The translations under genes were made by a program, and so were the position numbers. From Bacilli bacterium (lineage in GTDB: Bacteria; Bacillota_I; Bacilli_A; ML615J-28; CAG-698), in contig JBMNLX010000003.1 of the NCBI GenBank assembly GCA_050953085.1, forward strand, positions 57,757 to 121,756: a stretch of DNA of 64,000 nucleotides, given 5' to 3'. Positions 1 through 64,000 of this stretch are shown one piece after another. Below the pieces are notes generated by a model, which saw only the letters and a list, made by a program, of their open reading frames with translations, did no database searches and was not told where the DNA came from. Each line of letters begins with the position of its first letter. Position 1 is the stretch's first letter.

Positions 1-266
1 GTCGGTTCGATGAGAATCGCGCTTTTTCCGTCCGTTACAAGTTGCGCTTCTTCTTCCCCGGCCCCGTTATCTTGCGCAGGGATGTCGATAAAAGAAAAAA
101 TAGCAAAAATCAGGCCGACGAGAATCGCGGAAAATATTCTCGTTATTTTCGTATTCACGTATATCACCGATTAATATTATTAGCGACCCCGGGAAAAAAG
201 AACATTTTTGTCAATTATTACATGAAAATTTTATTTTGATTTTACACATAATATATTCAGGAAATA

Positions 267-1106
267 ATGGAGGTTAACATGTCATTTGTTTACAATATAA
301 TCAATGGATTATCGAAACTTACAGCGAGTTACAAGCAGCCCTATCCCGATATTCACATGCTCGACTTTCGCATCGTCAATTCCTTTATTATCGGCAACGT
401 GCAAATGCGCAAATACGATTGGGTGATTGTTGACGCAGGCATCGACAGTTCCGGACGGATGATTGTGCGGACGGGGGAAAAACTATTCGGGACAATCGGC
501 GTCCCGAAAGCGGTCATCCTCACGCACGGTCATTTTGATCATATCGGCGGGATCGAAAAGATCTTAAGCCGTTGGAACGTACCCGTTTACGCCCACCCCG
601 ACGAAATTCCTTATTTAACCGGGGAAAAGCGATACCCGGAACCGAAACCCGATTCCGACGGATTGGTAGCGAAACTTTCGCCCTATTTTCCCGAGCGTTT
701 TATCGAAAACATCGTGCCGCTTCCTCCCGACGGTTACGTTCCCTTCATGCCGGAATGGCGGTGGATCCATACTCCCGGCCATACCGCGGGGCATATCGCC
801 TTATACCGGGAGTCGGACGGCGTCTTATTCGCGGGCGACACTTTCACGACCCTGAAACAGGAGTCGCTCTTTTCCGTAATCACGAAAAAAGAACAAATCA
901 GCGGTCCGCCCGCGTATCTTACTCCCGATTGGGAGAAAAGTCGGGAATCTATCCAAACTTTGCGCGACCTAAACCCAAAATACGCTTTGCCGAGCCACGG
1001 CAAACCATTGGAAGGGATATCGCTTCTTAAGCATCTCGACTTGCTTCTTATTAACTTACGAGAAACAGCCGCCGCGGACCAATACGAGGAGCAACCGCGC
1101 GCATGA
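267..1106 (+). CDS. MBL-fold metallo-hydrolase
   Basis: 279-aa ORF with the THGHFDHIGG metallo-beta-lactamase zinc-binding motif and a later HTPGHTAGH motif. Confidence 0.8.
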   Translation: MEVNMSFVYNIINGLSKLTASYKQPYPDIHMLDFRIVNSFIIGNVQMRKYDWVIVDAGIDSSGRMIVRTGEKLFGTIGVPKAVILTHGHFDHIGGIEKILSRWNVPVYAHPDEIPYLTGEKRYPEPKPDSDGLVAKLSPYFPERFIENIVPLPPDGYVPFMPEWRWIHTPGHTAGHIALYRESDGVLFAGDTFTTLKQESLFSVITKKEQISGPPAYLTPDWEKSRESIQTLRDLNPKYALPSHGKPLEGISLLKHLDLLLINLRETAAADQYEEQPRA

Positions 1107-1107
1107 A

Positions 1108-1134
1108 AAAAAGCCCGATTTGACGGGCCTTTTT
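1108..1134. terminator. Bidirectional Rho-independent terminator between the MBL hydrolase (+) and cotJC (-)
   Basis: aaaaaaaGCCCGatttgaCGGGCCtttttt: a GC stem with an A-run on one side and a T-run on the other. Confidence 0.5.
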
Positions 1135-1694
1135 TACGTTTCCTCCATGTTTTTATAACGCTCGTAAAGTTCTTTAAACATCGCGAAGTGCAAAAGTTCT
1201 CTCTCCCTCAGCCATAATAGCGGCTGGATTAAATCCTCGTCGTCAGCAAGGTCGATCAAGTTCTCGTATACCGCCCGCGCTTTTTGCTCGGCGGCCATAT
1301 TTTCCGACATGTCGGCGACGGGATCGCCGACGGCGCCGACGTAAGCGACGGTAAACGGGACGCCGAAATTATCAACCGGGAACAAATCAAATCCCCTTTG
1401 GCCATAATGCTTCCCGAGACCGGCTTCCTTGATTTCCTCGATCGATGCGCCGGCCATCAATTGATGGACCATCGTCGCCACCATTTCGACATGCGATAAT
1501 TCCTCGGTCCCGATGTCCGTAAGCAATGCGCGGCCGTGATCGTCGGGCATCGAGTATCTTTGATTGAGATAACGGAGCGCGGCCGCGAGTTCGCCGTCGG
1601 GGCCGCCGTACTGGGTGATAATCGTGTTCACCATTTTTAAATCGCGTTTCCGGACCTTCACCGGAAACATCAAGCGTTTTTCGTAACGAAACAT
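1134..1694 (-). CDS. cotJC: Spore coat protein CotJC (manganese catalase family)
   Basis: 186 aa. Catalase-family motifs (LLTDIGTEELSHVEMV, ferritin-like) and a size typical of CotJC. Sits directly downstream of a CotJB-like gene. Confidence 0.8.
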   Translation of the reverse strand: MFRYEKRLMFPVKVRKRDLKMVNTIITQYGGPDGELAAALRYLNQRYSMPDDHGRALLTDIGTEELSHVEMVATMVHQLMAGASIEEIKEAGLGKHYGQRGFDLFPVDNFGVPFTVAYVGAVGDPVADMSENMAAEQKARAVYENLIDLADDEDLIQPLLWLRERELLHFAMFKELYERYKNMEET

Positions 1695-1695
1695 T

Positions 1696-2208
1696 TTATG
1701 TCCCCCTAACCCATGGCCAACCGCCGACAGTCCAACTGAACGGGGCCGTTTTTAAGGCGTCTGATTCGGTCGTAATCGCTCCGAATCTTTCTTCGTAAGC
1801 GTCGCGGGCGCGCAAGTAGGCCTCCATAAACCCGTTATACAAGTTTATCGCCTCCTGGTCGTTCGGGAAATTATCGAGATACAACAGGATATCATGCGCC
1901 GCGAAAGCATACTTGTTTACTTCCTGCATCATCGCGGATTTCTCATCGGGCGGCGTCGGCAAACGCGGCGTGTAGTTTTTATACGGCCGATAGATGCCGC
2001 GAAACATCGTCCCTTTCACAAACCCCTCTTCCGGCGAGAAAACATTCAGCGTCGCGGTCGGGGGAGCCATTCCCGGCGACAGCGGCGGCTGCGCGCCTCC
2101 CTGCGGCGGGCGCGGAATGTGCGGATGCAAGGGCTGCGGGAATTTTGGCGGCATCGGTCCCGTCGGCGACTGACACCCGCCCGGACAGCCTTGATTGCGT
2201 GAATTCAT
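1696..2208 (-). CDS. cotJB: CotJA-CotJB fusion-like spore coat protein
   Basis: 170 aa. The C-terminal half carries a CotJB-like motif (AAHDILLYLDNFPNDQEAINLYN). The N-terminal half is proline-rich and has a CotJA-like GTMFRGIYRPY segment. A GGGAGG RBS lies upstream. The stop is 1 nt from the cotJC start. Confidence 0.6.
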   Translation of the reverse strand: MNSRNQGCPGGCQSPTGPMPPKFPQPLHPHIPRPPQGGAQPPLSPGMAPPTATLNVFSPEEGFVKGTMFRGIYRPYKNYTPRLPTPPDEKSAMMQEVNKYAFAAHDILLYLDNFPNDQEAINLYNGFMEAYLRARDAYEERFGAITTESDALKTAPFSWTVGGWPWVRGT

Positions 2209-2290
2209 TTAATGTAACCTCCCAAAAGTAGTTTATTCACGCCCGCCCGAAAAGTATGGGCATAAAAACCAAAACCCGAGTTTTACTAAA

Positions 2291-2320
2291 AAAAGCGTCT
2301 CTAAGCAAGACGCTTTTTTA
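2291..2320 (-). terminator. Rho-independent terminator downstream of the glycogen operon / GH13 gene
   Basis: aaaAGCGTCTctaagcaAGACGCTttttttat hairpin flanked by A- and T-runs. It lies immediately 3' of the minus-strand GH13 gene. Confidence 0.5.
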
Positions 2321-2383
2321 TCAACAAAATTTTTAACGGGGACGAGTTTATCGTCAACTATTCAGTAGTAACATGTTTAGTTA

Positions 2384-4288
2384 TCAACAGAATTTTTGAC
2401 AGCCCCTTTTTATATGCGTTTCCGCTCGGTTTAAGGCTAACGACGCGTCCTTCCCGGTTTTCACAATCCTCACAGTCCGCCCCGGCAAAACGATTTTTTC
2501 TTCCACCGGAAGCCCCGTCAAAAGGTCTAATCCGAACGAGAGAACAACGGCGACGTCATGACCGTTATTGTTCACGATGGTCGCGATTTTGTAATCGGAA
2601 GCAAGCCGGGAAAAAGCGAAAACGCCGTCATCCGCGATCTCCTCCCGGTAAACCCCTTCCCCGTATACGGGGTCGCGGCGAATCTCGCCCAGGCGGCGAT
2701 ACCAGTTATAGATTTCCGCGTCGACGCGGTTCCAGCTGAAAGTGTTCCGGCAGAAGGGGTCGCGGAAACCTTGCAAACCGATCTCGTCGCCGTAATAAAG
2801 CGAGGGAATTCCCGGGAGCGTGTACTGCATCGCGCTGGCCATCTTGAGCATCCTCACCGCGCCGTTATATTCCTCGTCGCGAAGGCGGTAATGGGCCTGC
2901 TGCGACCTCGAGAGCGCGTCCGGCGGTGAATAAGCGAAATTATTGATAAGACGCATCGTGTCGTGAGTCCCGAGATGGTTCATCAGGCAATCAAGAACAT
3001 GTTTCGGGTAATTGTTTATCAGCCGCCTGATCGTTGTTTTCAAGCCCGACAAGTTGCCATGCTTCAGATAATCGATAATCGCGTTTTTAAGCGGGTAGTT
3101 CATTACCGAGTCGACCTGATTCCCGGAAAGATATCGCCTTCGGCCGCCGTAGGAAACCTTGTTCGAGGCGTCTTCCCACACCTCTCCGATGACGATGTTT
3201 TCCGGATCGACCGCCTTAACGCGACGGTAAATCAAGTCAAGAAACCGATCGTTAAGCTCGTCGATAACGTCAAGACGAAAACCGGCGGCGCCGAGCCTTA
3301 GCCATTTGGCGATCACGCCGTCTTTGCCGGCGATAAACTCCAGCCACTCGGGATTGTCTTGATTCACGCTCGGCAGGGTATTTATCCCCCACCACGACTC
3401 GTACTCGTCGGGGTGGTTAATAAATTTGAACCAGGAAAAATAATGCGATTCAAGCGATTGATACGCCCCCAGGCCGGGGTAGCGGCCGTATTTATTGAAA
3501 TAGACGCTGTCGTCGCCGGTATGGTTGAAAACCCCGTCGAGGATGATCAAAATATCGCGCGCCCGCGCTTCCCGGCAGAGCTCGATAAAATCGTTCTCGT
3601 CGCCAAACATCGCGTCGATCTTTAAATAATCCCCCGTGTCGTATTTATGATTGCTCGCCGCCTCGAAAATCGGGTTCAGATAAATGATTCCGACCGAAAG
3701 CGACTTCAGGTAATCAAGTTTCGCGGTAACGCCGCTGAGGTTCCCGCCGAAAAAATCGTTGTTCAAGATTTTTCCGCGGACGGGCCGATATTCGGGAAGT
3801 TCGTTCCAATCGCGGTGAAAAACAACCCCGGGACGAATCGGCGTCTCGCGTCCCCGATAGAACCGGTCGACCATGATTTGATACATCGTCCGGCCCTTAA
3901 ACCGCGACAGCGAACCGGAAAATTCGCCGCAGACCGTGAGTTGCCAGCAATCGGGCGGACTATCGGTAAGGACGGCGTCAAGCTCATGCCCGGCGCCGAT
4001 ATAGTGCCGCCCGTACACGTCCGAAAACGAAAAACAATACCAATAAAGGCCGGCGGCGGGAATGCGAAAGACGGTCTGGTAATAACGATAGCCGCTCTCG
4101 CTTTCGGTCTGGTCAAGCGGTTTTTCGAAAGCCAAATCGCCGTCATCCCCGTAAACGCGGAGTTTCAGGTCGAAAAGCGAATACCGCTTGGTAATTTTTA
4201 CGGTGACGACGATGTCCTCGCCGCGCTTTACCGCGCCCACCGGGCGCTTGTGTTCCGGCAAACACGGGTTATACAAAATATCGCTCAT
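2384..4288 (-). CDS. GH13 alpha-glucosidase/cyclomaltodextrinase-neopullulanase-like enzyme
   Basis: 634 aa with the four GH13 conserved regions (ILDGVFNHTG, GFRLDVIDEL, GEVWE, MNHLGTHDTMR) and an N-terminal extra domain. It overlaps the glgP stop by 1 nt, so it is co-operonic. Confidence 0.75.
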   Translation of the reverse strand: MSDILYNPCLPEHKRPVGAVKRGEDIVVTVKITKRYSLFDLKLRVYGDDGDLAFEKPLDQTESESGYRYYQTVFRIPAAGLYWYCFSFSDVYGRHYIGAGHELDAVLTDSPPDCWQLTVCGEFSGSLSRFKGRTMYQIMVDRFYRGRETPIRPGVVFHRDWNELPEYRPVRGKILNNDFFGGNLSGVTAKLDYLKSLSVGIIYLNPIFEAASNHKYDTGDYLKIDAMFGDENDFIELCREARARDILIILDGVFNHTGDDSVYFNKYGRYPGLGAYQSLESHYFSWFKFINHPDEYESWWGINTLPSVNQDNPEWLEFIAGKDGVIAKWLRLGAAGFRLDVIDELNDRFLDLIYRRVKAVDPENIVIGEVWEDASNKVSYGGRRRYLSGNQVDSVMNYPLKNAIIDYLKHGNLSGLKTTIRRLINNYPKHVLDCLMNHLGTHDTMRLINNFAYSPPDALSRSQQAHYRLRDEEYNGAVRMLKMASAMQYTLPGIPSLYYGDEIGLQGFRDPFCRNTFSWNRVDAEIYNWYRRLGEIRRDPVYGEGVYREEIADDGVFAFSRLASDYKIATIVNNNGHDVAVVLSFGLDLLTGLPVEEKIVLPGRTVRIVKTGKDASLALNRAETHIKRGCQKFC

Positions 4289-6699
4289 TATTTAACACTC
4301 TTTAAACGCCAGATATTTTTCGCGTACTCGGCGACGCTGCGGTCGGCGGAAAAGATACCCGCTTTCGCAATGTTTTCGAGCGCCATCTGATTCCATCTCC
4401 TCTTATCCTGGTAAACGCGGTCCATTTCCCGGTAGACGTCGATATAAGAATGAAAATCGGCAAGACACATATAGGGGTCGGATACCGGGTAGTTGTGAAG
4501 CAGATAGCGGGTAATGTTATCGAAAGACTTGCCGTTAAAACCGCAGTTCAGCCGGTCGATGACCTTCATGATTTGCGGGGAATTGACGTAATACTCGCTC
4601 GCGTTGTATCCGCGCTGCCACAAGGCCTCGACTTCGTCGGCTTTCATCCCGAAAAGAAAGATGTTTTCGGGGCCGACTTCCTGATAAATCTCGACGTTCG
4701 CGCCGTCGAGGGTGCCGAAGGTCAAGGCGCCGTTAATCATGAATTTCATGTTCCCGGTCCCGCTCGCCTCTTTGCCGGCGAGCGATATTTGCTCGCTCAC
4801 CTCGGCGGCCGGTATTAATATCTCCGCGACCGACACGTTATAATCCTCGACGTATACGACGTTTAGTTTTTCGCGGATATAGGAATTCTTGTCTATCTCC
4901 GCGGCGATATAATTGATGAGCTCGATAATTTCCTTAGCCGCAAAATACCCGGGAGCGGCCTTTCCGCCGAAAATATAGGTCTGCGGCGTTACCGACATGT
5001 TCGGGTTTTCCTCAAGTTCCGTTAAAAGCAAGATTATTTTTAGAGCGTTTAAAAGCTGCCGCTTATATTCGTGAATTCTCTTAATGTGGACGTCAAAACG
5101 CGTTTTCGGGTCGATTACGATCCCGTGCTTGCGGTAAAGGTACTTCGCGAGCCGGCACTTGTTTTGATATTTAATGTTCTCAAGCCGCGAAAGCGCCGCG
5201 CCGTCATCGCGATAACGTAAAAGATTTTTGAGTTCGGAAGCGTCGCGATAATAATCGCGGCCGATAAGTTCGTCCAAAAACTCCGCGAGCAGGGGATTGG
5301 ACTGGTTCAGCCAACGCCGGTAAGTGATACCGTTGGTAACGTTCGTAAACTTTTCCGGCGACAGCAGATAGAAACTTCGAAACACTTTTTCTTTTATGAT
5401 ATCGCTATGCAGTTTGGAAACGCCGTTTACCGCGTGCGAGGCGGCGACGGAAAGATTCGCCATCCGAATATGATTATCGGCGAAAATCGAGATTTCCCCC
5501 AGGCGGCCGTTGTCGAAGCCGTGGCAGCGGGCTTCGTTTAAGAACTTCTCGTTAATCTGCCTGAGGATTAGATAGATCCGCGGCAGTTTGCGGGCGATTA
5601 AGTCCTCGGCCCAACTTTCGAGCGCTTCCGCCATTACCGTGTGATTGGTATAAGCAATCACCTTGCGCGTGATGTCCCAGGCCTCGTCAAAATCGAGTTG
5701 GTGATCGTCGATCAAAATTCTGATAAGTTCCGGGACGCATAACGCCGGATGGGTGTCGTTAATATGGATCGCCACGTGCTTCGGCAAAGTCCTCACGTCG
5801 CCGTAATAGCGGATATGGTCGCGGACAATCGTCTGGACCGAGGCGCTCACGAGGAAATATTGTTGTTTCAGGCGGAGAGTCTTGCCCTGGTAATGATCGT
5901 CGGTCGGATACAAAACCTTGGTGATTAGTTCCGCCTTGTTGTATTCCTGCATCGCTTTCGTGTAGTCGCCCTGGGAAAACAGGCCGATATCGAATTTTTT
6001 GACGTTTGTGCTCCGCCATAATCGCAAAACGCTGATGGCCTCGCTCCCCGCGCCGGAAATCATCATATCGTAGGGCACCGCCTCGACTTCCCGGTAATCG
6101 CGGTGTTCGTAAACGACGCGGCCGTTGATCGTTTTTTCCTCGACGACGCCGTCGAAGCGGACGATACAGCCTTTATCCTCGCGCGGCGTGAGCCAAACCT
6201 CGCCGACGGGAAGCCAAACGTCCGGCAGTTCCGTCTGCCAGCCGTTAATGATTTTCTGTTTAAATAGGCCGTATTCGTAACGCAGGGAAAACCCCATCGC
6301 CGGGTAACCGCCGGTCGCGAGGGCGTCAAGATAAGCGGCCGCCAGGCGGCCCAGACCGCCGTTTCCAAGCCCGGCGTCGGGCTCGTATTCGTATAAGTCC
6401 TCGAGGCTATACCCCAAGGGTTTAAGCAGCTCCTGAAATTCTTTTACGAGTCCCAAATTATGAATATGGTTTTTTAACGATTTTCCGACCAAAAACTCCA
6501 TGCATAAATAATAGACGCGCCGGCCTTTTTGTTCCTTGACTTTGGCATTGTAATTGCGTCTGAGCGACCTTAAAATATCGTTGACGGCGGTCGCGCAGGC
6601 GCGGAATAACTGGTCGATATCGGCGTCTTGCAATTGAATGCCGTAGGTTTTTGCTAGAAAATCGTCAACCATTTCATTTATATTATGTCTAGTCATCAT
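4288..6699 (-). CDS. glgP: Glycogen phosphorylase
   Basis: 803 aa with the pyridoxal-phosphate motif EASGTGNMKFMINGALT and GT35-family conservation throughout. Confidence 0.9.
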   Translation of the reverse strand: MMTRHNINEMVDDFLAKTYGIQLQDADIDQLFRACATAVNDILRSLRRNYNAKVKEQKGRRVYYLCMEFLVGKSLKNHIHNLGLVKEFQELLKPLGYSLEDLYEYEPDAGLGNGGLGRLAAAYLDALATGGYPAMGFSLRYEYGLFKQKIINGWQTELPDVWLPVGEVWLTPREDKGCIVRFDGVVEEKTINGRVVYEHRDYREVEAVPYDMMISGAGSEAISVLRLWRSTNVKKFDIGLFSQGDYTKAMQEYNKAELITKVLYPTDDHYQGKTLRLKQQYFLVSASVQTIVRDHIRYYGDVRTLPKHVAIHINDTHPALCVPELIRILIDDHQLDFDEAWDITRKVIAYTNHTVMAEALESWAEDLIARKLPRIYLILRQINEKFLNEARCHGFDNGRLGEISIFADNHIRMANLSVAASHAVNGVSKLHSDIIKEKVFRSFYLLSPEKFTNVTNGITYRRWLNQSNPLLAEFLDELIGRDYYRDASELKNLLRYRDDGAALSRLENIKYQNKCRLAKYLYRKHGIVIDPKTRFDVHIKRIHEYKRQLLNALKIILLLTELEENPNMSVTPQTYIFGGKAAPGYFAAKEIIELINYIAAEIDKNSYIREKLNVVYVEDYNVSVAEILIPAAEVSEQISLAGKEASGTGNMKFMINGALTFGTLDGANVEIYQEVGPENIFLFGMKADEVEALWQRGYNASEYYVNSPQIMKVIDRLNCGFNGKSFDNITRYLLHNYPVSDPYMCLADFHSYIDVYREMDRVYQDKRRWNQMALENIAKAGIFSADRSVAEYAKNIWRLKSVK

Positions 6700-6715
6700 G
6701 TCTCCTTAAGCAAAA

Positions 6716-8155
6716 TTACTTGGTCTTTAACAGTTCCTTATATAACTCCAAATAAGACTTGGCCGATACGTTCCAGCTGAAGTCCCGTCTCATAATCCGT
6801 TTCGCGAGTTCCGCGTGTTTTTCCCGGTCCCGGTATAACCGGAGCGCCTCGCGGATCGCGGCCGTCATTTCGACGCCGCTATACTCGCGGAATACAAAAC
6901 CGCCGCCTTCTTCCCCGTCATAGGGTTTGATCGTGTCGTACAGGCCGCCGACGGCCCGGACGATCGGAATCGTCCCGTAACGGCTCGCGATCATCTGGCT
7001 TAATCCGCAGGGTTCCGCTTTCGAGGGCATCAACAGGAAATCGGCGCTCCCGTAGATTTTTTTCGAAAGGTTGATGTCAAACGTGATTAAAGTGCTCACC
7101 CTTCCCGGGTAACGGTTCATGAATTCCCGGAAGCGGTCCTGATAATATTCGTCCCCGCGGCCCAAAATGACCATCTGAACGTCTTCTTTCATAATCTCGT
7201 CGAACTGCTCGACCACAAGATCAAGCCCTTTGTGCGCGACGAGACGGCTAATGATGCAAATAAGCGGGGTGTCGGAATCGGAAGCGAGTTTAAGACTTTC
7301 CCGCAGCGCCTGCTTGTTTTCCGCCTTCCGTTCGAAAGTCTCGGCGGTATAGTTGGCCGCGAAATTCTTATCGGTTTCCGGGTTATAAAAATCAACGTCA
7401 ATGCCGTTGATGATGCCGGTGATTTTTTTATTATGCAGGCGGGTGATGTTTTCCAAGCCGTGGGCGTAATAAGCGGTCGTGATCTCCCGGGCATAGCGCG
7501 GGCTCACGGTCGTGACCGCGTCGCTGCAGACGATCGCGCCCTTAAGCAAATTAATCAACCCGTTATATTCAATTATTTCACAATACGTCGAATCAATGCC
7601 TAAAACATCGTCGGAAAACGGGAGATCGAAAATCCCCTGGTATTGGATATTATGAATCGTAAAAACCGATTTTATGTCAGTAAAGCGCCCGTTTTTCTTG
7701 TGCAGGATGTCAAGATAAATATTAGCCAGCGCCGCGTGCCAATCATGGGCGTGAATAATATCCGGAACAAAGCCGATAATCGGAAAAACGTCGAAAATGC
7801 TTTTTGAGAAAAAAGCAAAGCGCTCGCCGTCGTCATAATGGCCGTAAATCTCGTCACGGTCAAAGTAATATTTGTTATCGATAAAATAATAATCGACCTT
7901 GTCAAGCTTAAGCGTATAGACCCCGCAATAGAGATTGCGCCAGGCGAGAGCGACGGTCGTCGAGCCCAGGAATTTCAACTTTTTCCCGTATTTATCGATA
8001 ATCGCCTTATATAAAGGCATGATAACCCGGACTTTATAGGCGCGCGTCAAACCGTTAACGGCTTTCGGCAGGCTGCCGGCGACTTCCGCGAGTCCGCCCG
8101 TCTGGGCAAAGTTTTGGCATTCAGCCACAACAAACAAAACTTGTTTTTGTTTCAT
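6716..8155 (-). CDS. glgA: Glycogen synthase (ADP-glucose type)
   Basis: 479 aa. The N-terminal KxGGL-like AQTGGLAEVAGSLPKA motif is characteristic of bacterial GlgA. GT5/GT1 fold. Confidence 0.9.
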   Translation of the reverse strand: MKQKQVLFVVAECQNFAQTGGLAEVAGSLPKAVNGLTRAYKVRVIMPLYKAIIDKYGKKLKFLGSTTVALAWRNLYCGVYTLKLDKVDYYFIDNKYYFDRDEIYGHYDDGERFAFFSKSIFDVFPIIGFVPDIIHAHDWHAALANIYLDILHKKNGRFTDIKSVFTIHNIQYQGIFDLPFSDDVLGIDSTYCEIIEYNGLINLLKGAIVCSDAVTTVSPRYAREITTAYYAHGLENITRLHNKKITGIINGIDVDFYNPETDKNFAANYTAETFERKAENKQALRESLKLASDSDTPLICIISRLVAHKGLDLVVEQFDEIMKEDVQMVILGRGDEYYQDRFREFMNRYPGRVSTLITFDINLSKKIYGSADFLLMPSKAEPCGLSQMIASRYGTIPIVRAVGGLYDTIKPYDGEEGGGFVFREYSGVEMTAAIREALRLYRDREKHAELAKRIMRRDFSWNVSAKSYLELYKELLKTK

Positions 8156-9264
8156 ACGACACCATCTTTCACGATGTAAGCCAACCGGTTCTCATCGCCG
8201 ATTATTTCTTTTTTGTTGATAATTTTCACGTTTTTGTCGGTTATCACGTGATCAAGGACGGCCCCGTCCGCAACATATGTATTTTGCATCAATATCGAGT
8301 TTTTTACAACCGCGTTTTTGCCGATTTTCGCGCCGCGAAAGATTACTGAGTTCTCGACCCGGCCCTCGATCTCGCAACCGTCGGCGACGAGCGAATTCGT
8401 GATCTCGGCGGCGACGCCGTATTTTGTCGGGGCGGAATCGTGCACTTTAGTATAGATTGGTCGGCGCGGCTGCTGGAACAGTTCCGCCCGCACTTTCGGA
8501 TCCAAAAGTTTCATATTGATTTTATAATAACTGTCAAGCGAGCTAATGTTCCCGAAATAGCCGTCAAAACGGTAGCCGTAGACCTTGAGGACGTCAAGAT
8601 TATGACTGATGATGTCGCGGTTGAAACTGCGGAGATTGCGGTTGATCGCGTCAAGAACGAGCGACTGGAGAAGAGATTTTTTCATCACCCATGTATCGGC
8701 CGACACCTTGGCGTGACCGGCAAAAGTTTGATAAATCGACATATTGGTAATCCGGCCGTCGTCGTCAAGGGTAAGGACGTTCACCGGCATGTAATCGTCC
8801 GGAGTGACGTCGCACTCGCGATAGACGAAAGTTATGTCGGCGCCGGTCGCGAAATGCTGGTTGAAGATGTCGCGGTAATCAAGATTCGCGACGGCGTAGC
8901 AGTCGGTCAGGACGACATAGTCGGCGCGCGAGGAATTAATAAAGCTGATAATGCTTTTTAACGCCTCGAGCCGGGTGTTGTAAAAGTCGGCGCTGACGCC
9001 GAACGGGGGGAGGATTACGATTCCGCCGTTTTTCCGGGCCAAATCCCAGTCCTTCCCGGAACCGATATGGTCCATCAGCGACTGGTAATTATGCTTGGTG
9101 ACGATGCCGATGCGGGTGATATTATAATTCACCATATTGGACAACGCGAAATCAATCAAGCGGTAACGGCCGCCGATCGGCGTTGAAGCAATCGTCCGCC
9201 GGCGCGTGACTTCGAACAATTCCTTGTTGTGGATATTGGAAAATATCAAACCGAGTATATTCAT
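8152..9264 (-). CDS. glgD: Glucose-1-phosphate adenylyltransferase regulatory subunit GlgD
   Basis: 370-aa nucleotidyltransferase-like protein between glgC and glgA, the Firmicutes glgBCDAP arrangement. It has a left-handed beta-helix C-terminus but lacks full catalytic conservation. Confidence 0.8.
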   Translation of the reverse strand: MNILGLIFSNIHNKELFEVTRRRTIASTPIGGRYRLIDFALSNMVNYNITRIGIVTKHNYQSLMDHIGSGKDWDLARKNGGIVILPPFGVSADFYNTRLEALKSIISFINSSRADYVVLTDCYAVANLDYRDIFNQHFATGADITFVYRECDVTPDDYMPVNVLTLDDDGRITNMSIYQTFAGHAKVSADTWVMKKSLLQSLVLDAINRNLRSFNRDIISHNLDVLKVYGYRFDGYFGNISSLDSYYKINMKLLDPKVRAELFQQPRRPIYTKVHDSAPTKYGVAAEITNSLVADGCEIEGRVENSVIFRGAKIGKNAVVKNSILMQNTYVADGAVLDHVITDKNVKIINKKEIIGDENRLAYIVKDGVV

Positions 9265-9265
9265 C

Positions 9266-10459
9266 TTACAGCACGAGATCCTTTTCTATTATTTCCCCCG
9301 CCGGTACGGTCATGTCCTCGCCGATCGTGACGTTGTGAGCGACGAGCGTAATCGGCGCGTTCTCCCCTCTTTCCGCGCCGACGACGGCGTTCTTTTTAAT
9401 CGTCACGTTCTCGTCGATGATCGCGTAATTAACGGTCGCCCCCGCTTCAACCGCGGTGTTTGCGAAAATTATTGTGTCCTTGACGACCGCGCCTTTTTCG
9501 ACGCGCACGTTGTTGGAAAGCAGCGAATCAATAACCGTTCCCTCGATATAACAACCCTCGGTAATAATCGAGTTCTCAATTTTGGCCCCGTCCGCGATAA
9601 ACTGGGGCGGTAAGGCGAAATTGCGCGAGTAGATCCGCCAGTCGGGGTCATAAAGGTTGAAGGCGGGATTTTCGCCCAACAAGTCGGCGTTCGCTTCCCA
9701 AAGGCTCGCGACCGTACCGACGTCCTTCCAATACCCGTTGAATTCGTACGCGTAGACGGCTTCGCCTTCTTCCACCATCCTCGGGATGATGTTCTTCCCG
9801 AAATCGTGGGCGGAAAAAAGATTGGCCTCGTCTTCTTCCAAGTGACGGTACAGGACGGCTGCGTCGAAAATGTAGATTCCCATCGACGCTCTCGTGCTTT
9901 TCGGGTTTTTCGGTTTCTCCTCAAAACTAATTACCCGGCCGACCTCGTCGGTGTTCATAATTCCGAAGCGGCTCGCTTCCGATAGCGGGACATTGATGAC
10001 CGCGATCGTCAGGGCGGCGTCGTTTTGCTTATGAAAGCGAAGCATTTTCCCGTAATCCATTTTATAAATATGGTCGCCGGACAAAACCAAAACATATTCG
10101 GGATCGTAACGTTTCAAAAAGTGGATATTCTGATAAATCGCGTTGGCCGTGCCCCGATACCAATCGATTTTGTTTTTTCCCTGGTACGGCGGTAAAATAT
10201 GAACGCCGCCGAAATTTCGGTCCAAATCCCAAGGCTTGCCGTTGCCGATATACTCGTTTAAAATCAGCGGCTGGTACTGGGTAAGGACGCCGACGGTGTC
10301 GATTCCCGAGTTGACGCAATTGGAAAGCGGAAAATCGATAATTCGGTATTTTGCCCCGAACGTGACGGCCGGTTTCGCCAACCGATCGGTAAGGGCGTGC
10401 AACCGGCTTCCCTGACCCCCGGCCAAAATCATGGCGACGCATTCTTTTTTTCTTATCAT
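9266..10459 (-). CDS. glgC: Glucose-1-phosphate adenylyltransferase
   Basis: 397 aa with the N-terminal [10 protein letters not shown] motif and an ADP-glucose pyrophosphorylase fold. Confidence 0.9.
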
Positions 10460-10461
10460 AT

Positions 10462-12321
10462 CTATTCCTTTCCCATCTTTTTAAGTACGATAAACGATAA
10501 TTTCCCAATGTTAATAACGAGCGACTCGGGATAGCCGTGGCTCGGAACCGCCTCGGTCGAAACCGTCCCGTTCGCCGTCCCCGCGCCGCCGTAAATCCGG
10601 CGGTCGCTCGAGAATACCTCGCGATAACGACCCGAAGGCGCCCCCAGTCGGTAACGCTCCCAGCCGATGCCCGCAAAATTTACGACGATCAAAAGCTCGC
10701 TCTTCCCGGCGATTCGGAGAAAACTGATTACGTTTCTTCCGGCGTCGTCGCTTTCGATCCACCGGAACCCCTCCCAGGAAAAGTCGTTCTTCCATAGACT
10801 CTCATTTTTTAGATAAAACCGGTTCAAGTCGCGGATATAGCGGCGCAGTTTCCGGTGCGCCGGATATTTAAGCAAGAGCCAGTCTAATTCGCGGCGGTAA
10901 TCCCACTCGATAAACTGCCCGAACTCATATCCCATGAAATTAAGTTTTTTCCCCGGATGGGTCATCATATAACCGTAGAATGCCCGGAAGTTGGCGAATT
11001 TTTCCCAGTAATCGCCCGGCATTTTGTCGAGGATCGATTTTTTCCCGTGAACGACCTCGTCATGGGAAATCGGCAGGATAAAGTTTTCGCTGAAGGCGTA
11101 ATAAAAGGAAAAAGTCAGCTGCCGATGATTATGGCTGCGAAAAACCGGGTCGGTGGAAATATAAGACAACGTGTCGTTCATCCACCCCATGTTCCATTTG
11201 AAGTTAAAACCGAGACCGTCGTAATGAACGGGTTTCGTGACGCGGGGAAACGCGGTCGACTCCTCGGCGATCATCATCGCCCCGGGGAAAAGCCCAAACA
11301 CCTCGGTGTTAAGTTGCTTGAGAAAATCGATCGCCTCGAGATTGTGGTTCCCGCCGTGAATGTTCGCTTCCCATTCCGTCCTGTCATAATCGAGATAGAG
11401 CATCGAGGCGACGGCGTCGACGCGCAAGCCGTCGATATGATATTTATCAAAATAAAAAACGGCGTTGGAAATCAGGAAAGATTTGACCTCGGGTTTGGCA
11501 TAATTAAAGGATCGCGTCCCCCAGCCCTTATGCTCCATGCGCAACGGGTGCGGGTCCTCGTAAACGTAGCCGCCGTCAAATTCGATTAGACCGAAATCGT
11601 CTTTCGGGAAATGCGCCGGAACCCAATCGAGAATGACGCCGATGCCGTTTTTGTGCGCCTCGTTTACCAAGTACATAAAATCGGCGGGGGTGCCGTAACG
11701 GGACGTGACGGCGTAATACCCGGTAACCTGGTAGCCCCACGAGCCCGAAAACGGGTGTTCCATTACCGGCATGATCTCGATATGGGTATATCCCATATCC
11801 TTTACGTACGGGATAAGCTCCTCCGCGATCTTCCGGTAATCGAACGGCTCGCCTCCGGGATAACGGCGCCAGGAACCGAGGTGAACCTCGTAAATATTGA
11901 CCGGTTTACTGTATACCGGTTCCCGGTCGCGTTTTTCCATCCACTCGTCGTCGGTGAACCGAAACCCCGAAAGATCGTACACTTTCGAGCAGGTATTGCC
12001 GTCGGTCTCGTTATGGTAGGAATAAGGGTCCTGCTTAAAAAAATCCCGGCCTTTATTCGTTATGTAGTATTTATAATTCGCGTAAACGGGCGCGTCTTCG
12101 ATAACCGCTTCCCAAATACCCTCGGCGGTTACTTTCGTCATCGGGTGGGAGGCGGTATTCCAATCATTGAAATCCCCGACTACCGATACAAACTCAGCAT
12201 GGGGAGCATAAACGCGAAAAGTCACGACCGGCCGGCCGTTCTTAATCGTATAATGGCTCCCCAAGTATCGATATGCCCGTGACGAAAAACGGTAATGAAA
12301 ATCGAGTCTGAATTTTTCCAT
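10462..12321 (-). CDS. glgB: 1,4-alpha-glucan branching enzyme
   Basis: 619 aa. GH13 branching-enzyme catalytic regions ([18 protein letters not shown]), an N-terminal CBM48-like domain, and first position in the operon. Confidence 0.9.
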
Positions 12322-12394
12322 AAAGTCTCCTAGCCAATAACATTATACAATAAATTGCCGTTTTAGGCAATAAATATAAAGGCAGGAGCGCTTC

Positions 12395-13861
12395 TTATCG
12401 CCGGTATAATTCGGTCAGGCCGCGAATTCGGGCGGCCAGTTTATCGCTCAAGGCTTTGGGCCGCAGGCGCCACACCCAGTTTCCTCCCAGAGTGGACGGG
12501 CAGTTAAAACGGGCGCGATCGTCCAAGAACAAATAATCCTGAATCGGGATAATCGCCAGACGGCAGATCGACCCCAGGCAGGCGGAGATCGCCCGGCGAA
12601 CCGCCCGCCGGCCGCGCCCCCTGACCTGCATATATTTACAAAAATACTTATAATCTTCTTTGCTTAGGGTTTTAAGCCACCCCCTCAAGGTGGAATTGTC
12701 ATGCGTGCCGGGGTAGACGACGGCGTTACGCGTGTAGTTATGCGGGGCGTATTCGCTGTCGGTTTTGTGATCAAAACCGAATTGCAGGATCTTCATGCCC
12801 GGAAAACCGCAAGCCTCGCGCAACTCATGCACCTCGGGCGTCATAAACCCCAAATCCTCGGCAATAATTTCGGCCTCGCCCAACTCTTCTTTAACCCGGG
12901 CGAACAATTTATAGCCCGGGCCCTTAAACCAGCGCCCTTCCCGGGCGTCGCGCGCGTCGGCGCGGACCGTGTAGAACGATTCAAACCCGCGGAAATGATC
13001 GATCCTGACGACGTCAAACATCTCGAGGGCGTTTTTTATTCTTCTTATCCACCAGGAAAAACCGTCGCTTTCCATCGCCTCGTAATCATAAATCGGGTTG
13101 CCCCATAATTGGCCGGTTTCCGAATAAAGATCGGGCGGAACCCCGGCCACGACCTCCGGGCAGCGGCGCTCGTCAAGCAGCCAGTATTCCGGCTGCGACC
13201 AAACATCGGCGGAATCATAAGAAACGTAAATCGGCATGTCGCCGATGATTTTTATGCCGCGTTCGTTGGCGTAAGCCTTAAGCCGGAACCATTGGCGGAA
13301 AAACATGTGCTGGACAAATTTCCAAAACTCGACCTCGTCTTCGCGTTCGTTCAAAAAATCCGCCAGCGCTTTTTTACTGCGAATTCTGTAAGGATAATCC
13401 CACTTCGACCAGTCGACTTCCGGTTTCAAAGATTTGATCGCCATGAACAAGGCATAGTCGTCAAGCCAATGACGATGTTTTTTCTTGAATTTCTCGAACC
13501 CGGCGTCGGCGGAAAACCGTTGAAAAGCTTTTTTTAATACCGGGACGCGATGACGGTACTGATGAGCGTAATCGACTTTATCTGCCGGCGCGGCCGCCAA
13601 CGGTTGGCAATCCCCGGGGGTAAGAAGCCCTTCTTCGATAAGCAAGTTTAGATCGATAAAATAGGGGTTACCGCCGAAAGCGGAAAAAGACTGATAAGGC
13701 GAGTCGCCGTAAGAGGTCGGCCCCAAGGGCAACACCTGCCAGTATTTCTGACCGGCTTTTTCTAAAAAATCGACGAACTTAAACGCTTCGGCGCCCAAAG
13801 AGCCGATGCCGTATTCTCCCGGCAACGAACTGATATGAAGTAAAATGCCGCCTGATCTCAT
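12395..13861 (-). CDS. malQ: 4-alpha-glucanotransferase (amylomaltase)
   Basis: 488 aa with the GH77 N-terminus MRSGGILLHISSLPGEYGIGSLG and YWQVLPLGPTSYGDSPYQ. A paralog lies at 59305..60765. Confidence 0.85.
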   Translation of the reverse strand: MRSGGILLHISSLPGEYGIGSLGAEAFKFVDFLEKAGQKYWQVLPLGPTSYGDSPYQSFSAFGGNPYFIDLNLLIEEGLLTPGDCQPLAAAPADKVDYAHQYRHRVPVLKKAFQRFSADAGFEKFKKKHRHWLDDYALFMAIKSLKPEVDWSKWDYPYRIRSKKALADFLNEREDEVEFWKFVQHMFFRQWFRLKAYANERGIKIIGDMPIYVSYDSADVWSQPEYWLLDERRCPEVVAGVPPDLYSETGQLWGNPIYDYEAMESDGFSWWIRRIKNALEMFDVVRIDHFRGFESFYTVRADARDAREGRWFKGPGYKLFARVKEELGEAEIIAEDLGFMTPEVHELREACGFPGMKILQFGFDHKTDSEYAPHNYTRNAVVYPGTHDNSTLRGWLKTLSKEDYKYFCKYMQVRGRGRRAVRRAISACLGSICRLAIIPIQDYLFLDDRARFNCPSTLGGNWVWRLRPKALSDKLAARIRGLTELYRR

Positions 13862-14040
13862 CTATTGCTACTCCTCCTTGCGTTTCTAAAATTAGTGTTT
13901 GATGCGGCAGGTTTATGATTTGTTGATATCGCCAATAATAGTTTACCGATAAACGCGAGTTTTGTCAATGCAAACGAAGACGCAATTAGAATAACCGAAT
14001 CAATTTTACTAATAAAGGAAACGAAAAGTCTTGCGTATTC

Positions 14041-15000
14041 ATGGCTCTTAAGGATTATCCCGACTGGGTTCTAAAGCATAAAGGCAATGGTCGGGAGATT
14101 AGATGCATTCGCGGAAGGTATTATCTTTACCAAGTTCATTCGGAAAGGATGAACGGAAAGGTCAAGAAATTCACGGACAAATACTTGGGTCGGATTACCG
14201 AGGAAGGATTGATTCCTCCAAGGCCCAAGAAAGTCGAATATCACGCAAAGCGCTTTGGCCTTACCGCTTTTATCTTTTCCAGTTGCCGAAGGATTATCAA
14301 AGGATTGATCAAAAGATATCCTTCGAAACATAAGAAATTATTGTCGCTTGCGATCCTTAAATACTTCTTTGATAACGACTTAAGGGAATATGATAAGCAT
14401 TATATTTCCGTTCTTTTCCCGGAAGTGAAAATAAAGGAAGAGAAAATGTCGGTTCAGGACGAAATCGACCGGATTGTAGGCATGATGGATCATGCCGCGC
14501 GAAAAGAACTAAAAGGCATAGGCTTGGAAGAATTTAAGCAGTTAATATCGCCGCTTTACATCGTCGGGGTTAAAGGCGCGTGGACCGTGGCCCAATATAA
14601 TAAGGAGATTGAGGAACTAATAAAAAAACACAATATCGAAATGGAGATTGATTATGGCGAAAATCAATAAGTTTATCGTTAAATACGCGGAGATTTTTAA
14701 AGGCAACGCAATTGATTTTGATGCGGCCAAGCCGCACGACAGATTGGTTAAGCGTTTCGCGAAAATCATCCGGAAACGAGGTATTTTGGGACGACATTGA
14801 ATAATCTTCAAACCGCGGCAGAGGCGATTAAAGAGCGATGGGATGGCGAGAATCTCTTGCATCGGCGCTTGGATATGGAATTTGACGAAGATGCTAATAA
14901 AACGATGGATCCGATCGCATACAATAACTTAAGCATTATAAACAAGTTGTGTTTATCGATATTGAAGGTAGCGAAACCGATTTTTGAAAACCGAAGCTGA
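14041..15000 (+). pseudogene. Degraded IS transposase remnant (ISAs1/IS1634-like)
   Basis: Two same-frame ORFs (14041..14670 and 14797..15000) separated by in-frame stops. The second carries the transposase C-terminal motif ERWDGENLLHRRLDMEFDEDA, which resembles the ISAs1-type HWxIENxLHWxLDVxFxED motif. The first resembles a transposase N-terminus. No intact DDE core is present. Confidence 0.5.
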
Positions 15001-15282
15001 GAAGGATTAAAAAAATCAATAAACAGAGATTTATCTTCTTATCTTTCAAAAAATACTAACCTACATAAGCCCCGAGGAGATAGAGAAAATATTGACGGGA
15101 AAAATAAGCCAAGAATAATTTTTTAAAACTAAGAAATACCCCGAAAAAACCGATGATTTTTCTCATCTTATTTTGTCATGCTAATACAGTAAAAACAAGG
15201 TTACTTATGATTATATCTTATCTCTTTGATCATAAATAGCCTTGTTTTTTGTGAGTTAAATATTTTTATTTGATTATTCTAA

Positions 15283-16272
15283 TTAACGCCCGTAAACTTC
15301 CGCGGCGCGGAAAAAGGCGTCAATATTTTTCCAAGGCGTTTCGGGCGGGAGCGCGCGACCCGAGGAAAGGATAAAATTATCATAGCCGACGCAACGCGAA
15401 AGCAAATCGCGGGTAGCGTGGATAATCGCGGTGGCGTCTTCTTTCGCGAACGCGTCTGGATCGACATTTCCCATGACGATCTTTCCCGGCGGCATCGCCT
15501 TTAACATTTCCCTGACGTCAACGCCGGGACCAAAATGATAGATATCGGCGCCGATTCCCGCTATGCTTTCCGCCGCGAGCAAAACGTTCCCGCAATTATG
15601 ATAGATGACTAAAAAACCGGGATCCATGCAGCCGGCGACCAATTCTCGCAGCGGCCGGGAAGAAAACCGCTCGCACAAGTCCGCGTCAACCTCGCCGGCG
15701 GCGGGTTCGTTGATAAAAATCCCATCCGCGCCGGATTCTTTTATCGCTCTCACGTACTCTTTCAGATAGAGCGTTATTTTCTCAATGAGTTTATCGAGAA
15801 CTTCCGGTCTTTCATGCCCCAAAATCGTTATTTCCGCTTCCCCCAAAAGTTCCCTCGCGACGGTGAGCGGCCCGCTCACCCCGGCGATAACGGCGCGCTC
15901 GTCGATTATCGCTTTCGCCTTGCCGGCGGCTTTAAGAATAATCTCCTCTCTCCCCGCGCCGAGAGCCCGCGCCCGCAACCCCTTGATTTCCTCCGGCCTT
16001 ACCCGACCGCTTACATACGGCAAGCGGTCCTCGAAAAAACTTACTTTTGCCCCGAAAGCCTCTGCTTCGATTGTCGCGTCGATAACGCCGATAACGGCGT
16101 TAAAGGAACATTTATCGGCGATCGTTTTCATCGCCAGCGCTTGGTTTAACGGGGAAGAAAGTAATTCCGAAAGCGTGATTTTAAGCAGGGAAATTCCCGG
16201 ATATATCAGCAACGGCCAAGGCCTTCTGTCGCCGAAAAGTTTATTGATTAACTCGTTTGTCATCTCATTCAC
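15283..16272 (-). CDS. Uroporphyrinogen decarboxylase (URO-D) family protein / MtaA-like methyltransferase
   Basis: 329 aa. A URO-D/CmuA-MtaA family fold is inferred from overall sequence character. No specific substrate is assignable. Confidence 0.6.
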   Translation of the reverse strand: MNEMTNELINKLFGDRRPWPLLIYPGISLLKITLSELLSSPLNQALAMKTIADKCSFNAVIGVIDATIEAEAFGAKVSFFEDRLPYVSGRVRPEEIKGLRARALGAGREEIILKAAGKAKAIIDERAVIAGVSGPLTVARELLGEAEITILGHERPEVLDKLIEKITLYLKEYVRAIKESGADGIFINEPAAGEVDADLCERFSSRPLRELVAGCMDPGFLVIYHNCGNVLLAAESIAGIGADIYHFGPGVDVREMLKAMPPGKIVMGNVDPDAFAKEDATAIIHATRDLLSRCVGYDNFILSSGRALPPETPWKNIDAFFRAAEVYGR

Positions 16273-16321
16273 CGCGCGTTTTTTTATATTTTAACCAATC
16301 GGCGACGCCATAACCAAAAAT

Positions 16322-16354
16322 AAAAAAAATAATTGGCTGAAAAACCAATTATTT
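16322..16354 (-). terminator. Putative AT-rich Rho-independent terminator overlapping the stop of the flavin-reductase-like gene
   Basis: AATAATTGG-loop-CCAATTATT followed by a T8 run on the minus strand. The stem has low GC content. Confidence 0.35.
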
Positions 16355-16840
16355 TTTCAGATAATCGATAATCTCGCCTACGTACGCCCGGTGATAGTCA
16401 TCTTTCGGATAATAACGCACCTTGACCGCGGCGGGAATTAGATCCTTGTCAAGATCCTGATAATATAATTTTTTGCACACAAAGGTCAGCCGCGCTTCCT
16501 CGAAAGTAACCCCATCGCCGGCCTTCACAGGGGTGAGATTGCATTTTTTCACTTTGTCCTCGTCGCGGCCGCTATGCGAGCCGAGATAACGAAGTTTATT
16601 GTCGTATGATTCGTCGTAAAACGAAACGGTAAACACGTCCGATTTTTCCATGAACTCATAAGTATAACGGGACGGGCGAACGAAACAAATCAAGACGTTC
16701 CTGCTCCAAAGCACGCCCAAAGTCGCCCAACCGATGGTCATAACGTTAAAGTTTGAAATCGTGCCCGCGGCGAGCAAAGCAGAATCCTTGCCGACGATTT
16801 TAAAGATATTCTCGGAAAAATCATAAATGTTATTTTTCAT
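16349..16840 (-). CDS. Flavin reductase-like (FMN-binding split-barrel) family protein
   Basis: 163 aa. Conserved-domain-like region NVMTIGWATLGVLWSRNVLICFVRPSRYTYEF, typical of the flavin reductase-like family. Confidence 0.55.
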   Translation of the reverse strand: MKNNIYDFSENIFKIVGKDSALLAAGTISNFNVMTIGWATLGVLWSRNVLICFVRPSRYTYEFMEKSDVFTVSFYDESYDNKLRYLGSHSGRDEDKVKKCNLTPVKAGDGVTFEEARLTFVCKKLYYQDLDKDLIPAAVKVRYYPKDDYHRAYVGEIIDYLKK

Positions 16841-16844
16841 TTAA

Positions 16845-18485
16845 CTACCTCCTTAATATACAACTCCCGCCGATAAATTCCCTAAGCAACGAGTTGCAGG
16901 GAACGAAACCATCGTCGATGTCCTTGAAGTATTTTAAAAACTTGACCAACCGGTTGGCGGGAATAAAAAACTCGTTGTTCCGATCGATGCTTTCCAAAAC
17001 GGGCAGGGCGTATTTTTTCATGACCCCAAGCTCGTAAGTCAGCTCGGAATTAAAGATATAATCCGCTTCTTCCTGGTAAGGATAGATCCAGGTGAATTCC
17101 CCGCGCCGTACCGAAGCCCACATCGAAAACGTCTCCGACGGCGGGGTTTTCCGGAATTTCGCGTCGCGGACGATTCTCCTCAACATCCTGATTTCCGACG
17201 CGATAATCGGGTTGTGGTTATCGATATTGATCTGCGCCGTCGGGCTGATATAGATTTTAAACTTCTGGTGTTTGGGAATCGCGGCCGTCAGCCGCTCGTT
17301 CAAGGCGTGAATTCCTTCGATAATAATCGGGGTTTTCTCGTCGATTTGCAATTTATAGCCGGGAACGCGCTTGCCGAGACGGAAATCAAAATGAGGGATC
17401 TCCACTTCCTCTCCCTGAACCAAGGCGAGTAAATGCCGATTGAACAAATCAATGTCCAAGGCCTCGATATGCTCCAAGTCGGGATTCCCGTGGGCGTCAA
17501 GCGGCGCCTGCTCGCGGTTCAGATAATAATCGTCGATCGATATTTGCACCGGGCGAATGCCTCTGGTCATAAGTTCGATGCGCAGTCTTTTGGAAAACGT
17601 GGTTTTCCCCGCGCACGACGGGCCGGCGATCGCGATCAAGCGGATGTCGCCGATTTCCTCCTTAATTTTCAGCCCCAGCTCCGCAAGCATATTATTATGC
17701 TTCATTTCGCACATCTGCACGAGATCGACAACGGTTTTGTTCTCGACATGATTGTTTAAGTGAGCGATTGTGTCGGCTTCGCAAAGCGCGGACCACTCCC
17801 GCGCCTGGCGAAGCATCCGGCCGAAAGACGGGGAATCCTCAAACGGCGGGATTTTCCCTCCTAACTCGGCACGGGGATACCGGACGATAAAACTCGGGTG
17901 ATACAAATGAAGTTTAAAGCGCTCCAGGTAACCGGTCGAGGGAACCATGTAACCGAACATATAATTGATATAATCCTGGCATTGGTAAACGTTGACCGTG
18001 TCTTCGGTCCGGTATTTAATAATCTCGTTTTTGTCGTGATAGCCTTTGGCGCTGTAAATCTTGTTCGCTTCTTCCCGCGATAATTTTTTCCGTTCGATAT
18101 GGTAATCAGCGGCGACAATCGCGCGCATTTCCGCTTCCAGCGTCTCGATAAATTTCGCGTCTACTTTTTCCTTGATACCCTCGACATGACAGGCGAGCGA
18201 GCGGGACACGCTTTGACTGAAACGGACCCGGATTTCCGGGTAAAGGCGCTCAAGCGCCATAATAATCAAATAACGCAGGCTCGTCTCGTAAACCCTGACG
18301 GCGTCAAAGTTATCCAAGTCCAAAAACTCGACTTCGCAGTCGTAATTAATATAATAATTTAACTCTCGCAACCGGTTGTTGACGGTGGCGACATAACATT
18401 TAATGCCCAATTGCTTGGCGAGGTCTTTAAGAACGATTTTCTCGTCGAACCGATATTCCTCCCCTCGCACCTTAACTACAAACAT
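16845..18485 (-). CDS. Uridine kinase-family nucleoside kinase with N-terminal TGS/ThrRS-like domains
   Basis: 546 aa. The C-terminal half has a P-loop kinase Walker A (IAIAGPSCAGKTTFSKRL) and PRK/uridine-kinase-like conservation. The N-terminal ~250 aa resembles the threonyl-tRNA-synthetase TGS and second-additional domains. Confidence 0.65.
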   Translation of the reverse strand: MFVVKVRGEEYRFDEKIVLKDLAKQLGIKCYVATVNNRLRELNYYINYDCEVEFLDLDNFDAVRVYETSLRYLIIMALERLYPEIRVRFSQSVSRSLACHVEGIKEKVDAKFIETLEAEMRAIVAADYHIERKKLSREEANKIYSAKGYHDKNEIIKYRTEDTVNVYQCQDYINYMFGYMVPSTGYLERFKLHLYHPSFIVRYPRAELGGKIPPFEDSPSFGRMLRQAREWSALCEADTIAHLNNHVENKTVVDLVQMCEMKHNNMLAELGLKIKEEIGDIRLIAIAGPSCAGKTTFSKRLRIELMTRGIRPVQISIDDYYLNREQAPLDAHGNPDLEHIEALDIDLFNRHLLALVQGEEVEIPHFDFRLGKRVPGYKLQIDEKTPIIIEGIHALNERLTAAIPKHQKFKIYISPTAQINIDNHNPIIASEIRMLRRIVRDAKFRKTPPSETFSMWASVRRGEFTWIYPYQEEADYIFNSELTYELGVMKKYALPVLESIDRNNEFFIPANRLVKFLKYFKDIDDGFVPCNSLLREFIGGSCILRR

Positions 18486-19875
18486 TATTTTTCTCCTTTT
18501 GCGCCAAAGGAAGAGGCGCGTGATTATTGTTTTCCATGCTCAGCAACGGTAATATGCACGAAAACATCACCATTACCAAGGGATTATAAAACGTGGTGTC
18601 AAAGAGCCCGTGAACCATCATATTCAAAACGATAAAAAAGACGTAAATATTGTAATCGTGCCTGCGCGTTACCCCCCGCAATATCTGATACAGATAATAC
18701 AAGAAAGCCGCGAGCCCAATGATGCCGATTGTGGCAAGAGTCTGAATTAAGTAGTTATGATAATAAACGGATTCGGAGACGCGGGAAATATAAAACTGCG
18801 ACGTGTAAACGCCGCCGCCGAAAAGCGGGTATTGTTTGAACACAATGATTCCGATCTTATAAAGAATCTGCCGGCCGGTTAGCGATATGCCCCGCTTGTC
18901 AAGCGCGGCGAAATAATTCTTGACTATTTCTTTCGGAATCAGAATCGTTAGGGTAATGAGCAGGACCACGGCGAACGAAATTAGAAATATTTTCGTGAAC
19001 AACACCTTGTCCTTGATGTCGGACGTGAATTTAACCACGAAGGGAATGGCCGTAATTAAAATCGCCAGGTAAGCGCCGCGCGACATCATCAAAAATAAAA
19101 GCGCGAGCTCGATTAAAACAAAAAGCAAGAGATAATGCTTTTTCTGGTTTTTTATATAGTAATAAACCGATAACGGGATAATCATCAGCAAAATCATGGC
19201 GATGAAATTCGTTATCGCCCAACCGAGCTTGATATTCTTATCGGAAACAAAATCGGCCAGATCGGCAAAGGCTTTGGTTTCAATCATAAAAAGCAAAACC
19301 TCGACGAAGATCGCGAGCACCATATAATTCAACGACCGGGCCAAATACTGTCGGTTTTCCTCAAGCGTTTCCTTTTCCGTGACTTTATTGAAAAAATAAA
19401 GGAACAGAAAGGTATAAAAAAACATCATCGCAAATCCCATCAGCGGCGTGATGAAGTCCGGGGCGTTAACAAAAGAAAAACCCATCGCGATTAGCAAAAA
19501 CACCATTCCGACAAAGATCTTATTATTATAATTGACCTTTTTCCGATATAAATCGTATACAAGGAGCGGAAAAACGATAATACTTGCCCCAACGGCCGGC
19601 CACAAATAATCGGGGATATTCTCCAAACGCAGGGATATGATCGCGGCCGCGACCAACGGGATAAACCGTATCCGATTGATGTCAAATAATAGAATCAATA
19701 AAAAATGAATCAGTCCTACGGTTAAAATGACGGCCATCGTCTGTAATTTCCAATTTAACACGGCGGCCGCCATCACAGTTATAATGTAAAAATCGCTGTC
19801 GATGTAAGACTTAAATAATTGTTTGAAACGAACCATTTTCGGTCTTTCTAGTATATTTGCAAGATTGTTAAACAT
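18472..19875 (-). CDS. O-antigen ligase (Wzy_C)-like polytopic membrane protein
   Basis: 467 aa with more than 10 predicted transmembrane segments and the motif LMMSRGAYLAILI, which is typical of Wzy_C/O-antigen ligase domains. Confidence 0.5.
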   Translation of the reverse strand: MFNNLANILERPKMVRFKQLFKSYIDSDFYIITVMAAAVLNWKLQTMAVILTVGLIHFLLILLFDINRIRFIPLVAAAIISLRLENIPDYLWPAVGASIIVFPLLVYDLYRKKVNYNNKIFVGMVFLLIAMGFSFVNAPDFITPLMGFAMMFFYTFLFLYFFNKVTEKETLEENRQYLARSLNYMVLAIFVEVLLFMIETKAFADLADFVSDKNIKLGWAITNFIAMILLMIIPLSVYYYIKNQKKHYLLLFVLIELALLFLMMSRGAYLAILITAIPFVVKFTSDIKDKVLFTKIFLISFAVVLLITLTILIPKEIVKNYFAALDKRGISLTGRQILYKIGIIVFKQYPLFGGGVYTSQFYISRVSESVYYHNYLIQTLATIGIIGLAAFLYYLYQILRGVTRRHDYNIYVFFIVLNMMVHGLFDTTFYNPLVMVMFSCILPLLSMENNNHAPLPLAQKEKNNVCS

Positions 19876-19974
19876 ATTTAATTCCTTATCGGTCTTAAAT
19901 TTATTTAATTATATCATAGCGAATGCGGAAAAGCAATTGAGAAAAAGATTTCCGGTATTAGTTTATTCATTAAT

Positions 19975-20003
19975 AAGAAAAAAACACCACGAAAACGCAG
20001 TGT
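19975..20003 (-). terminator. Rho-independent terminator of the infC-rpmI-rplT operon
   Basis: Immediately after the rplT stop codon: ACACUGCG-UUUU-CGUGGUGU followed by a U7 run. The stem includes two G-U wobble pairs. Confidence 0.5.
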
Positions 20004-20362
20004 TATTTCGCAAGTTGTTTTTTTGCTTTATCGCAGATGCTGGAGAAAGCCGTAGCGTCGTTAACGGCGATATCGGCAAGCATTTTCCGGTTGATTTCGA
20101 TCTTCGCTTTTTTTAACCCGTGCATAAGCTGGTTGTATGACAAACCGTTAAGCCGGGCCCCGGCGTTAATCCGGGCGATCCACAGACGCCGAAAATCTCT
20201 TTTTCTCCTGCGGCGATCGCGATATGCGTAAACCAAAGATTTCATAACCTGCTGGTTAGCGGTCCGGTAAAGGGTATGTTTGGAACCATAATAGCCCTTT
20301 GCTAATTTCAATATTTTCTTTCTTCTTTTGCGCGTAACTACTCCGCCTTTTGTTCTTGGCAT
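20003..20362 (-). CDS. rplT: 50S ribosomal protein L20
   Basis: 119 aa. Unmistakable bL20 sequence, beginning [26 protein letters not shown]. Confidence 0.95.
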
Positions 20363-20376
20363 AAACTTTCCTCCTT

Positions 20377-20586
20377 CTACTTATTCAGAGCAATATTCGC
20401 AACCTGCTGCTTGATCCGACCCAAATCGGAACGGGAAACAGCCGACTGCTTTCTCAATTTACGGATGCGTTTTTGCGTTTTACCCGGCGCCAAATGACTA
20501 GTGCCCGGACGGCCTCGCATAATCACACCGCTGGCGGTAATTTTAATTCTTTTTTTCGTGGCCTGATGTGTTTTCATTTTAGGCAT
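20377..20586 (-). CDS. rpmI: 50S ribosomal protein L35
   Basis: 69 aa. Sequence begins [13 protein letters not shown], as in bL35. Confidence 0.95.
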
Positions 20587-20604
20587 AAAAATACACTTCC
20601 TTTT

Positions 20605-21144
20605 CTATTTATCTTTTTTAGGACTTAAAATAACTGACATGTTTCTGCCTTCCAAAGATGGCCGCGACTCAACATAAGCTATATCTTGCGTTCTTTCAAT
20701 AAAGTTGTTGAGTATTTGCATGTAGTCATTTTCGTTGCTTAACATTCGCATTCTCCGAACAAAACGCAACGTGATTTTCAACTTGTTTCCTTCGGACAAA
20801 AAGCGCCGTCCGTTTTTCAATTTCGTCTCAAAATCATTAGCGCTGATAACCGGGGAAACCCAAATTTCCTTAAGGGTAACAATCTTTTGATTCTTCCGCG
20901 ACTCTCTTGCCTTTCTTTGTTGTTCGTAGCGGAACTTACTGTAATCCATAAAGCGACAAACCGGTATTTTCGCATTCGGAGCGACGCAAACCAAATCCAA
21001 ATTTACTTCCTCGGCCATCCTGCGAGCTATGTCAATTGGTTTAACTCCTAAAGATTCGCCCTTTTCATTAACTACCAATACTTCCGGAGCTTTAATGTTT
21101 TCGTTGATTAAAGCTTCGCTTTTCCGTTCTAACGATTTACTAAT
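20605..21144 (-). CDS. infC: Translation initiation factor IF-3, starting at a non-AUG ATT codon
   Basis: The IF-3 C-terminal and N-terminal domains are conserved. The reading frame stays open upstream of the first AUG, back to an ATT preceded by AGGAGG and a 10-nt spacer. ATT is the classic infC autoregulatory start codon. Confidence 0.8.
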   Translation of the reverse strand: MSKSLERKSEALINENIKAPEVLVVNEKGESLGVKPIDIARRMAEEVNLDLVCVAPNAKIPVCRFMDYSKFRYEQQRKARESRKNQKIVTLKEIWVSPVISANDFETKLKNGRRFLSEGNKLKITLRFVRRMRMLSNENDYMQILNNFIERTQDIAYVESRPSLEGRNMSVILSPKKDK

Positions 21145-31054: not shown

Positions 31055-31245
31055 TATATAAATTAACTTTTTTAATTTATTTTTTAATATTTTTTACTTT
31101 TTAATAAATAATATGTTTTCAATTGAGTAAAAAAATGAGAATGCTAATAAACACTGGCGCTTAACCTTAATATTCTATTTCATATGCCTTTTCTGTCTAC
31201 AAAGTTATTTCATACAAGTATTATTTTTACTTGACGTAAAAATTA

Positions 31246-31283
31246 TAAAAAAACATCTCAACACAATAATGGTGAGATGCTTC
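31246..31283 (-). terminator. Rho-independent terminator downstream of acpP
   Basis: Minus strand: GCATCTCA-ccattattgtgt-TGAGATG followed by TTTTTTTAT. Confidence 0.55.
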
Positions 31284-31311
31284 TTTTCGAAAACAAATTC
31301 GCATATAAGGA

Positions 31312-31539
31312 TTAAGCTTGTTCGTCAAGATAATCGACAATGTCTTTTACCGTGCGAATCTTCTGCGCCGCCTCGTCGCTTACCTGGATTCCGAACTCGT
31401 CCTCGATCGCCATGATTAACTCGACGGCGTCCAGGGAATCGGCGCCCAAGTCTTCGGACAATTTCGATTCCAATTTAATATCTTCTTCGTTGTAATTAAG
31501 CTCTTTCGCAATTATCTTTCTTACTTTCTCAAAGTTCAT
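31312..31539 (-). CDS. acpP: Acyl carrier protein
   Basis: 75 aa with the phosphopantetheine attachment motif [11 protein letters not shown]. Confidence 0.9.
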
Positions 31540-31592
31540 ATAAATTTTCCTCCTAGAATTTTATTACATTATAATAAAATTATATTTTTTTG

Positions 31593-32519
31593 TCAAGCGT
31601 TAGCTCCTTTTTTCAAGCCCTTGGGAACGATAAATCTCATCGCCTTCGGTTCGACCTTGATCGCTATCCGCTTCGAAGCCCCCATTTCGCCGTCGATAGC
31701 GTAATTCACGGGCTCCGGCGACTCGATTACGACTTCCGCGCCTTTCTTATATAAGATATAGCGAGCGACCTTAGGCGTCGCGAGATGAGTGCCGTTTTTA
31801 TAATATTTGATCAAACGGATAAACCGGGGACGCGACAGGGGACGGACAAAACAAATGTCAAGTTTCCCGTCGTCGACTTTCGCTTCCGGCGCGCAGTAAT
31901 ACCCGCCGCCGTAACAAATCCCATTGGCAATCGCGCAAAGGAGGCCATCGCCCTCGTAGAACGGTTCCCCGTCCAGGGTTATCTTAAACTTATGGGTCAT
32001 TTTCGAAAGCAGGCTGACGATAACTCCGAGATGGTAAGCGCCTTTCCCGGTAACTAGAGGGAGACGCTTGTATTTGATCATCTTGCTAACAACGTCGGCG
32101 TCAAAACCGATATTTAAGATATTAACGACATAACGGTCGGAAAAACGCAACAGGTCGATATCGACAATCTCGCCGTCGACGAGAGCGTCCAAATCAAGAA
32201 AGTCTTTTTTCTTCCCGAAGTATTTCAGAAAATCGTTCCCTGATCCGGAAGGATAGCAACCGACGGCGGCGTTCTGAAAACCCACGGCGCCGTTTACAAC
32301 CTCGTTTAACGTTCCGTCCCCGCCGCAGGCATAAAACCTTAAGGATTCGTCCGGATGAGCGGCGGCGTAATCGCGGACGAAACGCCAAGCGTCGAGCGGT
32401 TTTTTTGTCACGTAAATTACGCAATCTTCCGAATTAAATTTATTGCTTACCGCTTCTTTTATTACGCCGGTGCTGTCTTTTTTCCCGGCGACCGGATTTA
32501 TGACAAAGATATGTTTCAT
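31593..32519 (-). CDS. Diacylglycerol kinase-family lipid kinase (YegS/DagK-like)
   Basis: 308 aa with the DAGK catalytic-domain motif GGDGTLNEVVNG. Confidence 0.8.
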   Translation of the reverse strand: MKHIFVINPVAGKKDSTGVIKEAVSNKFNSEDCVIYVTKKPLDAWRFVRDYAAAHPDESLRFYACGGDGTLNEVVNGAVGFQNAAVGCYPSGSGNDFLKYFGKKKDFLDLDALVDGEIVDIDLLRFSDRYVVNILNIGFDADVVSKMIKYKRLPLVTGKGAYHLGVIVSLLSKMTHKFKITLDGEPFYEGDGLLCAIANGICYGGGYYCAPEAKVDDGKLDICFVRPLSRPRFIRLIKYYKNGTHLATPKVARYILYKKGAEVVIESPEPVNYAIDGEMGASKRIAIKVEPKAMRFIVPKGLKKGANA

Positions 32520-32538
32520 CTTCTACTCCCAAAAAAAG

Positions 32539-34770
32539 TTAATTGTCCGCGTTCGAGGGCGGAAGCATCGACAATTCGATCCTGCTCCTTTCAACGTCGA
32601 CCGCCACGACCCAAACCTTCACGATATCCCCGACGCTCACTACGTCGAGCGGGTGCTTAACGTACTTTTTGCTCATCCGCGATAAATGGACGAGGCCGTC
32701 TTCCTTAACGCCGCAATCGATAAACGCGCCGAAGTCAACGACGTTGCGGACGGTGCCCTGCAGTTCCATACCCGGTTTTAAATCCTCAAGTTTCAGAACG
32801 TCGCTTCTTAACAAAGGTTTCTCAATCTCGTCCCGCGGGTCGCGAAGCGGCGCCACGAACGCGTCCAAAATATCGTTAAACGTGTACTCGCCGATATCGA
32901 GCCCTTCCCGCAACGTCTTCCGGTCGGCGGCCTTGACGGCGTTCACCAGTTCGTCGCTGCCGATATCGTCTTTCGTAAAGCCCAAACGGTCAAGGATTTT
33001 CTCGGCAACCTCGTAGCTTTCCGGGTGGATGCTCGTCATGTCGAGCTTATCGACGCCGTCGAGAATGCGGAGAAAGCCGATGGCCTGCTCGTATGTTTTC
33101 GGCCCGATTCCCTTGACGTTGATATCCTTACGGGAATTGAACTTGCCGTTTTTGTTGCGATGATCGACGATCGCCTTCGCCGTTTTGGCGTTCAGTCCCG
33201 AAACGCGCTGAAGCAGGGGAACCGAGGCGCTGTTGATATTGACGCCGACGCTGTTGACGACGGAAGAGACGACGAAGTCAAGCGAATCAGTCAGTTTTGA
33301 CTGCGTGACGTCATATTGGTACTGGCCGACGCCGATTGATTTCGGGTCGATTTTAACCAGTTCCGAAAGCGGGTCCTGGAGTCGGCGGGCAATCGAGATT
33401 GCCGAGCGTTCCTCGACCGCCAGGTCGGGGAATTCCTCGCGCGCCAAGTCACTCGCCGAATAAACGGAAGCGCCCGCTTCGTTGACGATAGTATAGAATA
33501 CTTCTTTTTCCGTCTCCTTTAGCGCCTCGGCAACGAAACTTTCCGTTTCGCGGCTGGCCGTGCCGTTGCCGATGGCGATAACTTCAATATCGTACTTATC
33601 TATTAAAGAAAGAAGCGTCTTTTTCGATTTTTCATACCGCGCGTCGACGTTCTTCTCGCCATCTTTCAGTTGATGAGGAAAAATAACGTCAATCTCCAAA
33701 ACTTTCCCGGTAACGTCCACGACCGCGAGCTTGCATCCGGTCCGGTAGGCGGGGTCGATCCCGAGAACCATTTTTTCTTTCATCGGCGGCGTCAAAAGAT
33801 AATTCCTTAAATTCTCCGCGAACACCTTAATCGCCTGGTCTTCGGCTTTTTCCTTAAGCTCGGCGCGGATTTCCCGCTCGATCGAAGGCTTGATAAGGCG
33901 GCGGTACCCGTCCTCAATCGCCATTTTAACGTAAGGGGCGGTCACGGAATTCTCATCCTTAATAACCCGACCCGATAAAAACCTCATTACCCGGTCAACG
34001 TCTTCAGCAATCCCGACCCGGAGCACCTTTTCCGCCTCGCCGCGATTGATCGCCAGCACGCGGTGATGCTTGATTGTGCCAATCGACTCCTGATAGTCGT
34101 AATACATTTCATAGACGCGCTTTTCGTCCTCGACGCCGTCCCTTAAAGAGGTCGTAAGCATCGCGTAGCGCTCGTAAAAACGACGGATCCATTTCCTGAA
34201 TTTCGGTTCGTCGGAAACGATCTCGGCGATAATGTCCATCGCTCCCTGGAGCGCCTCGGCCGCGTCTTTTACGACCAAACCTTCCTTTTCCATTTCCTCG
34301 GTCGGTTCGGCGGTAATATATTTGCCCGCCTCCGCCTCGACGTCGCCCTCAAGCGGGAAACTCAACAAGTATTCGGCCAGGGGCTCCAAACCCTTGCGTT
34401 TCGCTTCCGTCGCCCGCGTTTTTTTCTTTTCCTTGTAAGGACGGTAAATGTCCTCGAGCTCGGCCAACTTGTCGGCGGCGATAATTTCTTTTTTTAATTC
34501 CTCGGTTAATTTCCCCTTTTCGGCGATGAGACGCATGATGTCTTCCTTACGCGCCGCGAGCTTTTGACCGTATTCCCATTCCTTATAAATCGCCCGAATC
34601 TGCTCCTCGTCGAGGCCGCCGGTAGCTTCTTTCCGGTAACGGGCGATAAAGGGGACGGTCCCCCCTTCCTCAATCAATTTCAAAACCGCTTTGATTTGAT
34701 TCGCTTTTACGTTTTGTTCTTGTCCGATTTTTTGAAGTAATTGTTCGTTAATGTAATTGTTTTCTTCCAT
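32539..34770 (-). CDS. tex: Transcription accessory protein Tex
   Basis: 743 aa with a conserved N-terminal IARYRKE motif, YqgF/HhH regions and a C-terminal S1 domain. Confidence 0.9.
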   Translation of the reverse strand: MEENNYINEQLLQKIGQEQNVKANQIKAVLKLIEEGGTVPFIARYRKEATGGLDEEQIRAIYKEWEYGQKLAARKEDIMRLIAEKGKLTEELKKEIIAADKLAELEDIYRPYKEKKKTRATEAKRKGLEPLAEYLLSFPLEGDVEAEAGKYITAEPTEEMEKEGLVVKDAAEALQGAMDIIAEIVSDEPKFRKWIRRFYERYAMLTTSLRDGVEDEKRVYEMYYDYQESIGTIKHHRVLAINRGEAEKVLRVGIAEDVDRVMRFLSGRVIKDENSVTAPYVKMAIEDGYRRLIKPSIEREIRAELKEKAEDQAIKVFAENLRNYLLTPPMKEKMVLGIDPAYRTGCKLAVVDVTGKVLEIDVIFPHQLKDGEKNVDARYEKSKKTLLSLIDKYDIEVIAIGNGTASRETESFVAEALKETEKEVFYTIVNEAGASVYSASDLAREEFPDLAVEERSAISIARRLQDPLSELVKIDPKSIGVGQYQYDVTQSKLTDSLDFVVSSVVNSVGVNINSASVPLLQRVSGLNAKTAKAIVDHRNKNGKFNSRKDINVKGIGPKTYEQAIGFLRILDGVDKLDMTSIHPESYEVAEKILDRLGFTKDDIGSDELVNAVKAADRKTLREGLDIGEYTFNDILDAFVAPLRDPRDEIEKPLLRSDVLKLEDLKPGMELQGTVRNVVDFGAFIDCGVKEDGLVHLSRMSKKYVKHPLDVVSVGDIVKVWVVAVDVERSRIELSMLPPSNADN

Positions 34771-34838
34771 TTAAACATCCTCCGATTATTTATACAAATA
34801 GTATTATACCATTTTTTAGAGGCAATGGCAAAAACTTT

Positions 34839-35987
34839 TTAACCCTTAAGGTAAGTCCACAGTTTTCCCAAAACCCAACAGGCCGCCCTTTCGCGGATTA
34901 GATTGCGGTCGCCTTTAAAAACGCGCTTTCCGACCCGGGTGACGCCGCCGATTTTCACGGCGCAATAAACGAGGCCGACCGGCTTTTCCCGGCTCCCGCC
35001 TTCCGGTCCGGCAATCCCGCTCGCGGATACAAGCGCGTCGCCGGCGCCAATCCTCTCAAGTCCGTCGACCATCTCGCGGACCGTCTCTTCGCTCACGGCG
35101 CCATGAGCGGCGAGCGTCTCGCTTTTAACGCCGAGATATTTCATTTTCGCCTCGTTGCTGTAAACGACGAAACTTTCTCCGAGAATCGAGGACGCCCCCG
35201 GCACGGAGACGATTTTTGCGGCTAGAAGCCCGCCCGTGCAACTCTCGGCAAAACTCACTTTGTACTTTCTTTCCTTAAGCCGGGAGACGACCGCTTCCTC
35301 GATCGAGATATCGCCCACGCCGATGATGTTTTCGGAAAGAAGCCCGGCGAATCTCCCGACAAACTTAGCAAACTCATCGCCCGCGCCTTTGAGGACATAC
35401 CTGATTTTCCCGACCGAGCAATAGGAATTAAGAGAAACACCAGGAAATTCCGCGCGGAGCGGCCGCAGTATTTTGTCAAAATCGGCCTCGGTGCCGCCGA
35501 TAACGGTAAATTCCCGGACGTCCTCCTTTTTTTTCGCGCCGGAATAGAGACGGGCGAAGACATCCTTAAACATCGGCCGCATCTCGTACGGCGGGCCGAC
35601 GAGGGAAATTATCGTTTTGCCTTCATGGGATATCAAAAAGCCGTCGGCGCTGCCGTAACGGTTTTCGATCGGGCTCGCGCCTTCGGGAAACAAGTCCGCC
35701 GACGCGCCGGACGCGAGTTTTTTGTTTAAGGCGGCCGCTACCGCGCGGCGGGTAATGTCGTCATCGGTCGCGCCCAGACCGCCGGTCGTGACAAGCAAAG
35801 CCGAGCCTGAGGCAAGAAAAGCTTTAATCTCGGCAATAATCGCCGGTTCGTCATCGGCGACGGCGATGATTTTTTCCACCGTAATCCCCGCCCGGTCCAA
35901 TTCGCCGGCCAAAAACGAAGCGTTGGTGTTGACGACGCGGCCGGCGGTGATCTCGTCGCCGATATTAAAAATCCAGGCTCTCATCAT
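34839..35987 (-). CDS. cinA: Competence/damage-inducible protein CinA (MoCF-binding N-domain + CinA C-domain)
   Basis: 382 aa with an N-terminal molybdopterin-binding-like domain (FNIGDEITAGRVVNTN) and a C-terminal CinA domain. Confidence 0.8.
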   Translation of the reverse strand: MMRAWIFNIGDEITAGRVVNTNASFLAGELDRAGITVEKIIAVADDEPAIIAEIKAFLASGSALLVTTGGLGATDDDITRRAVAAALNKKLASGASADLFPEGASPIENRYGSADGFLISHEGKTIISLVGPPYEMRPMFKDVFARLYSGAKKKEDVREFTVIGGTEADFDKILRPLRAEFPGVSLNSYCSVGKIRYVLKGAGDEFAKFVGRFAGLLSENIIGVGDISIEEAVVSRLKERKYKVSFAESCTGGLLAAKIVSVPGASSILGESFVVYSNEAKMKYLGVKSETLAAHGAVSEETVREMVDGLERIGAGDALVSASGIAGPEGGSREKPVGLVYCAVKIGGVTRVGKRVFKGDRNLIRERAACWVLGKLWTYLKG

Positions 35988-37072
35988 GCGTTCGATCGGA
36001 AAAGAACGATATCGCCGTCCTCGACGCGATAGTCTTTTCCCTCCGAGCGGATTTTTCCCGCCTCGCGCGCTTTTTGCATATCGCCGCAGGCGATAAAATC
36101 GGGATAAGGAATCACTTCCGCCCGGATAAATCCTTTCTCAAAATCGGTGTGCACTATTCCGGCGCATTCCCGCGCTTTCATTCCGCGCCGGAATATCCAG
36201 GCCCGAACTTCCTTCTCGCCGGCCGTCGTGAAAAAAGTGGCGAGCCCGAGCAGGTTAAACGTCTCCCTGATGAGTTTCTGTAAGCCGCTTTCCTTTAATC
36301 CGAGTTCATCCATGAATTCCTTCCGGCTTTCTTCGTCAAGATCGACAAGCTCGGCCTCGACTTGCGCGCAAAGGGCGATGACCGGCGCGGCCTCCAGGGA
36401 AGAGCGGATCTCCTCCGCGTATCGCTCGACCTCAAAACCGCTCTCGTCGACATTTAAAACATAGATTACCGGCTTTAACGTCAGGAGTTGATATTGCTTA
36501 ATCGCGGCGACTTCCGCCGGCGTCAGGTCGGCCTCGATCGCCCGCCGGCCGTCGCGCAGGAGCGCGGCGACTTTCGCCAAGGCTTTATACTCTGTTTCCA
36601 CGTCGTCGACTTTTAGCCGCGCTTTTTTCATGATTTTCTGAATCCGTCTTTCCACGACTTCCAAATCGGCGATAATCAACTCGAGGTTGACGGTCTCAAT
36701 ATCGGCGACGGGGTCGATTTCCCCCGCGAAATGGGCGACGTCGGGATCGGCGAAACATCTGACGACATGACAGATGGCGTCGACTTCCCGGATATGGGCG
36801 AGAAACTGGTTGCCCAGACCCTCGCCGCGCGAGGCTCCCTTGACGAGTCCCGCGATATCGGTAAAAGACAAAGAGGCGGGGACGACTCTTTCCGGTTTTA
36901 TTATTTCCGCGATTCGCCAAAGTCTTTCATCCTTAATATCGACAAACCCGACATTGGGATTAATCGTCGCGAAAGGGTAGCTCGCGACCAAGGCTTTGGA
37001 TCCGGTAATGGCGTTAAACAACGTCGACTTCCCGACATTCGGTAAGCCGACGATACCCGCGGTAAGTCCCAT
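35984..37072 (-). CDS. ychF: Ribosome-binding ATPase YchF
   Basis: G1 motif GLPNVGKSTLFNAIT and a C-terminal TGS domain. The start was moved to the internal ATG (MGLTAGIVGL), which is preceded by a GGAAAGGAAAG RBS. The longer ORF prefix is non-homologous. Confidence 0.85.
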   Translation of the reverse strand: MGLTAGIVGLPNVGKSTLFNAITGSKALVASYPFATINPNVGFVDIKDERLWRIAEIIKPERVVPASLSFTDIAGLVKGASRGEGLGNQFLAHIREVDAICHVVRCFADPDVAHFAGEIDPVADIETVNLELIIADLEVVERRIQKIMKKARLKVDDVETEYKALAKVAALLRDGRRAIEADLTPAEVAAIKQYQLLTLKPVIYVLNVDESGFEVERYAEEIRSSLEAAPVIALCAQVEAELVDLDEESRKEFMDELGLKESGLQKLIRETFNLLGLATFFTTAGEKEVRAWIFRRGMKARECAGIVHTDFEKGFIRAEVIPYPDFIACGDMQKAREAGKIRSEGKDYRVEDGDIVLFRSNA

Positions 37073-37155
37073 AAGCGCACTTTCCTTTCCGTTTCTCTCA
37101 TATTTTAACACAAGAAAGATGTTTTTTCCAGATTTAATTTTTTTTCTACATTTAT

Positions 37156-37185
37156 TTGTATGTTTACCGCGGATATGATTAAAAT
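37156..37185 (+). promoter_or_regulatory. Candidate sigma-A promoter for the 37209 gene
   Basis: TTGTAT, an 18-nt spacer, then TAAAAT. It lies about 20 nt upstream of an AGGTAA RBS and the ATG. Confidence 0.3.
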
Positions 37186-37208
37186 ATAAACGAAGCGAGG
37201 TAATTTGC

Positions 37209-38087
37209 ATGAACAATAAAACATACACGGCGAGCGAAACGGATGAACAATACTTACAGGCAAAAGAAAGCGTCGGCATCTGTCGCGAGAAAGCGTCCCT
37301 TATCCTCGTCTCCGGGGAAAACTCGCTGGCGCTTCTTGACCGCTGCTCGGTAAAGAAAATCGACGATAAAATATTCGGCAGCGTCTACACGTTATTTTTC
37401 CGGAAAAAGAAAATATTATCCGAGATATTGATTTTACGGCTTAGTCTATATCGTTTCCTGGTGATTACCGAGGAATTTAAGCCGGTTTTTAAGCTTTTGA
37501 AAAAACACCGGCGGCGTTACGAGTGCGTCGTGAGCGACTTAAGCGACGAGTACGCGCTCTTCTCCTTTCACGGCAAGAAATGCGATATGTTTTTTAACGA
37601 TCTCGACTATAAGTACATATACAAAACCAAACAACAAAATTACGGACACTACGCACTCTTATGCCCGAAGAAAGACGAGGACATCACCTATAACCATTTC
37701 GTGAACTTGAACTTCGTCCCGCTCGGGGAGGACGCGAGGAAACTCTTCCTGTATCACCATAACGTCGTCCTTCATATCGACAAGATTCCGCGACGCTGGC
37801 GCTTAAGCGTCTGCGCGGAACTCTACCCGTTCGATAACCTAAAAGCGAAAACGAAAAGCGTCAGGGTCGTGAAGTACGAGCTTGAAAGCAGCCAACTAGT
37901 TACCAACAAACATAAAGTCTACAGTTATTCCCGCAAAAAAGCTGGCGTCATCCATTGCCTCTATCGCCTGCCCGGGCGGAAATACCCGTTTATCATCGCC
38001 TTTGTCCGCGAGGAAAAGGTTAGGAAAGTGTCGCTTATTAAAACCGGCAAGGCCGACGCCTTGATCCGGCCGGTCGTCTTTTATTGA
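37209..38087 (+). CDS. GcvT/YgfZ-like folate-binding family protein (tentative)
   Basis: 292 aa. The N-terminal region resembles the aminomethyltransferase folate-binding fold (LILVSGENSLALLDRCSVKKID...). The match is weak. Confidence 0.35.
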   Translation: MNNKTYTASETDEQYLQAKESVGICREKASLILVSGENSLALLDRCSVKKIDDKIFGSVYTLFFRKKKILSEILILRLSLYRFLVITEEFKPVFKLLKKHRRRYECVVSDLSDEYALFSFHGKKCDMFFNDLDYKYIYKTKQQNYGHYALLCPKKDEDITYNHFVNLNFVPLGEDARKLFLYHHNVVLHIDKIPRRWRLSVCAELYPFDNLKAKTKSVRVVKYELESSQLVTNKHKVYSYSRKKAGVIHCLYRLPGRKYPFIIAFVREEKVRKVSLIKTGKADALIRPVVFY

Positions 38088-38108
38088 TAGCGAAAGCTGG
38101 GTGAAAAT

Positions 38109-40025
38109 ATGAGATTTTTGCTTCGTTCCATGAAATATCTTTTCATCATTACCGTGTTGGGGATGCTTTTAATCGTCGGCGTTTTTGTTTATTTCGCCCG
38201 AAAACTTGACTACATGATCCCGAAAACAGTCAATATCGAGGTCTACGACGCCGGCGGGACGCAATTTCTTTCCCTTTACGGCGATAAAAAAAGAAGTTAT
38301 ATCCCGCTTGCGGAAATTGACCGGCGGATAATCGACGCTTTTATCTCGATCGAGGATAAAAAATTCTACCAGCACCGGGGCGTCGACATTTTGCGCATCG
38401 GCGGGGCGTTGCTTTCTAATATCGAAGCGAACGAGATTCGCCAAGGGGCATCGACGATCACCCAACAATACGCCCGCAATCTTTATCTCGACTTTTCCAA
38501 GGATTACAAACGAAAAATTACCGAGGTCATGATTGCGATAAACCTGGAATCGAAATACTCGAAAGAAGAAATTCTCGAAGGCTATCTCAACTCCATCTAC
38601 TTCGATCACGGAATTTACGGCATTGAGGACGCCTGCCGCTTTTATTTCAATAAATCGGCTCGCTCCGTGAGTCTCGCGGAGGCGGCGGCGCTAGCCAGTA
38701 TTCCGAAGGGACCGGCTCATTTCTCGCCGTTAAAAAACCCCGATAACAACGCCGAGCGGCGGCGGCTCGTGCTTGCGGAAATGCGCGAGGACGGTAAAAT
38801 TACCGCCGAAGAGATGGAGCGGGCTTTGGAAGAAGAAATATCCGTTTACGGAAGTCTTGACCGATTAAACGACGAGTTCGCGCCGTATTATCAGGACACG
38901 ATTATTAAAGAGTTGCGGGAAAAAGGCTTCTTTGAAAAAAACAAAGATCTCAAAGTCTATACTTCCCTGAATCTTGAACTCAATAATATCATCCTCGAGG
39001 CCCGAGACAAATACCCGCCCCCTAAGTCCGAACTCGAGTACGCCATCTACGCCATCGACCCGGAGACGGGATATGTGCTCGCCAGCGTCGGCGGGCGCGA
39101 TTACCGGGAAAACGCGTTTAACCGCGCCACCGACGCCCTCCGGCAGCCCGGTTCCACGATCAAGCCTTTCTTATATTACGCCGCGCTTGGTTACGGCTTT
39201 ACCCCGGCGACAACTTTCACCAGCACGAAAACGACCTTTTACGTCAACGGCAAACCCTACGCGCCGACGAATTTTGCCGGGATATATCCCGACCGCGAGA
39301 TCAGCATGGCTTACGCCCTCGCGGTGTCGGACAATATTTACGCCGTGAAGACCCACTTGTTTCTCGGCACGGAAACGCTTGTCGATACGCTTAAACATTT
39401 CGGCATCACTACCCCCGTTCACGATACCGTTTCGCTCGCCCTGGGCACGAGCGAGGTCAAATTAAGCGAGCTTGTGGGCGCTTACGTAAAAATTGCGGCG
39501 CTGGGAAAAGACGTGGAACCGCAATATATTACCAAGATAACGGACGAGAAGGGAAAAGTATTATACAAAGCCAAGGACAACTTCAAGCAAAAATACAACC
39601 CTTCCAATTGTTATATCCTCTCGGAGACAATGACGAACGTCTTCGACAACCGCCTCTCGATCAACATCAGCACCACCGGGGCGGCGATCGCCCATAAGAT
39701 CACGAAAAAATACGCCGCGAAAAGCGGCACGACCGACTTCGACAGTTGGATCGTCGGGTATAATAAAAAAATCGTCCTTGGCATCTGGACGGGCTACGAC
39801 GATAACCGCCCGATCGATAACAGCGACGTGAAATATATCAAATATTTGTGGGCGGAGATTGTCGAGCGATACAACGCGAAAAACTCCGACACCTGGTATG
39901 AGTTGCCGAATGACGTCATCCCGGTCGTGCTTAACCCGGTCACGGGCTCGGTCGCCCATAAGAACGAATATAAAAAGGCCCTCTACTTTCGCGTCGACAA
40001 TCTCCCATGGTATATTTTTGAGTAA
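38109..40025 (+). CDS. Class A penicillin-binding protein (transglycosylase + transpeptidase)
   Basis: 638 aa. N-terminal TM anchor, GT51 motifs (EDKKFYQHRGVD, GASTITQQYARN) and transpeptidase STIKP and KSGT motifs. Confidence 0.85.
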   Translation: MRFLLRSMKYLFIITVLGMLLIVGVFVYFARKLDYMIPKTVNIEVYDAGGTQFLSLYGDKKRSYIPLAEIDRRIIDAFISIEDKKFYQHRGVDILRIGGALLSNIEANEIRQGASTITQQYARNLYLDFSKDYKRKITEVMIAINLESKYSKEEILEGYLNSIYFDHGIYGIEDACRFYFNKSARSVSLAEAAALASIPKGPAHFSPLKNPDNNAERRRLVLAEMREDGKITAEEMERALEEEISVYGSLDRLNDEFAPYYQDTIIKELREKGFFEKNKDLKVYTSLNLELNNIILEARDKYPPPKSELEYAIYAIDPETGYVLASVGGRDYRENAFNRATDALRQPGSTIKPFLYYAALGYGFTPATTFTSTKTTFYVNGKPYAPTNFAGIYPDREISMAYALAVSDNIYAVKTHLFLGTETLVDTLKHFGITTPVHDTVSLALGTSEVKLSELVGAYVKIAALGKDVEPQYITKITDEKGKVLYKAKDNFKQKYNPSNCYILSETMTNVFDNRLSINISTTGAAIAHKITKKYAAKSGTTDFDSWIVGYNKKIVLGIWTGYDDNRPIDNSDVKYIKYLWAEIVERYNAKNSDTWYELPNDVIPVVLNPVTGSVAHKNEYKKALYFRVDNLPWYIFE

Positions 40026-40233
40026 CTCAAGATAACGCGCGCGAGAAGATAACGCCCGGTAATTTGTTTTCTACGCTCATTATTAACACTAAAATTACTA
40101 TTCAAACTAAAACCGCCATCGATATGATGTTGATTTTTTGTAGTTCGCATATCCTTGAATAACTTAAAAAACCTCCCGGACATTCGGGAGGTTTTTATGG
40201 AAGGGGTATGATAAAAAGACCGATATGTTTCGG

Positions 40234-42162
40234 CTAATTCTCAAGTTCCAAATATAAATCGATTATTTCCCCGTCGCGGTAGACCCGGATTGGCACGGTT
40301 ACGCCGCTTCCCTCGGCCAAATTGAGAAGCTGGAGCCGTAAATCGAGCGTCTTCCTGATCTCCGCGCCATTAAAGAAGAGAATGATATCGTTTTCCAAAA
40401 TCCCGGCCCGCTCCGCGTGACTTTCCTTGTCCACGGAATCCACGTATAGGCCGTGCTTGATTCCGGCGGGTATTTCGGGGGATTCTTCGCTCGGGGATTC
40501 AAGTATCCCTTTTACTTCAATTACCCTGACGCCCAACTGAATCCGCTTTGGAACATCTCCTTCTTCCAGGAGCGGAAGCAAACCCGTAATGACATTGCTC
40601 GGGATCGAAAAACCCATATTATCAATATCGGTCGAGGCGAATTTCAAGGTGTTCATCCCGACGATCTCGCCCGCAAGATTAAGCAGGGGACCGCCACTGT
40701 TGCCGGGATTAATCGCGGCGTCATGTTGAATATACTCGTTATGCCAATCATCAGTCCCGTCGCCGTCGGTATCTTCCGAGAGGTAACGTTGGGGATGGGA
40801 AACGATGCCGAAGGTCGCGGAGGAAGAAAAATCGTATCCGGAAGGATTGCCGATGGCGATGACGAACTCGCCGCTCACGAGCGCCGAAGAGTCGCCGACT
40901 TTGAGCGGTCTGATATAACGGTCATACTCAAAATATATGACCGCCAGGTCGACTCTGTCGTCCATTTGCCGGATATCGGCGTCAATCTCGATTTCTTCTT
41001 CGTGCAGGTAAACCTTGACCTGGTTCGCTTCCTTGACGACATGTTTGTTCGTCATTAAAAGATAGCGGTATTTCTCAATCTCCTCAAAAGTAACGATTTC
41101 GTCAAGATCGTATACGACGCTTCCGTCTTTCAGCACGAACCAAACGTCATAGACGGAACCGCTTCCCAACGAACTTTTCTTTAAAACTTTTTCGCCGTCA
41201 ACATCGGCATATTTATAATTCGTGACGCCGAGGATCGAATTTTTAGTTTTATTGATAACGTCGATAATCTGGCTTTGCAAGTTTGACGTATCGATCAAGT
41301 AATCGATGACGGCGATTTCAATTGACGCCGATAAACTTTCGTTAATAAGCGACGTGGCCGTGACGATCACGTTGCCGGGGGCTTTGCCGTAAACGCGGCC
41401 GTCAATGATTTCGGCGGCGGACAAGTCGCCCGACAAAGTCCAAACGACATCATCGCGGGCATGAGCGGGCTCAAAAACAACCTTGAGCGGGATGCTGCGG
41501 CCGACTTCGACTTCATTCCGTCCGACGATCGCGATCGATTCCGGATCAACGGCGCGCGCCTTCACGGTAATCGTCAGCCGGTCGGTGACGTCGCCCGCTT
41601 GAAGCAACAACTCCGCATTTCCCGGCGCGACCCCGGTCACGCGGCCGTTGGCGTCAACGGTAAAAACGGATTCGTCTCCGGAAATCCATTCCGGCGCGAA
41701 AGTGGCGTCGGCTGGCTCAACTTCGTATGAATACTTGACCGTCTCGTTTGTAAAAAGCGAAGCGGGCCCGTTGATGGTAATCGCCGTCGGCGGGACCGGC
41801 TTTTCGACAACCGTTAAAAAGATGCTGCCATCAACCGATTTTTGACTCGCGGCGGCCGCCTTGATCGTCACCGTTCCCGAAGAAATTCCCAGAACCAATC
41901 CCGTCTGATCGACGGTAGCGACTGATTCATTCTCGCTGGACCAAACGACACCCTGCGGCGCCGTTTCGGGAAAAACGGTAGCCGAAAGCCGCAGCGTTTC
42001 GCCCGTTTCTAATTTCATGCGATTGTCCTCGCTCTTAACGATGACCGCTGTCGGGATCTCATCGCCAATCCCGATCGGTTTGCCGTTATTGATTTTAAAA
42101 TCGCAACCGGCGAAGCCAAGCGTCAAAATCATAATAAATATTAAGGTAATTGTTTTCTTCAT
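40234..42162 (-). CDS. Lipoprotein: Big_2 Ig-like repeats + trypsin-like (S1) serine protease domain + PDZ-like C-terminus
   Basis: 642 aa. Signal peptide with lipobox (LGFAGC). Big_2-like repeats (VATVDQTGLVLGISSGTVTIKA). Protease motif GNSGGPLLNLAGEIVGMNTLK. Confidence 0.75.
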   Translation of the reverse strand: MKKTITLIFIMILTLGFAGCDFKINNGKPIGIGDEIPTAVIVKSEDNRMKLETGETLRLSATVFPETAPQGVVWSSENESVATVDQTGLVLGISSGTVTIKAAAASQKSVDGSIFLTVVEKPVPPTAITINGPASLFTNETVKYSYEVEPADATFAPEWISGDESVFTVDANGRVTGVAPGNAELLLQAGDVTDRLTITVKARAVDPESIAIVGRNEVEVGRSIPLKVVFEPAHARDDVVWTLSGDLSAAEIIDGRVYGKAPGNVIVTATSLINESLSASIEIAVIDYLIDTSNLQSQIIDVINKTKNSILGVTNYKYADVDGEKVLKKSSLGSGSVYDVWFVLKDGSVVYDLDEIVTFEEIEKYRYLLMTNKHVVKEANQVKVYLHEEEIEIDADIRQMDDRVDLAVIYFEYDRYIRPLKVGDSSALVSGEFVIAIGNPSGYDFSSSATFGIVSHPQRYLSEDTDGDGTDDWHNEYIQHDAAINPGNSGGPLLNLAGEIVGMNTLKFASTDIDNMGFSIPSNVITGLLPLLEEGDVPKRIQLGVRVIEVKGILESPSEESPEIPAGIKHGLYVDSVDKESHAERAGILENDIILFFNGAEIRKTLDLRLQLLNLAEGSGVTVPIRVYRDGEIIDLYLELEN

Positions 42163-42184
42163 CCGCGTCTCTCCTCTTGAAAGT

Positions 42185-43342
42185 TTAAAAAGTGATATAA
42201 ACCGAGACGATTTCGCCGCCGCGGTATACTTTCAGCGCAAGCGTCTCGCCGGCAAGAGTTTTGTTTATCTCGCCGCGTAATATATGAATATAGTAAAGCT
42301 TAAGGCCGTTTGCCTCGAGAATGATGTCCTCCTCATGCAAATATCCGTAAGCTTTGCCTGTTTTGTCTACAGAATTGATGTAAAATCCGTATTCGATATC
42401 CGACGGCAAGTCGACGCCGGGATTGTCTTGGACCCCGTAATCCTCAGGATATAAAAGCACGGATACGGATATTCCCTGAACGCCCAACGTGTAACGCGTC
42501 GGCCTAACGCCGGTTTCCAGCACGGAGACGAGCTCGCGGACGACGTTGCTGGGGATGGCGAACCCCATATTGTCTATATCGTCAGATAAGAGTTTCAGCG
42601 TGTTAATCCCGATTAGTTTGCCCTCAAGATTGATCAGGGCGCCGCCGCTGTTTCCGGGGTTTATCGCCACGTCATGCTGGATATACTCGTTATCCCATTC
42701 CGAGACGCCGTCGCCGTCGATATCGTCGGCGAAATATCGTTTCGGGTGGGATATGATCCCGAAAGTGCAGGAATCATAATAATCGTGCCCCGCCGGGTTT
42801 CCGATGGCGATGGCGAAACTCCCGGCCTTAAGCATATCGGAGTCGGCGAATTCAATCGGTTGGATATATCCCTCGTAATCAAACGACAACACGGCCAAAT
42901 CAACCTTGTCGTCGTATTGAATAAGTTGGGCGTTAACGCGGCGGTCGGTTTCCCCGAAATACACTTTCAGCAAGGTGGCTTTCTCGATAACATGCCTATT
43001 GGTAATGACCTTGTATTGATAACGGTCGACATCGTCGCTGTCAATCGTATTCGCGCAGTCGGTCTCGACGCTCCCGTCCTTCATTTTCGCCTGACATGAA
43101 TAGACAACGCCGCTGCCGGTGCCGGCAAGAGCAGGAACGCCAAACGTTCCTTTATAATTGCTCACGCCGACGACGGCCGGAGCCGCCTTTTCGATCGCCG
43201 CTTGGACCAACTCCTCGAATTCCGCAATATCAATTTCCACGTGATAGCTTTTGTTATGGATCTCGTTATTGAAGATGCCGTCGCAGCCCGAGAAAAGAAA
43301 GGCCGACAATAATACTAACAGAAGGAATGTTATTTTTTTCAT
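42185..43342 (-). CDS. Lipoprotein trypsin-like (S1) serine protease, paralog of the upstream gene
   Basis: 385 aa. Lipobox LFSGC. Motif GNSGGALINLEGKLIGINTLK, with protease-domain similarity to 40234..42162. Confidence 0.75.
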   Translation of the reverse strand: MKKITFLLLVLLSAFLFSGCDGIFNNEIHNKSYHVEIDIAEFEELVQAAIEKAAPAVVGVSNYKGTFGVPALAGTGSGVVYSCQAKMKDGSVETDCANTIDSDDVDRYQYKVITNRHVIEKATLLKVYFGETDRRVNAQLIQYDDKVDLAVLSFDYEGYIQPIEFADSDMLKAGSFAIAIGNPAGHDYYDSCTFGIISHPKRYFADDIDGDGVSEWDNEYIQHDVAINPGNSGGALINLEGKLIGINTLKLLSDDIDNMGFAIPSNVVRELVSVLETGVRPTRYTLGVQGISVSVLLYPEDYGVQDNPGVDLPSDIEYGFYINSVDKTGKAYGYLHEEDIILEANGLKLYYIHILRGEINKTLAGETLALKVYRGGEIVSVYITF

Positions 43343-43351
43343 ATTTACCCC

Positions 43352-44110
43352 TTATATTGAAAACAATTTTTTTGTATTTTCCCGAAGTTTCTCGATGACC
43401 GTCGATACCGGCATTTCCTTGATTTCCGCAATCTTTTCAACGACATACCTTAAATACGAAGGTTTGTTCAGCCGCCCGCGGCGCGGTTCCGGCGCCAAAT
43501 ACGGCCCGTCGGTCTCCGCAAGCAAATGCTCGATCGGGATCTCTCGGACGACATCCTTTATTTCCTTGCTGTTCTTGAAGGTAAGAACGCCGCCGATGCC
43601 GAGATAATATCCCAACTTAACGAATTCCCGCGCCATCTCCAAACTCATCGAGTAACAATGCAAAACGCCGGGAACGACATGCTCCGCGAGTATCCGGTAA
43701 GTGTCGGCGGCGGCGCTGCGGCTGTGAACGCTGACCGGAAGTCCCCGGTCGGCGGCGATTTTAATCTGGTCGATAAAATATTTTTTTTGAAGTTCGACAT
43801 GCGTCTTATCCCAATAATAATCGAGCCCGATTTCGCCGATGGCGACAACCCGCGGGTGCAGGGCGAGTTCTTTCAGCCAGGCAAGCTCCTCGTCCGTCTC
43901 CCTCGCCACGTCGCTCGGATGCAGACCGACGGCCGCGCGGAGAAAATTGTATTTTTCCGCCATCCACGTAGCCTTCAAACTGCTTTCGCGGTCGTACCCG
44001 ACGACGATCATTTGCCGGATGCCGGCGTTTAAAGCCTCGTCGATAATAGCGTCAAGCCGCGGTTGATATTTTTCATCGTATAAGTGGATATGGGTATCGA
44101 TCATTGTCAC
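43352..44110 (-). CDS. tatD: TatD-family metal-dependent hydrolase (DNase)
   Basis: 252 aa with the N-terminal IDTHIHL motif and a TIM-barrel TatD pattern. Confidence 0.85.
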   Translation of the reverse strand: MTMIDTHIHLYDEKYQPRLDAIIDEALNAGIRQMIVVGYDRESSLKATWMAEKYNFLRAAVGLHPSDVARETDEELAWLKELALHPRVVAIGEIGLDYYWDKTHVELQKKYFIDQIKIAADRGLPVSVHSRSAAADTYRILAEHVVPGVLHCYSMSLEMAREFVKLGYYLGIGGVLTFKNSKEIKDVVREIPIEHLLAETDGPYLAPEPRRGRLNKPSYLRYVVEKIAEIKEMPVSTVIEKLRENTKKLFSI

Positions 44111-44235
44111 GCGCTCCGTTTTGCTATTGTTCTGTTTTGCCCGGGCCTTTATTCATACTAAAACAACTAAAACGAATCGCATGCCGGACGTTATTATATT
44201 ATACCATATTTTTTATAATCTTGGCACTAAAGATG

Positions 44236-44754
44236 CTATAAATCCAAAATTTTTTGGTAAGCGATGCGTTTGGGGTCGCGGCAAGTCGCGCGCGAAAGAT
44301 AAATAACGCCGCAACGGCGGAATTCGAGTTGTTCGAGGAGTCCCCTCATCGCGAAGTTCTCGGGCGCCGTGTCGGCCCTGATGTCGCCTATTCCGGCCGC
44401 CCGCGTCGCCGCGCACAAATAATCGGCCAATTCTCTCGCCACGCCCCGCCGGTAAAACTCCTTTTTAACCGCCAGGCGGTGCAGCGAAAAATACGGGCGA
44501 TCATTAAGCCAGGCGCCATCATAAATAACCGCGTATGATTCGTCGGGGTCCCGCACGAGCGCGGCGACACCGGCGATCAGGCCTTCTTTTTCGTTAACAT
44601 AAAGCCATTCTTTTTCAATATCTTTCCGTATCGTTTCCCGGTCGGGATAACCGTCCTGCCATTGCAGGGATTTCCTCTCCCGCAAAAGCTCCTTGGCGTC
44701 GTTGATGACCGCGAGAACGGCGTCGATATCGGATATTCGCGCGATTCTTATCAT
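44236..44754 (-). CDS. GNAT-family N-acetyltransferase
   Basis: Acetyl-CoA-binding-like RRGVARELADYL motif. The start was placed at MIRIARISD, which is preceded by a GGAAAAGGAAT RBS. The longer ORF would run through the tuf terminator. Confidence 0.7.
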   Translation of the reverse strand: MIRIARISDIDAVLAVINDAKELLRERKSLQWQDGYPDRETIRKDIEKEWLYVNEKEGLIAGVAALVRDPDESYAVIYDGAWLNDRPYFSLHRLAVKKEFYRRGVARELADYLCAATRAAGIGDIRADTAPENFAMRGLLEQLEFRRCGVIYLSRATCRDPKRIAYQKILDL

Positions 44755-44782
44755 ATTCCTTTTCCAGCCATATTGTTTAATG

Positions 44783-44824
44783 TAAAAAAGCATTCTTTAT
44801 GTCCTGGCATAAAGAATGCAATTG
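44783..44824 (-). terminator. Rho-independent terminator downstream of tuf
   Basis: Minus strand: GCATTCTTTATG-ccagga-CATAAAGAATGC (12-bp stem) followed by TTTTTTAC. Confidence 0.6.
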
Positions 44825-44834
44825 GTTCGCTCGA

Positions 44835-46019
44835 TTACTTAATAATTTTGGTTACGTTGCCGGCGCCGACGGTTTTACCGCCTTCGCGGATCGAGAATTT
44901 CGTTCCCAATTCGATGGCGATCGGATAAATCAATTTAACCTGCAAATCGGTGTTGTCGCCGGGCATAATCATTTCGGTGCCTTCGGGCAATTGGATAACG
45001 CCGGTAACGTCTGTTGTGCGGAAATAGAACTGGGGACGATAGTTTGTGAAGAACGGCGTGTGACGCCCGCCTTCTTCCTTGCTCAGAACGTAAACCCGAG
45101 CTTCAAATTCGGTATGAGGCGTAACCGTCTTCGGTTTCGTGATAACTTGACCGCGCTGAACGTTGTCGCGCGTGATCCCGCGGAGCAGAACGCCGATGTT
45201 GTCTCCGGCTTCGGCTTGATCGAGAAGTTTCCTAAACATCTCGACGCCGGTAACGACGGTCGACATTGTCGGGCGAATACCGACGATTTCAACCGGGTCG
45301 CCGACTTTAACGGTTCCGCGTTCGACTCTACCCGTCGCGACGGTTCCGCGCCCGGTGATGGTGAAGACGTCTTCAACCGGCATGAGGAACGGTTTGTCCT
45401 TCTCGCGAACCGGTTCGGGAATATATTCGTCGATATGATTCATAAGTTCGATAATTTTTTGAACCTGTTCCGGGTCGCCTTCCATAGCTTTCAAAGCCGA
45501 ACCGCGGACTACGGGCACTTCGTCTCCCGGAAAATCGTATTCGCTTAACAGTTCGCGAACTTCCATTTCAACGAGATCAAGTAATTCCTCATCGTCGACC
45601 ATGTCGCATTTATTTAAGTAAACAACCAAACGGGGAACGCCGACTTGGCGGCTCAGCAAGATATGTTCGCGCGTTTGCGCCATCGGGCCGTCATTGGCGG
45701 CGACTACCAGAATCGCTCCGTCCATTTGCGCGGCGCCGGTGATCATGTTCTTAACATAGTCGGAATGACCCGGGCAGTCGACATGAGCATAATGGCGTTT
45801 TGCGGTTTCGTACTCGACATGAGTGGTTTGAATTGTAATCCCGCGCGCTTTTTCTTCGGGCGCCTTGTCGATTTGATCATATTCTAATACTTTCGATAAA
45901 CCTTGCTGGGCCAAAACCTTGGTAATGGCCGAGGTAAGGGTCGTTTTTCCGTGGTCGACATGGCCAATTGTACCGATATTAACATGGGGTTTTCTGCGTT
46001 CAAACTTTTCTTTTGCCAT
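44835..46019 (-). CDS. tuf: Elongation factor Tu
   Basis: 394 aa, beginning [27 protein letters not shown]. Confidence 0.97.
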
Positions 46020-46102
46020 TTAATAATTCCTCCTAAATTTATTTAATTATATTTTATAATATTTGGTTTTTAAATGCAAGTATAAAATATCACAATTTTA
46101 TT

Positions 46103-48169
46103 TTATACCCGCAATCTTAATATTTTTTCCATAATGGATTTCGGGCATTCTTCGTAACGATGGAACTGCATCGTGTAATTGCCGCGCCCTTGCGTGTTGC
46201 TTCGCAAAGCGGTGGCGTATCCGAACATCCCCGAAAGCGGGACAAAAGCCCGCACCGTTTGCAGCATTCCTTTTCGGTCCTGACCTTCGATCCGGCCGCG
46301 CCGGCTCATTAAGTCCTCGATGACGTTGCCGATATAAACATCGGGAACGACCACTTCCACAAGCATGATCGGTTCAAGCAATATCGGGTCGCATTTCTCC
46401 TTGGTTTCTTTGAAAGCCATGCTCGCCGCGATTTCAAACGCGATCTGGCTGGAATCAACCTCGTGATAAGAGCCGTCAAAAAGCGTCGCCTTGACGTCAA
46501 TCGTCGGATAGCCGGCGAGATTGCCGCTTTGCAGCGCCGACTCCAATCCCTTCTTCACCGCCGGGATATATTCTCTCGGAACAACGCCGCCGACAACCGC
46601 GTCGACGAACTCAAATCCCTTGCCCGGGTTCGGCTCGAAACGAATCCAAACGTCGCCGTATTGACCGCGCCCGCCGGTTTGGCGGATAAAACGCCCCTGG
46701 ATTTCGGCGGCGGTTTTTATCGTCTCGCGGTACGAAACTTGCGGCACGCCGACATTGGCCTCGACTTTGAACTCGCGACGCAGGCGATCAACAATGATCT
46801 CCAAATGCAATTCGCCCATTCCCGAGATAATCGTTTGTCCCGTTTCCCGGTTGGCGTATGTTTTAAAAGTCGGGTCTTCCTCGGCGAGTTTTACAAGCGC
46901 GATTCCCATTTTATCCTGGTCCGCTTTCGATTTCGGCTCGATCGCGACGCTGATAACCGGCTCGGGGAAAATCATTGACTCGAGCACGACGACCCGCCGG
47001 CTGTCGCAGAGCGTGTCGCCGGTCGTCGTTTCCTTAAGGCCCACCGCCGCAGCGATATCGCCCGCGAATACCTCGGTTGTTTCCGTGCGGTGGTTTGCGT
47101 GCATGCGCAGAATCCTGCCGATGCGTTCTTTTTTCTTCTTATTTGAATTATATATGTACGATCCTGATTTCAATACGCCGGAATAAACTCGGAAAAAAGT
47201 TAATTTCCCAACGTACGGGTCCGTCATGACCTTAAACGCCAGAGCTGCGAAAGGATCGTCATCGCTTGAATGGACGACAATCTCCCTATCGTCATGGCCC
47301 ATCCCCCTAATGGCGGGAACTTCGGAAGGCGACGGCAGGTAGTCGATTACCGCGTCAAGGATCAATTTGATGCCTTTGTACTTAAAAGCGCTGCCGCACA
47401 GCACCGGGAAAAACTCGACGGTTAAAGTCGCCTTGCGAATCGCTCTTTTAAGCAATTCGACGGGAATTTCCCGCTCTTCCAAGTAAAGCATCATTACTTC
47501 TTCGTCAAAATCCGACACCGCGGCGATCAACTGCTCGCGGCGGAGCTGAACCTCGTCCGCGAGGTCTTCGGGAATGGCGATTTCCTTCATAACTTCATCC
47601 TGGGTGCCGTCAAATGTATAAGCTTTCTCTGTTACGATATCGATTATACCGTTAAAGCCGGACTCGGCGCCGATCGGTATTTGAATCGGGTGAGCGTTAG
47701 CTCCCAGACGTTTGTGCAGGCTTTCGACGGAAAAATTAAAATCAGCGCCGGTTTTATCCATTTTATTCACGAAGATAAGCCGGGGAACATGATAATCCGT
47801 CGCCTGACGCCAGACAGTTTCTGTTTGCGGCTCGACGCCGGCTTGCGCGTCTAGAACGGTAATCGACCCGTCCAATACCCGCAACGAACGACTAACTTCC
47901 ACGGTAAAATCGACATGCCCTGGCGTATCAATAATATTAATGATATGATCTTTCCAAAATGCAGTCGTTGCCGCCGAAGTTATTGTTATACCGCGTTCCA
48001 TTTCTTGTTCCATCCAATCCATGGTTGAAGTACCTTCGTGCGTCTCGCCCATTTTATGGATTTTTCCGGTGTGGTATAAAATCCGTTCGGTTACGGTTGT
48101 TTTACCCGCATCGATATGAGCCATGATTCCGATATTTCTAGTTTTGTCTAAAGATACTTCACGGGGCAT
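46103..48169 (-). CDS. fusA: Elongation factor G
   Basis: 688 aa. N-terminal [14 protein letters not shown]. Full EF-G domain complement. Confidence 0.97.
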
Positions 48170-48185
48170 AACATTAACTCCTTAA

Positions 48186-48656
48186 TTACCACTGGTAGTG
48201 GGCAAAGGCTTTGTTTGACTCGGCCATCCGGTGCGTGTCCTCGCGTTTCTTGACCGCTCCGCCGACGCCGTTGGCGGCATCGATAATCTCGTTGGCGAGT
48301 CTTTCTTCCATCGTTTTTTCCCGTCTTAAACGTGAGTATTGTGTAAGCCAGCGCAATGCCAGTGTCATTTTCCTTTCCGGCCTGACTTCTATCGGAACCT
48401 GATAGTTGGCGCCGCCGACACGGCGGGCCCTTACTTCTAACTGCGGGGTAATATTATTTAAAGCGTCGTTGAATACTTCCATCGCCGGACGCCCGGTAAC
48501 CTTTTCGACGCGTTCGAACGCCCTGTATAAAATATCCTGAGCCAGGCTTTTCTTGCCTTTGACCATGATATTATTGATTAGCCGGGTTACGACTGGCGAG
48601 TTATATATGGGATCGGGTAATACTTTTCTTTTTGGGATGTGTCCTTTGCGGGGCAT
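48186..48656 (-). CDS. rpsG: 30S ribosomal protein S7
   Basis: 156 aa, canonical uS7. Confidence 0.95.
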
Positions 48657-48681
48657 GGTGAATTCCTCCTTTCAAATTATC

Positions 48682-49092
48682 TTATTCTTCTTTTTTGGCG
48701 CCGTATTTGCTGCGGGCCTGTTTCCGGTTTTCGACACCGGTTGCGTCCTGGGTGCCGCGAATAATGTGATAGCGGACTCCGGGAAGGTCTTTAACCCGGC
48801 CGCCGCGGATCAGGACAACGCTGTGTTCCTGTAACCTGTGTCCGATTCCGGGTATATAAGCGGTAACCTCGATGCCGTTGGACAAGCGGACTCTCGCGTA
48901 TTTGCGAATCGCGGAATTCGGCTTTTTCGGCGTCATCGTCGTTACCCGCGTGCAAACCCCGCGTTTTTGCGGTGATTCAAGATCGGTAAATTTTTTCTTC
49001 AGCGTGTTATAACCGATGCCCAAATGCGGGGATTTTGATTTTTTCGCTTTTGTTCTTCTCGGTTTGCGTACCAATTGATTGATTGTCGGCAT
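48682..49092 (-). CDS. rpsL: 30S ribosomal protein S12 (Clostridia-type, with internal about 13-aa insertion)
   Basis: Start set at [10 protein letters not shown], the internal Met of the 151-aa ORF. The insertion [13 protein letters not shown] precedes the [10 protein letters not shown] motif, as in Clostridial S12 proteins. Confidence 0.9.
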
Positions 49093-49250
49093 TATATTCT
49101 CCTTTCTAAAATTGCGCCACGCTTCCTGGCGTTTCAAACATTGATAAAATTTAGTTTTGGCAGCGCCAAAACCGTTTTAAAAATTAACCCGTAATATTAT
49201 ACGCTTATTTCGCTCAAATGTCAAGAATTTTTACTTATATTTTAGGGGAA

Positions 49251-50631
49251 TTGTGAATATATTATGATAATTTCATATAGAGTTATATAATGATAATTTC
49301 ACTAAATACAAAGGTTAATTGTATTAGCGTAGGCAACCCTTAATTTTGTAATTTAAGCCCTTCTTTGATATCATATGGATTAATATGGATATGTATCAAC
49401 GGAGGGAAGACACATGAGAAAGGTCGAACTAAGAATGAACGAGCAAATGAAGTATGAAATTATCAGAAGAGTAGCTTTTAAAGAAATCAGCGTCCACAGA
49501 GCAGCGGTCCAGCTTAACTGTACCGTAAGAACCGTCTATAACCTCGTCAAAAAGTATCGGGAACATGGTAAGGCCGGCTTTATCCACGGTAACAGGAACC
49601 GAAAACCGGCCGCTACCATGAGCCCAAAACTTGAACAAACCATTGTTTCGTTTTATATGCAAAAATGCGAAGGTGCCAATTTTCTACACTTCCAGGAGTT
49701 GCTGGAAGAGATAAAAGGCATTAAAGTCTCTTATTTCAAACTCTACGCGCTTCTGCGTAAGCATGGGATCATATCTCCCAAGTGTCATAGGATTACCCGT
49801 AAAAAACACACGCAAGAGACTTTAAAGGGTTATTACAACATATTTCACCAGGTATTGACCAAATACGGCATACCGGCGAAAATTTTGGCCGATAACAGGT
49901 CAATCTTCAATTACAAGCTTAAGAACAGCCATTCTAAAGAAAAAGACACGCATACGCAATTCGGATATGCCTGCCATCGGCTCGGGGTCGATCTTGACAC
50001 GACTTCCGTCGCCCAAGCAAAGGGCAGAATCGAAAGAATGTTCGGTACCCTCCAAAGCCGGTTGGTTACGGAACTTAAGATGGCAGGCATATTCGATATC
50101 GATGCGGCTAATGAGTTCTTGAAGGATTTTGTCCCAAAATTCAACGAGCGTTTCGCGCTCCCCATCGATTATCTCACATCGGTTTTTGACGAGAACATCG
50201 ATCAAGAAACCATCAATAACACATTAGCCGTCATCAGCGCAAGAAAAGTCGATAACGGTAATACGATTAAGTACAAAAATAAGTATTATCACCTGTATGA
50301 CTTTGATGGCAACATGATGCCATTCAAACCCAAAACGGTATGTATCGTTATGGAAACTTACGACGGATCTCTCATCGCCTCGGTTAACGATGATCTTTAC
50401 GGGTTGGTAGAGCTTGAGGTCCATCACGAATTTTCCAAGAACTTTGACACGAAAAAACCGGAAAAGAAACGCTATACCGGCCATAAGCCCAAGGATTGTC
50501 ATCCCTGGACCTATAAAAGCTATCTGGCCAGAAAAAGAAGGCGTTACAAGTCCAGGGCGGAAACCCTTGCTTAACAAGTACTGGACAAATAATCAGGTAT
50601 TTTTTGTGAAATTTTCATTATATATTGACAG
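49251..50631 (+). mobile_element. Intact ISNCY-like insertion sequence (about 1.38 kb) between rpsL and rpoBC
   Basis: Imperfect terminal inverted repeats: 21 of 25 positions match between TTGTGAATATATTATGATAATTTCA on the left and the reverse complement of the right end. A single transposase ORF. The first 180 bp are identical to a second partial copy at 61856..62035. Confidence 0.7.
49414..50574 (+). CDS. ISNCY-family DDE transposase (HTH + integrase-core)
   Basis: 386 aa. N-terminal MRKVELRMNEQMKYEIIRRV...FIHGNRNRKP pattern, typical of proteins annotated as ISNCY-family transposases. rve-like core. Confidence 0.7.
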   Translation: MRKVELRMNEQMKYEIIRRVAFKEISVHRAAVQLNCTVRTVYNLVKKYREHGKAGFIHGNRNRKPAATMSPKLEQTIVSFYMQKCEGANFLHFQELLEEIKGIKVSYFKLYALLRKHGIISPKCHRITRKKHTQETLKGYYNIFHQVLTKYGIPAKILADNRSIFNYKLKNSHSKEKDTHTQFGYACHRLGVDLDTTSVAQAKGRIERMFGTLQSRLVTELKMAGIFDIDAANEFLKDFVPKFNERFALPIDYLTSVFDENIDQETINNTLAVISARKVDNGNTIKYKNKYYHLYDFDGNMMPFKPKTVCIVMETYDGSLIASVNDDLYGLVELEVHHEFSKNFDTKKPEKKRYTGHKPKDCHPWTYKSYLARKRRRYKSRAETLA

Positions 50632-50656
50632 AATTTTTACTTATATTTTAGGGGAA
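50632..50656 (+). repeat. 25-bp perfect direct repeat flanking the IS (partner at 49226..49250)
   Basis: AATTTTTACTTATATTTTAGGGGAA is present immediately outside both IS ends. In addition, the left flank TGTCAAG resembles the IS right terminus TGACAG. Confidence 0.85.
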
Positions 50657-50678
50657 GAAGAGTAGATCGCGAAGCGAC

Positions 50679-53600
50679 CTACTCTTCGTCTTCTTCAACA
50701 TTAATAACGTAATCGGCGTCGATAATTCCCGTTCCGGCAGGGATTAAGCCGCCGATAATAATATTTTCTTTAAGTCCTTCAAGATAGTCTTTCTTACCGC
50801 GGATGGCGGCTTCCGTAAGAACGCGCGTCGTTTCCTGGAAGCTTGCCGCGGAAAGGAAGGAGTCGGATTTCAACGAAGCGCGGGTAATGCCCAAGAGCAT
50901 GGATTTTACTATCGGCACCTCGATGTTGTTTTTCCGGCAGTCTTCGATAATATCGTAGAGCTCGTTTTTCGATATTTGCGTGCCCGGTAGAAGATTGGTC
51001 CCGCCTTCGTGCACGACGACCACTTTTTGAAGCATCTGTCGAATTATGATTTCAATATGCTTGTCGGCGATTTCAACGCCTTGGGAACGGTAAACTTTCT
51101 GCACCTCGCCGAGGATGTATTTGCCGACATCGTCGACGGTGCTGACTCTTAGAAGTTCCTTCGGGTGAATCATTCCCTCGGTCAAGGGCTGACCGGCTTT
51201 TACCCGGTCGCGCTCGTGCACGATCGGGACTTTCCCGAATTCGGTAAGATATGTTTTCTCTTCCAGGTTGTTTTTGATCTTGATCTCAAACCTGTTGTCT
51301 TTATCGTGACGGATGGAAGTAACGATGCCGTCGATTTCGGTAATCGTTGCCTTAAGTTTCGGTTGGCGCGCTTCGAAAAGTTCCTGAATCCGGGGCAAGC
51401 CCTGGGTAATGTCCTCGGCCGCGACGCCGCCGGAATGGAACGTACGCATCGTAAGCTGCGTGCCCGGCTCGCCGATCGATTGAGCGGCGATAATACCGAC
51501 GACCTCGCCGATCTCGACGATCTCGCTCGTCGAAAGGTCGCTGCCATAACAGTGGACGCAGACGCCGCTTTTCGCATCGCAAGTGATCAGCGTGCGAATC
51601 TCCACTTCCTTCACACCAGCCTTCACGATTCTCTCCGCCAAATCGTCGTCGATATATGTTTGCGCGGCGACCATGACTTCGCCCGTTTTCGGATTTATAA
51701 CCGGCTTGTTGGTGAAACGCCCGCGAATCCGGTCGTAAAGGGGGATGTTGCTTTCCTCAAGCGCGGTCACGATCATTCCCTTATCCGTGCCGCAATCCTC
51801 CTCGGTAACGGTGACGTCCTGGCTCACGTCAACGAGGCGGCGGGTAAGATAGCCCGACTCGGCCGTTTTCAAAGCCGTGTCGGTCGAGCCTTTCCGGGCG
51901 CCGTGCGTCGAGATAAAGAACTCGGACATCGTCAGTCCCTCGCGGAAGGAAGCCCTGATCGGGATATCCATGATCTCGCCGTTGGGCTTGGCCATTATGC
52001 CGCGCATCCCCGAAAGCTGAACGAAGTTGGAAATATTACCGCGGGCGCCGCTGTCGCTCATCATATACAAATGATTAGTCGCAAAATCCTTTTGAACCTC
52101 GGCGTGAATCGCGTTTTCAAGCTTCTCCTTCGCTTTTTGCCAGACCTCGATAACGCGCTGGCTGCGTTCTTTTTTCGTCATATAACCCTTGCGATAAAGG
52201 CTGTCGTATTTATCGACCTTCTCCTCGGCTTCCGCCAAGACTTCTTTCTTGACGTCAACGACCCTGATGTCCTCCGCGGCGATCGTGATGCCGGAAATCG
52301 TGGAGTACTTAAACCCAAGGTCTTTCATCCGGTCGAGAGTTTTCGACGTCTCCGCAAGTTTAAACTTCTTAAACACCTCGGCGATAATCTGGCTTAAAAA
52401 CTTCTTCCTGAAAGGGTGGGGCGACTCCATCCTGTTTAGGAGATTGCGGAAGGTTTCGCCCGGTTTTAAATCCCGGACGGAAACGAAATATTTATCCGGC
52501 GTTTTATCGGTGAGATTTTCCAAAGTCGCCTCGTTAATGTAAGGAACATAAGGCGGCTCCTGCGGAAAAATCGTATTAAAGATAATTTTGCCGTAAGTCG
52601 TGACCAAGTACTTTTTTTGTTGTTCCGGCGTGAAATGCGGGTTATTAAAAATCTTAGCCGGAATCAAGATTCGGGTATGGAAATTAATATCGCCGTTTTC
52701 GTAAGCAAGCTCGACCTCGCTCAGCGAGGAATAGACTTTTCCTTCGTTCTCTTCCCCGCGTTTTTCGATCGTCAGGTAATAGTTGCCCAAGACCATGTCC
52801 TGCGAGGGGGTAACGATCGGTTTTCCGTCCTTCGGCGCAAGGATGTTTTTCGAGGCCAGCATCAAAAGCCTCGCCTCGGCTTGCGCCTCTTCCGAAAGCG
52901 GGACGTGAACCGCCATCTGGTCGCCGTCGAAGTCGGCGTTAAACGCCGGCGTGACCAGGGGATGCAAGCGGATCGCTTTTCCCTCGACCAGTTTCGGCTC
53001 AAAAGCCTGGATTCCAAGCCGGTGCAGCGTCGGCGCGCGGTTTAAAAGCACCGGGTGCTCGACAACGATCTTTTCCAGCTCGGTCATGGCGATCGGGTCG
53101 CCCGTTTCGATCATTTCCTTCGCCCGTTTCAGGCTGATCCGGTTTCCGCCCTCGGGATTTTCTCTGTCGCGTTCAAGAATCGCGTTGATGATAAAGGGTT
53201 TAAACAAAATCAACGCCATTTCCCGCGGTATCCCGCACTGATACATCTTAAGGTCGGGACCGACGACGATAACGCTCCGGCCGGAGTAATCGACGCGCTT
53301 ACCGAGAAGGTTTTGCCGGAAGCGGCCCTGCTTTCCGCGCAAAAGGTCGGACAGGGACTTAAGCGGCCTGTTTCTCTCCACGACCACCTTCTTGTTTCGC
53401 TTGCTGTTGTCAATCAGGGCGTCGACCGCCTCCTGAAGCATCCGTTTCTCGTTTTTCGTAATCAAGCCCGGGGCGCGCTGCTCGTATTGTTTCTTCAAAC
53501 GGTTATTGCGGTTTAAGATCCGCCGGTATAGGTCGTTTAAGTCGGTCGTCGCGAAACGGCCGCCGTCAAGTTGGACCATCGGTCGAAGATCGGGAGGCAA

Positions 53601-56600
53601 GACAGGGATAACTTCCATGACCATCCATTCCGGTTTGTTTCCGGATTGTTGAATCGCCTCGATAACGTCAAGCCGCTTGATTAGTTTCTCGCGCTTTTGC
53701 TTGGTAGCTTTCTTTAACTCCTCGCGTAGCTGCTCGGCCGTTTCTTTTAAATCCAGGTCCTGCAATAGTTTTTTAATCGCTTCAGCGCCGGTAAGCGCCT
53801 TAAACTTCGAGGAACCGAATTCCCTCTGAAACTGGCTGTGTTCCTGCTCGGTGAGGATTTGCCCTTTATGCAGGATATCGACGGATCCCGGGTCAACGAC
53901 TATATAGGAGGCGAGATAAACGATTTCCTCGACTTCTTTCGTTTTCATGTCGAGCAACAACGCGATTTTCGAAGGGATGTTCTTCAAAAACCAAGAATGA
54001 ACGACGGGCGCGGCGAGTTCGATATGACCCATTCTTTCTCTTCTGACTTTGCTTTCGGTCAGCTCGACGCCGCACCGCTCGCATTTCGTCTCGCCTTTCG
54101 GCGTAATCGAACGCCGGGATTTCCCGCAGGCGCATTGATAGTCCTTCGTCGGCCCGAATATTACCTCGCAAAACAAGCCGTCGCGTTCCGGCTTTAGCGT
54201 GCGGTAATTTATCGTTTCGTGCTTTTTTACCTCGCCGTGGGACCAGCCGCGGATTTCCTCGGGGGAAGCGATGCCAATTTGAATGTATTTATATTTATTC
54301 TTGTTTTCTTGTTTCTTATCGCGCGGCGGCGCGCTTTCCACGAGACTTCTGTTGGCGACGTCTTCGCCTGTTTCAGCGTCAATAAGTTTCACGCTCAAGC
54401 CCAAGCCTTGCAATTCCTTAACCAAAACCCGGAAAGATTCTGGAATTCCGGGGTTGGGAATCGGGTCGCCGTCGACGATCGCCTTGTATACTTTATTCCG
54501 GCCGATAATATCGTCGGACTTGATCGTGAGCATTTCCCGAAGCGTATAGGCGGCGCCGTAAGCCTCCAAAGCCCACACTTCCATTTCCCCGAAACGCTGG
54601 CCGCCGTTTTGGGCTTTTCCGCTCATCGGCTGCTGCGTTACCAGGGCATAGGGACCCTCGCTGCGCGCATGAATCTTATCGTCAACCATGTGCGCGAGTT
54701 TGATCATATACATGATGCCGACGGCGATACGACTGTCAAACGGTTTGCCCGTCCGCCCGTCGTAGAGAACCATTTTGCCGTCGGGCTCCATTTTCGCTTC
54801 TTCCATGATCTCCCTTAAGTCCTCGTTCTCGACGCCGTCGAAAACGGGGGAAGCGATATAGCAGCCAAGCTTTTTCGCGGCCATCCCCAGATGGATCTCC
54901 AGAACTTGACCGATATTAAGCCGCGAGGGTATCCCCTGCGGGTTTAGCATGATGTCGATCGGCGTGCCGTCTTCCATATACGGCATATCCTCTTGGGGAA
55001 GAATCCGGGAAATAACGCCTTTGTTTCCATGGCGCCCGGCCATCTTGTCGCCCTCGCTTATCTTGCGTTTTTGCACGATATAAACGCGAACGACCTCGTT
55101 GACTCCCGGCGGTAATTCCGCGCCGTCTTTGCGACGAAAATGCTCGATACGGTGGACGATGCCGCCGCCGCCGTGCGGGACGCGCAGGGAGGTGTTGCGC
55201 ACGTCTTTGGAACTGTCGCTGAAGAGCGCTTGGGAAAGCCGTTCTTCCGGCGTCGGGTCGGTCTGTCCTTTCGGGGTCACTTTCCCGACAAGTATATCGC
55301 CTTCTTTTACCTCGGCGCCTAAGCGGACGATGCCGTATTCGTCGAGGTTGGCGATCGCTTCTTTGCGATCGTTTTCCAGGTCGCGGGTGATTTCTTCCTT
55401 GCCAAGTTTCGTGTCGCGAACCTCGACCTCGTATTTTTCGATATGAATTGATGTATAAACGTCATCCTGAACCAAACGCTCGCTTATGACGATCGCGTCC
55501 TCGTAGTTGTAACCGTCCCAGGTCATAAAAGCGACCGTGACGTTTTTCCCAAGCGCGAGCTCGCCGCCGTCCATCGCGGGACCGTCGGCGATGATGTCGC
55601 CGCGCTTGACGGACTCGCCCTTCCTGACAATCGGTTTTTGATTGAAGCAGGTGGAATGATTGGAGCGTTCGTATTTGACCAGGTTATATTCTTTCAGTTT
55701 ACCGCCGGCCTCGCGAAGGATTATCTTCCGGGAGTCGACGTATTCGACAACCCCGTCTCTCTCGCAAACGACGGCGGTGCCGGAGTCTTTCGCCGCTTTT
55801 TCCTCGATCCCGGTCCCGACATACGGGGCCTCCGTCTGTAGCAGCGGGATTGCCTGCCGTTGCATGTTGGCCCCCATCAGGGCGCGGTTTGCGTCGTCAT
55901 GCTCGAGGAAGGGGATGCAGGCGGTCGAAACGGAAACGATTTGCTTCGGCGAGACGTCGATCAAATCGACTGTTTCTTTCGGCACCTCAAAGGTATCGCC
56001 GCCGAAACGGGCGACGACGACATCGTCGATTATTTCGTTTTTCTCGTTCACCCGGATATTCGCCTGGGCGATATGATACTGTTCTTCCTTATCGGCGGTC
56101 AGATAAATTATTTCATCGGTTATCAACGGATTCTTTTTCGCTCTTTGCTTTACTTTAAGATAAGGCGTCTCGATAAAACCGTACTGGTCGACGCGGGCGT
56201 AAGTCGCAAGAGAGTTAATCAAGCCGATGTTCTGCCCTTCCGGCGTTTCGATCGGACAAATCCTCCCGTAGTGGGAAACGTGAACGTCGCGAACCTCGAA
56301 AGTCGCCCTTTCCCGGTTTAAGCCGCCGACGCCTAAGGCGCTGATGCGCCGTTTATGCGTGAGTTCCGACAGGGGATTGATTTGATCCATGAACTGCGAC
56401 AGCTGGCTGCTGCCGAAAAACTCGCGGATTGACGAAGTCAACGTCCGGATGTTGATCAAGTTTTGCGGAATGATGCTGCGCGGGTCGGACGATGTCGACA
56501 TCCGATCGCGAACGTTCTTCTCCATTTTCGCAAGCCCAATCCGGAATTGGTTTTGGAGAAGCTCGCCGATAAGCCGCAGGCGACGGTTGCCCAAATGGTC

Positions 56601-57806
56601 GATATCGTCAATTTTGCCGATATCGTCGTGCAGGTTGATATAATAACCGACCGCCGCGAAAATATCGGACAAAGTTATATGATTGGCGGTTTCGCTCTGA
56701 TCGTTGCCGATGAGCCGGAAAGTTTCCTTTAAACCGTGATGTTTTTCATACTCGATGTCGAGGATTTCCAAAACGACGGAATTCCCGACGAGCATTTGCT
56801 CGTATTCCTTCCGGACGCGGATCAGGCGACGGTTTTTAGCCAAAAATTCGCACGCCTGGGCGCTGATTTTTTCCCCGGTCGAAAATACCACCTCGCCGGT
56901 CTTGGAATCAACGATATCGGAAGCGAAAGCGCATTTATCATAGCCGATATCCTTAACGCGAGCAAGAACGTCGAGTTTTTTATTCACCTTGTACCGCCCG
57001 ACGTTCGCAAGGTCATATCGGCGAGTGTCGAACAAACGGTTGCACAGGTAATTTCTCGCGCCTTCCGGCGTCGCTTTCTCGCCGGGACGCATTCTTTCGT
57101 AAAGCTGCTCCAAGGCGTCGTCGGAACCGAAAGATTCGTCTTTATCGAAAGTGTTCCGGATATACTCGCTGTCGCCGTAAAGCTCGATAATCTCGCGGTT
57201 GGAATTAAGGCCCAAAGCGCGCAAAAACGTCGTCAAAGGTATTTTCTTTGACCGGTCTAGTTTCGCATACCAGATATCCTTCGAGCCCATCTCGAGTTCG
57301 ATCCAGGCTCCGCGGGTCGGGATGATCTGCCCGTAATACTGGATTTGGCCTTGTTTTAGCAGGGTAGCGTAAAAAACCCCGGCTGAACGGATGATTTGCG
57401 AGACAATGACGCGTTCCGCGCCATTTATAATAAAAGTACCCGAGGGGGTCATAATCGGAAAATCGCCGAGGAAAATCTTTTGTTCCTTGATTTCCTTGGT
57501 CTCTTTATTCACAAGCCGGACGTCGACCTTCAAGGCCGATGCGAAACTAACGTCGTTCTTTTTGCTCTCCATCGGACTGTATTTCGGCGGCTCGAATTCA
57601 AAATCACCGAAATAAAGCTCCAATTTTTCCCCGTGATCGCGAATCGGGGAAATCTCCGCAAACAGTTCTTTAAGTCCGGTGGTCATAAACCATTCGAACG
57701 ATTTTAATTGTACTTCGATTAAATTGGGGAGCTCGACGTTAGTCCTGACGCGCGAATAATTCCGGCGAACCCGATTTTTCCCATAGGTAACGTTTTTCCA
57801 AATCAA
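50679..57806 (-). CDS. rpoBC: DNA-directed RNA polymerase beta-beta' fusion (rpoB-rpoC in one reading frame)
   Basis: A single 2375-aa ORF. The N-terminal roughly 1170-aa part is rpoB, judged from rpoC typically being about 1200 aa. It ends ...[20 protein letters not shown] short linker, [24 protein letters not shown], joins it in-frame to the rpoC N-terminus [39 protein letters not shown]. Direct translation around 54300 to 54350 confirms there is no stop, no RBS and no ATG at the junction. Confidence 0.85.
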
Positions 57807-57886
57807 ATGATTTCCACCTCACATTTTTAATGAAAAGGACTGCAAAAGCACATTATATCGCATTTTATTATGTTAACACAAACTTG

Positions 57887-58495
57887 TCAAAAAGTCAAAG
57901 GTTTTTTGATATAAAAAACACAATATCCTTTTTTCACGAGAACGGTCTCCAAAAAACCGGATAAAGCGGCCGCTTTTTCCATCATCCTCTTCGCTCCCTG
58001 CCGTTTTCTCATGACCGCCCAGAGATATCCGCCGGGCGCGAGTCGTTCGTAACCTTGCGCGAAGATGGCTTCGACAGTCGCCATCCCTGCCCGAATCGGG
58101 GGGTTAGTGATAATGACATCAAAAAGACCTTCCGCGTTTTCATACAAATCACCGGCGTACGCTTTCGCGTTTTCAAGTTTCATCTCAAGAGCGCTTCTTC
58201 GCGCGAGATCGACGGCCCGTTTGTTAACGTCGCTTAGCTCGACCCGAAAACCCGGGTACGCCTTGGCCAACGCAAGACCAATTATCCCGTAACCGCAGCC
58301 GATATCAAGAGCCCGGACATCCTTTTTTTCCGGCGGGACGAAGGACTGAAGCAAAAGGTGCGTCCCGAAATCGACTCGCTCGCGCGCGAAAACACCGCGG
58401 TCTGTATACATAACCAAACGATGGCCGCGGTAATCGTAGGTTATTTTCCGGATCTCGCTCTTTAATCCCGGGTCGTTTATATAGTAATGACTCAT
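57887..58495 (-). CDS. Class I SAM-dependent methyltransferase (YbxB/RsmC-like)
   Basis: 202 aa with the SAM-binding motif LDIGCGYGIIGLALA and an NPPI catalytic motif. It occupies the Bacillus ybxB position between rplL and rpoB. Confidence 0.75.
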   Translation of the reverse strand: MSHYYINDPGLKSEIRKITYDYRGHRLVMYTDRGVFARERVDFGTHLLLQSFVPPEKKDVRALDIGCGYGIIGLALAKAYPGFRVELSDVNKRAVDLARRSALEMKLENAKAYAGDLYENAEGLFDVIITNPPIRAGMATVEAIFAQGYERLAPGGYLWAVMRKRQGAKRMMEKAAALSGFLETVLVKKGYCVFYIKKPLTF

Positions 58496-59295
58496 GCCGC
58501 CGGCGCCCCCGACGCGCGTTTTTTCTTGAAGAATAATGTATAAAACAATATCGCGATTCCCGTCAAAACCATCAGGAAGCTTAACACGAGCGACGGCGGA
58601 AACCCAAACAATAGCCCGCGCGGGTCGTCGCGGAAAAACTTTTCCATGACAAAGCGAAAAACGCCGTAACCGATTAAGTATGAGGCAAATTTATGTTTCT
58701 TTACCTTGGGAACGTATACGAGAACAAAGAAAAACGCGAAAAGAAAAAAGGCCTCGTAAAGCTGAGTCGGGTGGATCGGGACGCGGATGCCGTCGGCGTA
58801 AGGATTGGTTCCCGGGGGAAACAAAACGCCGAAAACGCCGTCCGTCTCCCGCCCGTAACAGCAACCGGCGGTAAAGCAACCGAGGCGGCCGAAAGCGTGC
58901 GCCAATACGACGCCGGGAATAATTATGTTGAGCAACCGCAAAATATTCTTTCTCTCATCCGGATAAAAAAAGTAAATTAAAACGGCGAAAACAGCGACGC
59001 CGCCAATGAAGCCGCCGATATAAGTAATCGGGCCAAATGCAAAAACCCCGGTTTGAAAATAATGAAACACGGCGTCAAAAAGCAAGGCTGAAAGCAAAGC
59101 GAAAGCGAGCGACAAGGCGATAAAAATCAAGAATTTATTCGTCGCGGCCCGCGGGTATCTCTCCTTCTTCTCGAAAGCGTAGATCGCGTACTCGACGAGA
59201 ACGATAATGCCGACGCCGAGCAAGACACCATATAGATCGAGACCGATTTTTCCCAGCCATTCGTTAATATTTACGACAAAATCCGGATATTTCAT
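58492..59295 (-). CDS. lgt: Prolipoprotein diacylglyceryl transferase
   Basis: 267 aa. Lgt signature region GRLGCFTAGCCYGRETD. Polytopic membrane protein. Confidence 0.9.
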   Translation of the reverse strand: MKYPDFVVNINEWLGKIGLDLYGVLLGVGIIVLVEYAIYAFEKKERYPRAATNKFLIFIALSLAFALLSALLFDAVFHYFQTGVFAFGPITYIGGFIGGVAVFAVLIYFFYPDERKNILRLLNIIIPGVVLAHAFGRLGCFTAGCCYGRETDGVFGVLFPPGTNPYADGIRVPIHPTQLYEAFFLFAFFFVLVYVPKVKKHKFASYLIGYGVFRFVMEKFFRDDPRGLLFGFPPSLVLSFLMVLTGIAILFYTLFFKKKRASGAPAA

Positions 59296-59304
59296 AACTG
59301 TCTC

Positions 59305-60765
59305 CTATCTCCTGTATAATTTGGTCCAAGCGGAAATTTTCGCCGCTAATTCGGCGTTCGTTTGACCCTTTTTCAAGCGCCATCGCCAGTTACCGCCCAA
59401 AGTCGCCGGCGTGTTCAAGCGCGCCTCGGCCCCCAGTTCGAGATAATCCTGCATCGGAATAATGGCGATATCGCACGCGGAAGCAAGCGCCGCTTTAATA
59501 AATCTCTCGACCGCTTCGCCAGGCTCGCGAATCCCCAAATATTCATAAACGAACGCCAGATCGGGAGGCGAAAGCGACGCGAACCAAGCTTTTGTCGGGG
59601 GATTATCATGCGTTCCCGGATAGCATACAGCGTTTTTCACATGATTATGCGGAAGATATATGCTATCGTCCCGATGATCGAAAGCAAACTGCAAAATCTT
59701 CATTCCCATAAAACCGGCCTCGTCGCGCAGTTTATACACGTCTTCCGTAAGATAACCCAAGTCCTCGGCAATAATAGGTAGCTCGCCGAGTTTTTCCGCT
59801 ATTTTTCGGAATAAACCGCTGCCCGGCCCCTTTATCCACGCCCCATGGCGCGCGGTGTCGGCCTGGCGGGGAATCGCGTAATAGGCCTCGAACCCGCGGA
59901 AATGATCAATTCGCAAACAATCATACAGGGACAAGGCGTGTCTAAAACGTTCGACCCACCAGGAATAATCCTCCTCAGCCATTTTTGCGTAATTATATAA
60001 CGGGTTTCCCCAAAGTTGTCCTTCGGGTGAAAAGGCGTCGGGAGGGCAACCGGCGACCGAAAGCGGCGCGAGGTTGCTGTCGAGCTGCCAATTAAGGGGG
60101 GCGGCCCATACGTCGCTTGAATCATACGCCACATAATAGGGCAGGTCGCCGATAATCTTTATCCCCGCGCGGTTTGCGTAGGCTTTTAACCGGCGCCATT
60201 GTTTGTGAAAGAAAAACTGGAGAAACTTCCAAAAACCAATCTCTTCCCGTTTGGCGGCGATAAAGTCATGAAAGGCCGCGCCTTTACGGAATTTAAGGGG
60301 CTCATCCCACCGGTCCCAAGCCCCCTCCGGCGTTTCGTTTTTAATCGCCATAAATACGGCGTAATCTTTTAACCAGCTTTCGTTTTCGACATCAAATTCC
60401 CGATAAGCCTTGTCGTGACGGAACCGTCCGTATGCTTTCCTTAACACTTTATAGCGATTTCGGTATTGATAGAAATAATCGATATCCCCTTCGTCCGTCT
60501 TCATCAAATTATAATCCTCGGGCGCGAGTAGCCCGTCCTCGCGCAAGAAGTCAAAATCGATATAATAGGGATTTCCGGCAAACGCGGAAAAAGTCTGGTA
60601 GGGGGAGTCGCCGTATGTCGTCGGACCCAAGGGCAACACCTGCCAATACTTCTGCCCGGCGGCCGCCAGGAAATCGATGAATTCATAGGCTTCTTTCCCC
60701 AAAGTCCCGATCCCATATGGATTGTTTAACGAACTTACCGGCAATAATATCCCACTTCCGCGCAT
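59305..60765 (-). CDS. malQ: 4-alpha-glucanotransferase (amylomaltase), second paralog
   Basis: 486 aa, beginning MRGSGILLPVSSLNNPYGIGTLG. Clearly homologous to the protein at 12395..13861; the identity level was not computed. Confidence 0.85.
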   Translation of the reverse strand: MRGSGILLPVSSLNNPYGIGTLGKEAYEFIDFLAAAGQKYWQVLPLGPTTYGDSPYQTFSAFAGNPYYIDFDFLREDGLLAPEDYNLMKTDEGDIDYFYQYRNRYKVLRKAYGRFRHDKAYREFDVENESWLKDYAVFMAIKNETPEGAWDRWDEPLKFRKGAAFHDFIAAKREEIGFWKFLQFFFHKQWRRLKAYANRAGIKIIGDLPYYVAYDSSDVWAAPLNWQLDSNLAPLSVAGCPPDAFSPEGQLWGNPLYNYAKMAEEDYSWWVERFRHALSLYDCLRIDHFRGFEAYYAIPRQADTARHGAWIKGPGSGLFRKIAEKLGELPIIAEDLGYLTEDVYKLRDEAGFMGMKILQFAFDHRDDSIYLPHNHVKNAVCYPGTHDNPPTKAWFASLSPPDLAFVYEYLGIREPGEAVERFIKAALASACDIAIIPMQDYLELGAEARLNTPATLGGNWRWRLKKGQTNAELAAKISAWTKLYRR

Positions 60766-60854
60766 TTTTCCTCCGAAATAAGACTAACTATAGTATATAC
60801 GATAATTGGAAAAATAAACCTAAAAAGTCTAGTTGCTAGCAACTAGACTTTTGG

Positions 60855-61541
60855 TCACCAATTAATAAGCGAAAATTTTATTTCGTCTTTATCTTTCAGA
60901 GGAATATCGGAAATACCTACCAACGAAGAGAGACCGTTGACATTGATTTGCCAGAAGGTCTCGGGATAATCCTCGGCGTTGATATCGCAAATCGTTGTGA
61001 TATAAAAACCGTAGGATTCTTCTCTTCCGCCCATTTGGATTTCCTCGTGTTCCTGCAACAGACCCAAAAGCGTGTCGCCCTCGCGAAAACTTATTTCGCC
61101 GTTAAACACCTCTTCTTTTTCATAATTCACGACGATGACCGTAATCGTCCCTTTCGCGTCGTTTTCCTTAATAAGCGAAAATTTTATTTCGTCTTTATCT
61201 TTCAGAGGAATATCGGAAATACCTACCAACGAAGAGAGACCGTTGACATTGATTTGCCAGAAGGTCTCGGGATAATCCTCGGCGTTGATATCGCAAATCG
61301 TTGTGATATAAAAACCGTAGGATTCTTCTCTTCCGCCCATTTGGATTTCCTCGTGTTCCTGCAACAGACCCAAAAGCGTGTCGCCCTCGCGAAAACTTAT
61401 TTCGCCGTTAAACACCTCTTCTTTTTCATAATTCACGACGATGACCGTAATCGTCCCTTTCGCGTCGTTTTCCGGATTGTCACACCCGGCAAGGGCGAAA
61501 AACGCCAAAAACAATAAGAAAACCAAAAAAATCTTTTTCAT
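60855..61541 (-). CDS. Lipoprotein with two tandem DUF4430-like (transcobalamin-like) domains; putative cobalamin-binding surface protein
   Basis: 228 aa. Lipobox LAGC. Two identical 102-aa repeats ending FWQINVNGLSSLVGISDIPLKDKDEIKFSL, matching the DUF4430 C-terminal pattern (W.y.vNG...vGa..y.lkdgD.I.f). Preceded by a cobalamin riboswitch. Confidence 0.6.
   Translation of the reverse strand: MKKIFLVFLLFLAFFALAGCDNPENDAKGTITVIVVNYEKEEVFNGEISFREGDTLLGLLQEHEEIQMGGREESYGFYITTICDINAEDYPETFWQINVNGLSSLVGISDIPLKDKDEIKFSLIKENDAKGTITVIVVNYEKEEVFNGEISFREGDTLLGLLQEHEEIQMGGREESYGFYITTICDINAEDYPETFWQINVNGLSSLVGISDIPLKDKDEIKFSLINW
60862..61473. repeat. Perfect 2 x 306-bp tandem duplication inside the lipoprotein gene
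   Basis: 60862..61167 and 61168..61473 appear identical at every position checked. The duplication is in-frame (102 codons). Confidence 0.9.
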
Positions 61542-61544
61542 TTT

Positions 61545-61790
61545 TACATTCCTTTCACGATAATGTAATATGAAAATAGGAAATATAAAAATGAAATATA
61601 TTTGCCTATTCTCATACCCAGGAGAAACGCATTCAGTACTTGGTAAGTCTTCCGGCTCAGCTTCGCTTTACTCTCAGCCCTTCCCGCCCGCGGGCAGTGG
61701 AATTCTGATTTCATCCGCTTTACGGCTGCTGGGACAGCTTAGGCTTTTCACCTAATTCCTTGTTATGCTTGCGCACCAAATACCGGCGAT
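61545..61790 (-). ncRNA. Cobalamin (B12) riboswitch
   Basis: The minus-strand 5' UTR of the lipoprotein gene contains GGTGCGCAAGC...GGAATTAGGTGAAAAGCC...CCACTGCCCGCGGGCGGGAAGG...GCCGGAAGACTTACC. The last element matches the B12 box (compare E. coli btuB GCCCGAAGACCTGCC). The CCACTG...GGGAAG core is also present. An expression-platform hairpin lies just 5' of the RBS. Confidence 0.7.
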
Positions 61791-61855
61791 TTCATTGATT
61801 ATTATAATAAAAGCAAAGCGAAAAGTCAATAACACAAATACCGCAAAGTGAAATT

Positions 61856-62035
61856 ATTGTGAATATATTATGATAATTTCATATAGAGTTATATAATGAT
61901 AATTTCACTAAATACAAAGGTTAATTGTATTAGCGTAGGCAACCCTTAATTTTGTAATTTAAGCCCTTCTTTGATATCATATGGATTAATATGGATATGT
62001 ATCAACGGAGGGAAGACACATGAGAAAGGTCGAAC
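61856..62035 (+). mobile_element. Solo 5'-end fragment (180 bp) of the ISNCY-like IS
   Basis: 100% identical to 49250..49429: left IR, leader, RBS and the first 5 transposase codons. After that the sequence diverges, and no transposase follows. Confidence 0.8.
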
Positions 62036-62478
62036 GAAGCCACAGAATCGATAACGAACGGTTCTACAAGGATAATCTCAAAATTGCTTTAGGTAAAAAA
62101 ATCCAGGAATTATTGATGAATATTTGGAAAAGTTTAAATTATCACGCTTTCACAATATTTCTATTAATATCACACCATATATTCCCATTTATTGCAAGGG
62201 GAAATAAAAAAAGCCTGCAGATGCAGACTTTGTCAACAGGCTGTAGTGTAGAAACACTATAAACTGTTCAGCCCTCAATATTCACAATACCTGCTAAACC
62301 GATGTTTTTACCAGGTTATTGAATGTTATTACTTCATCATCCGTTTTAAATAAAACTTCCAAATTAATGGCAATTGAATCTGATTTGTAATATAATAGGC
62401 TTGCGCTAATATATTAGTCATTACGTAAAGCCGCCCCCGGGTAATATTTATATACAAACATAAGGCTGAATGTATATA

Positions 62479-62535
62479 TAGATATAATATGAAAAAAGGT
62501 GAAGCCCATCCTAAGCATAACTACTGGGTTTCACC
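62479..62535. terminator. Bidirectional Rho-independent terminator downstream of rplL
   Basis: GGTGAAGCCCA-tcctaagcataactac-TGGGTTTCACC, with a T6 run on the plus strand and a T6 run on the minus strand (A6 on plus). Confidence 0.6.
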
Positions 62536-62619
62536 TTTTTTGTAGGGCTATTTTATTTCTTTACAGCCCCTTAAAGTACCAGCTTATGGGTATGTCAATA
62601 ATCATTAATTATGAGTTAA

Positions 62620-62994
62620 CTATTTTAACTCGACGGTAGCGCCGGCTTCTTCCAATTTTGCCTTGATAGCGTTCGCTTCGTCTTCGGAAACATCTTCCTT
62701 AACCGCTTTCGGCGCCGCTTCAACAAGGTCTTTCGCTTCTTTCAGCGGTAATCCCAGTAATTCGCGTACGGCTTTGATAACGGGGATCTTGTTCTGACCA
62801 AAGCTTGTCAGGACGACGCTGAACGAAGAAGGCTTGTCGTCTTCTTTCGCATCGTCAGCCGCGGGAGCGACGGCGGCCACGGCGGCGGCGGTAACGCCGA
62901 ATTCCTCTTCGATAGCCTTAACTAATTCGTTAAGTTCCAGAACGGTCATTTCCTTTAATTGCTCGATAAATTCCTGTACGTTTAATTTAGCCAT
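62620..62994 (-). CDS. rplL: 50S ribosomal protein L7/L12
   Basis: 124 aa with an alanine-rich hinge and the conserved C-terminal domain [27 protein letters not shown]. Confidence 0.95.
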
Positions 62995-63009
62995 TTTTTA
63001 ATCCTCCTT

Positions 63010-63546
63010 TTAAGCTTCTTGTTTTTCGGCCACGGCCTTAACGGCAATCGCTAGTTTGCGTATTGGCGCCTGCAGCACGCTTAACAGCATTGATAACATG
63101 CCGTCTTTGTTCGGCAGTCTGGCGAGGACTTTCAGTTCGCTTTCTTCGACGACTTTTCCCTCGATAATGCCGAATTTGACTTTCAATTTTCTATTTCTTT
63201 TCAAAAAATCATAAACTATGCGCGACGTGTTCGTCGCGTCATCCGACAACACTACAGCGTTCGGACCAACAAAGGCGTCGTCAAAATCGTGACCGAGCGC
63301 TTTCGTGGCCCGACGTAAAATATTGTTCTTAAGAACATGCATTTCGCAGCCCTCTTTGTATAGATTGCCGCGAAGTTCCGAGATCTCGGCAACAGTCAGA
63401 CCCAAATAGTCAACAAATAAAAGCGATTTGCTTTCCCGGAATTTGTCCGCGTACTGATCGACCAATTCCGCCTTTTTCTTCAGCGTTGCCTCTTTCATTT
63501 TTTTCACCTCCGTCGAAAAATAAAACCTCTTTTTGCCGAAAAGCAA
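63010..63546 (-). CDS. rplJ: 50S ribosomal protein L10
   Basis: 178 aa, uL10, immediately upstream of rplL. Confidence 0.93.
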   Translation of the reverse strand: MLFGKKRFYFSTEVKKMKEATLKKKAELVDQYADKFRESKSLLFVDYLGLTVAEISELRGNLYKEGCEMHVLKNNILRRATKALGHDFDDAFVGPNAVVLSDDATNTSRIVYDFLKRNRKLKVKFGIIEGKVVEESELKVLARLPNKDGMLSMLLSVLQAPIRKLAIAVKAVAEKQEA

Positions 63547-63654
63547 AAAGAGGGATGGATTCCGTCTTAATACCTCGGTAGGAAATTAAGCTTTATGAGC
63601 ACCTACTGTCTTCGGCAAATAATTTATTACTATTTTATTGTAGTCGGGTTATTC
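63547..63654 (-). promoter_or_regulatory. Candidate L10 (rplJ) leader / attenuator
   Basis: Spacer between rplA and rplJ. It contains the hairpin CCTCTTTTTGC-ttttc-GGCAAAAAGAGG followed by U's just upstream of the GGAGG RBS. This resembles the Firmicutes L10-leader arrangement. Confidence 0.35.
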
Positions 63655-64000
63655 TTAAGCTAATGTTTCGGGGGCAATCTTGATGCCCGGGCTCATTGAT
63701 GTGGAAAGCGATATGTTTTTGACATAAACGCCTTTAACCGTTTGCGGCCGTAAGCGAACCAAGTTTTGATAGACGGTTCTGATGTTCTCGACCAGTTTCT
63801 CGTCATCGAAACTTACCTTGCCGACGATGATCGGGATATTACCGTTTTTGTCGACGCGGAAAGTGACCTTGCCCGCTTTGACTTCCTGAACCGCCCTTTC
63901 GACATCCATGGTGACGGTGCCGGTCTTGGCGTTCGGCATCAGACCTTTCGGCCCGAGAATCTTACCCAATTTGCCAAGCTCGCCCATCATGTCGGGAGTG
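63655..64000 (-). CDS. rplA: 50S ribosomal protein L1 (C-terminal part; gene continues beyond the window end)
   Basis: uL1 C-terminal sequence ...[49 protein letters not shown]. The ORF is open to the window edge. Confidence 0.9.

Follow-up and report, generated by a model that had tools for sequence, protein, structure and literature searches.

An rpoB-rpoC fusion allele beside split alleles in an uncultured species of Bacilli

To our knowledge, natural fusions between RNA polymerase's beta and beta' subunits are usually quoted for Helicobacter/Wolinella and Wolbachia only, and as rare, stable markers. The occurrence of one reading frame for both subunits in a 64-kb stretch of DNA from a Bacilli bacterium (the window, analysed here at its full length) raises the question whether such a gene is real, by which event it came into being and whether its product can serve as the sole source of both subunits. 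Analysis of the open reading frame, the comparison with closely and distantly related loci and the search for the same allele in independent assemblies indicate that the fused gene is, with high probability, real and a derived form of the beta/beta' locus of an uncultured species of Bacilli, which would yield a working fused enzyme. At the DNA level the allele is documented by the open reading frame with its domains, the exact difference of 35 bp to split alleles, the ancestral polarity of the split state and the recurrence on several SNP backgrounds.

One reading frame for beta and beta'

The initial annotation had proposed an in-frame rpoB-rpoC fusion, a single gene of 2375 amino acids, and the open reading frame, its translation, which runs uninterrupted across the beta/beta' junction, and the Pfam domains confirm this structure and place it on the minus strand, which had been left unstated (Table 1). 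A complete set of beta domains (Rpb2 domains 1, 2, 3, 45, 6 and 7; aa 28-1142) is followed by a complete set of beta' domains (Rpb1 domains 1-5; aa 1170-2270), and the E-values of these matches lie between 1e-15 and 1e-135. GEMEVWA at aa 1073, the zinc finger CxC...CxxC at aa 1225-1245 and NADFDGD at aa 1623 are intact motifs. Within the 64-kb window the rpoB half and the rpoC half are each present in a single copy. By the criteria of reading frame, junction, motifs and reproducibility in seven further assemblies, where the frame is equally intact, the allele is confirmed as a genuine bacterial beta-beta' fusion gene (RpoBC).

Table 1. Coordinates of the fused gene, its junction and its surroundings in the window
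Feature	Position	Strand	Remarks
Fused rpoB-rpoC ORF	50679..57806	minus	2375 codons and stop, TTG start; from ORF list and translation
rpoB-derived part	54309..57806	minus	aa 1-1166; 99.7% identity to P0251, a separate RpoB of 1171 aa, over its residues 1-1166
rpoC-derived part	50679..54308	minus	aa 1167-2375 and stop; 100% identity to P0243, a separate RpoC of 1210 aa, over its residues 2-1210
Junction peptide	54285..54356	minus	aa 1151-1174, ending in ENKNKYKY; native beta tail and native beta' N-terminal tail
Deletion scar	54308..54309	minus	split allele has 35 extra bases, CGAGGATTGCAAGAGTAAATCGAGGTGAAAATTTG, between these bases
In-frame GTG (Val1156)	54339..54341	minus	rpoC start in the NCBI annotation of GCA_049652465.1 (P0242); upstream Shine-Dalgarno unconvincing
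Shine-Dalgarno GAGGTGG	57814..57820	minus	7 nt upstream of the TTG start (TTG at 57806)
Promoter-like site TTGACA-17-TAAAAT	57862..57890	minus	11/12, consensus match only; just upstream of the fused gene
Class I methyltransferase (MTS family)	57887..58495	minus	upstream neighbour; conserved beside rpoB in relatives
HTH_23/28/29 protein	49414..50574	plus	downstream neighbour on the opposite strand to the fused gene; between rpoC and rpsL
184-nt direct repeats	49250-49433 and 61856-62039		bracket the whole 12.4-kb rpoBC segment
cotJA/B-cotJC spore-coat pair	1134..2208		

At the fused junction the DNA reads GATAAGAAACAA followed directly by GAAAACAAG. The stop codon, Shine-Dalgarno sequence and initiator methionine that had been reported as absent from this site are indeed absent, as all of them lie within the 35 bases that the split allele has in addition. 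ATG does not occur at the junction, and of codons that could serve as a start the linker contains in frame the GTG at aa 1156 alone, 11 codons upstream of the scar. The 24-residue peptide described as a linker is present exactly as given, but is not a new linker, since it consists of the native tails of both subunits minus six residues, namely RGLQE and the initiator methionine. Approximately 32 residues separate the last conserved beta element (...LSVKLI) from the first conserved beta' element, and an AlphaFold2 model of a 364-aa junction fragment, built on an alignment of 72 sequences, is poor (pLDDT 62, pTM 0.41).

Origin by a 35-bp deletion

Two distinct genes, an rpoB of 1171 aa and an rpoC of 1210 aa, are found in five assemblies with 99.8-100% DNA identity to the window, L084 (GCA_030057775.1), L085 (ERZ27257473), L086 (GCA_041676565.1) and L094/L095 (SRR28714612/13), and the sole difference of these conspecific loci at the junction is the 35-bp segment. 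This segment is composed of the codons for RGLQE, TAA, a 14-nt spacer (ATCGAGGTGAAAAT) with the Shine-Dalgarno sequence GAGGTGA and the TTG start of rpoC; in the split allele rpoB accordingly ends in ...DKKQRGLQE and TAA, with rpoC in frame +2 relative to rpoB. Over 7.1 kb, the split locus L085 and the fused locus L091 differ by one synonymous SNP and the indel, and the fusion is thus accompanied by no compensatory change.

The polarity of the change can be read from the outgroups, all of which are split: the sister species (L087) has a spacer of 32 nt, and L088 and L090, at approximately 75% identity, have spacers of 39 and 41 nt. Their Shine-Dalgarno sequences resemble GAGGTGAAAA (AGAGGTGAAAAT or TGAGGTGAAAAA), their rpoC genes start with TTG or ATG, and separate rpoC N-termini have been seen in further relatives as well. 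With split outgroups that carry a related Shine-Dalgarno sequence and spacer, the split state is ancestral and the fusion a derived in-frame deletion; an ancestral fusion that was later split by an insertion is rejected on the same grounds. A fusion that serves as a lineage marker would be common to the whole clade and absent outside of it. As conspecific assemblies, the sister species and the relatives at approximately 75% identity are all split, the fusion is not lineage-wide, and the suggestion that it would be taxonomically informative does not hold. Comparison of the fused and split sequences finds no microhomology at the breakpoints of the 35-bp segment, and the near-repeats AGAAACAA and GAAAACAA are both retained, so that a slipped-strand deletion between repeats was discarded as well.

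A single deletion of 35 bp removed the last five codons of rpoB, its stop codon, the Shine-Dalgarno sequence and the start codon of rpoC and, as 35 equals 2 modulo 3, at the same time placed rpoC into the frame of rpoB. Translation from the rpoB start would then produce one beta::beta' chain of 2375 residues, in which the flexible native tails of both subunits may act as a tether, and together with alpha2 and omega it would form a core enzyme that works. The beta' subunit is essential. With the good beta' signals deleted and no second rpoC in the window, the strain would have to use the fused product. From this essentiality and the precedent of E. coli and Helicobacter (PMC1750930), a single polypeptide of approximately 265 kDa is presumably made, functional in active RNA polymerase and the sole source of beta and beta'. 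The fusion is probably roughly neutral.

Recurrence of the fused allele and alternative readings

The intact frame of 2375 codons recurs in assemblies from ENA (L081, ERZ2648049), NCBI (L082, GCA_049274365.1; L096, GCA_049652465.1), Logan (L083, ERR7015690) and JGI (L091-L093; 3300064082, 3300025657, 3300025683). L081-L083 encode the exact protein of the window, the fused allele occurs on at least five SNP haplotypes, and the contig names, in NODE_ and k141_ styles, point to different assemblers. The window represents a further distinct genome, with a 306-nt duplication compared to the split L084 and a 243-nt deletion compared to L081. The fused allele is about as frequent as the split allele among the cluster members listed. 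Between the indel and the SNPs at nucleotides 310/311 of the gene the four-gamete rule is violated, which could reflect chimeric consensus contigs rather than recombination, as all sources are metagenome assemblies, in which consensus contigs of mixed strains can be chimeric. A habitat was recovered for one sample alone, JGI 3300025657, which derives from an anaerobic digester in Oakland (PMC10159854). Scans of metagenome-contig DNA with a degenerate pattern matching both alleles and with a plain right-flank pattern gave no matches in that collection, and the population counts thus rest on contigs encoding the proteins and on protein-cluster members. In a scan of genome contigs with the junction fragment, the FGEMEVWA pattern, which is conserved universally, dominated the matches; these were all relatives with 45-57% identity, spread over many phyla, and close relatives were missed.

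That the genes are truly separate and 35 bases were lost in silico by assembly, polishing or basecalling might be suspected from the conspecific assemblies with stop, Shine-Dalgarno sequence and TTG at the junction site, from the approximately 5x coverage of NODE_448, the closest match to the window, and from the frequency of spurious junction-spanning reading frames in public data, where dozens of singleton proteins of 286-637 aa combine an rpoB C-terminal with an rpoC N-terminal domain. Such an artefact is nevertheless extremely improbable, as the same deletion is found in the seven other assemblies, which stem from four data sources and apparently different assemblers, on the different haplotypes and always with an intact frame. 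The 35-bp block, moreover, contains no homopolymer and is not flanked by a repeat of k-mer length. A de Bruijn assembler cannot join the flanks unless reads lack the block. Relatives with a stop codon, ribosome binding site and start codon between the two parts had been named in the initial annotation as a sign of an assembly or basecalling error. Such relatives do exist, but the error does not follow from them, because the deletion is clean, reproduced by several assemblers and projects, and no homopolymer slip.

On the other hand, the fused frame could be real while separate beta' (and beta) is still supplied, by initiation at GTG1156, by proteolysis of the tether or by a second, split copy. 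The GTG lies in frame close to the scar and PGAP called rpoC there, the tether consists of two presumably flexible, charged tails, and the 184-nt direct repeats around the 12.4-kb segment could mediate a tandem duplication that is collapsed in the assemblies; both alleles do occur on shared SNP backgrounds, which such a duplication would also produce. Yet pairing with an assumed Firmicute-type anti-Shine-Dalgarno sequence is weak upstream of the GTG, with -2.0 kcal/mol against a background mean of -3.1, compared to -7.6 for the rpoB start and -7.2 for the rpoC start of the split allele; a second copy is absent from the 64-kb window, and no assembly examined carries both alleles on one contig. 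As fused enzymes work uncleaved in Helicobacter as well as in E. coli with the engineered fusion, as far as these are described in the sources cited (PMC1750930, PMC9696931), a separate supply is considered very unlikely. Equally, a fused allele that is real and the sole copy may be mildly deleterious and transient, a young hitch-hiker in digester populations. This would fit with its absence from the relatives compared outside the species, with the near-isogeny of fused and split loci, which indicates a very recent event, and with separate chains being the rule, for which an advantage in vivo has been presumed (PMC1750930). Its presence in a minimum of eight genomes or assemblies, which come from several projects and represent several SNP backgrounds, at a frequency similar to the split allele among the cluster members listed, and the persistence of similar fusions in other phyla on many long contigs render transience unlikely.

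Fusions in other bacteria and significance of the allele

A beta-beta' fusion is, as had been stated for Helicobacter and Wolbachia, a known kind of event. In Helicobacter/Wolinella a natural fusion likewise consists of one open reading frame, beta followed by beta', with the native termini joined (Zakharova et al. 1998, cited in PMC1750930; Zakharova et al. 1998, 1999, cited in PMC9696931, PMC1557499 and PMC7483510), and in both this group and the present allele presumably one tethered polypeptide enters the core enzyme. According to these citing papers, however, the Helicobacter/Wolinella fusion of approximately 2900 aa is fixed family-wide and treated as a rare, stable phylogenetic marker, whereas the present fusion is a within-species presence/absence polymorphism of 2375 aa with a defined origin in a 35-bp deletion. 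In Wolbachia the two largest subunits have also been fused naturally, in an independent event (Lane & Darst 2010, cited in PMC7483510), and the fusion is fixed in this genus of alphaproteobacterial endosymbionts and with no near-isogenic split counterpart in the literature consulted. The same join of C- to N-terminus has been engineered in E. coli and, as cited, assembles into an active enzyme (Severinov, Mooney, Darst & Landick 1997, cited in PMC1750930; mentioned also in bioRxiv 10.1101/2021.11.05.467461). While that fusion is artificial and was tested in vitro or in the laboratory, the present allele is spontaneous in natural populations, and the activity of the tethered E. coli enzyme provides a mechanistic basis to expect function of the Bacilli fusion.

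Furthermore, a database search recovered 20 or more additional fused proteins of full length that are divergent from one another (representatives at 50% clustering), and full-length fused rpoBC frames are found beside unfused relatives in metagenome-assembled genomes of uncultured Verrucomicrobiia, Bryobacterales, Patescibacteria, Nitrospirota and NPL-UPA2. In Verrucomicrobiia and Bryobacterales, fused and unfused forms fall into one protein cluster of 90% identity. The Verrucomicrobiia fusion, present on 24-30 contigs, with cluster members on contigs of up to 981 kb, arose by substitution of the stop codon and loss of the start (TAA to CAA and ATG to ACG) over a 3-nt in-frame spacer, unlike the deletion in Bacilli. 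Fused and split Verrucomicrobiia genomes share 88.8% DNA identity and belong to different species, whereas the Bacilli forms are conspecific.

Tentatively, rpoB-rpoC fusion may, instead of being rare and quasi-irreversible, recur frequently and segregate within species as a state that is nearly neutral or, under certain conditions, advantageous, a generalization that is possible but rather doubtful at present. If true, it would undermine the fusion's use as a marker in phylogeny, and if both alleles are kept side by side in digesters, tethering may tune the assembly of RNA polymerase or the beta:beta' stoichiometry under some conditions. The fusion is caught essentially at birth, with the ancestral and the derived allele in one species and the exact mutation known. 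The main value of the finding lies in this nearly isogenic natural pair, a clean natural experiment on whether tethering has any cost or benefit, and by deletion of the same 35 bp an isogenic test could readily be set up in a Firmicute. On a more practical level, annotation pipelines mishandle the fused allele, as one NCBI genome (GCA_049652465.1) has rpoC called from the internal GTG and no rpoB call; with rpoB and rpoC being widely used marker genes, their fusion can distort trees as well as counts of single-copy markers.

Concerning the surroundings, the downstream HTH_23/28/29 protein has 386 aa in the window and 467 aa in the fused loci L081 and L091, and is absent from the sister species. 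The host had been described as a Clostridia-like spore former. Near-identical proteins are named 'Bacilli bacterium' or 'Bacillota bacterium' by NCBI and the nearest named rpoB relatives, at 63-67% identity, are Haloplasma and Acholeplasmataceae, so that an affiliation with Clostridia finds no support, while the spore former remains plausible given the cotJA/B-cotJC spore-coat pair near the start of the window.

The fused gene and its junction

The rpoB-rpoC gene is one open reading frame of 2375 codons with a TTG start, and its translation is free of stops across the junction. Pfam recovers all domains of beta and beta' (see the table), every match far exceeding its own gathering threshold, and GEMEVWA, the N-terminal zinc finger of beta' and NADFDGD are all retained. 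The uninterrupted fusion described in the initial annotation is consequently borne out by reading frame, translation, domains and motifs, the minus strand being the sole correction, and the gene shows all those hallmarks of an RpoBC fusion that are open to testing in silico. No second rpoB or rpoC was found within the 64-kb window.

A search with the whole protein led to a cluster, drawn at 90% identity, whose 108 members are of three kinds, namely fused proteins of 2375 aa, separate RpoB of 1171 aa and separate RpoC of 1210 aa. Junctions were compared on DNA retrieved for both fused and split loci. The split allele reads ...GATAAGAAACAA CGAGGATTGCAAGAGTAA ATCGAGGTGAAAAT TTG GAAAACAAG..., while the window and all fused loci read ...GATAAGAAACAA GAAAACAAG..., a difference of exactly 35 bases that spans the codons RGLQE, the TAA stop, the rpoC TTG start and, between stop and start, 14 nt of spacer carrying the Shine-Dalgarno (SD) sequence GAGGTGA. 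In the split allele, coordinates put rpoC in frame +2 with respect to rpoB; as 35 nt equal 2 modulo 3, the deletion brings both genes into one frame, with a total loss of six residues. Microhomology is absent from the breakpoints of the deletion. The 24-residue string regarded initially as a linker is present, but since these 35 bases are the only difference at the junction, it consists of joined native tails, the beta tail abutting the beta' N-terminus (ENKNKYKY…), and not of a new linker.

Features of the window discussed in the text
Feature	Position	Strand	Remark
Fused rpoB-rpoC ORF	50679..57806	minus
Rpb2_1, 2, 3, 45, 6, 7	aa 28-1142 of fused protein		all beta domains
Rpb1_1 to 5	aa 1170-2270 of fused protein		all beta' domains
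24-residue string	aa 1151-1174; 54356..54285	minus
Deletion scar	between 54309 and 54308
Promoter-like TTGACA-17-TAAAAT	57890..57862		upstream of fused gene
SD GAGGTGG	7 nt ahead of TTG start		fused gene
cotJ ORFs	1134..2208	minus	170-aa ORF with CotJA and CotJB matches, then CotJC/Mn-catalase ORF
Glycogen cluster	2384..13861 and 59305..60765	minus	complete
184-nt direct repeat	49250-49433 and 61856-62039		99% identical, 12.6 kb apart
HTH_23/28/29 transposase-like gene	49414..50574	plus	386 aa; between rpoC and rpsL
DUF4430 ORF	60855..61541	minus	228 aa, two-domain
Perfect 300-nt tandem duplication	60862-61161 and 61168-61467		period 306, within DUF4430 gene
Cobalamin riboswitch	61625-61795	minus	ahead of DUF4430 gene

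Fused and split alleles in one species

The scar together with an intact 2375-codon frame recurs in seven further assemblies (ENA ERZ2648049, locus L081; NCBI GCA_049274365.1, L082; Logan ERR7015690, L083; JGI 3300064082, 3300025657 and 3300025683, L091-L093; NCBI GCA_049652465.1, L096), which with the window represent at least five SNP haplotypes. The split allele is found in five assemblies (L084, L085, L086, L094, L095), and fused and split loci are 99.8-100% identical overall; the fused L091 and the split L085 are distinguished across 7.1 kb by the indel and one synonymous SNP. The window stems from yet another genome, with a 243-nt deletion relative to L081 and a 306-nt tandem duplication relative to the split L084.

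The concern that an assembly or basecalling error had produced the fusion is reasonable in general, as dozens of singleton predicted proteins of 286-637 aa (P0001-P0087), located on long contigs and one of them annotated in the Lupinus albus genome, combine an rpoB C-terminal with an rpoC N-terminal domain and are probably frameshift or contamination artefacts mimicking fusions. It does not apply here: the missing block is clean, lacks a flanking repeat of k-mer length, unlike basecalling or de Bruijn errors, and is identical across several pipelines, so that an artefact is considered highly improbable. The Bacilli gene is a genuine in-frame fusion made by a 35-bp deletion.

All more distant relatives are split, with a spacer of 32 nt, SD AGAGGTGAAAAT and a TTG rpoC start in the sister species (L087, GCA_028701235.1), and spacers of 39 and 41 nt, SD TGAGGTGAAAAA and ATG starts in L088 and L090 (about 75% identity). 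Separate RpoC proteins of 82-84% identity equally begin with Met and a short Lys/Asn-rich tail. These outgroup junctions and N-termini show the split arrangement to be ancestral and the fused allele to be a deletion derived from it. With split loci in conspecific strains and in more distant relatives, the fusion is not a clade-wide marker and not, as initially suggested, taxonomically informative.

The indel occurs in all four combinations with two paired SNPs at gene nt 310/311 (K104/G104). That the identical deletion arose twice without microhomology is unlikely; the likely explanation is that strains have recombined or that the metagenome consensus is chimeric, and whichever applies, the fused allele is present on several backgrounds in several projects, JGI 3300025657 deriving from an anaerobic digester (PMC10159854). 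The fused allele thus segregates beside the ancestral split allele within one uncultured Bacilli species.

The host, initially called a Clostridia-like spore former, does not bear out the first attribute: near-identical proteins are named 'Bacilli bacterium' or 'Bacillota bacterium' by NCBI sources, and among named relatives, Haloplasma and Acholeplasmataceae have the closest RpoB (63-67% identity). Spore formation is possible, as the window carries a cotJA/B-cotJC pair of spore-coat markers. Considering also the class A PBP, Lgt, the glycogen genes and the Firmicute-type L10 and L20 leaders encoded in the window, the host may fairly be described as a lineage of Bacilli that is walled and possibly forms spores. 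RpoB, with 1171 aa against 1305-1342 aa in relatives (P0132-P0134) and 1471-1485 aa in the Acholeplasma type, is 130-310 residues shorter than in the nearest relatives, a difference implying that an insertion domain was gained or lost along particular lineages.

Translation of the fused chain and fusions in other lineages

With the deletion, all good signals for translating beta' separately were lost. A single GTG of the tether lies in frame (aa 1156) and shows an anti-SD pairing energy of -2.0 kcal/mol against a gene-wide background mean of -3.1, while the two real starts reach -7.6 and -7.2 kcal/mol, all computed with an assumed Firmicute-type 16S tail. In L096 (locus 1536-8663), PGAP calls a 1220-aa rpoC from this internal GTG and annotates no gene over the 3.5-kb rpoB part despite the intact frame, an annotation pitfall for fused rpoBC genes. 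As beta' is essential, we infer that fused-allele strains live on a single functional beta::beta' chain.

A tether of approximately 32 residues, made up of native tails, connects the final conserved element of beta (...LSVKLI) with the first one of beta'. Such a tether is plausibly workable, because an engineered E. coli fusion is described to assemble into a functional polymerase and Helicobacter to use a fused chain naturally (PMC1750930; PMC9696931; PMC1557499; PMC7483510). The predicted structure of the junction fragment is a poor model (pLDDT 62). Fusion would impose 1:1 synthesis of both halves, dispense with translational re-initiation at rpoC and pre-pay the beta-beta' association step of assembly.

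Natural fusions named in the literature consulted, those of Helicobacter/Wolinella and Wolbachia, are viewed as rare, stable genetic changes and clade markers (PMC1557499, PMC7483510, PMC9696931), whereas the Bacilli fusion is not a clade-wide feature; a preprint calls rpoB/rpoC 'occasionally fused' (10.1101/2021.11.05.467461). An exhaustive HMMER search with the junction among 1.84 billion representatives (50% clustering) matched mid-protein in at least 20 fused proteins that are longer than 2000 aa, NADFDGD being kept in 17 of those listed. Beyond the Bacilli case, full-length fused proteins come from MAGs labelled Verrucomicrobiia and, at 2265-2937 aa and across several phyla, from MAGs labelled Patescibacteria (P0129/P0287) and Nitrospirota (P0292) as well as from 90%-identity clusters with members named Bryobacterales/Acidobacteriia (P0128, P0278-P0286, clustering with unfused members) or NPL-UPA2 (P0122). 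The Verrucomicrobiia fusion (2660 aa; L097/L098 versus L099-L101) differs from the Bacilli deletion within one species in that codon substitutions, TAA>CAA and ATG>ACG over a 3-nt in-frame spacer, separate fused from split genomes that are 88.8% identical at the nucleotide level. Comparison of these junctions confirmed its independent origin; the fused form occurs on 24-30 contigs, with cluster members on contigs of up to 981 kb. While fusion per se will not surprise an RNA polymerase specialist, the natural occurrence of fused and split alleles as an almost isogenic pair, and the hint of frequent recurrence of such fusions, merit follow-up.

Gene neighbourhood

The 184-nt repeats flank a DUF4430-GH77-lgt-methyltransferase-rpoBC-HTH segment, whose duplication or excision they could mediate; one copy lies just upstream of a promoter-like site of the rpsL operon, the other between rplL and the cobalamin riboswitch. 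The transposase-like HTH gene, 467 aa long in L081 and L091, is shortened by an in-frame 243-nt deletion around 49809 and is absent from the sister species, where rpsL directly follows rpoC. The glycogen cluster encompasses branching enzyme, GlgC, a GlgD-like protein, GlgA, phosphorylase, amylase and a 4-alpha-glucanotransferase of family GH77, of which a further copy is situated between rplL and rpoB. GH77-lgt is an unusual insertion in the rplJL-rpoBC neighbourhood, with none in L088 and L090. The tandem duplication in the DUF4430 gene, which encodes 126 aa in the conspecific L084 and L094, could be a very recent event or an assembly artefact.

Follow-up and report, generated by a model that had tools for sequence, protein, structure and literature searches.

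A young, segregating tandem duplication of a transcobalamin beta-like domain in a lipoprotein gene of an uncultured Bacilli species

The gene studied here encodes a lipoprotein with two identical domains in direct succession, and it raises the question of whether both copies are truly present in the genome, how recently the second one arose, and whether the number of copies varies among strains so as to tune the function of the protein. We analyzed this gene in its genomic context, a 64-kb stretch of DNA (hereafter, the window), and compared it with alleles from the same near-clonal, uncultured Bacilli species and with relatives from other lineages. The reading that we favor, and consider quite likely, is that the array is a young in-frame duplication with a single origin by illegitimate joining, that it segregates in the species, that it affects a corrinoid-capture lipoprotein, and that it constitutes the first stage of a recurrent path.

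The duplicated unit and its transcription unit

The gene and its repeat comprise the following features.

60855..61541, minus strand, stop codon included: lipoprotein gene, encoding 228 aa with two DUF4430 (transcobalamin beta-like, SLBB) domains
61482..61541, minus strand: signal peptide that includes the lipobox L-A-G-C, with lipidation predicted at Cys20; read from the translation
61168..61473, minus strand: promoter-proximal copy of the repeat unit, with domain 1 (residues 24-124) and the junction residue Lys125
60862..61167, minus strand: promoter-distal copy of the repeat unit, with domain 2 (residues 126-226); the native C-terminal Asn-Trp comes next
Boundary of copy 1 and copy 2: junction 31-mer GCGTCGTTTTCCTTAATAAGCGAAAATTTTA

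Tandem Repeats Finder reported a single array at 60862-61473, with a period of 306, 2.0 copies, 100% matches, 0 indels and a score of 1224, and direct string comparison of the two units revealed 0 mismatches in 306 positions. Identity extends for 0 bases past the array on either side, so that the repeat is exactly 2 x 306 bp, a perfect match that cannot have arisen by chance. The duplication preserves the reading frame, as 306 equals 3 x 102, and the Lys125 codon at the junction, AAG, combines parts of an Asn codon (AA-) and a Pro codon (-G). String comparison also determined that microhomology is absent at the junction (61167|61168). These results confirm the coordinates and unit length given in the earlier, sequence-only reading of this DNA, as well as its description of two identical 102-aa domains within one lipoprotein. 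The in-frame array lies inside the 228-aa ORF.

The encoded protein consists of a signal peptide and lipobox (ending in FFALAGC), Asn-Pro, a stretch of 101 aa, a Lys, an identical stretch of 101 aa and Asn-Trp. It matches the Pfam family PF14478 (DUF4430) with 90.9 bits, against a gathering score of 23.8, over two stretches, while a search of NCBIfam returned nothing above cut-off. As judged by inspection of the translation, the N-terminus, MKKIFLVFLLFLAFFA-LAGC, fits the lipobox [LVI][ASTVI][GAS]C; C20 is almost invariant across the family alignment, and lgt sits two genes downstream of the lipoprotein gene.

Four further elements, all on the strand of the gene, surround the coding sequence.

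61801..61829, minus strand: sigma-70-type promoter-like site TTGACT-17-TATAAT, with 11/12 matches to the consensus in a consensus scan
61625..61795, minus strand: cobalamin riboswitch aptamer, a full-length match to RF00174 (88.6 bits against a gathering score of 31.5, E 1.6e-20)
61542..61624, minus strand: putative expression platform, a long AU-rich hairpin (MFE -25.1 kcal/mol, z -2.88 against shuffles)
60823..60852, minus strand: intrinsic-terminator-like hairpin, a 13-bp stem followed by a T-rich tail, located 3 nt past the stop codon

The promoter-like site lies 6 nt upstream of the aptamer, whose 3' end is located 84 nt before the ATG. In the predicted fold of the expression platform, a UUUCU tract from the aptamer's 3' end pairs with the Shine-Dalgarno sequence GAAAGGAA, and such sequestration would be compatible with an OFF switch. 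The succession of promoter-like site, riboswitch, gene and terminator-like hairpin indicates that the unit is monocistronic. It is flanked by rplL/rplJ (with an L10 leader) on one side and by malQ, lgt, a methyltransferase gene and rpoBC on the other.

Copy number in the species and across the family

A protein identical to the 228-aa product is recorded (P0019, NCBI MGI6676332.1, 'MAG: Bacilli bacterium') at locus L003, on the 1,555,702-bp contig Ga0534105_00025 (JGI 3300053716), and a second 228-aa allele (P0025) occurs in two other JGI samples (L001, 3300064082, and L002, 3300061563). The DNA of all three loci has the same junction as the window, with both units identical, and L001 and L002 differ from the window gene by one SNP outside the repeat (G19T, Val7Phe). 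Two of these three JGI samples have adjacent accession numbers and are perhaps not independent. Over 9146 aligned bases, 2 differences separate the window from L003, so that the window possibly derives from a separate assembly. The exact 36-nt junction had 0 matches in each of two large contig collections, a result that is uninformative because these collections, which returned only relatives at <=80% identity, appear to lack the relevant samples and the species' own locus. Likewise, a profile search with a 6-sequence alignment returned only three species-representative genomes, none of them from the species of the window.

The sequence-only reading had left open that zero divergence reflects an assembly artefact, in which an assembler expanded the single unit of a metagenome-assembled genome and for which the missing junction 36-mer might also be cited, but this is very unlikely, because the identical junction recurs in three other assemblies from three samples (one contig being 1.56 Mb long) and on two haplotypes, because junction k-mers need reads that contain the junction, because assemblers usually collapse perfect tandem repeats instead of expanding them, and because the scanned collections evidently lack these samples. 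We hence regard the duplication as genuine.

Within the species, the one-domain form predominates. The exact collapsed protein (P0018, 126 aa) is present in 33 contigs and other one-domain alleles of the same 90% cluster in ~170 more, giving ~205 one-domain contigs against three two-domain contigs in addition to the window. The flanks of the 22 fetched loci long enough to align (L002 was too short and was left out) all lie within 0.34% of the window over 5971 aligned bases, and two one-domain loci, L005 and L007, differ from it at a single one of these 5971 sites. The proposal that copy number varies among strains thus holds for one and two copies, with the 126-aa allele in 33 contigs and a single copy in a strain only one SNP away over 6 kb. 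Only these two states are on record: hypothetical exact three- and four-copy proteins, on both signal-peptide backgrounds, were absent from a collection of 15 billion proteins. Since perfect 306-bp repeats are broken or collapsed by de Bruijn and short-read assemblers, the two-copy allele is probably more frequent than these counts suggest, and they should be read as a lower bound. Many short-read contigs of the species end ~346 bp upstream, within a 184-nt IS remnant. Short-read assemblies will therefore mis-size this gene, which is a warning for annotation and pangenome work. Being rare, the two-copy allele may be neutral, or mildly deleterious and transient, rather than useful.

The two-domain allele resides on two haplotypes that are three SNPs apart, a distribution that calls for recombination, for recurrent mutation at nt 19 or for reversions. 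The table of variable sites is mosaic, indicating recombination within the species. The same microhomology-free junction is found everywhere, so the most parsimonious history has one origin, with later recombination or mutation and perhaps some reversions. On this basis, we propose that a 306-bp tandem duplication would have arisen once, by homology-independent joining, in a one-domain lipoprotein gene of this near-clonal species, and that the resulting allele would now segregate beside its one-domain ancestor. The two-copy state is probably reversible, since perfect 306-bp repeats should undergo homologous unequal recombination.

Comparison with other species places this event late. The nearest species carry one domain (P0003, at 80% identity, P0004, P0005, P0007, P0008 and others), several of them with the gene at the syntenic position (rplL - riboswitch - gene - lgt), and one domain is consequently taken as the ancestral state. 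Since both the closest alleles and the sister species have one domain, the duplication is recent, as had been supposed, and the alternative considered in the sequence-only reading, an ancient duplication shared by uniformly two-domain orthologs, does not apply to this locus.

Doubling has nonetheless occurred elsewhere. The 224-aa, two-domain protein P0002 occupies the syntenic position in a related genome (L027), and on the domain tree its two domains are sisters within the clade of the one-domain P0008. Synonymous divergence between the two P0002 domains (dS 0.22) is below that of either to P0008 (0.47-0.67) and that of lgt in the same two genomes (0.60), which indicates that this duplication post-dates the split of the lineages. 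The P0002 copies present a dN/dS of 0.77, over only 97 codons, against 0.26-0.33 in comparisons with P0008 and 0.05 between the window gene and a P0003-type ortholog, and this small set of codons suggests that the copies may have been under relaxed or positive selection after duplication.

The lipoprotein gene was also considered as a strong local divergence hotspot, given an rplL dS of 0.038, but this was rejected once a sliding identity profile and the dS of lgt (0.60) had been used for calibration; the rate of evolution of the gene somewhat exceeds that of its flanks, chiefly at non-synonymous sites. Between loci L027 and L030, dS is 0.04 (0.038) for rplL, 0.14 for rplA and 0.16 for rplJ, against 0.60 for lgt and 0.47-0.67 for the lipoprotein domain, and either constraint on codon usage or a recent recombination event in the ribosomal cluster could account for the low values in the ribosomal genes.

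When 1.84 billion representatives were searched exhaustively with a profile, 2802 family members were identified at E<=1e-3. Among the 150 family proteins examined, nearly all of them drawn from this search, 42 (28%) are multi-domain, with 2 to 10 domains, and four (P0037, P0057, P0108 and P0114) have internal copies that are 100% identical. In the four-domain relative P0036 (422 aa), domain number is stable across 18 cluster members. Divergence between copies forms a series, from 0% at the window locus, where the duplication is polymorphic, through ~28% at the protein level in P0002, to ~60% or more in P0006 and P0036. Tandem amplification, both recent and ancient, is thus a recurring habit of the family, and older independent doublings are fixed, with diverged copies, in sister lineages. 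The family offers a natural time series of domain duplication, in which the window locus is the youngest point.

Identical in-frame repeats that each form one structural unit, in a copy number that differs between near-identical strains, are what characterizes size-variable tandem-repeat surface proteins. In the alpha C/Rib proteins of group B Streptococcus and the Vlp/Vsa lipoproteins of Mycoplasma, identical in-frame tandem repeats vary in number between strains. The window locus resembles these systems in that perfect DNA repeats correspond to whole structural units and in that copy number differs among close strains. It differs from them in having one or two copies only, in that its unit is a predicted ligand-binding domain, and in that signs of high-frequency variation and of immune or phage evasion are absent at this locus.

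The sequence-only reading had gone further and raised a contingency-like mechanism, whereby repeat number (one, two, three or more) would switch often under selection to tune B12-binding valency. Perfect 306-bp direct repeats are prone to recombination, and the polymorphism between near-identical strains, the occurrence of the two-copy allele on two haplotypes and the arrays of identical domains in other family members are all consistent with such a locus. It is nevertheless unlikely, and valency tuning is not supported, as only two states were found, in a record that short-read assembly biases against repeats, with three- and four-copy proteins absent from the protein collection, the junction is identical everywhere, which points to one origin rather than repeated de novo gains, and the one-domain allele predominates. 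No evidence was found for a dedicated high-frequency switch. Since doublings in sister lineages are independent, fixed and diverged, the single, young duplication that we favor appears as the first stage of a recurrent path and not as a dedicated switching device. It is a real, segregating domain duplication, the product of ordinary repeat evolution in a family that often undergoes it.

Fold, ligand and effect of the second domain

In the AlphaFold2 model (pLDDT 89.6), domain cores exceed a pLDDT of 95. A Foldseek search against the PDB returned 19 matches at E<=1e-3, all of them to 3u7z, a Ruminococcus gnavus DUF4430 domain, or to beta-domains of transcobalamin (TC), haptocorrin (HC) or intrinsic factor (IF), with TM values of 0.78-0.85 normalized to isolated domains, an rmsd of 2.2 A and E about 1e-6; the next matches were generic ubiquitin-like beta-grasp proteins at E>0.03. 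The beta-grasp fold superposes on the TC/IF/HC beta-domain, the beta-hairpin insert being judged from the whole-model match and not per residue. In the phmmer alignment, S74-Y75-G76-F77-Y78 correspond to L358-S359-G360-P361-Y362 of TC, F94-W95-Q96 to F376-W377-Q378, which we take to be ligand contacts, and the C-terminal L-I-N-W to L-V-S-W409 (the L-x-L-x-x-W stretch).

PF14478 falls in the transcobalamin-like clade of the SLBB beta-grasp superfamily. The window protein shares with the TC/IF/HC beta-domain this Pfam family, the fold and the aligned G-x-Y, F-W-Q and L-x-L-x-x-W stretches. It differs from these proteins in that neither the protein nor its transcription unit includes an alpha (alpha6/alpha6 barrel) domain, and in being bacterial, predicted to be lipid-anchored and riboswitch-controlled, and composed of two identical copies. 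In structural work on TC (PMC5599065), the L358 backbone contacts the ligand phosphate, and the isolated human TC beta-domain alone binds cyanocobalamin and cobinamide. In TC the ligand lies sandwiched between two domains; bound to the beta-domain by itself, it adopts a tilted and less complete pose.

The two-domain protein places two identical, separately folding modules on a single lipid anchor, joined by a linker of ~7 residues formed by ENDAKG, a segment that also connects the lipidated Cys with domain 1. Doubling would increase the binding sites per molecule from one domain's worth to two and would lengthen the reach from the membrane. Domain 1 lacks the conserved C-terminal aromatic residue of the family, with Asn-Trp replaced by Lys-Glu, and domain 1 of P0002 shows a similar loss; owing to this loss, the two sites may not be equivalent. 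Because nothing else differs between them, the natural one- and two-domain alleles are ideal matched constructs for the effect of a second domain on stoichiometry and affinity.

A different consequence would follow if the two beta-domains enclosed one corrinoid between them, the second replacing the missing TC alpha-domain, so that affinity rather than valency increased under positive selection. The sandwiched ligand of TC and the tilted, less complete pose in its lone beta-domain (PMC5599065) agree with such an arrangement, as do the recurrent doublings fixed in several lineages and the dN/dS of 0.77 between the P0002 copies, compared with 0.05-0.33 among orthologs. We consider it improbable, given that the pTM of 0.52 for the two-domain model means that no confident inter-domain packing is predicted, that the linker is merely ~7 residues long, that the two-domain allele is rare in the species and that the dN/dS value comes from 97 codons. 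An extended form, according to which doublings and 3- to 10-fold arrays would be selected for affinity or corrinoid range, with the polymorphism representing a sweep or a balance with habitat B12, has a similarly low probability. Under the reading that we favor, the domains would serve as two identical binding modules.

The regulatory context bears on the ligand. RF00174 lies directly upstream of the gene in 10/10 related loci with enough upstream sequence (L001, L004, L024-L027, L029, L030, L036 and L037), which include one-, two- and four-domain forms as well as proteins of as little as ~40% identity. This linkage places the gene in the cobalamin-riboswitch regulon, is the strongest evidence for a B12 role and bears out the B12 link that had been supposed for the window protein. 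The match of its fold to a B12-binding beta-domain and the riboswitch in 10/10 loci together make a corrinoid-scavenging role well supported but unproven. From fold and regulation, the product is most likely a membrane-anchored corrinoid-capture protein expressed at low B12. It would be made when B12 is scarce, capture corrinoids at the membrane and hand them to a transporter encoded elsewhere; no B12 transporter, alpha-domain partner or clear B12-dependent enzyme was found within the 64-kb window. If this functional assignment holds, riboswitch and one small lipoprotein would form a compact, self-contained Gram-positive B12-capture module, built from the domain that animals use in transcobalamin. 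The presence of a class A PBP gene at 38109-40025 indicates that the organism is walled.

The ligand might instead be another tetrapyrrole or soluble ligand, such as haem or a corrinoid precursor, with the riboswitch reflecting a general cofactor economy. SLBB domains take diverse ligands, and haem binding has been argued, in silico only, for the beta-like and alpha-like proteins of Lactobacillus (L. sakei) (preprint 10.1101/864751). This possibility is quite unlikely in view of the cobalamin riboswitch directly upstream in 10/10 loci, the closest solved folds, all of which are B12 carriers, and the S-x-G-x-Y and F-W-Q stretches, whose counterparts in the TC alignment are the segments around L358 and 376-378. 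Corrinoid capture is also in keeping with the prediction that extracellular bacterial TC-like SLBB proteins are B12 scavengers (Burroughs et al. 2007, PMC1796856). No experimental characterization of a bacterial member of this protein class, B12 binding included, was found in the literature.

With these bacterial TC-like SLBB proteins (PMC1796856) and Lsa1839 of L. sakei (10.1101/864751), the window protein shares a surface or secreted DUF4430 domain, a Gram-positive host and predicted corrinoid scavenging, but the operons of those proteins typically also include CbiO/CbiQ-type ECF components, alpha-toroid partners or a second SLBB paralog. The window gene, in contrast, forms a monocistronic riboswitch unit between rplL and malQ/lgt in a transporter-free neighborhood. 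Homology of the window lipoprotein to the Bacteroides proteins BtuG, a beta-propeller, BtuH, a DUF4465-type binder, and BtuJ was not detected in this analysis. The resemblance to these proteins (PMC6143338, PMC8941943, bioRxiv 10.1101/2025.07.01.662609) is one of concept, in that a surface lipoprotein, encoded in their case in a B12-transport locus, captures corrinoids. They act in Gram-negatives as outer-membrane partners of BtuB, and their folds appear unrelated. BtuH was rejected as a relative, since it belongs, as an abstract suggests, to a different domain family, DUF4465.

Genomic neighborhood

Upstream of the unit, a truncated IS remnant at 61856-62039 adjoins the riboswitch promoter and comprises the first 184 nt of the element, including its first 7 codons, at 99% identity; an 80-aa ORF that follows it has no family match. 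The IS element, with a 386-aa transposase, is located at window positions 49250-50650, between rpsL and rpoBC. The 184-nt repeat was considered as a driver of the duplication and rejected, as it is a truncated IS end that does not overlap the duplicated segment.

Directly downstream of the lipoprotein gene, a second 4-alpha-glucanotransferase paralog is encoded at 59305-60765 (minus strand). The first belongs to a glycogen metabolism cluster at 2384-13861 (minus strand) with amylase-like, glycogen phosphorylase, glgA, glgD/glgC, glgB and malQ genes, and over a 206-nt stretch the two malQ copies are 74% identical (13609-13814 and 60513-60718). A lone ORF of the URO-D family (PF01208, 145 bits) at 15283-16272 (minus strand) might encode a corrinoid-dependent enzyme; among the members of this family in anaerobes that do not make haem are the MtaA-type methylcobamide methyltransferases. 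The 209-aa ORF beside it (14041-14670) has no Pfam match.

In two lineages with multi-domain proteins, represented by L029 (60-854; the two-domain P0006) and L036 (984-1880; the four-domain P0036), genes for a Fer4_16 protein and a SpoU methylase precede the riboswitch-lipoprotein unit. The L029 Fer4_16 protein has a sub-threshold match to QueG_DUF1730; epoxyqueuosine reductase is a B12-dependent enzyme, and if the protein were one, it would constitute a further link to B12.

Two tandem genes for 467-aa transposase-like proteins with an HTH domain stand in place of rplK-rplA-rplJ-rplL in L015/L032 (ENA ERZ2647986, a 195-kb contig; ~6470-9520 of L032), between nusG and the lipoprotein gene. Either the locus has truly been rearranged or the assembly was joined through IS copies; L003 has a single copy of the same gene after nusG.

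Finally, the window (50679-57806, minus strand) and L031, L035, L001 and L003 carry a fusion of rpoB with rpoC, a single ORF of 2375 aa. Two other loci of the same near-clonal species, L032 (16900-16960) and L034 (13790-13845), have a separate rpoB (1171 aa, ending in KKQRGLQE and a stop) and an rpoC with a TTG start. A 35-nt segment containing the stop codon, the spacer and ribosome-binding site, and the start codon is missing from the fused form, its absence bringing the two genes into frame, and the fused and split forms constitute a segregating polymorphism of the RNA polymerase core genes.

What the first reader, a model, noticed from the sequence alone, without database searches (positions are those of the whole stretch)
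61545..61790. Cobalamin riboswitch controlling an orphan lipoprotein, located inside the rplL-rpoB interval
On the minus strand the 5' UTR of the lipoprotein gene carries the hallmark B12-riboswitch elements (GGUGC, GGAAUUAGGUGAAAAGCC, CCACUG...GGGAAGG, and a B12 box GCCGGAAGACUUACC). The regulated gene encodes only a lipoprotein with DUF4430-like, transcobalamin-like domains. No ECF/BtuCDF transporter or cobalamin-biosynthesis genes are adjacent. What follows instead is malQ-lgt-methyltransferase-rpoBC. This looks like a B12-regulated surface cobalamin-capture protein standing alone in a core ribosomal/RNAP neighbourhood.
Basis: partly seen in the sequence, partly recalled or inferred. Interest (0 to 1): 0.6.

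Follow-up and report, generated by a model that had tools for sequence, protein, structure and literature searches.

The report
B12 riboswitch controlling a B12-binding lipoprotein
A genuine vitamin-B12-sensing RNA switch sits in front of a small surface lipoprotein built like the B12-gripping half of human transcobalamin; it is an unusual stand-alone version of a widespread bacterial B12-uptake module, not a new kind of system.

Summary
Rfam places a full-length cobalamin riboswitch (RF00174, 88.6 bits against a cut-off of 31.5) at 61625-61795 (-). It has its own near-consensus promoter. The next gene (60855-61541, -) encodes a 228-aa lipoprotein with two DUF4430 domains and ends in a strong terminator, so the unit is probably monocistronic. 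An AlphaFold model matches only transcobalamin, haptocorrin and intrinsic-factor beta domains and 3U7Z. No B12 transporter, synthesis gene or B12 enzyme was recognised in the 64 kb.

Tools added four points:
- The riboswitch-lipoprotein unit between rplL and rpoB recurs in at least five related uncultured Bacilli lineages.
- Elsewhere DUF4430 proteins are membrane-anchored and sit directly upstream of a CbrT-like ECF S-component (63 of 69 loci), often behind RF00174 (10 of 20). The window's clade is a derived, uncoupled lipoprotein form.
- The 228-aa protein is a perfect 306-bp in-frame tandem duplication. It varies among strains, and a similar duplication arose independently in at least one other lineage.
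- The leader fits B12-dependent translational repression through an L5-L13 kissing loop.

Verdict: a new member, and a mildly unusual variant, of a known kind. B12 binding and the partner transporter remain untested. Interest is low to moderate.

The parts
61801..61829 (-). Sigma-70-type promoter of the riboswitch-lipoprotein unit (TTGACT, 17 nt, TATAAT)
   Evidence: 11 of 12 consensus matches. TTGAC and TATAAT are invariant in the four lineage leaders aligned. The -10 element ends 6 nt before the aptamer starts.
61625..61795 (-). Cobalamin riboswitch aptamer (RF00174), with the P6 extension and the B12 box GCCGGAAGACUUACC
   Evidence: 88.6 bits against a gathering score of 31.5, E 1.6e-20, model 1-189/189. 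Matching hits precede the orthologous gene in L001, L002, L010, L012, L015 and L018. P1 shows compensatory changes between the window and L015.
61609..61626 (-). Proposed P13 hairpin (UUCUC/GAGAA). Its loop L13 (CUGGGUAU) is complementary to aptamer loop L5 (UCCCAG)
   Evidence: RNAalifold pairs columns 25-29 with 38-42 in all four sequences. UUCUCCUGGG is invariant. Read by eye: L5 and L13 change together in L016 (UCUCGC / CGAG) and L017 (UCCCGC / CGGGG). This is an inference from sequence.
61567..61619 (-). Long AU-rich hairpin, the proposed anti-sequestor ('ON' structure). Its 5' arm overlaps L13 and P13. Its loop and 3' arm (about 61572-61596) are complementary to the SD-AUG region
   Evidence: It appears in the MFE folds. 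With SD-AUG held single-stranded it is the MFE at -21.0 kcal/mol; the alternative of P13 plus SD/AUG pairing is -24.2. Analogous alternative pairings exist in L015 (computed) and L018 (read by eye).
61539..61555 (-). Shine-Dalgarno AAAGGAA (61549-61555) and the ATG start codon (61539-61541)
   Evidence: Sequence. GAAAGGAAUGUAAAAAUGA is conserved in the window, L001 and L002. With L13 blocked, the SD is unpaired with probability only 0.02 in the partition function.
60855..61541 (-). Lipoprotein gene, 228 aa: signal peptide with lipobox LAGC (Cys20), then two identical DUF4430 / transcobalamin-beta-like domains (roughly residues 29-125 and 131-227)
   Evidence: PF14478, 90.9 bits, two stretches. 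AF2 models: single unit pLDDT 89.4; full length pLDDT 88.2 with two folded domains and pTM 0.50. Foldseek hits to transcobalamin beta domains. The profile hits 3U7Z at 2.7e-8, TCN1 at 0.0066 and the TCN2 beta domain at 0.014.
60862..61473 (-). Perfect in-frame tandem duplication, 2 x 306 bp (102 codons each), which creates the second domain
   Evidence: TRF: period 306, 2.0 copies, 100% matches. The 228-aa form occurs as two sequence variants on three contigs. The 126-aa single form occurs on more than 200 contigs, including one of 1.8 Mb. L010 and L012 have an identical malQ but the 126-aa form.
60823..60852 (-). Intrinsic terminator immediately after the lipoprotein gene
   Evidence: 13-bp stem, 4-nt loop and a T-run. 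An equivalent hairpin plus T-run follows the orthologue in L015.
62620..62994 (-). rplL, the upstream boundary of the interval (context)
   Evidence: Pfam Ribosomal_L12 and L12_N. A hairpin plus T-run is visible at about 62495-62545.
61856..62039 (+). Fragment of the left end of an IS element, about 27 bp upstream of the riboswitch promoter (context). The 80-aa ORF 62020-62262 starts within it
   Evidence: 99.5% identical over 184 bp to 49250-49433, the sequence that leads into the transposase-like gene 49414-50574.
50679..60765 (-). Downstream context: malQ (59305-60765), lgt (58492-59295), MTS methyltransferase (57887-58495), fused rpoB-rpoC (50679-57806)
   Evidence: Pfam.

Best explanation
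This is a self-contained, B12-repressed gene for a cell-surface corrinoid-binding lipoprotein. A near-consensus promoter drives a class-I-type cobalamin riboswitch (it has the P6 extension, so it most likely senses adenosylcobalamin). When intracellular B12 is high, the ligand-bound aptamer locks an L5-L13 kissing loop onto a small hairpin (P13) just downstream of P1. That blocks formation of a long AU-rich hairpin, whose loop and 3' arm then pair with the Shine-Dalgarno sequence and start codon, and translation is shut off. When B12 is low, the long hairpin forms first and leaves the ribosome-binding site open. The product is lipidated at Cys20 and held on the outer face of the membrane. Each of its one or two roughly 100-aa beta-grasp domains is a homologue of the transcobalamin beta domain. 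I infer that each binds a corrinoid and passes it to an importer encoded elsewhere in the genome, most likely an ECF-CbrT-type system. Shown here: the riboswitch, the promoter and terminator, the lipobox, the fold, the conserved synteny, and the family-wide link to CbrT and RF00174. Inferred: B12 binding, hand-off to a transporter, and translational rather than transcriptional control.
For: Riboswitch: RF00174 at 88.6 bits, full length. It is conserved in front of the orthologue in L001, L002, L010, L012, L015 and L018.

Own promoter and terminator.

Fold: AF2 pLDDT 89.4. All Foldseek hits with E <= 3.3e-5 are 3U7Z or transcobalamin, haptocorrin or intrinsic-factor beta domains. Target-normalised TM-score is 0.77 to the isolated human TC beta domain (5NO0) and 0.76 to its cyanocobalamin-bound form (5NP4). 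The profile alignment lines up G-x-Y-(I/L)-T, FWQ, the G-I-x-D region and the C-terminal Trp with TCN2.

Precedent for a lone beta domain holding B12: isolated TC-beta co-purifies with Cbl and crystallises with CNCbl and cobinamide (PMC5599065). The beta domain is ranked the most favourable Cbl interface in TC (PMC11107200).

Family context:
- 63 of 69 CbrT-like loci have a DUF4430 gene directly upstream.
- The partner profile hits CbrT of the solved B12 transporter ECF-CbrT (6FNP) at E 3.9e-14.
- 10 of 20 sampled loci, plus L016 and L017, carry RF00174 upstream.
- In L007 the homologue lies between glutamate mutase genes and a CobA/BtuR-type adenosyltransferase gene.
- Burroughs et al. 2007 predicted that this clade scavenges B12 (PMC1796856).

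Expression platform: two alternative structures, at -21.0 and -24.2 kcal/mol, share the L13/P13 segment and the anti-SD segment. The same logic works in L015 (computed) and L018 (by eye). L5 and L13 covary in L016 and L017 (by eye).
Against: No binding data exist for any bacterial DUF4430 protein in the searchable literature. The only functional claim found is for haem uptake, by L. sakei Lsa1839/1840 (bioRxiv 864751). No transporter partner was found in the window. None of the top 120 CbrT-like clusters lies on a contig of this lineage. The metagenome scan did not return the window's contig. The hand-off step therefore has no direct support here. The platform model rests on thermodynamic folding of near-identical sequences; RNAalifold found no double-sided compensatory change. 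The inner part of the long hairpin, followed by UUUUCAUAUU, could instead act as a weak terminator. In full transcobalamin the alpha domain also contributes to affinity, and no alpha-like domain is present here.
Confidence: 0.6

Rival explanations
1. The same riboswitch and protein, but the protein does not feed an importer. It hoards or buffers corrinoid at the surface as a competitive sink, or it carries out the whole capture step with two beta domains sandwiching one corrinoid in place of the missing alpha domain.
For: The gene is uncoupled from cbrT in every member of this clade examined. The anchor has changed from a TM helix to a lipobox. Tandem duplication has arisen independently at least twice: the window strain at 100% identity, P0002 with domains 70% identical, and possibly P0006 at 40%.
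Against: A working intracellular B12 sensor implies that B12 enters the cell, so an importer must exist. AF2 gives no confident inter-domain packing (pTM 0.50). The single-domain form is by far the commoner in the population.
Confidence: 0.15
2. The lipoprotein binds a different tetrapyrrole or ligand, for example haem as claimed for the L. sakei transcobalamin-like pair, or a metal as in the PDB title of 3U7Z. B12 would then be only the regulatory signal.
For: The bioRxiv 864751 authors assign haem uptake to an ECF-like operon that has beta- and alpha-like transcobalamin homologues. 3U7Z was deposited as a 'putative metal binding protein'.
Against: Riboswitches nearly always control genes for the synthesis, transport or use of their own ligand. 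The family's partner is homologous to the experimentally proven B12 S-component CbrT. Contexts include glutamate mutase and an adenosyltransferase. The 3U7Z label is a structural-genomics guess.
Confidence: 0.07
3. The riboswitch acts by transcription termination, or also governs the downstream genes malQ-lgt-methyltransferase-rpoBC by read-through, so the true regulated unit is larger than the lipoprotein.
For: The inner hairpin (UAGG.AAAUAUA / UAUAUUUCCUA) is followed by UUUUCAUAUU. The Clostridia relative L017 has what looks like a classical terminator in its platform (by eye). The scan listed no minus-strand promoter-like site in the 89-bp gap (60766-60854) between the lipoprotein and malQ.
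Against: A 13-bp terminator with a T-run follows the lipoprotein gene here, and an equivalent one follows it in L015. No antiterminator alternative was found. malQ is absent from the same interval in L015, so the downstream genes are not a conserved regulon. B12-dependent shut-off of rpoBC would make little physiological sense.
Confidence: 0.12
4. The two-domain gene is an assembly artefact, and the real gene encodes the 126-aa single-domain protein.
For: The two copies are 100% identical over 306 bp. Contigs with an identical malQ carry the single form.
Against: The 228-aa form occurs as two sequence variants (V7 and F7) on three contigs, with the same junction. It lies on a 1.56-Mb contig. 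It is exactly in frame. Short-read assemblers tend to collapse such repeats rather than create them (own knowledge). Diverged two-domain homologues exist (P0002, P0006). In either case the finding itself, riboswitch plus DUF4430 lipoprotein, is unaffected.
Confidence: 0.06

Closest known systems
Beta (C-terminal) domain of human transcobalamin, haptocorrin and intrinsic factor (PDB 5NO0/5NP4, 4KKI, 2PMV; InterPro 'transcobalamin-like C-terminal', Pfam DUF4430; the SLBB transcobalamin-like clade of Burroughs et al. 2007)
   Same: The same beta-grasp fold with the clade-specific hairpin. Target-normalised TM-score is 0.76-0.77 to the isolated TC beta domain. Aligned motifs are shared: GxY(I/L)T, FWQ and the C-terminal Trp. 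Both are extracytoplasmic.
   Different: There is no alpha6/alpha6 toroid domain and no receptor-binding role. The protein is lipid-anchored and about 100 aa per unit, duplicated here. Sequence identity is only 17-23%. B12 binding is untested.
RUMGNA_00854 of Ruminococcus gnavus (PDB 3U7Z), a stand-alone bacterial DUF4430 protein
   Same: The best sequence match (E 2.7e-8) and the best structure match (E 3e-7, target-normalised TM-score 0.80-0.82). It is a single-domain bacterial protein of the same size.
   Different: It was deposited without a ligand or a function ('putative metal binding protein'). Identity is 26%. Its gene context was not examined here.
The riboswitch-DUF4430-CbrT two-gene module of Clostridia and Bacilli, and the L. 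delbrueckii nrdJ-cbrS-cbrT-pduO cluster that encodes the B12 transporter ECF-CbrT (PDB 6FNP; PMC5997447)
   Same: The same DUF4430 family (profile search). The same RF00174 control (L016, L017 and 10 of 20 sampled loci). The same inferred role in B12 acquisition.
   Different: The window's clade lacks the adjacent CbrT-like gene, which is present in 63 of 69 loci. It has a lipobox where the others have an N-terminal TM anchor. It sits between rplL and rpoB. Whether 'cbrS' is a DUF4430 gene could not be checked, because Rodionov et al. 2009 is not held.
L. sakei Lsa1839/Lsa1840, transcobalamin beta- and alpha-like proteins in an ECF-like operon (bioRxiv 864751)
   Same: A bacterial extracytoplasmic protein like the transcobalamin beta domain, associated with an ECF-type transporter.
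   Different: It is paired with an alpha-like protein and encoded inside the transporter operon. The authors assign it to haem rather than B12. No riboswitch is reported.
Bacteroides surface B12-binding lipoproteins BtuG and BtuH, encoded in riboswitch-controlled btuB loci (own knowledge, not tested here)
   Same: They work in the same way: surface lipoproteins repressed by B12 riboswitches that capture corrinoids for a transporter.
   Different: Unrelated folds, an outer-membrane setting, and genes adjacent to their transporter genes.

Membership tests
Cobalamin riboswitch (Rfam RF00174, clan CL00101) | The covariance-model score reaches the family's gathering score over the full aptamer | tested here: met
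   88.6 bits against 31.5, E 1.6e-20, model 1-189/189, no truncation.
Cobalamin riboswitch (Rfam RF00174, clan CL00101) | A conserved core including the B12 box, with helices supported by compensatory change in relatives | tested here: met
   The B12 box GCCGGAAGACUUACC is invariant in four lineages. Both strands of P1 differ between the window and L015 yet stay complementary. Orthologous hits score 86-94 bits.
Cobalamin riboswitch (Rfam RF00174, clan CL00101) | A regulatory L5-L13 kissing loop linking the aptamer to the expression platform | tested here: inconclusive
   L5 UCCCAG and L13 CUGGG are complementary, and P13 is predicted in all four sequences. L5 and L13 change together in L016 and L017 (by eye). 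This is sequence inference only, with no formal covariation statistic.
Cobalamin riboswitch (Rfam RF00174, clan CL00101) | Binds a cobalamin and changes gene expression | not testable with these tools
   Needs in-line probing, ITC or a reporter assay.
DUF4430 / transcobalamin-like SLBB beta-grasp domain (Pfam PF14478) | The HMM score is above the Pfam gathering score | tested here: met
   90.9 bits against 23.8, two stretches.
DUF4430 / transcobalamin-like SLBB beta-grasp domain (Pfam PF14478) | The fold of the transcobalamin beta domain | tested here: met
   AF2 pLDDT 89.4. The top 19 Foldseek PDB hits are only 3U7Z and TC, HC or IF beta domains.
DUF4430 / transcobalamin-like SLBB beta-grasp domain (Pfam PF14478) | Secreted or surface location | tested here: met
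   N-terminal KK, a hydrophobic stretch and the lipobox LAGC. A lipobox is conserved in 21 clade members. This is sequence prediction only.
DUF4430 / transcobalamin-like SLBB beta-grasp domain (Pfam PF14478) | Binds a corrinoid | not testable with these tools
   Contact-residue conservation was judged only at motif level. Docking or a holo model was not possible.
DUF4430-CbrT (ECF S-component) B12 uptake module | A CbrT-like S-component gene immediately downstream of the DUF4430 gene | tested here: not met
   The next gene is malQ, after a terminator. tblastn and hhalign find no CbrT-like sequence anywhere in the window. The pair is present in 63 of 69 reference loci.
DUF4430-CbrT (ECF S-component) B12 uptake module | An uncleaved N-terminal TM anchor on the DUF4430 protein | tested here: not met
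   The window's clade has a lipobox Cys. Nearly all the more distant homologues, including every CbrT-linked one examined, lack it.
Full-length transcobalamin / intrinsic factor / haptocorrin (Pfam PF01122 Cobalamin_bind) | An N-terminal alpha6/alpha6 toroid domain joined to the beta domain | tested here: not met
   No PF01122 hit. The protein consists only of a signal peptide and two beta domains.
BtuF-type or BtuG/BtuH-type B12-binding proteins | Sequence or fold similarity to periplasmic-binding-protein class III or to the BtuG propeller | tested here: not met
   Pfam and NCBIfam return no such family. Fold hits are beta-grasp only.

The most novel reading that the evidence does not exclude
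The lipoprotein clade is a minimal bacterial 'transcobalamin' that works without an alpha domain and without a dedicated adjacent transporter. Pairs of beta domains, formed by dimerisation or by the repeatedly evolved tandem duplication, would clamp a corrinoid between them. The in-population 306-bp duplication would then be an adaptive change in B12-capture capacity caught in progress. The translational (non-terminating) riboswitch design would be forced by the unit's position upstream of rpoBC.
Probability: 0.15. Interest if true: 0.55.

Novelty: new member of a known kind. Interest (0 to 1): 0.3.

Why it matters
Bacterial DUF4430 proteins were predicted in 2007 to scavenge B12. Here they prove to be tightly linked to the proven B12 S-component CbrT and to B12 riboswitches. 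Yet no biochemical test of corrinoid binding turned up in the searchable literature. This clade offers a very small (about 100 aa), soluble-domain, single-gene version under a clean riboswitch, which makes it a convenient test case: does a lone transcobalamin-type beta domain bind corrinoids, and how does it serve ECF-type importers? The strain-level perfect duplication, and the independent older duplications, give a natural series for asking whether domain number matters. It also documents how genes can settle stably inside the otherwise conserved rplL-rpoB interval. None of this changes current understanding of B12 riboswitches.

Tried and rejected
- NCBIfam scan of the lipoprotein, the 80-aa ORF and the L007 neighbours: nothing above cut-off.
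- Search for a partner transporter in the window. tblastn with the L007 292-aa lipoprotein, the CbrT-like protein and CobA gave nothing. hhalign of the CbrT profile against the two unannotated proteins next to an ABC ATPase (22498-25342) gave probability below 1%. That cluster looks like an unrelated ABC system.
- Attempt to locate a CbrT gene elsewhere in the same genome. None of the top 120 of more than 1552 CbrT-like clusters has a longest contig matching this lineage. This is weak evidence of absence only.
- The 292-aa lipoprotein next to the L007 homologue was suspected to be a transcobalamin alpha-like domain.
- Checking whether L. delbrueckii 'cbrS' is a DUF4430 gene: Rodionov et al. 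2009 is not held.
- RNAalifold on four close leaders gave no double-sided covariation in the platform, because three of the sequences are almost identical there.
- A transcription-terminator reading of the platform was considered and ranked second, because no antiterminator was found.
- The apparent split of rpoB and rpoC in L012 was rejected as evidence of polymorphism. It is caused by a run of N.
- Remnants of the acetyltransferase and WG-repeat genes that L003 has between rplL and the riboswitch were sought in the window's spacer: none found.

Full report
OBSERVATION. A scan of the whole window against Rfam 15 gives only three hits at gathering level. One is RF00174 (cobalamin riboswitch) at 61625-61795 (-): 88.6 bits against a threshold of 31.5, E 1.6e-20, covering model positions 1-189 of 189. 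The other two are the L10 and L20 ribosomal leaders. The riboswitch is real and complete.

A near-consensus promoter (TTGACT, 17 nt, TATAAT; 61829-61801) ends 6 nt before the aptamer. The next ORF (60855-61541, -) encodes 228 aa with a lipoprotein signal (MKKIFLVFLLFLAFFALAGC, lipobox LAGC) and two matches to Pfam DUF4430 (90.9 bits against 23.8). A terminator with a 13-bp stem and a T-run follows at 60852-60823. On this evidence the unit is probably monocistronic.

NEIGHBOURHOOD.
- Upstream on the same strand are the L10 leader, rplJ and rplL. Downstream are malQ (GH77), lgt, an MTS-type methyltransferase and rpoB/rpoC.
- Exact-protein look-ups place the window on JGI contig Ga0534105_00025 (1,555,702 bp) and supply Pfam labels for about 8-64 kb of the window. 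The remaining ORFs were scanned directly.
- The window holds glycogen genes, ribosomal and translation genes, proteases, a class A PBP-type protein (Transgly + Transpeptidase domains), CotJ-like genes and a transposase-like gene.
- No ECF component, BtuFCD, cobalamin-synthesis gene or recognisable B12 enzyme was found. The only loosely corrinoid-related item is a lone URO-D-family gene (15283-16272).
- 'No transporter adjacent' is therefore correct for these 64 kb.

WHAT THE PROTEIN IS.
- By sequence, the only solved relative of the single protein is 3U7Z (E 2.8e-4).
- A profile of 16 homologues improves that to 2.7e-8. It also reaches haptocorrin (0.0066, residues 375-427) and the isolated human transcobalamin beta domain (0.014). 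The alignment matches GxY(I/L)T, FWQ, GIxD and the C-terminal Trp.
- An AlphaFold2 model of residues 1-125 is confident (pLDDT 89.4). All 19 Foldseek PDB hits with E <= 3.3e-5 are 3U7Z or beta domains of transcobalamin, haptocorrin or intrinsic factor. Target-normalised TM-score to the isolated domains is 0.76-0.82. The next hits are ubiquitin-like folds at E > 0.02.
- The full 228-aa model shows two complete domains (pLDDT 88.2) with undefined mutual orientation (pTM 0.50).

The 'transcobalamin-like' label is therefore sound, but only for the beta half; there is no alpha-toroid domain. A lone beta domain can hold B12. Human TC-beta co-purifies with cobalamin and was crystallised with CNCbl and cobinamide (PMC5599065). 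The beta domain is ranked as the most favourable Cbl interface in TC (PMC11107200).

RELATIVES AND CONTEXT. Close homologues are few and come from uncultured Bacilli in anaerobic digesters. Their MAGs are variously labelled Bacilli, Bacillales UBA3946 or Acholeplasmataceae. The order rplJ-rplL-[RF00174]-DUF4430 lipoprotein recurs in five further lineages:
- L001 and L003-L006 (80% protein identity);
- L002 (69%);
- L015 (49%; lgt, the methyltransferase and rpoB follow, but malQ is absent);
- L018 (55% over the full length; contig ends 0.7 kb beyond the gene);
- L010 and L012 (same species).
Riboswitch scores there are 86-94 bits. Where the contig extends far enough (L003-L006, L010-L012, L015), lgt, the methyltransferase and rpoB follow. 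The position between rplL and rpoB is a stable, inherited feature of this clade.

More distant homologues (P0016 onwards) look different.
- Most are about 131-aa proteins with an uncleaved N-terminal TM helix and no lipobox.
- In L007, L016 and L017 a 169-178-aa multi-TM protein follows immediately.
- That partner gives a full-length but sub-threshold match to Pfam ECF_trnsprt. Several sources call it an ECF S-component.
- As a profile it hits chain A of 6FNP at E 3.9e-14. 6FNP is the crystal structure of ECF-CbrT, the experimentally proven B12 importer of L. delbrueckii (PMC5997447).
- In 80 metagenomic loci retrieved with this partner, 63 of the 69 with enough upstream sequence have a DUF4430 gene directly upstream.
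- 10 of 20 sampled loci have RF00174 upstream on the same strand, as do L016 and L017.
- In L007 the pair lies in an operon with glutamate mutase (B12-dependent), methylaspartase and a CobA/BtuR adenosyltransferase.

Burroughs et al. (2007) had already predicted that this 'transcobalamin-like SLBB' clade scavenges B12 next to CbiO/CbiQ-type genes (PMC1796856). The eLife paper mentions an nrdJ-cbrS-cbrT-pduO cluster. Whether cbrS is the DUF4430 gene could not be verified.

The kind is therefore known and common. The window's clade is a derived form: it is lipid-anchored, uncoupled from cbrT, and relocated next to lgt between rplL and rpoB.

THE DUPLICATION.
- The ORF contains a perfect 2 x 306-bp tandem repeat (60862-61473). 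Residues 24-125 and 126-227 are identical.
- Strains with an identical malQ protein carry a 126-aa single-domain gene (L010, L012).
- In the 90% cluster, the 228-aa form occurs as two variants (V7 and F7) on three contigs. The 126-aa form occurs on more than 200 contigs, including one of 1.8 Mb.
- Another species has a fixed two-domain gene at the same locus, with domains 70% identical to each other and 71-75% identical to that lineage's single-domain relative P0008, against 53-61% to the window's. That indicates an independent duplication. P0006 has two domains 40% identical.
- I read the window's copy as a real, very recent, segregating duplication. An assembly artefact is unlikely but not excluded.

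HOW THE SWITCH PROBABLY WORKS.
- Directly after P1 comes the invariant UUCUCCUGGG. RNAalifold pairs UUCUC with GAGAA (P13), leaving CUGGGUAU as the loop.
- That loop is complementary to the aptamer's L5 loop UCCCAG. In L016 and L017 the two loops change together (UCUCGC/CGAG and UCCCGC/CGGGG; read by eye). This matches the L5-L13 kissing loop of cobalamin riboswitches (established knowledge).
- The segment that includes L13 and the 3' strand of P13 can instead form the 5' arm of a long AU-rich hairpin (61619-61567). The loop and 3' arm of that hairpin are complementary to the SD-AUG region.
- With SD-AUG kept free, the long hairpin is the optimum (-21.0 kcal/mol). The alternative, P13 plus SD/AUG sequestration, is -24.2 kcal/mol. 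With L13 blocked, the SD is unpaired with probability 0.02.
- The same three-way logic can be drawn for L015 (CUUUCCU against AGGAAAG; computed) and L018 (by eye).

I therefore favour B12-dependent translational repression, at roughly even odds. A weak terminator reading is the alternative. A non-terminating design would suit a unit that lies upstream of rpoBC, but that is speculation. The P6 extension suggests an AdoCbl-selective class; this is an inference from known classes and was not tested.

COMPARISON AND NOVELTY. Membership of RF00174 and PF14478 is met on every feature that could be tested. Membership of the canonical DUF4430-CbrT module fails on adjacency and on anchor type. Membership of full-length transcobalamin fails on the alpha domain. 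Functionally, the nearest analogues are transcobalamin-beta, the cbrT-linked DUF4430 proteins and, by analogy only, Bacteroides BtuG and BtuH. This is a new member, and a slightly unusual lineage-specific variant, of a known and already predicted kind. It is not a new mechanism. The untested links are corrinoid binding and the identity of the importer.

VERDICT. Interest is 0.3.

Noticed in passing
window 50679-57806 (-): rpoB and rpoC form one 2375-aa ORF, with junction ...[29 protein letters not shown].... In the related species L003 they are separate genes: rpoB ends ...RDKK*, and rpoC starts 31 nt later. The fusion also appears in the independent assembly L010. The 'split' in L012 is only a run of N.
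   Followed up: partly
window 60862-61473 (-); L018 8001-8675; P0006: A perfect 306-bp in-frame tandem duplication doubles the DUF4430 domain and varies among strains (228-aa against 126-aa forms). Diverged two-domain versions occur in other lineages: 70% identity between domains in P0002 (an independent duplication) and 40% in P0006. Duplication of this domain is therefore recurrent.
   Followed up: yes
window 61856-62039 (+) and 49250-49433 (+): A 184-bp segment about 27 bp upstream of the riboswitch promoter is 99.5% identical to the sequence leading into the transposase-like gene 49414-50574. It is a solo IS-end fragment. The 80-aa ORF 62020-62262 begins with the transposase's first codons (MRKVE). 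L003 instead has an acetyltransferase gene and a WG-repeat gene in this spacer.
   Followed up: partly
homologue set P0001-P0075: There is a clean split. The rplL-rpoB clade proteins (18 of them, plus 3 more distant hits) have a lipobox Cys at about position 20, and the gene lies close upstream of lgt (adjacent in L015; separated by malQ in the window and its closest relatives). Nearly all the others, including every cbrT-linked one examined, have an uncleaved N-terminal TM anchor.
   Followed up: partly
L007 1-11460 (Acholeplasmataceae MAG GCA_050953825.1): A long operon: glutamate mutase (B12-binding subunit, MutL, GlmE), methylaspartate ammonia-lyase, citrate-lyase-type genes, a 292-aa lipoprotein of no known family, DUF4430, a CbrT-like gene and a CobA/BtuR adenosyltransferase gene. 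The 292-aa lipoprotein might be a transcobalamin alpha-like partner; this could not be tested.
   Followed up: partly
L086 2588-6468: In an unrelated Firmicute contig, the DUF4430-cbrT pair lies directly upstream of rpmG-(secE)-nusG-rplK-rplA-L10 leader-rplJ. That is a second case of this module sitting beside the ribosomal-protein/RNAP supercluster.
   Followed up: no
window 59305-60765 (-) and 12395-13861 (-): There are two GH77 4-alpha-glucanotransferase genes. One lies in a glycogen cluster (glgB/C/D/A/P, about 2384-13861). The other is inserted between the lipoprotein and lgt in the rplL-rpoB interval, and is absent from that interval in L015.
   Followed up: no
window 15283-16840 (-): A URO-D-family gene (329 aa, PF01208) lies next to a flavin-reductase-like gene. 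In anaerobes this family includes corrinoid-dependent methyltransferases, so this may be a B12 user, but no corrinoid-protein gene is adjacent.
   Followed up: no
window 1134-2208 (-) and 38109-40025 (+): The genome has CotJC (Mn-catalase-like) and CotJA/CotJB-like genes and a class A PBP-type gene (Transgly + Transpeptidase domains). Some relatives of this genome are labelled Acholeplasmataceae, so the organism is probably a walled Bacilli lineage and not a mollicute.
   Followed up: no
window 63511-63633 (-) and 21180-21309 (-): The L10 leader (89.3 bits) and L20 leader (59.7 bits, just above its gathering score of 58.7) were found by Rfam in their expected positions.
   Followed up: no
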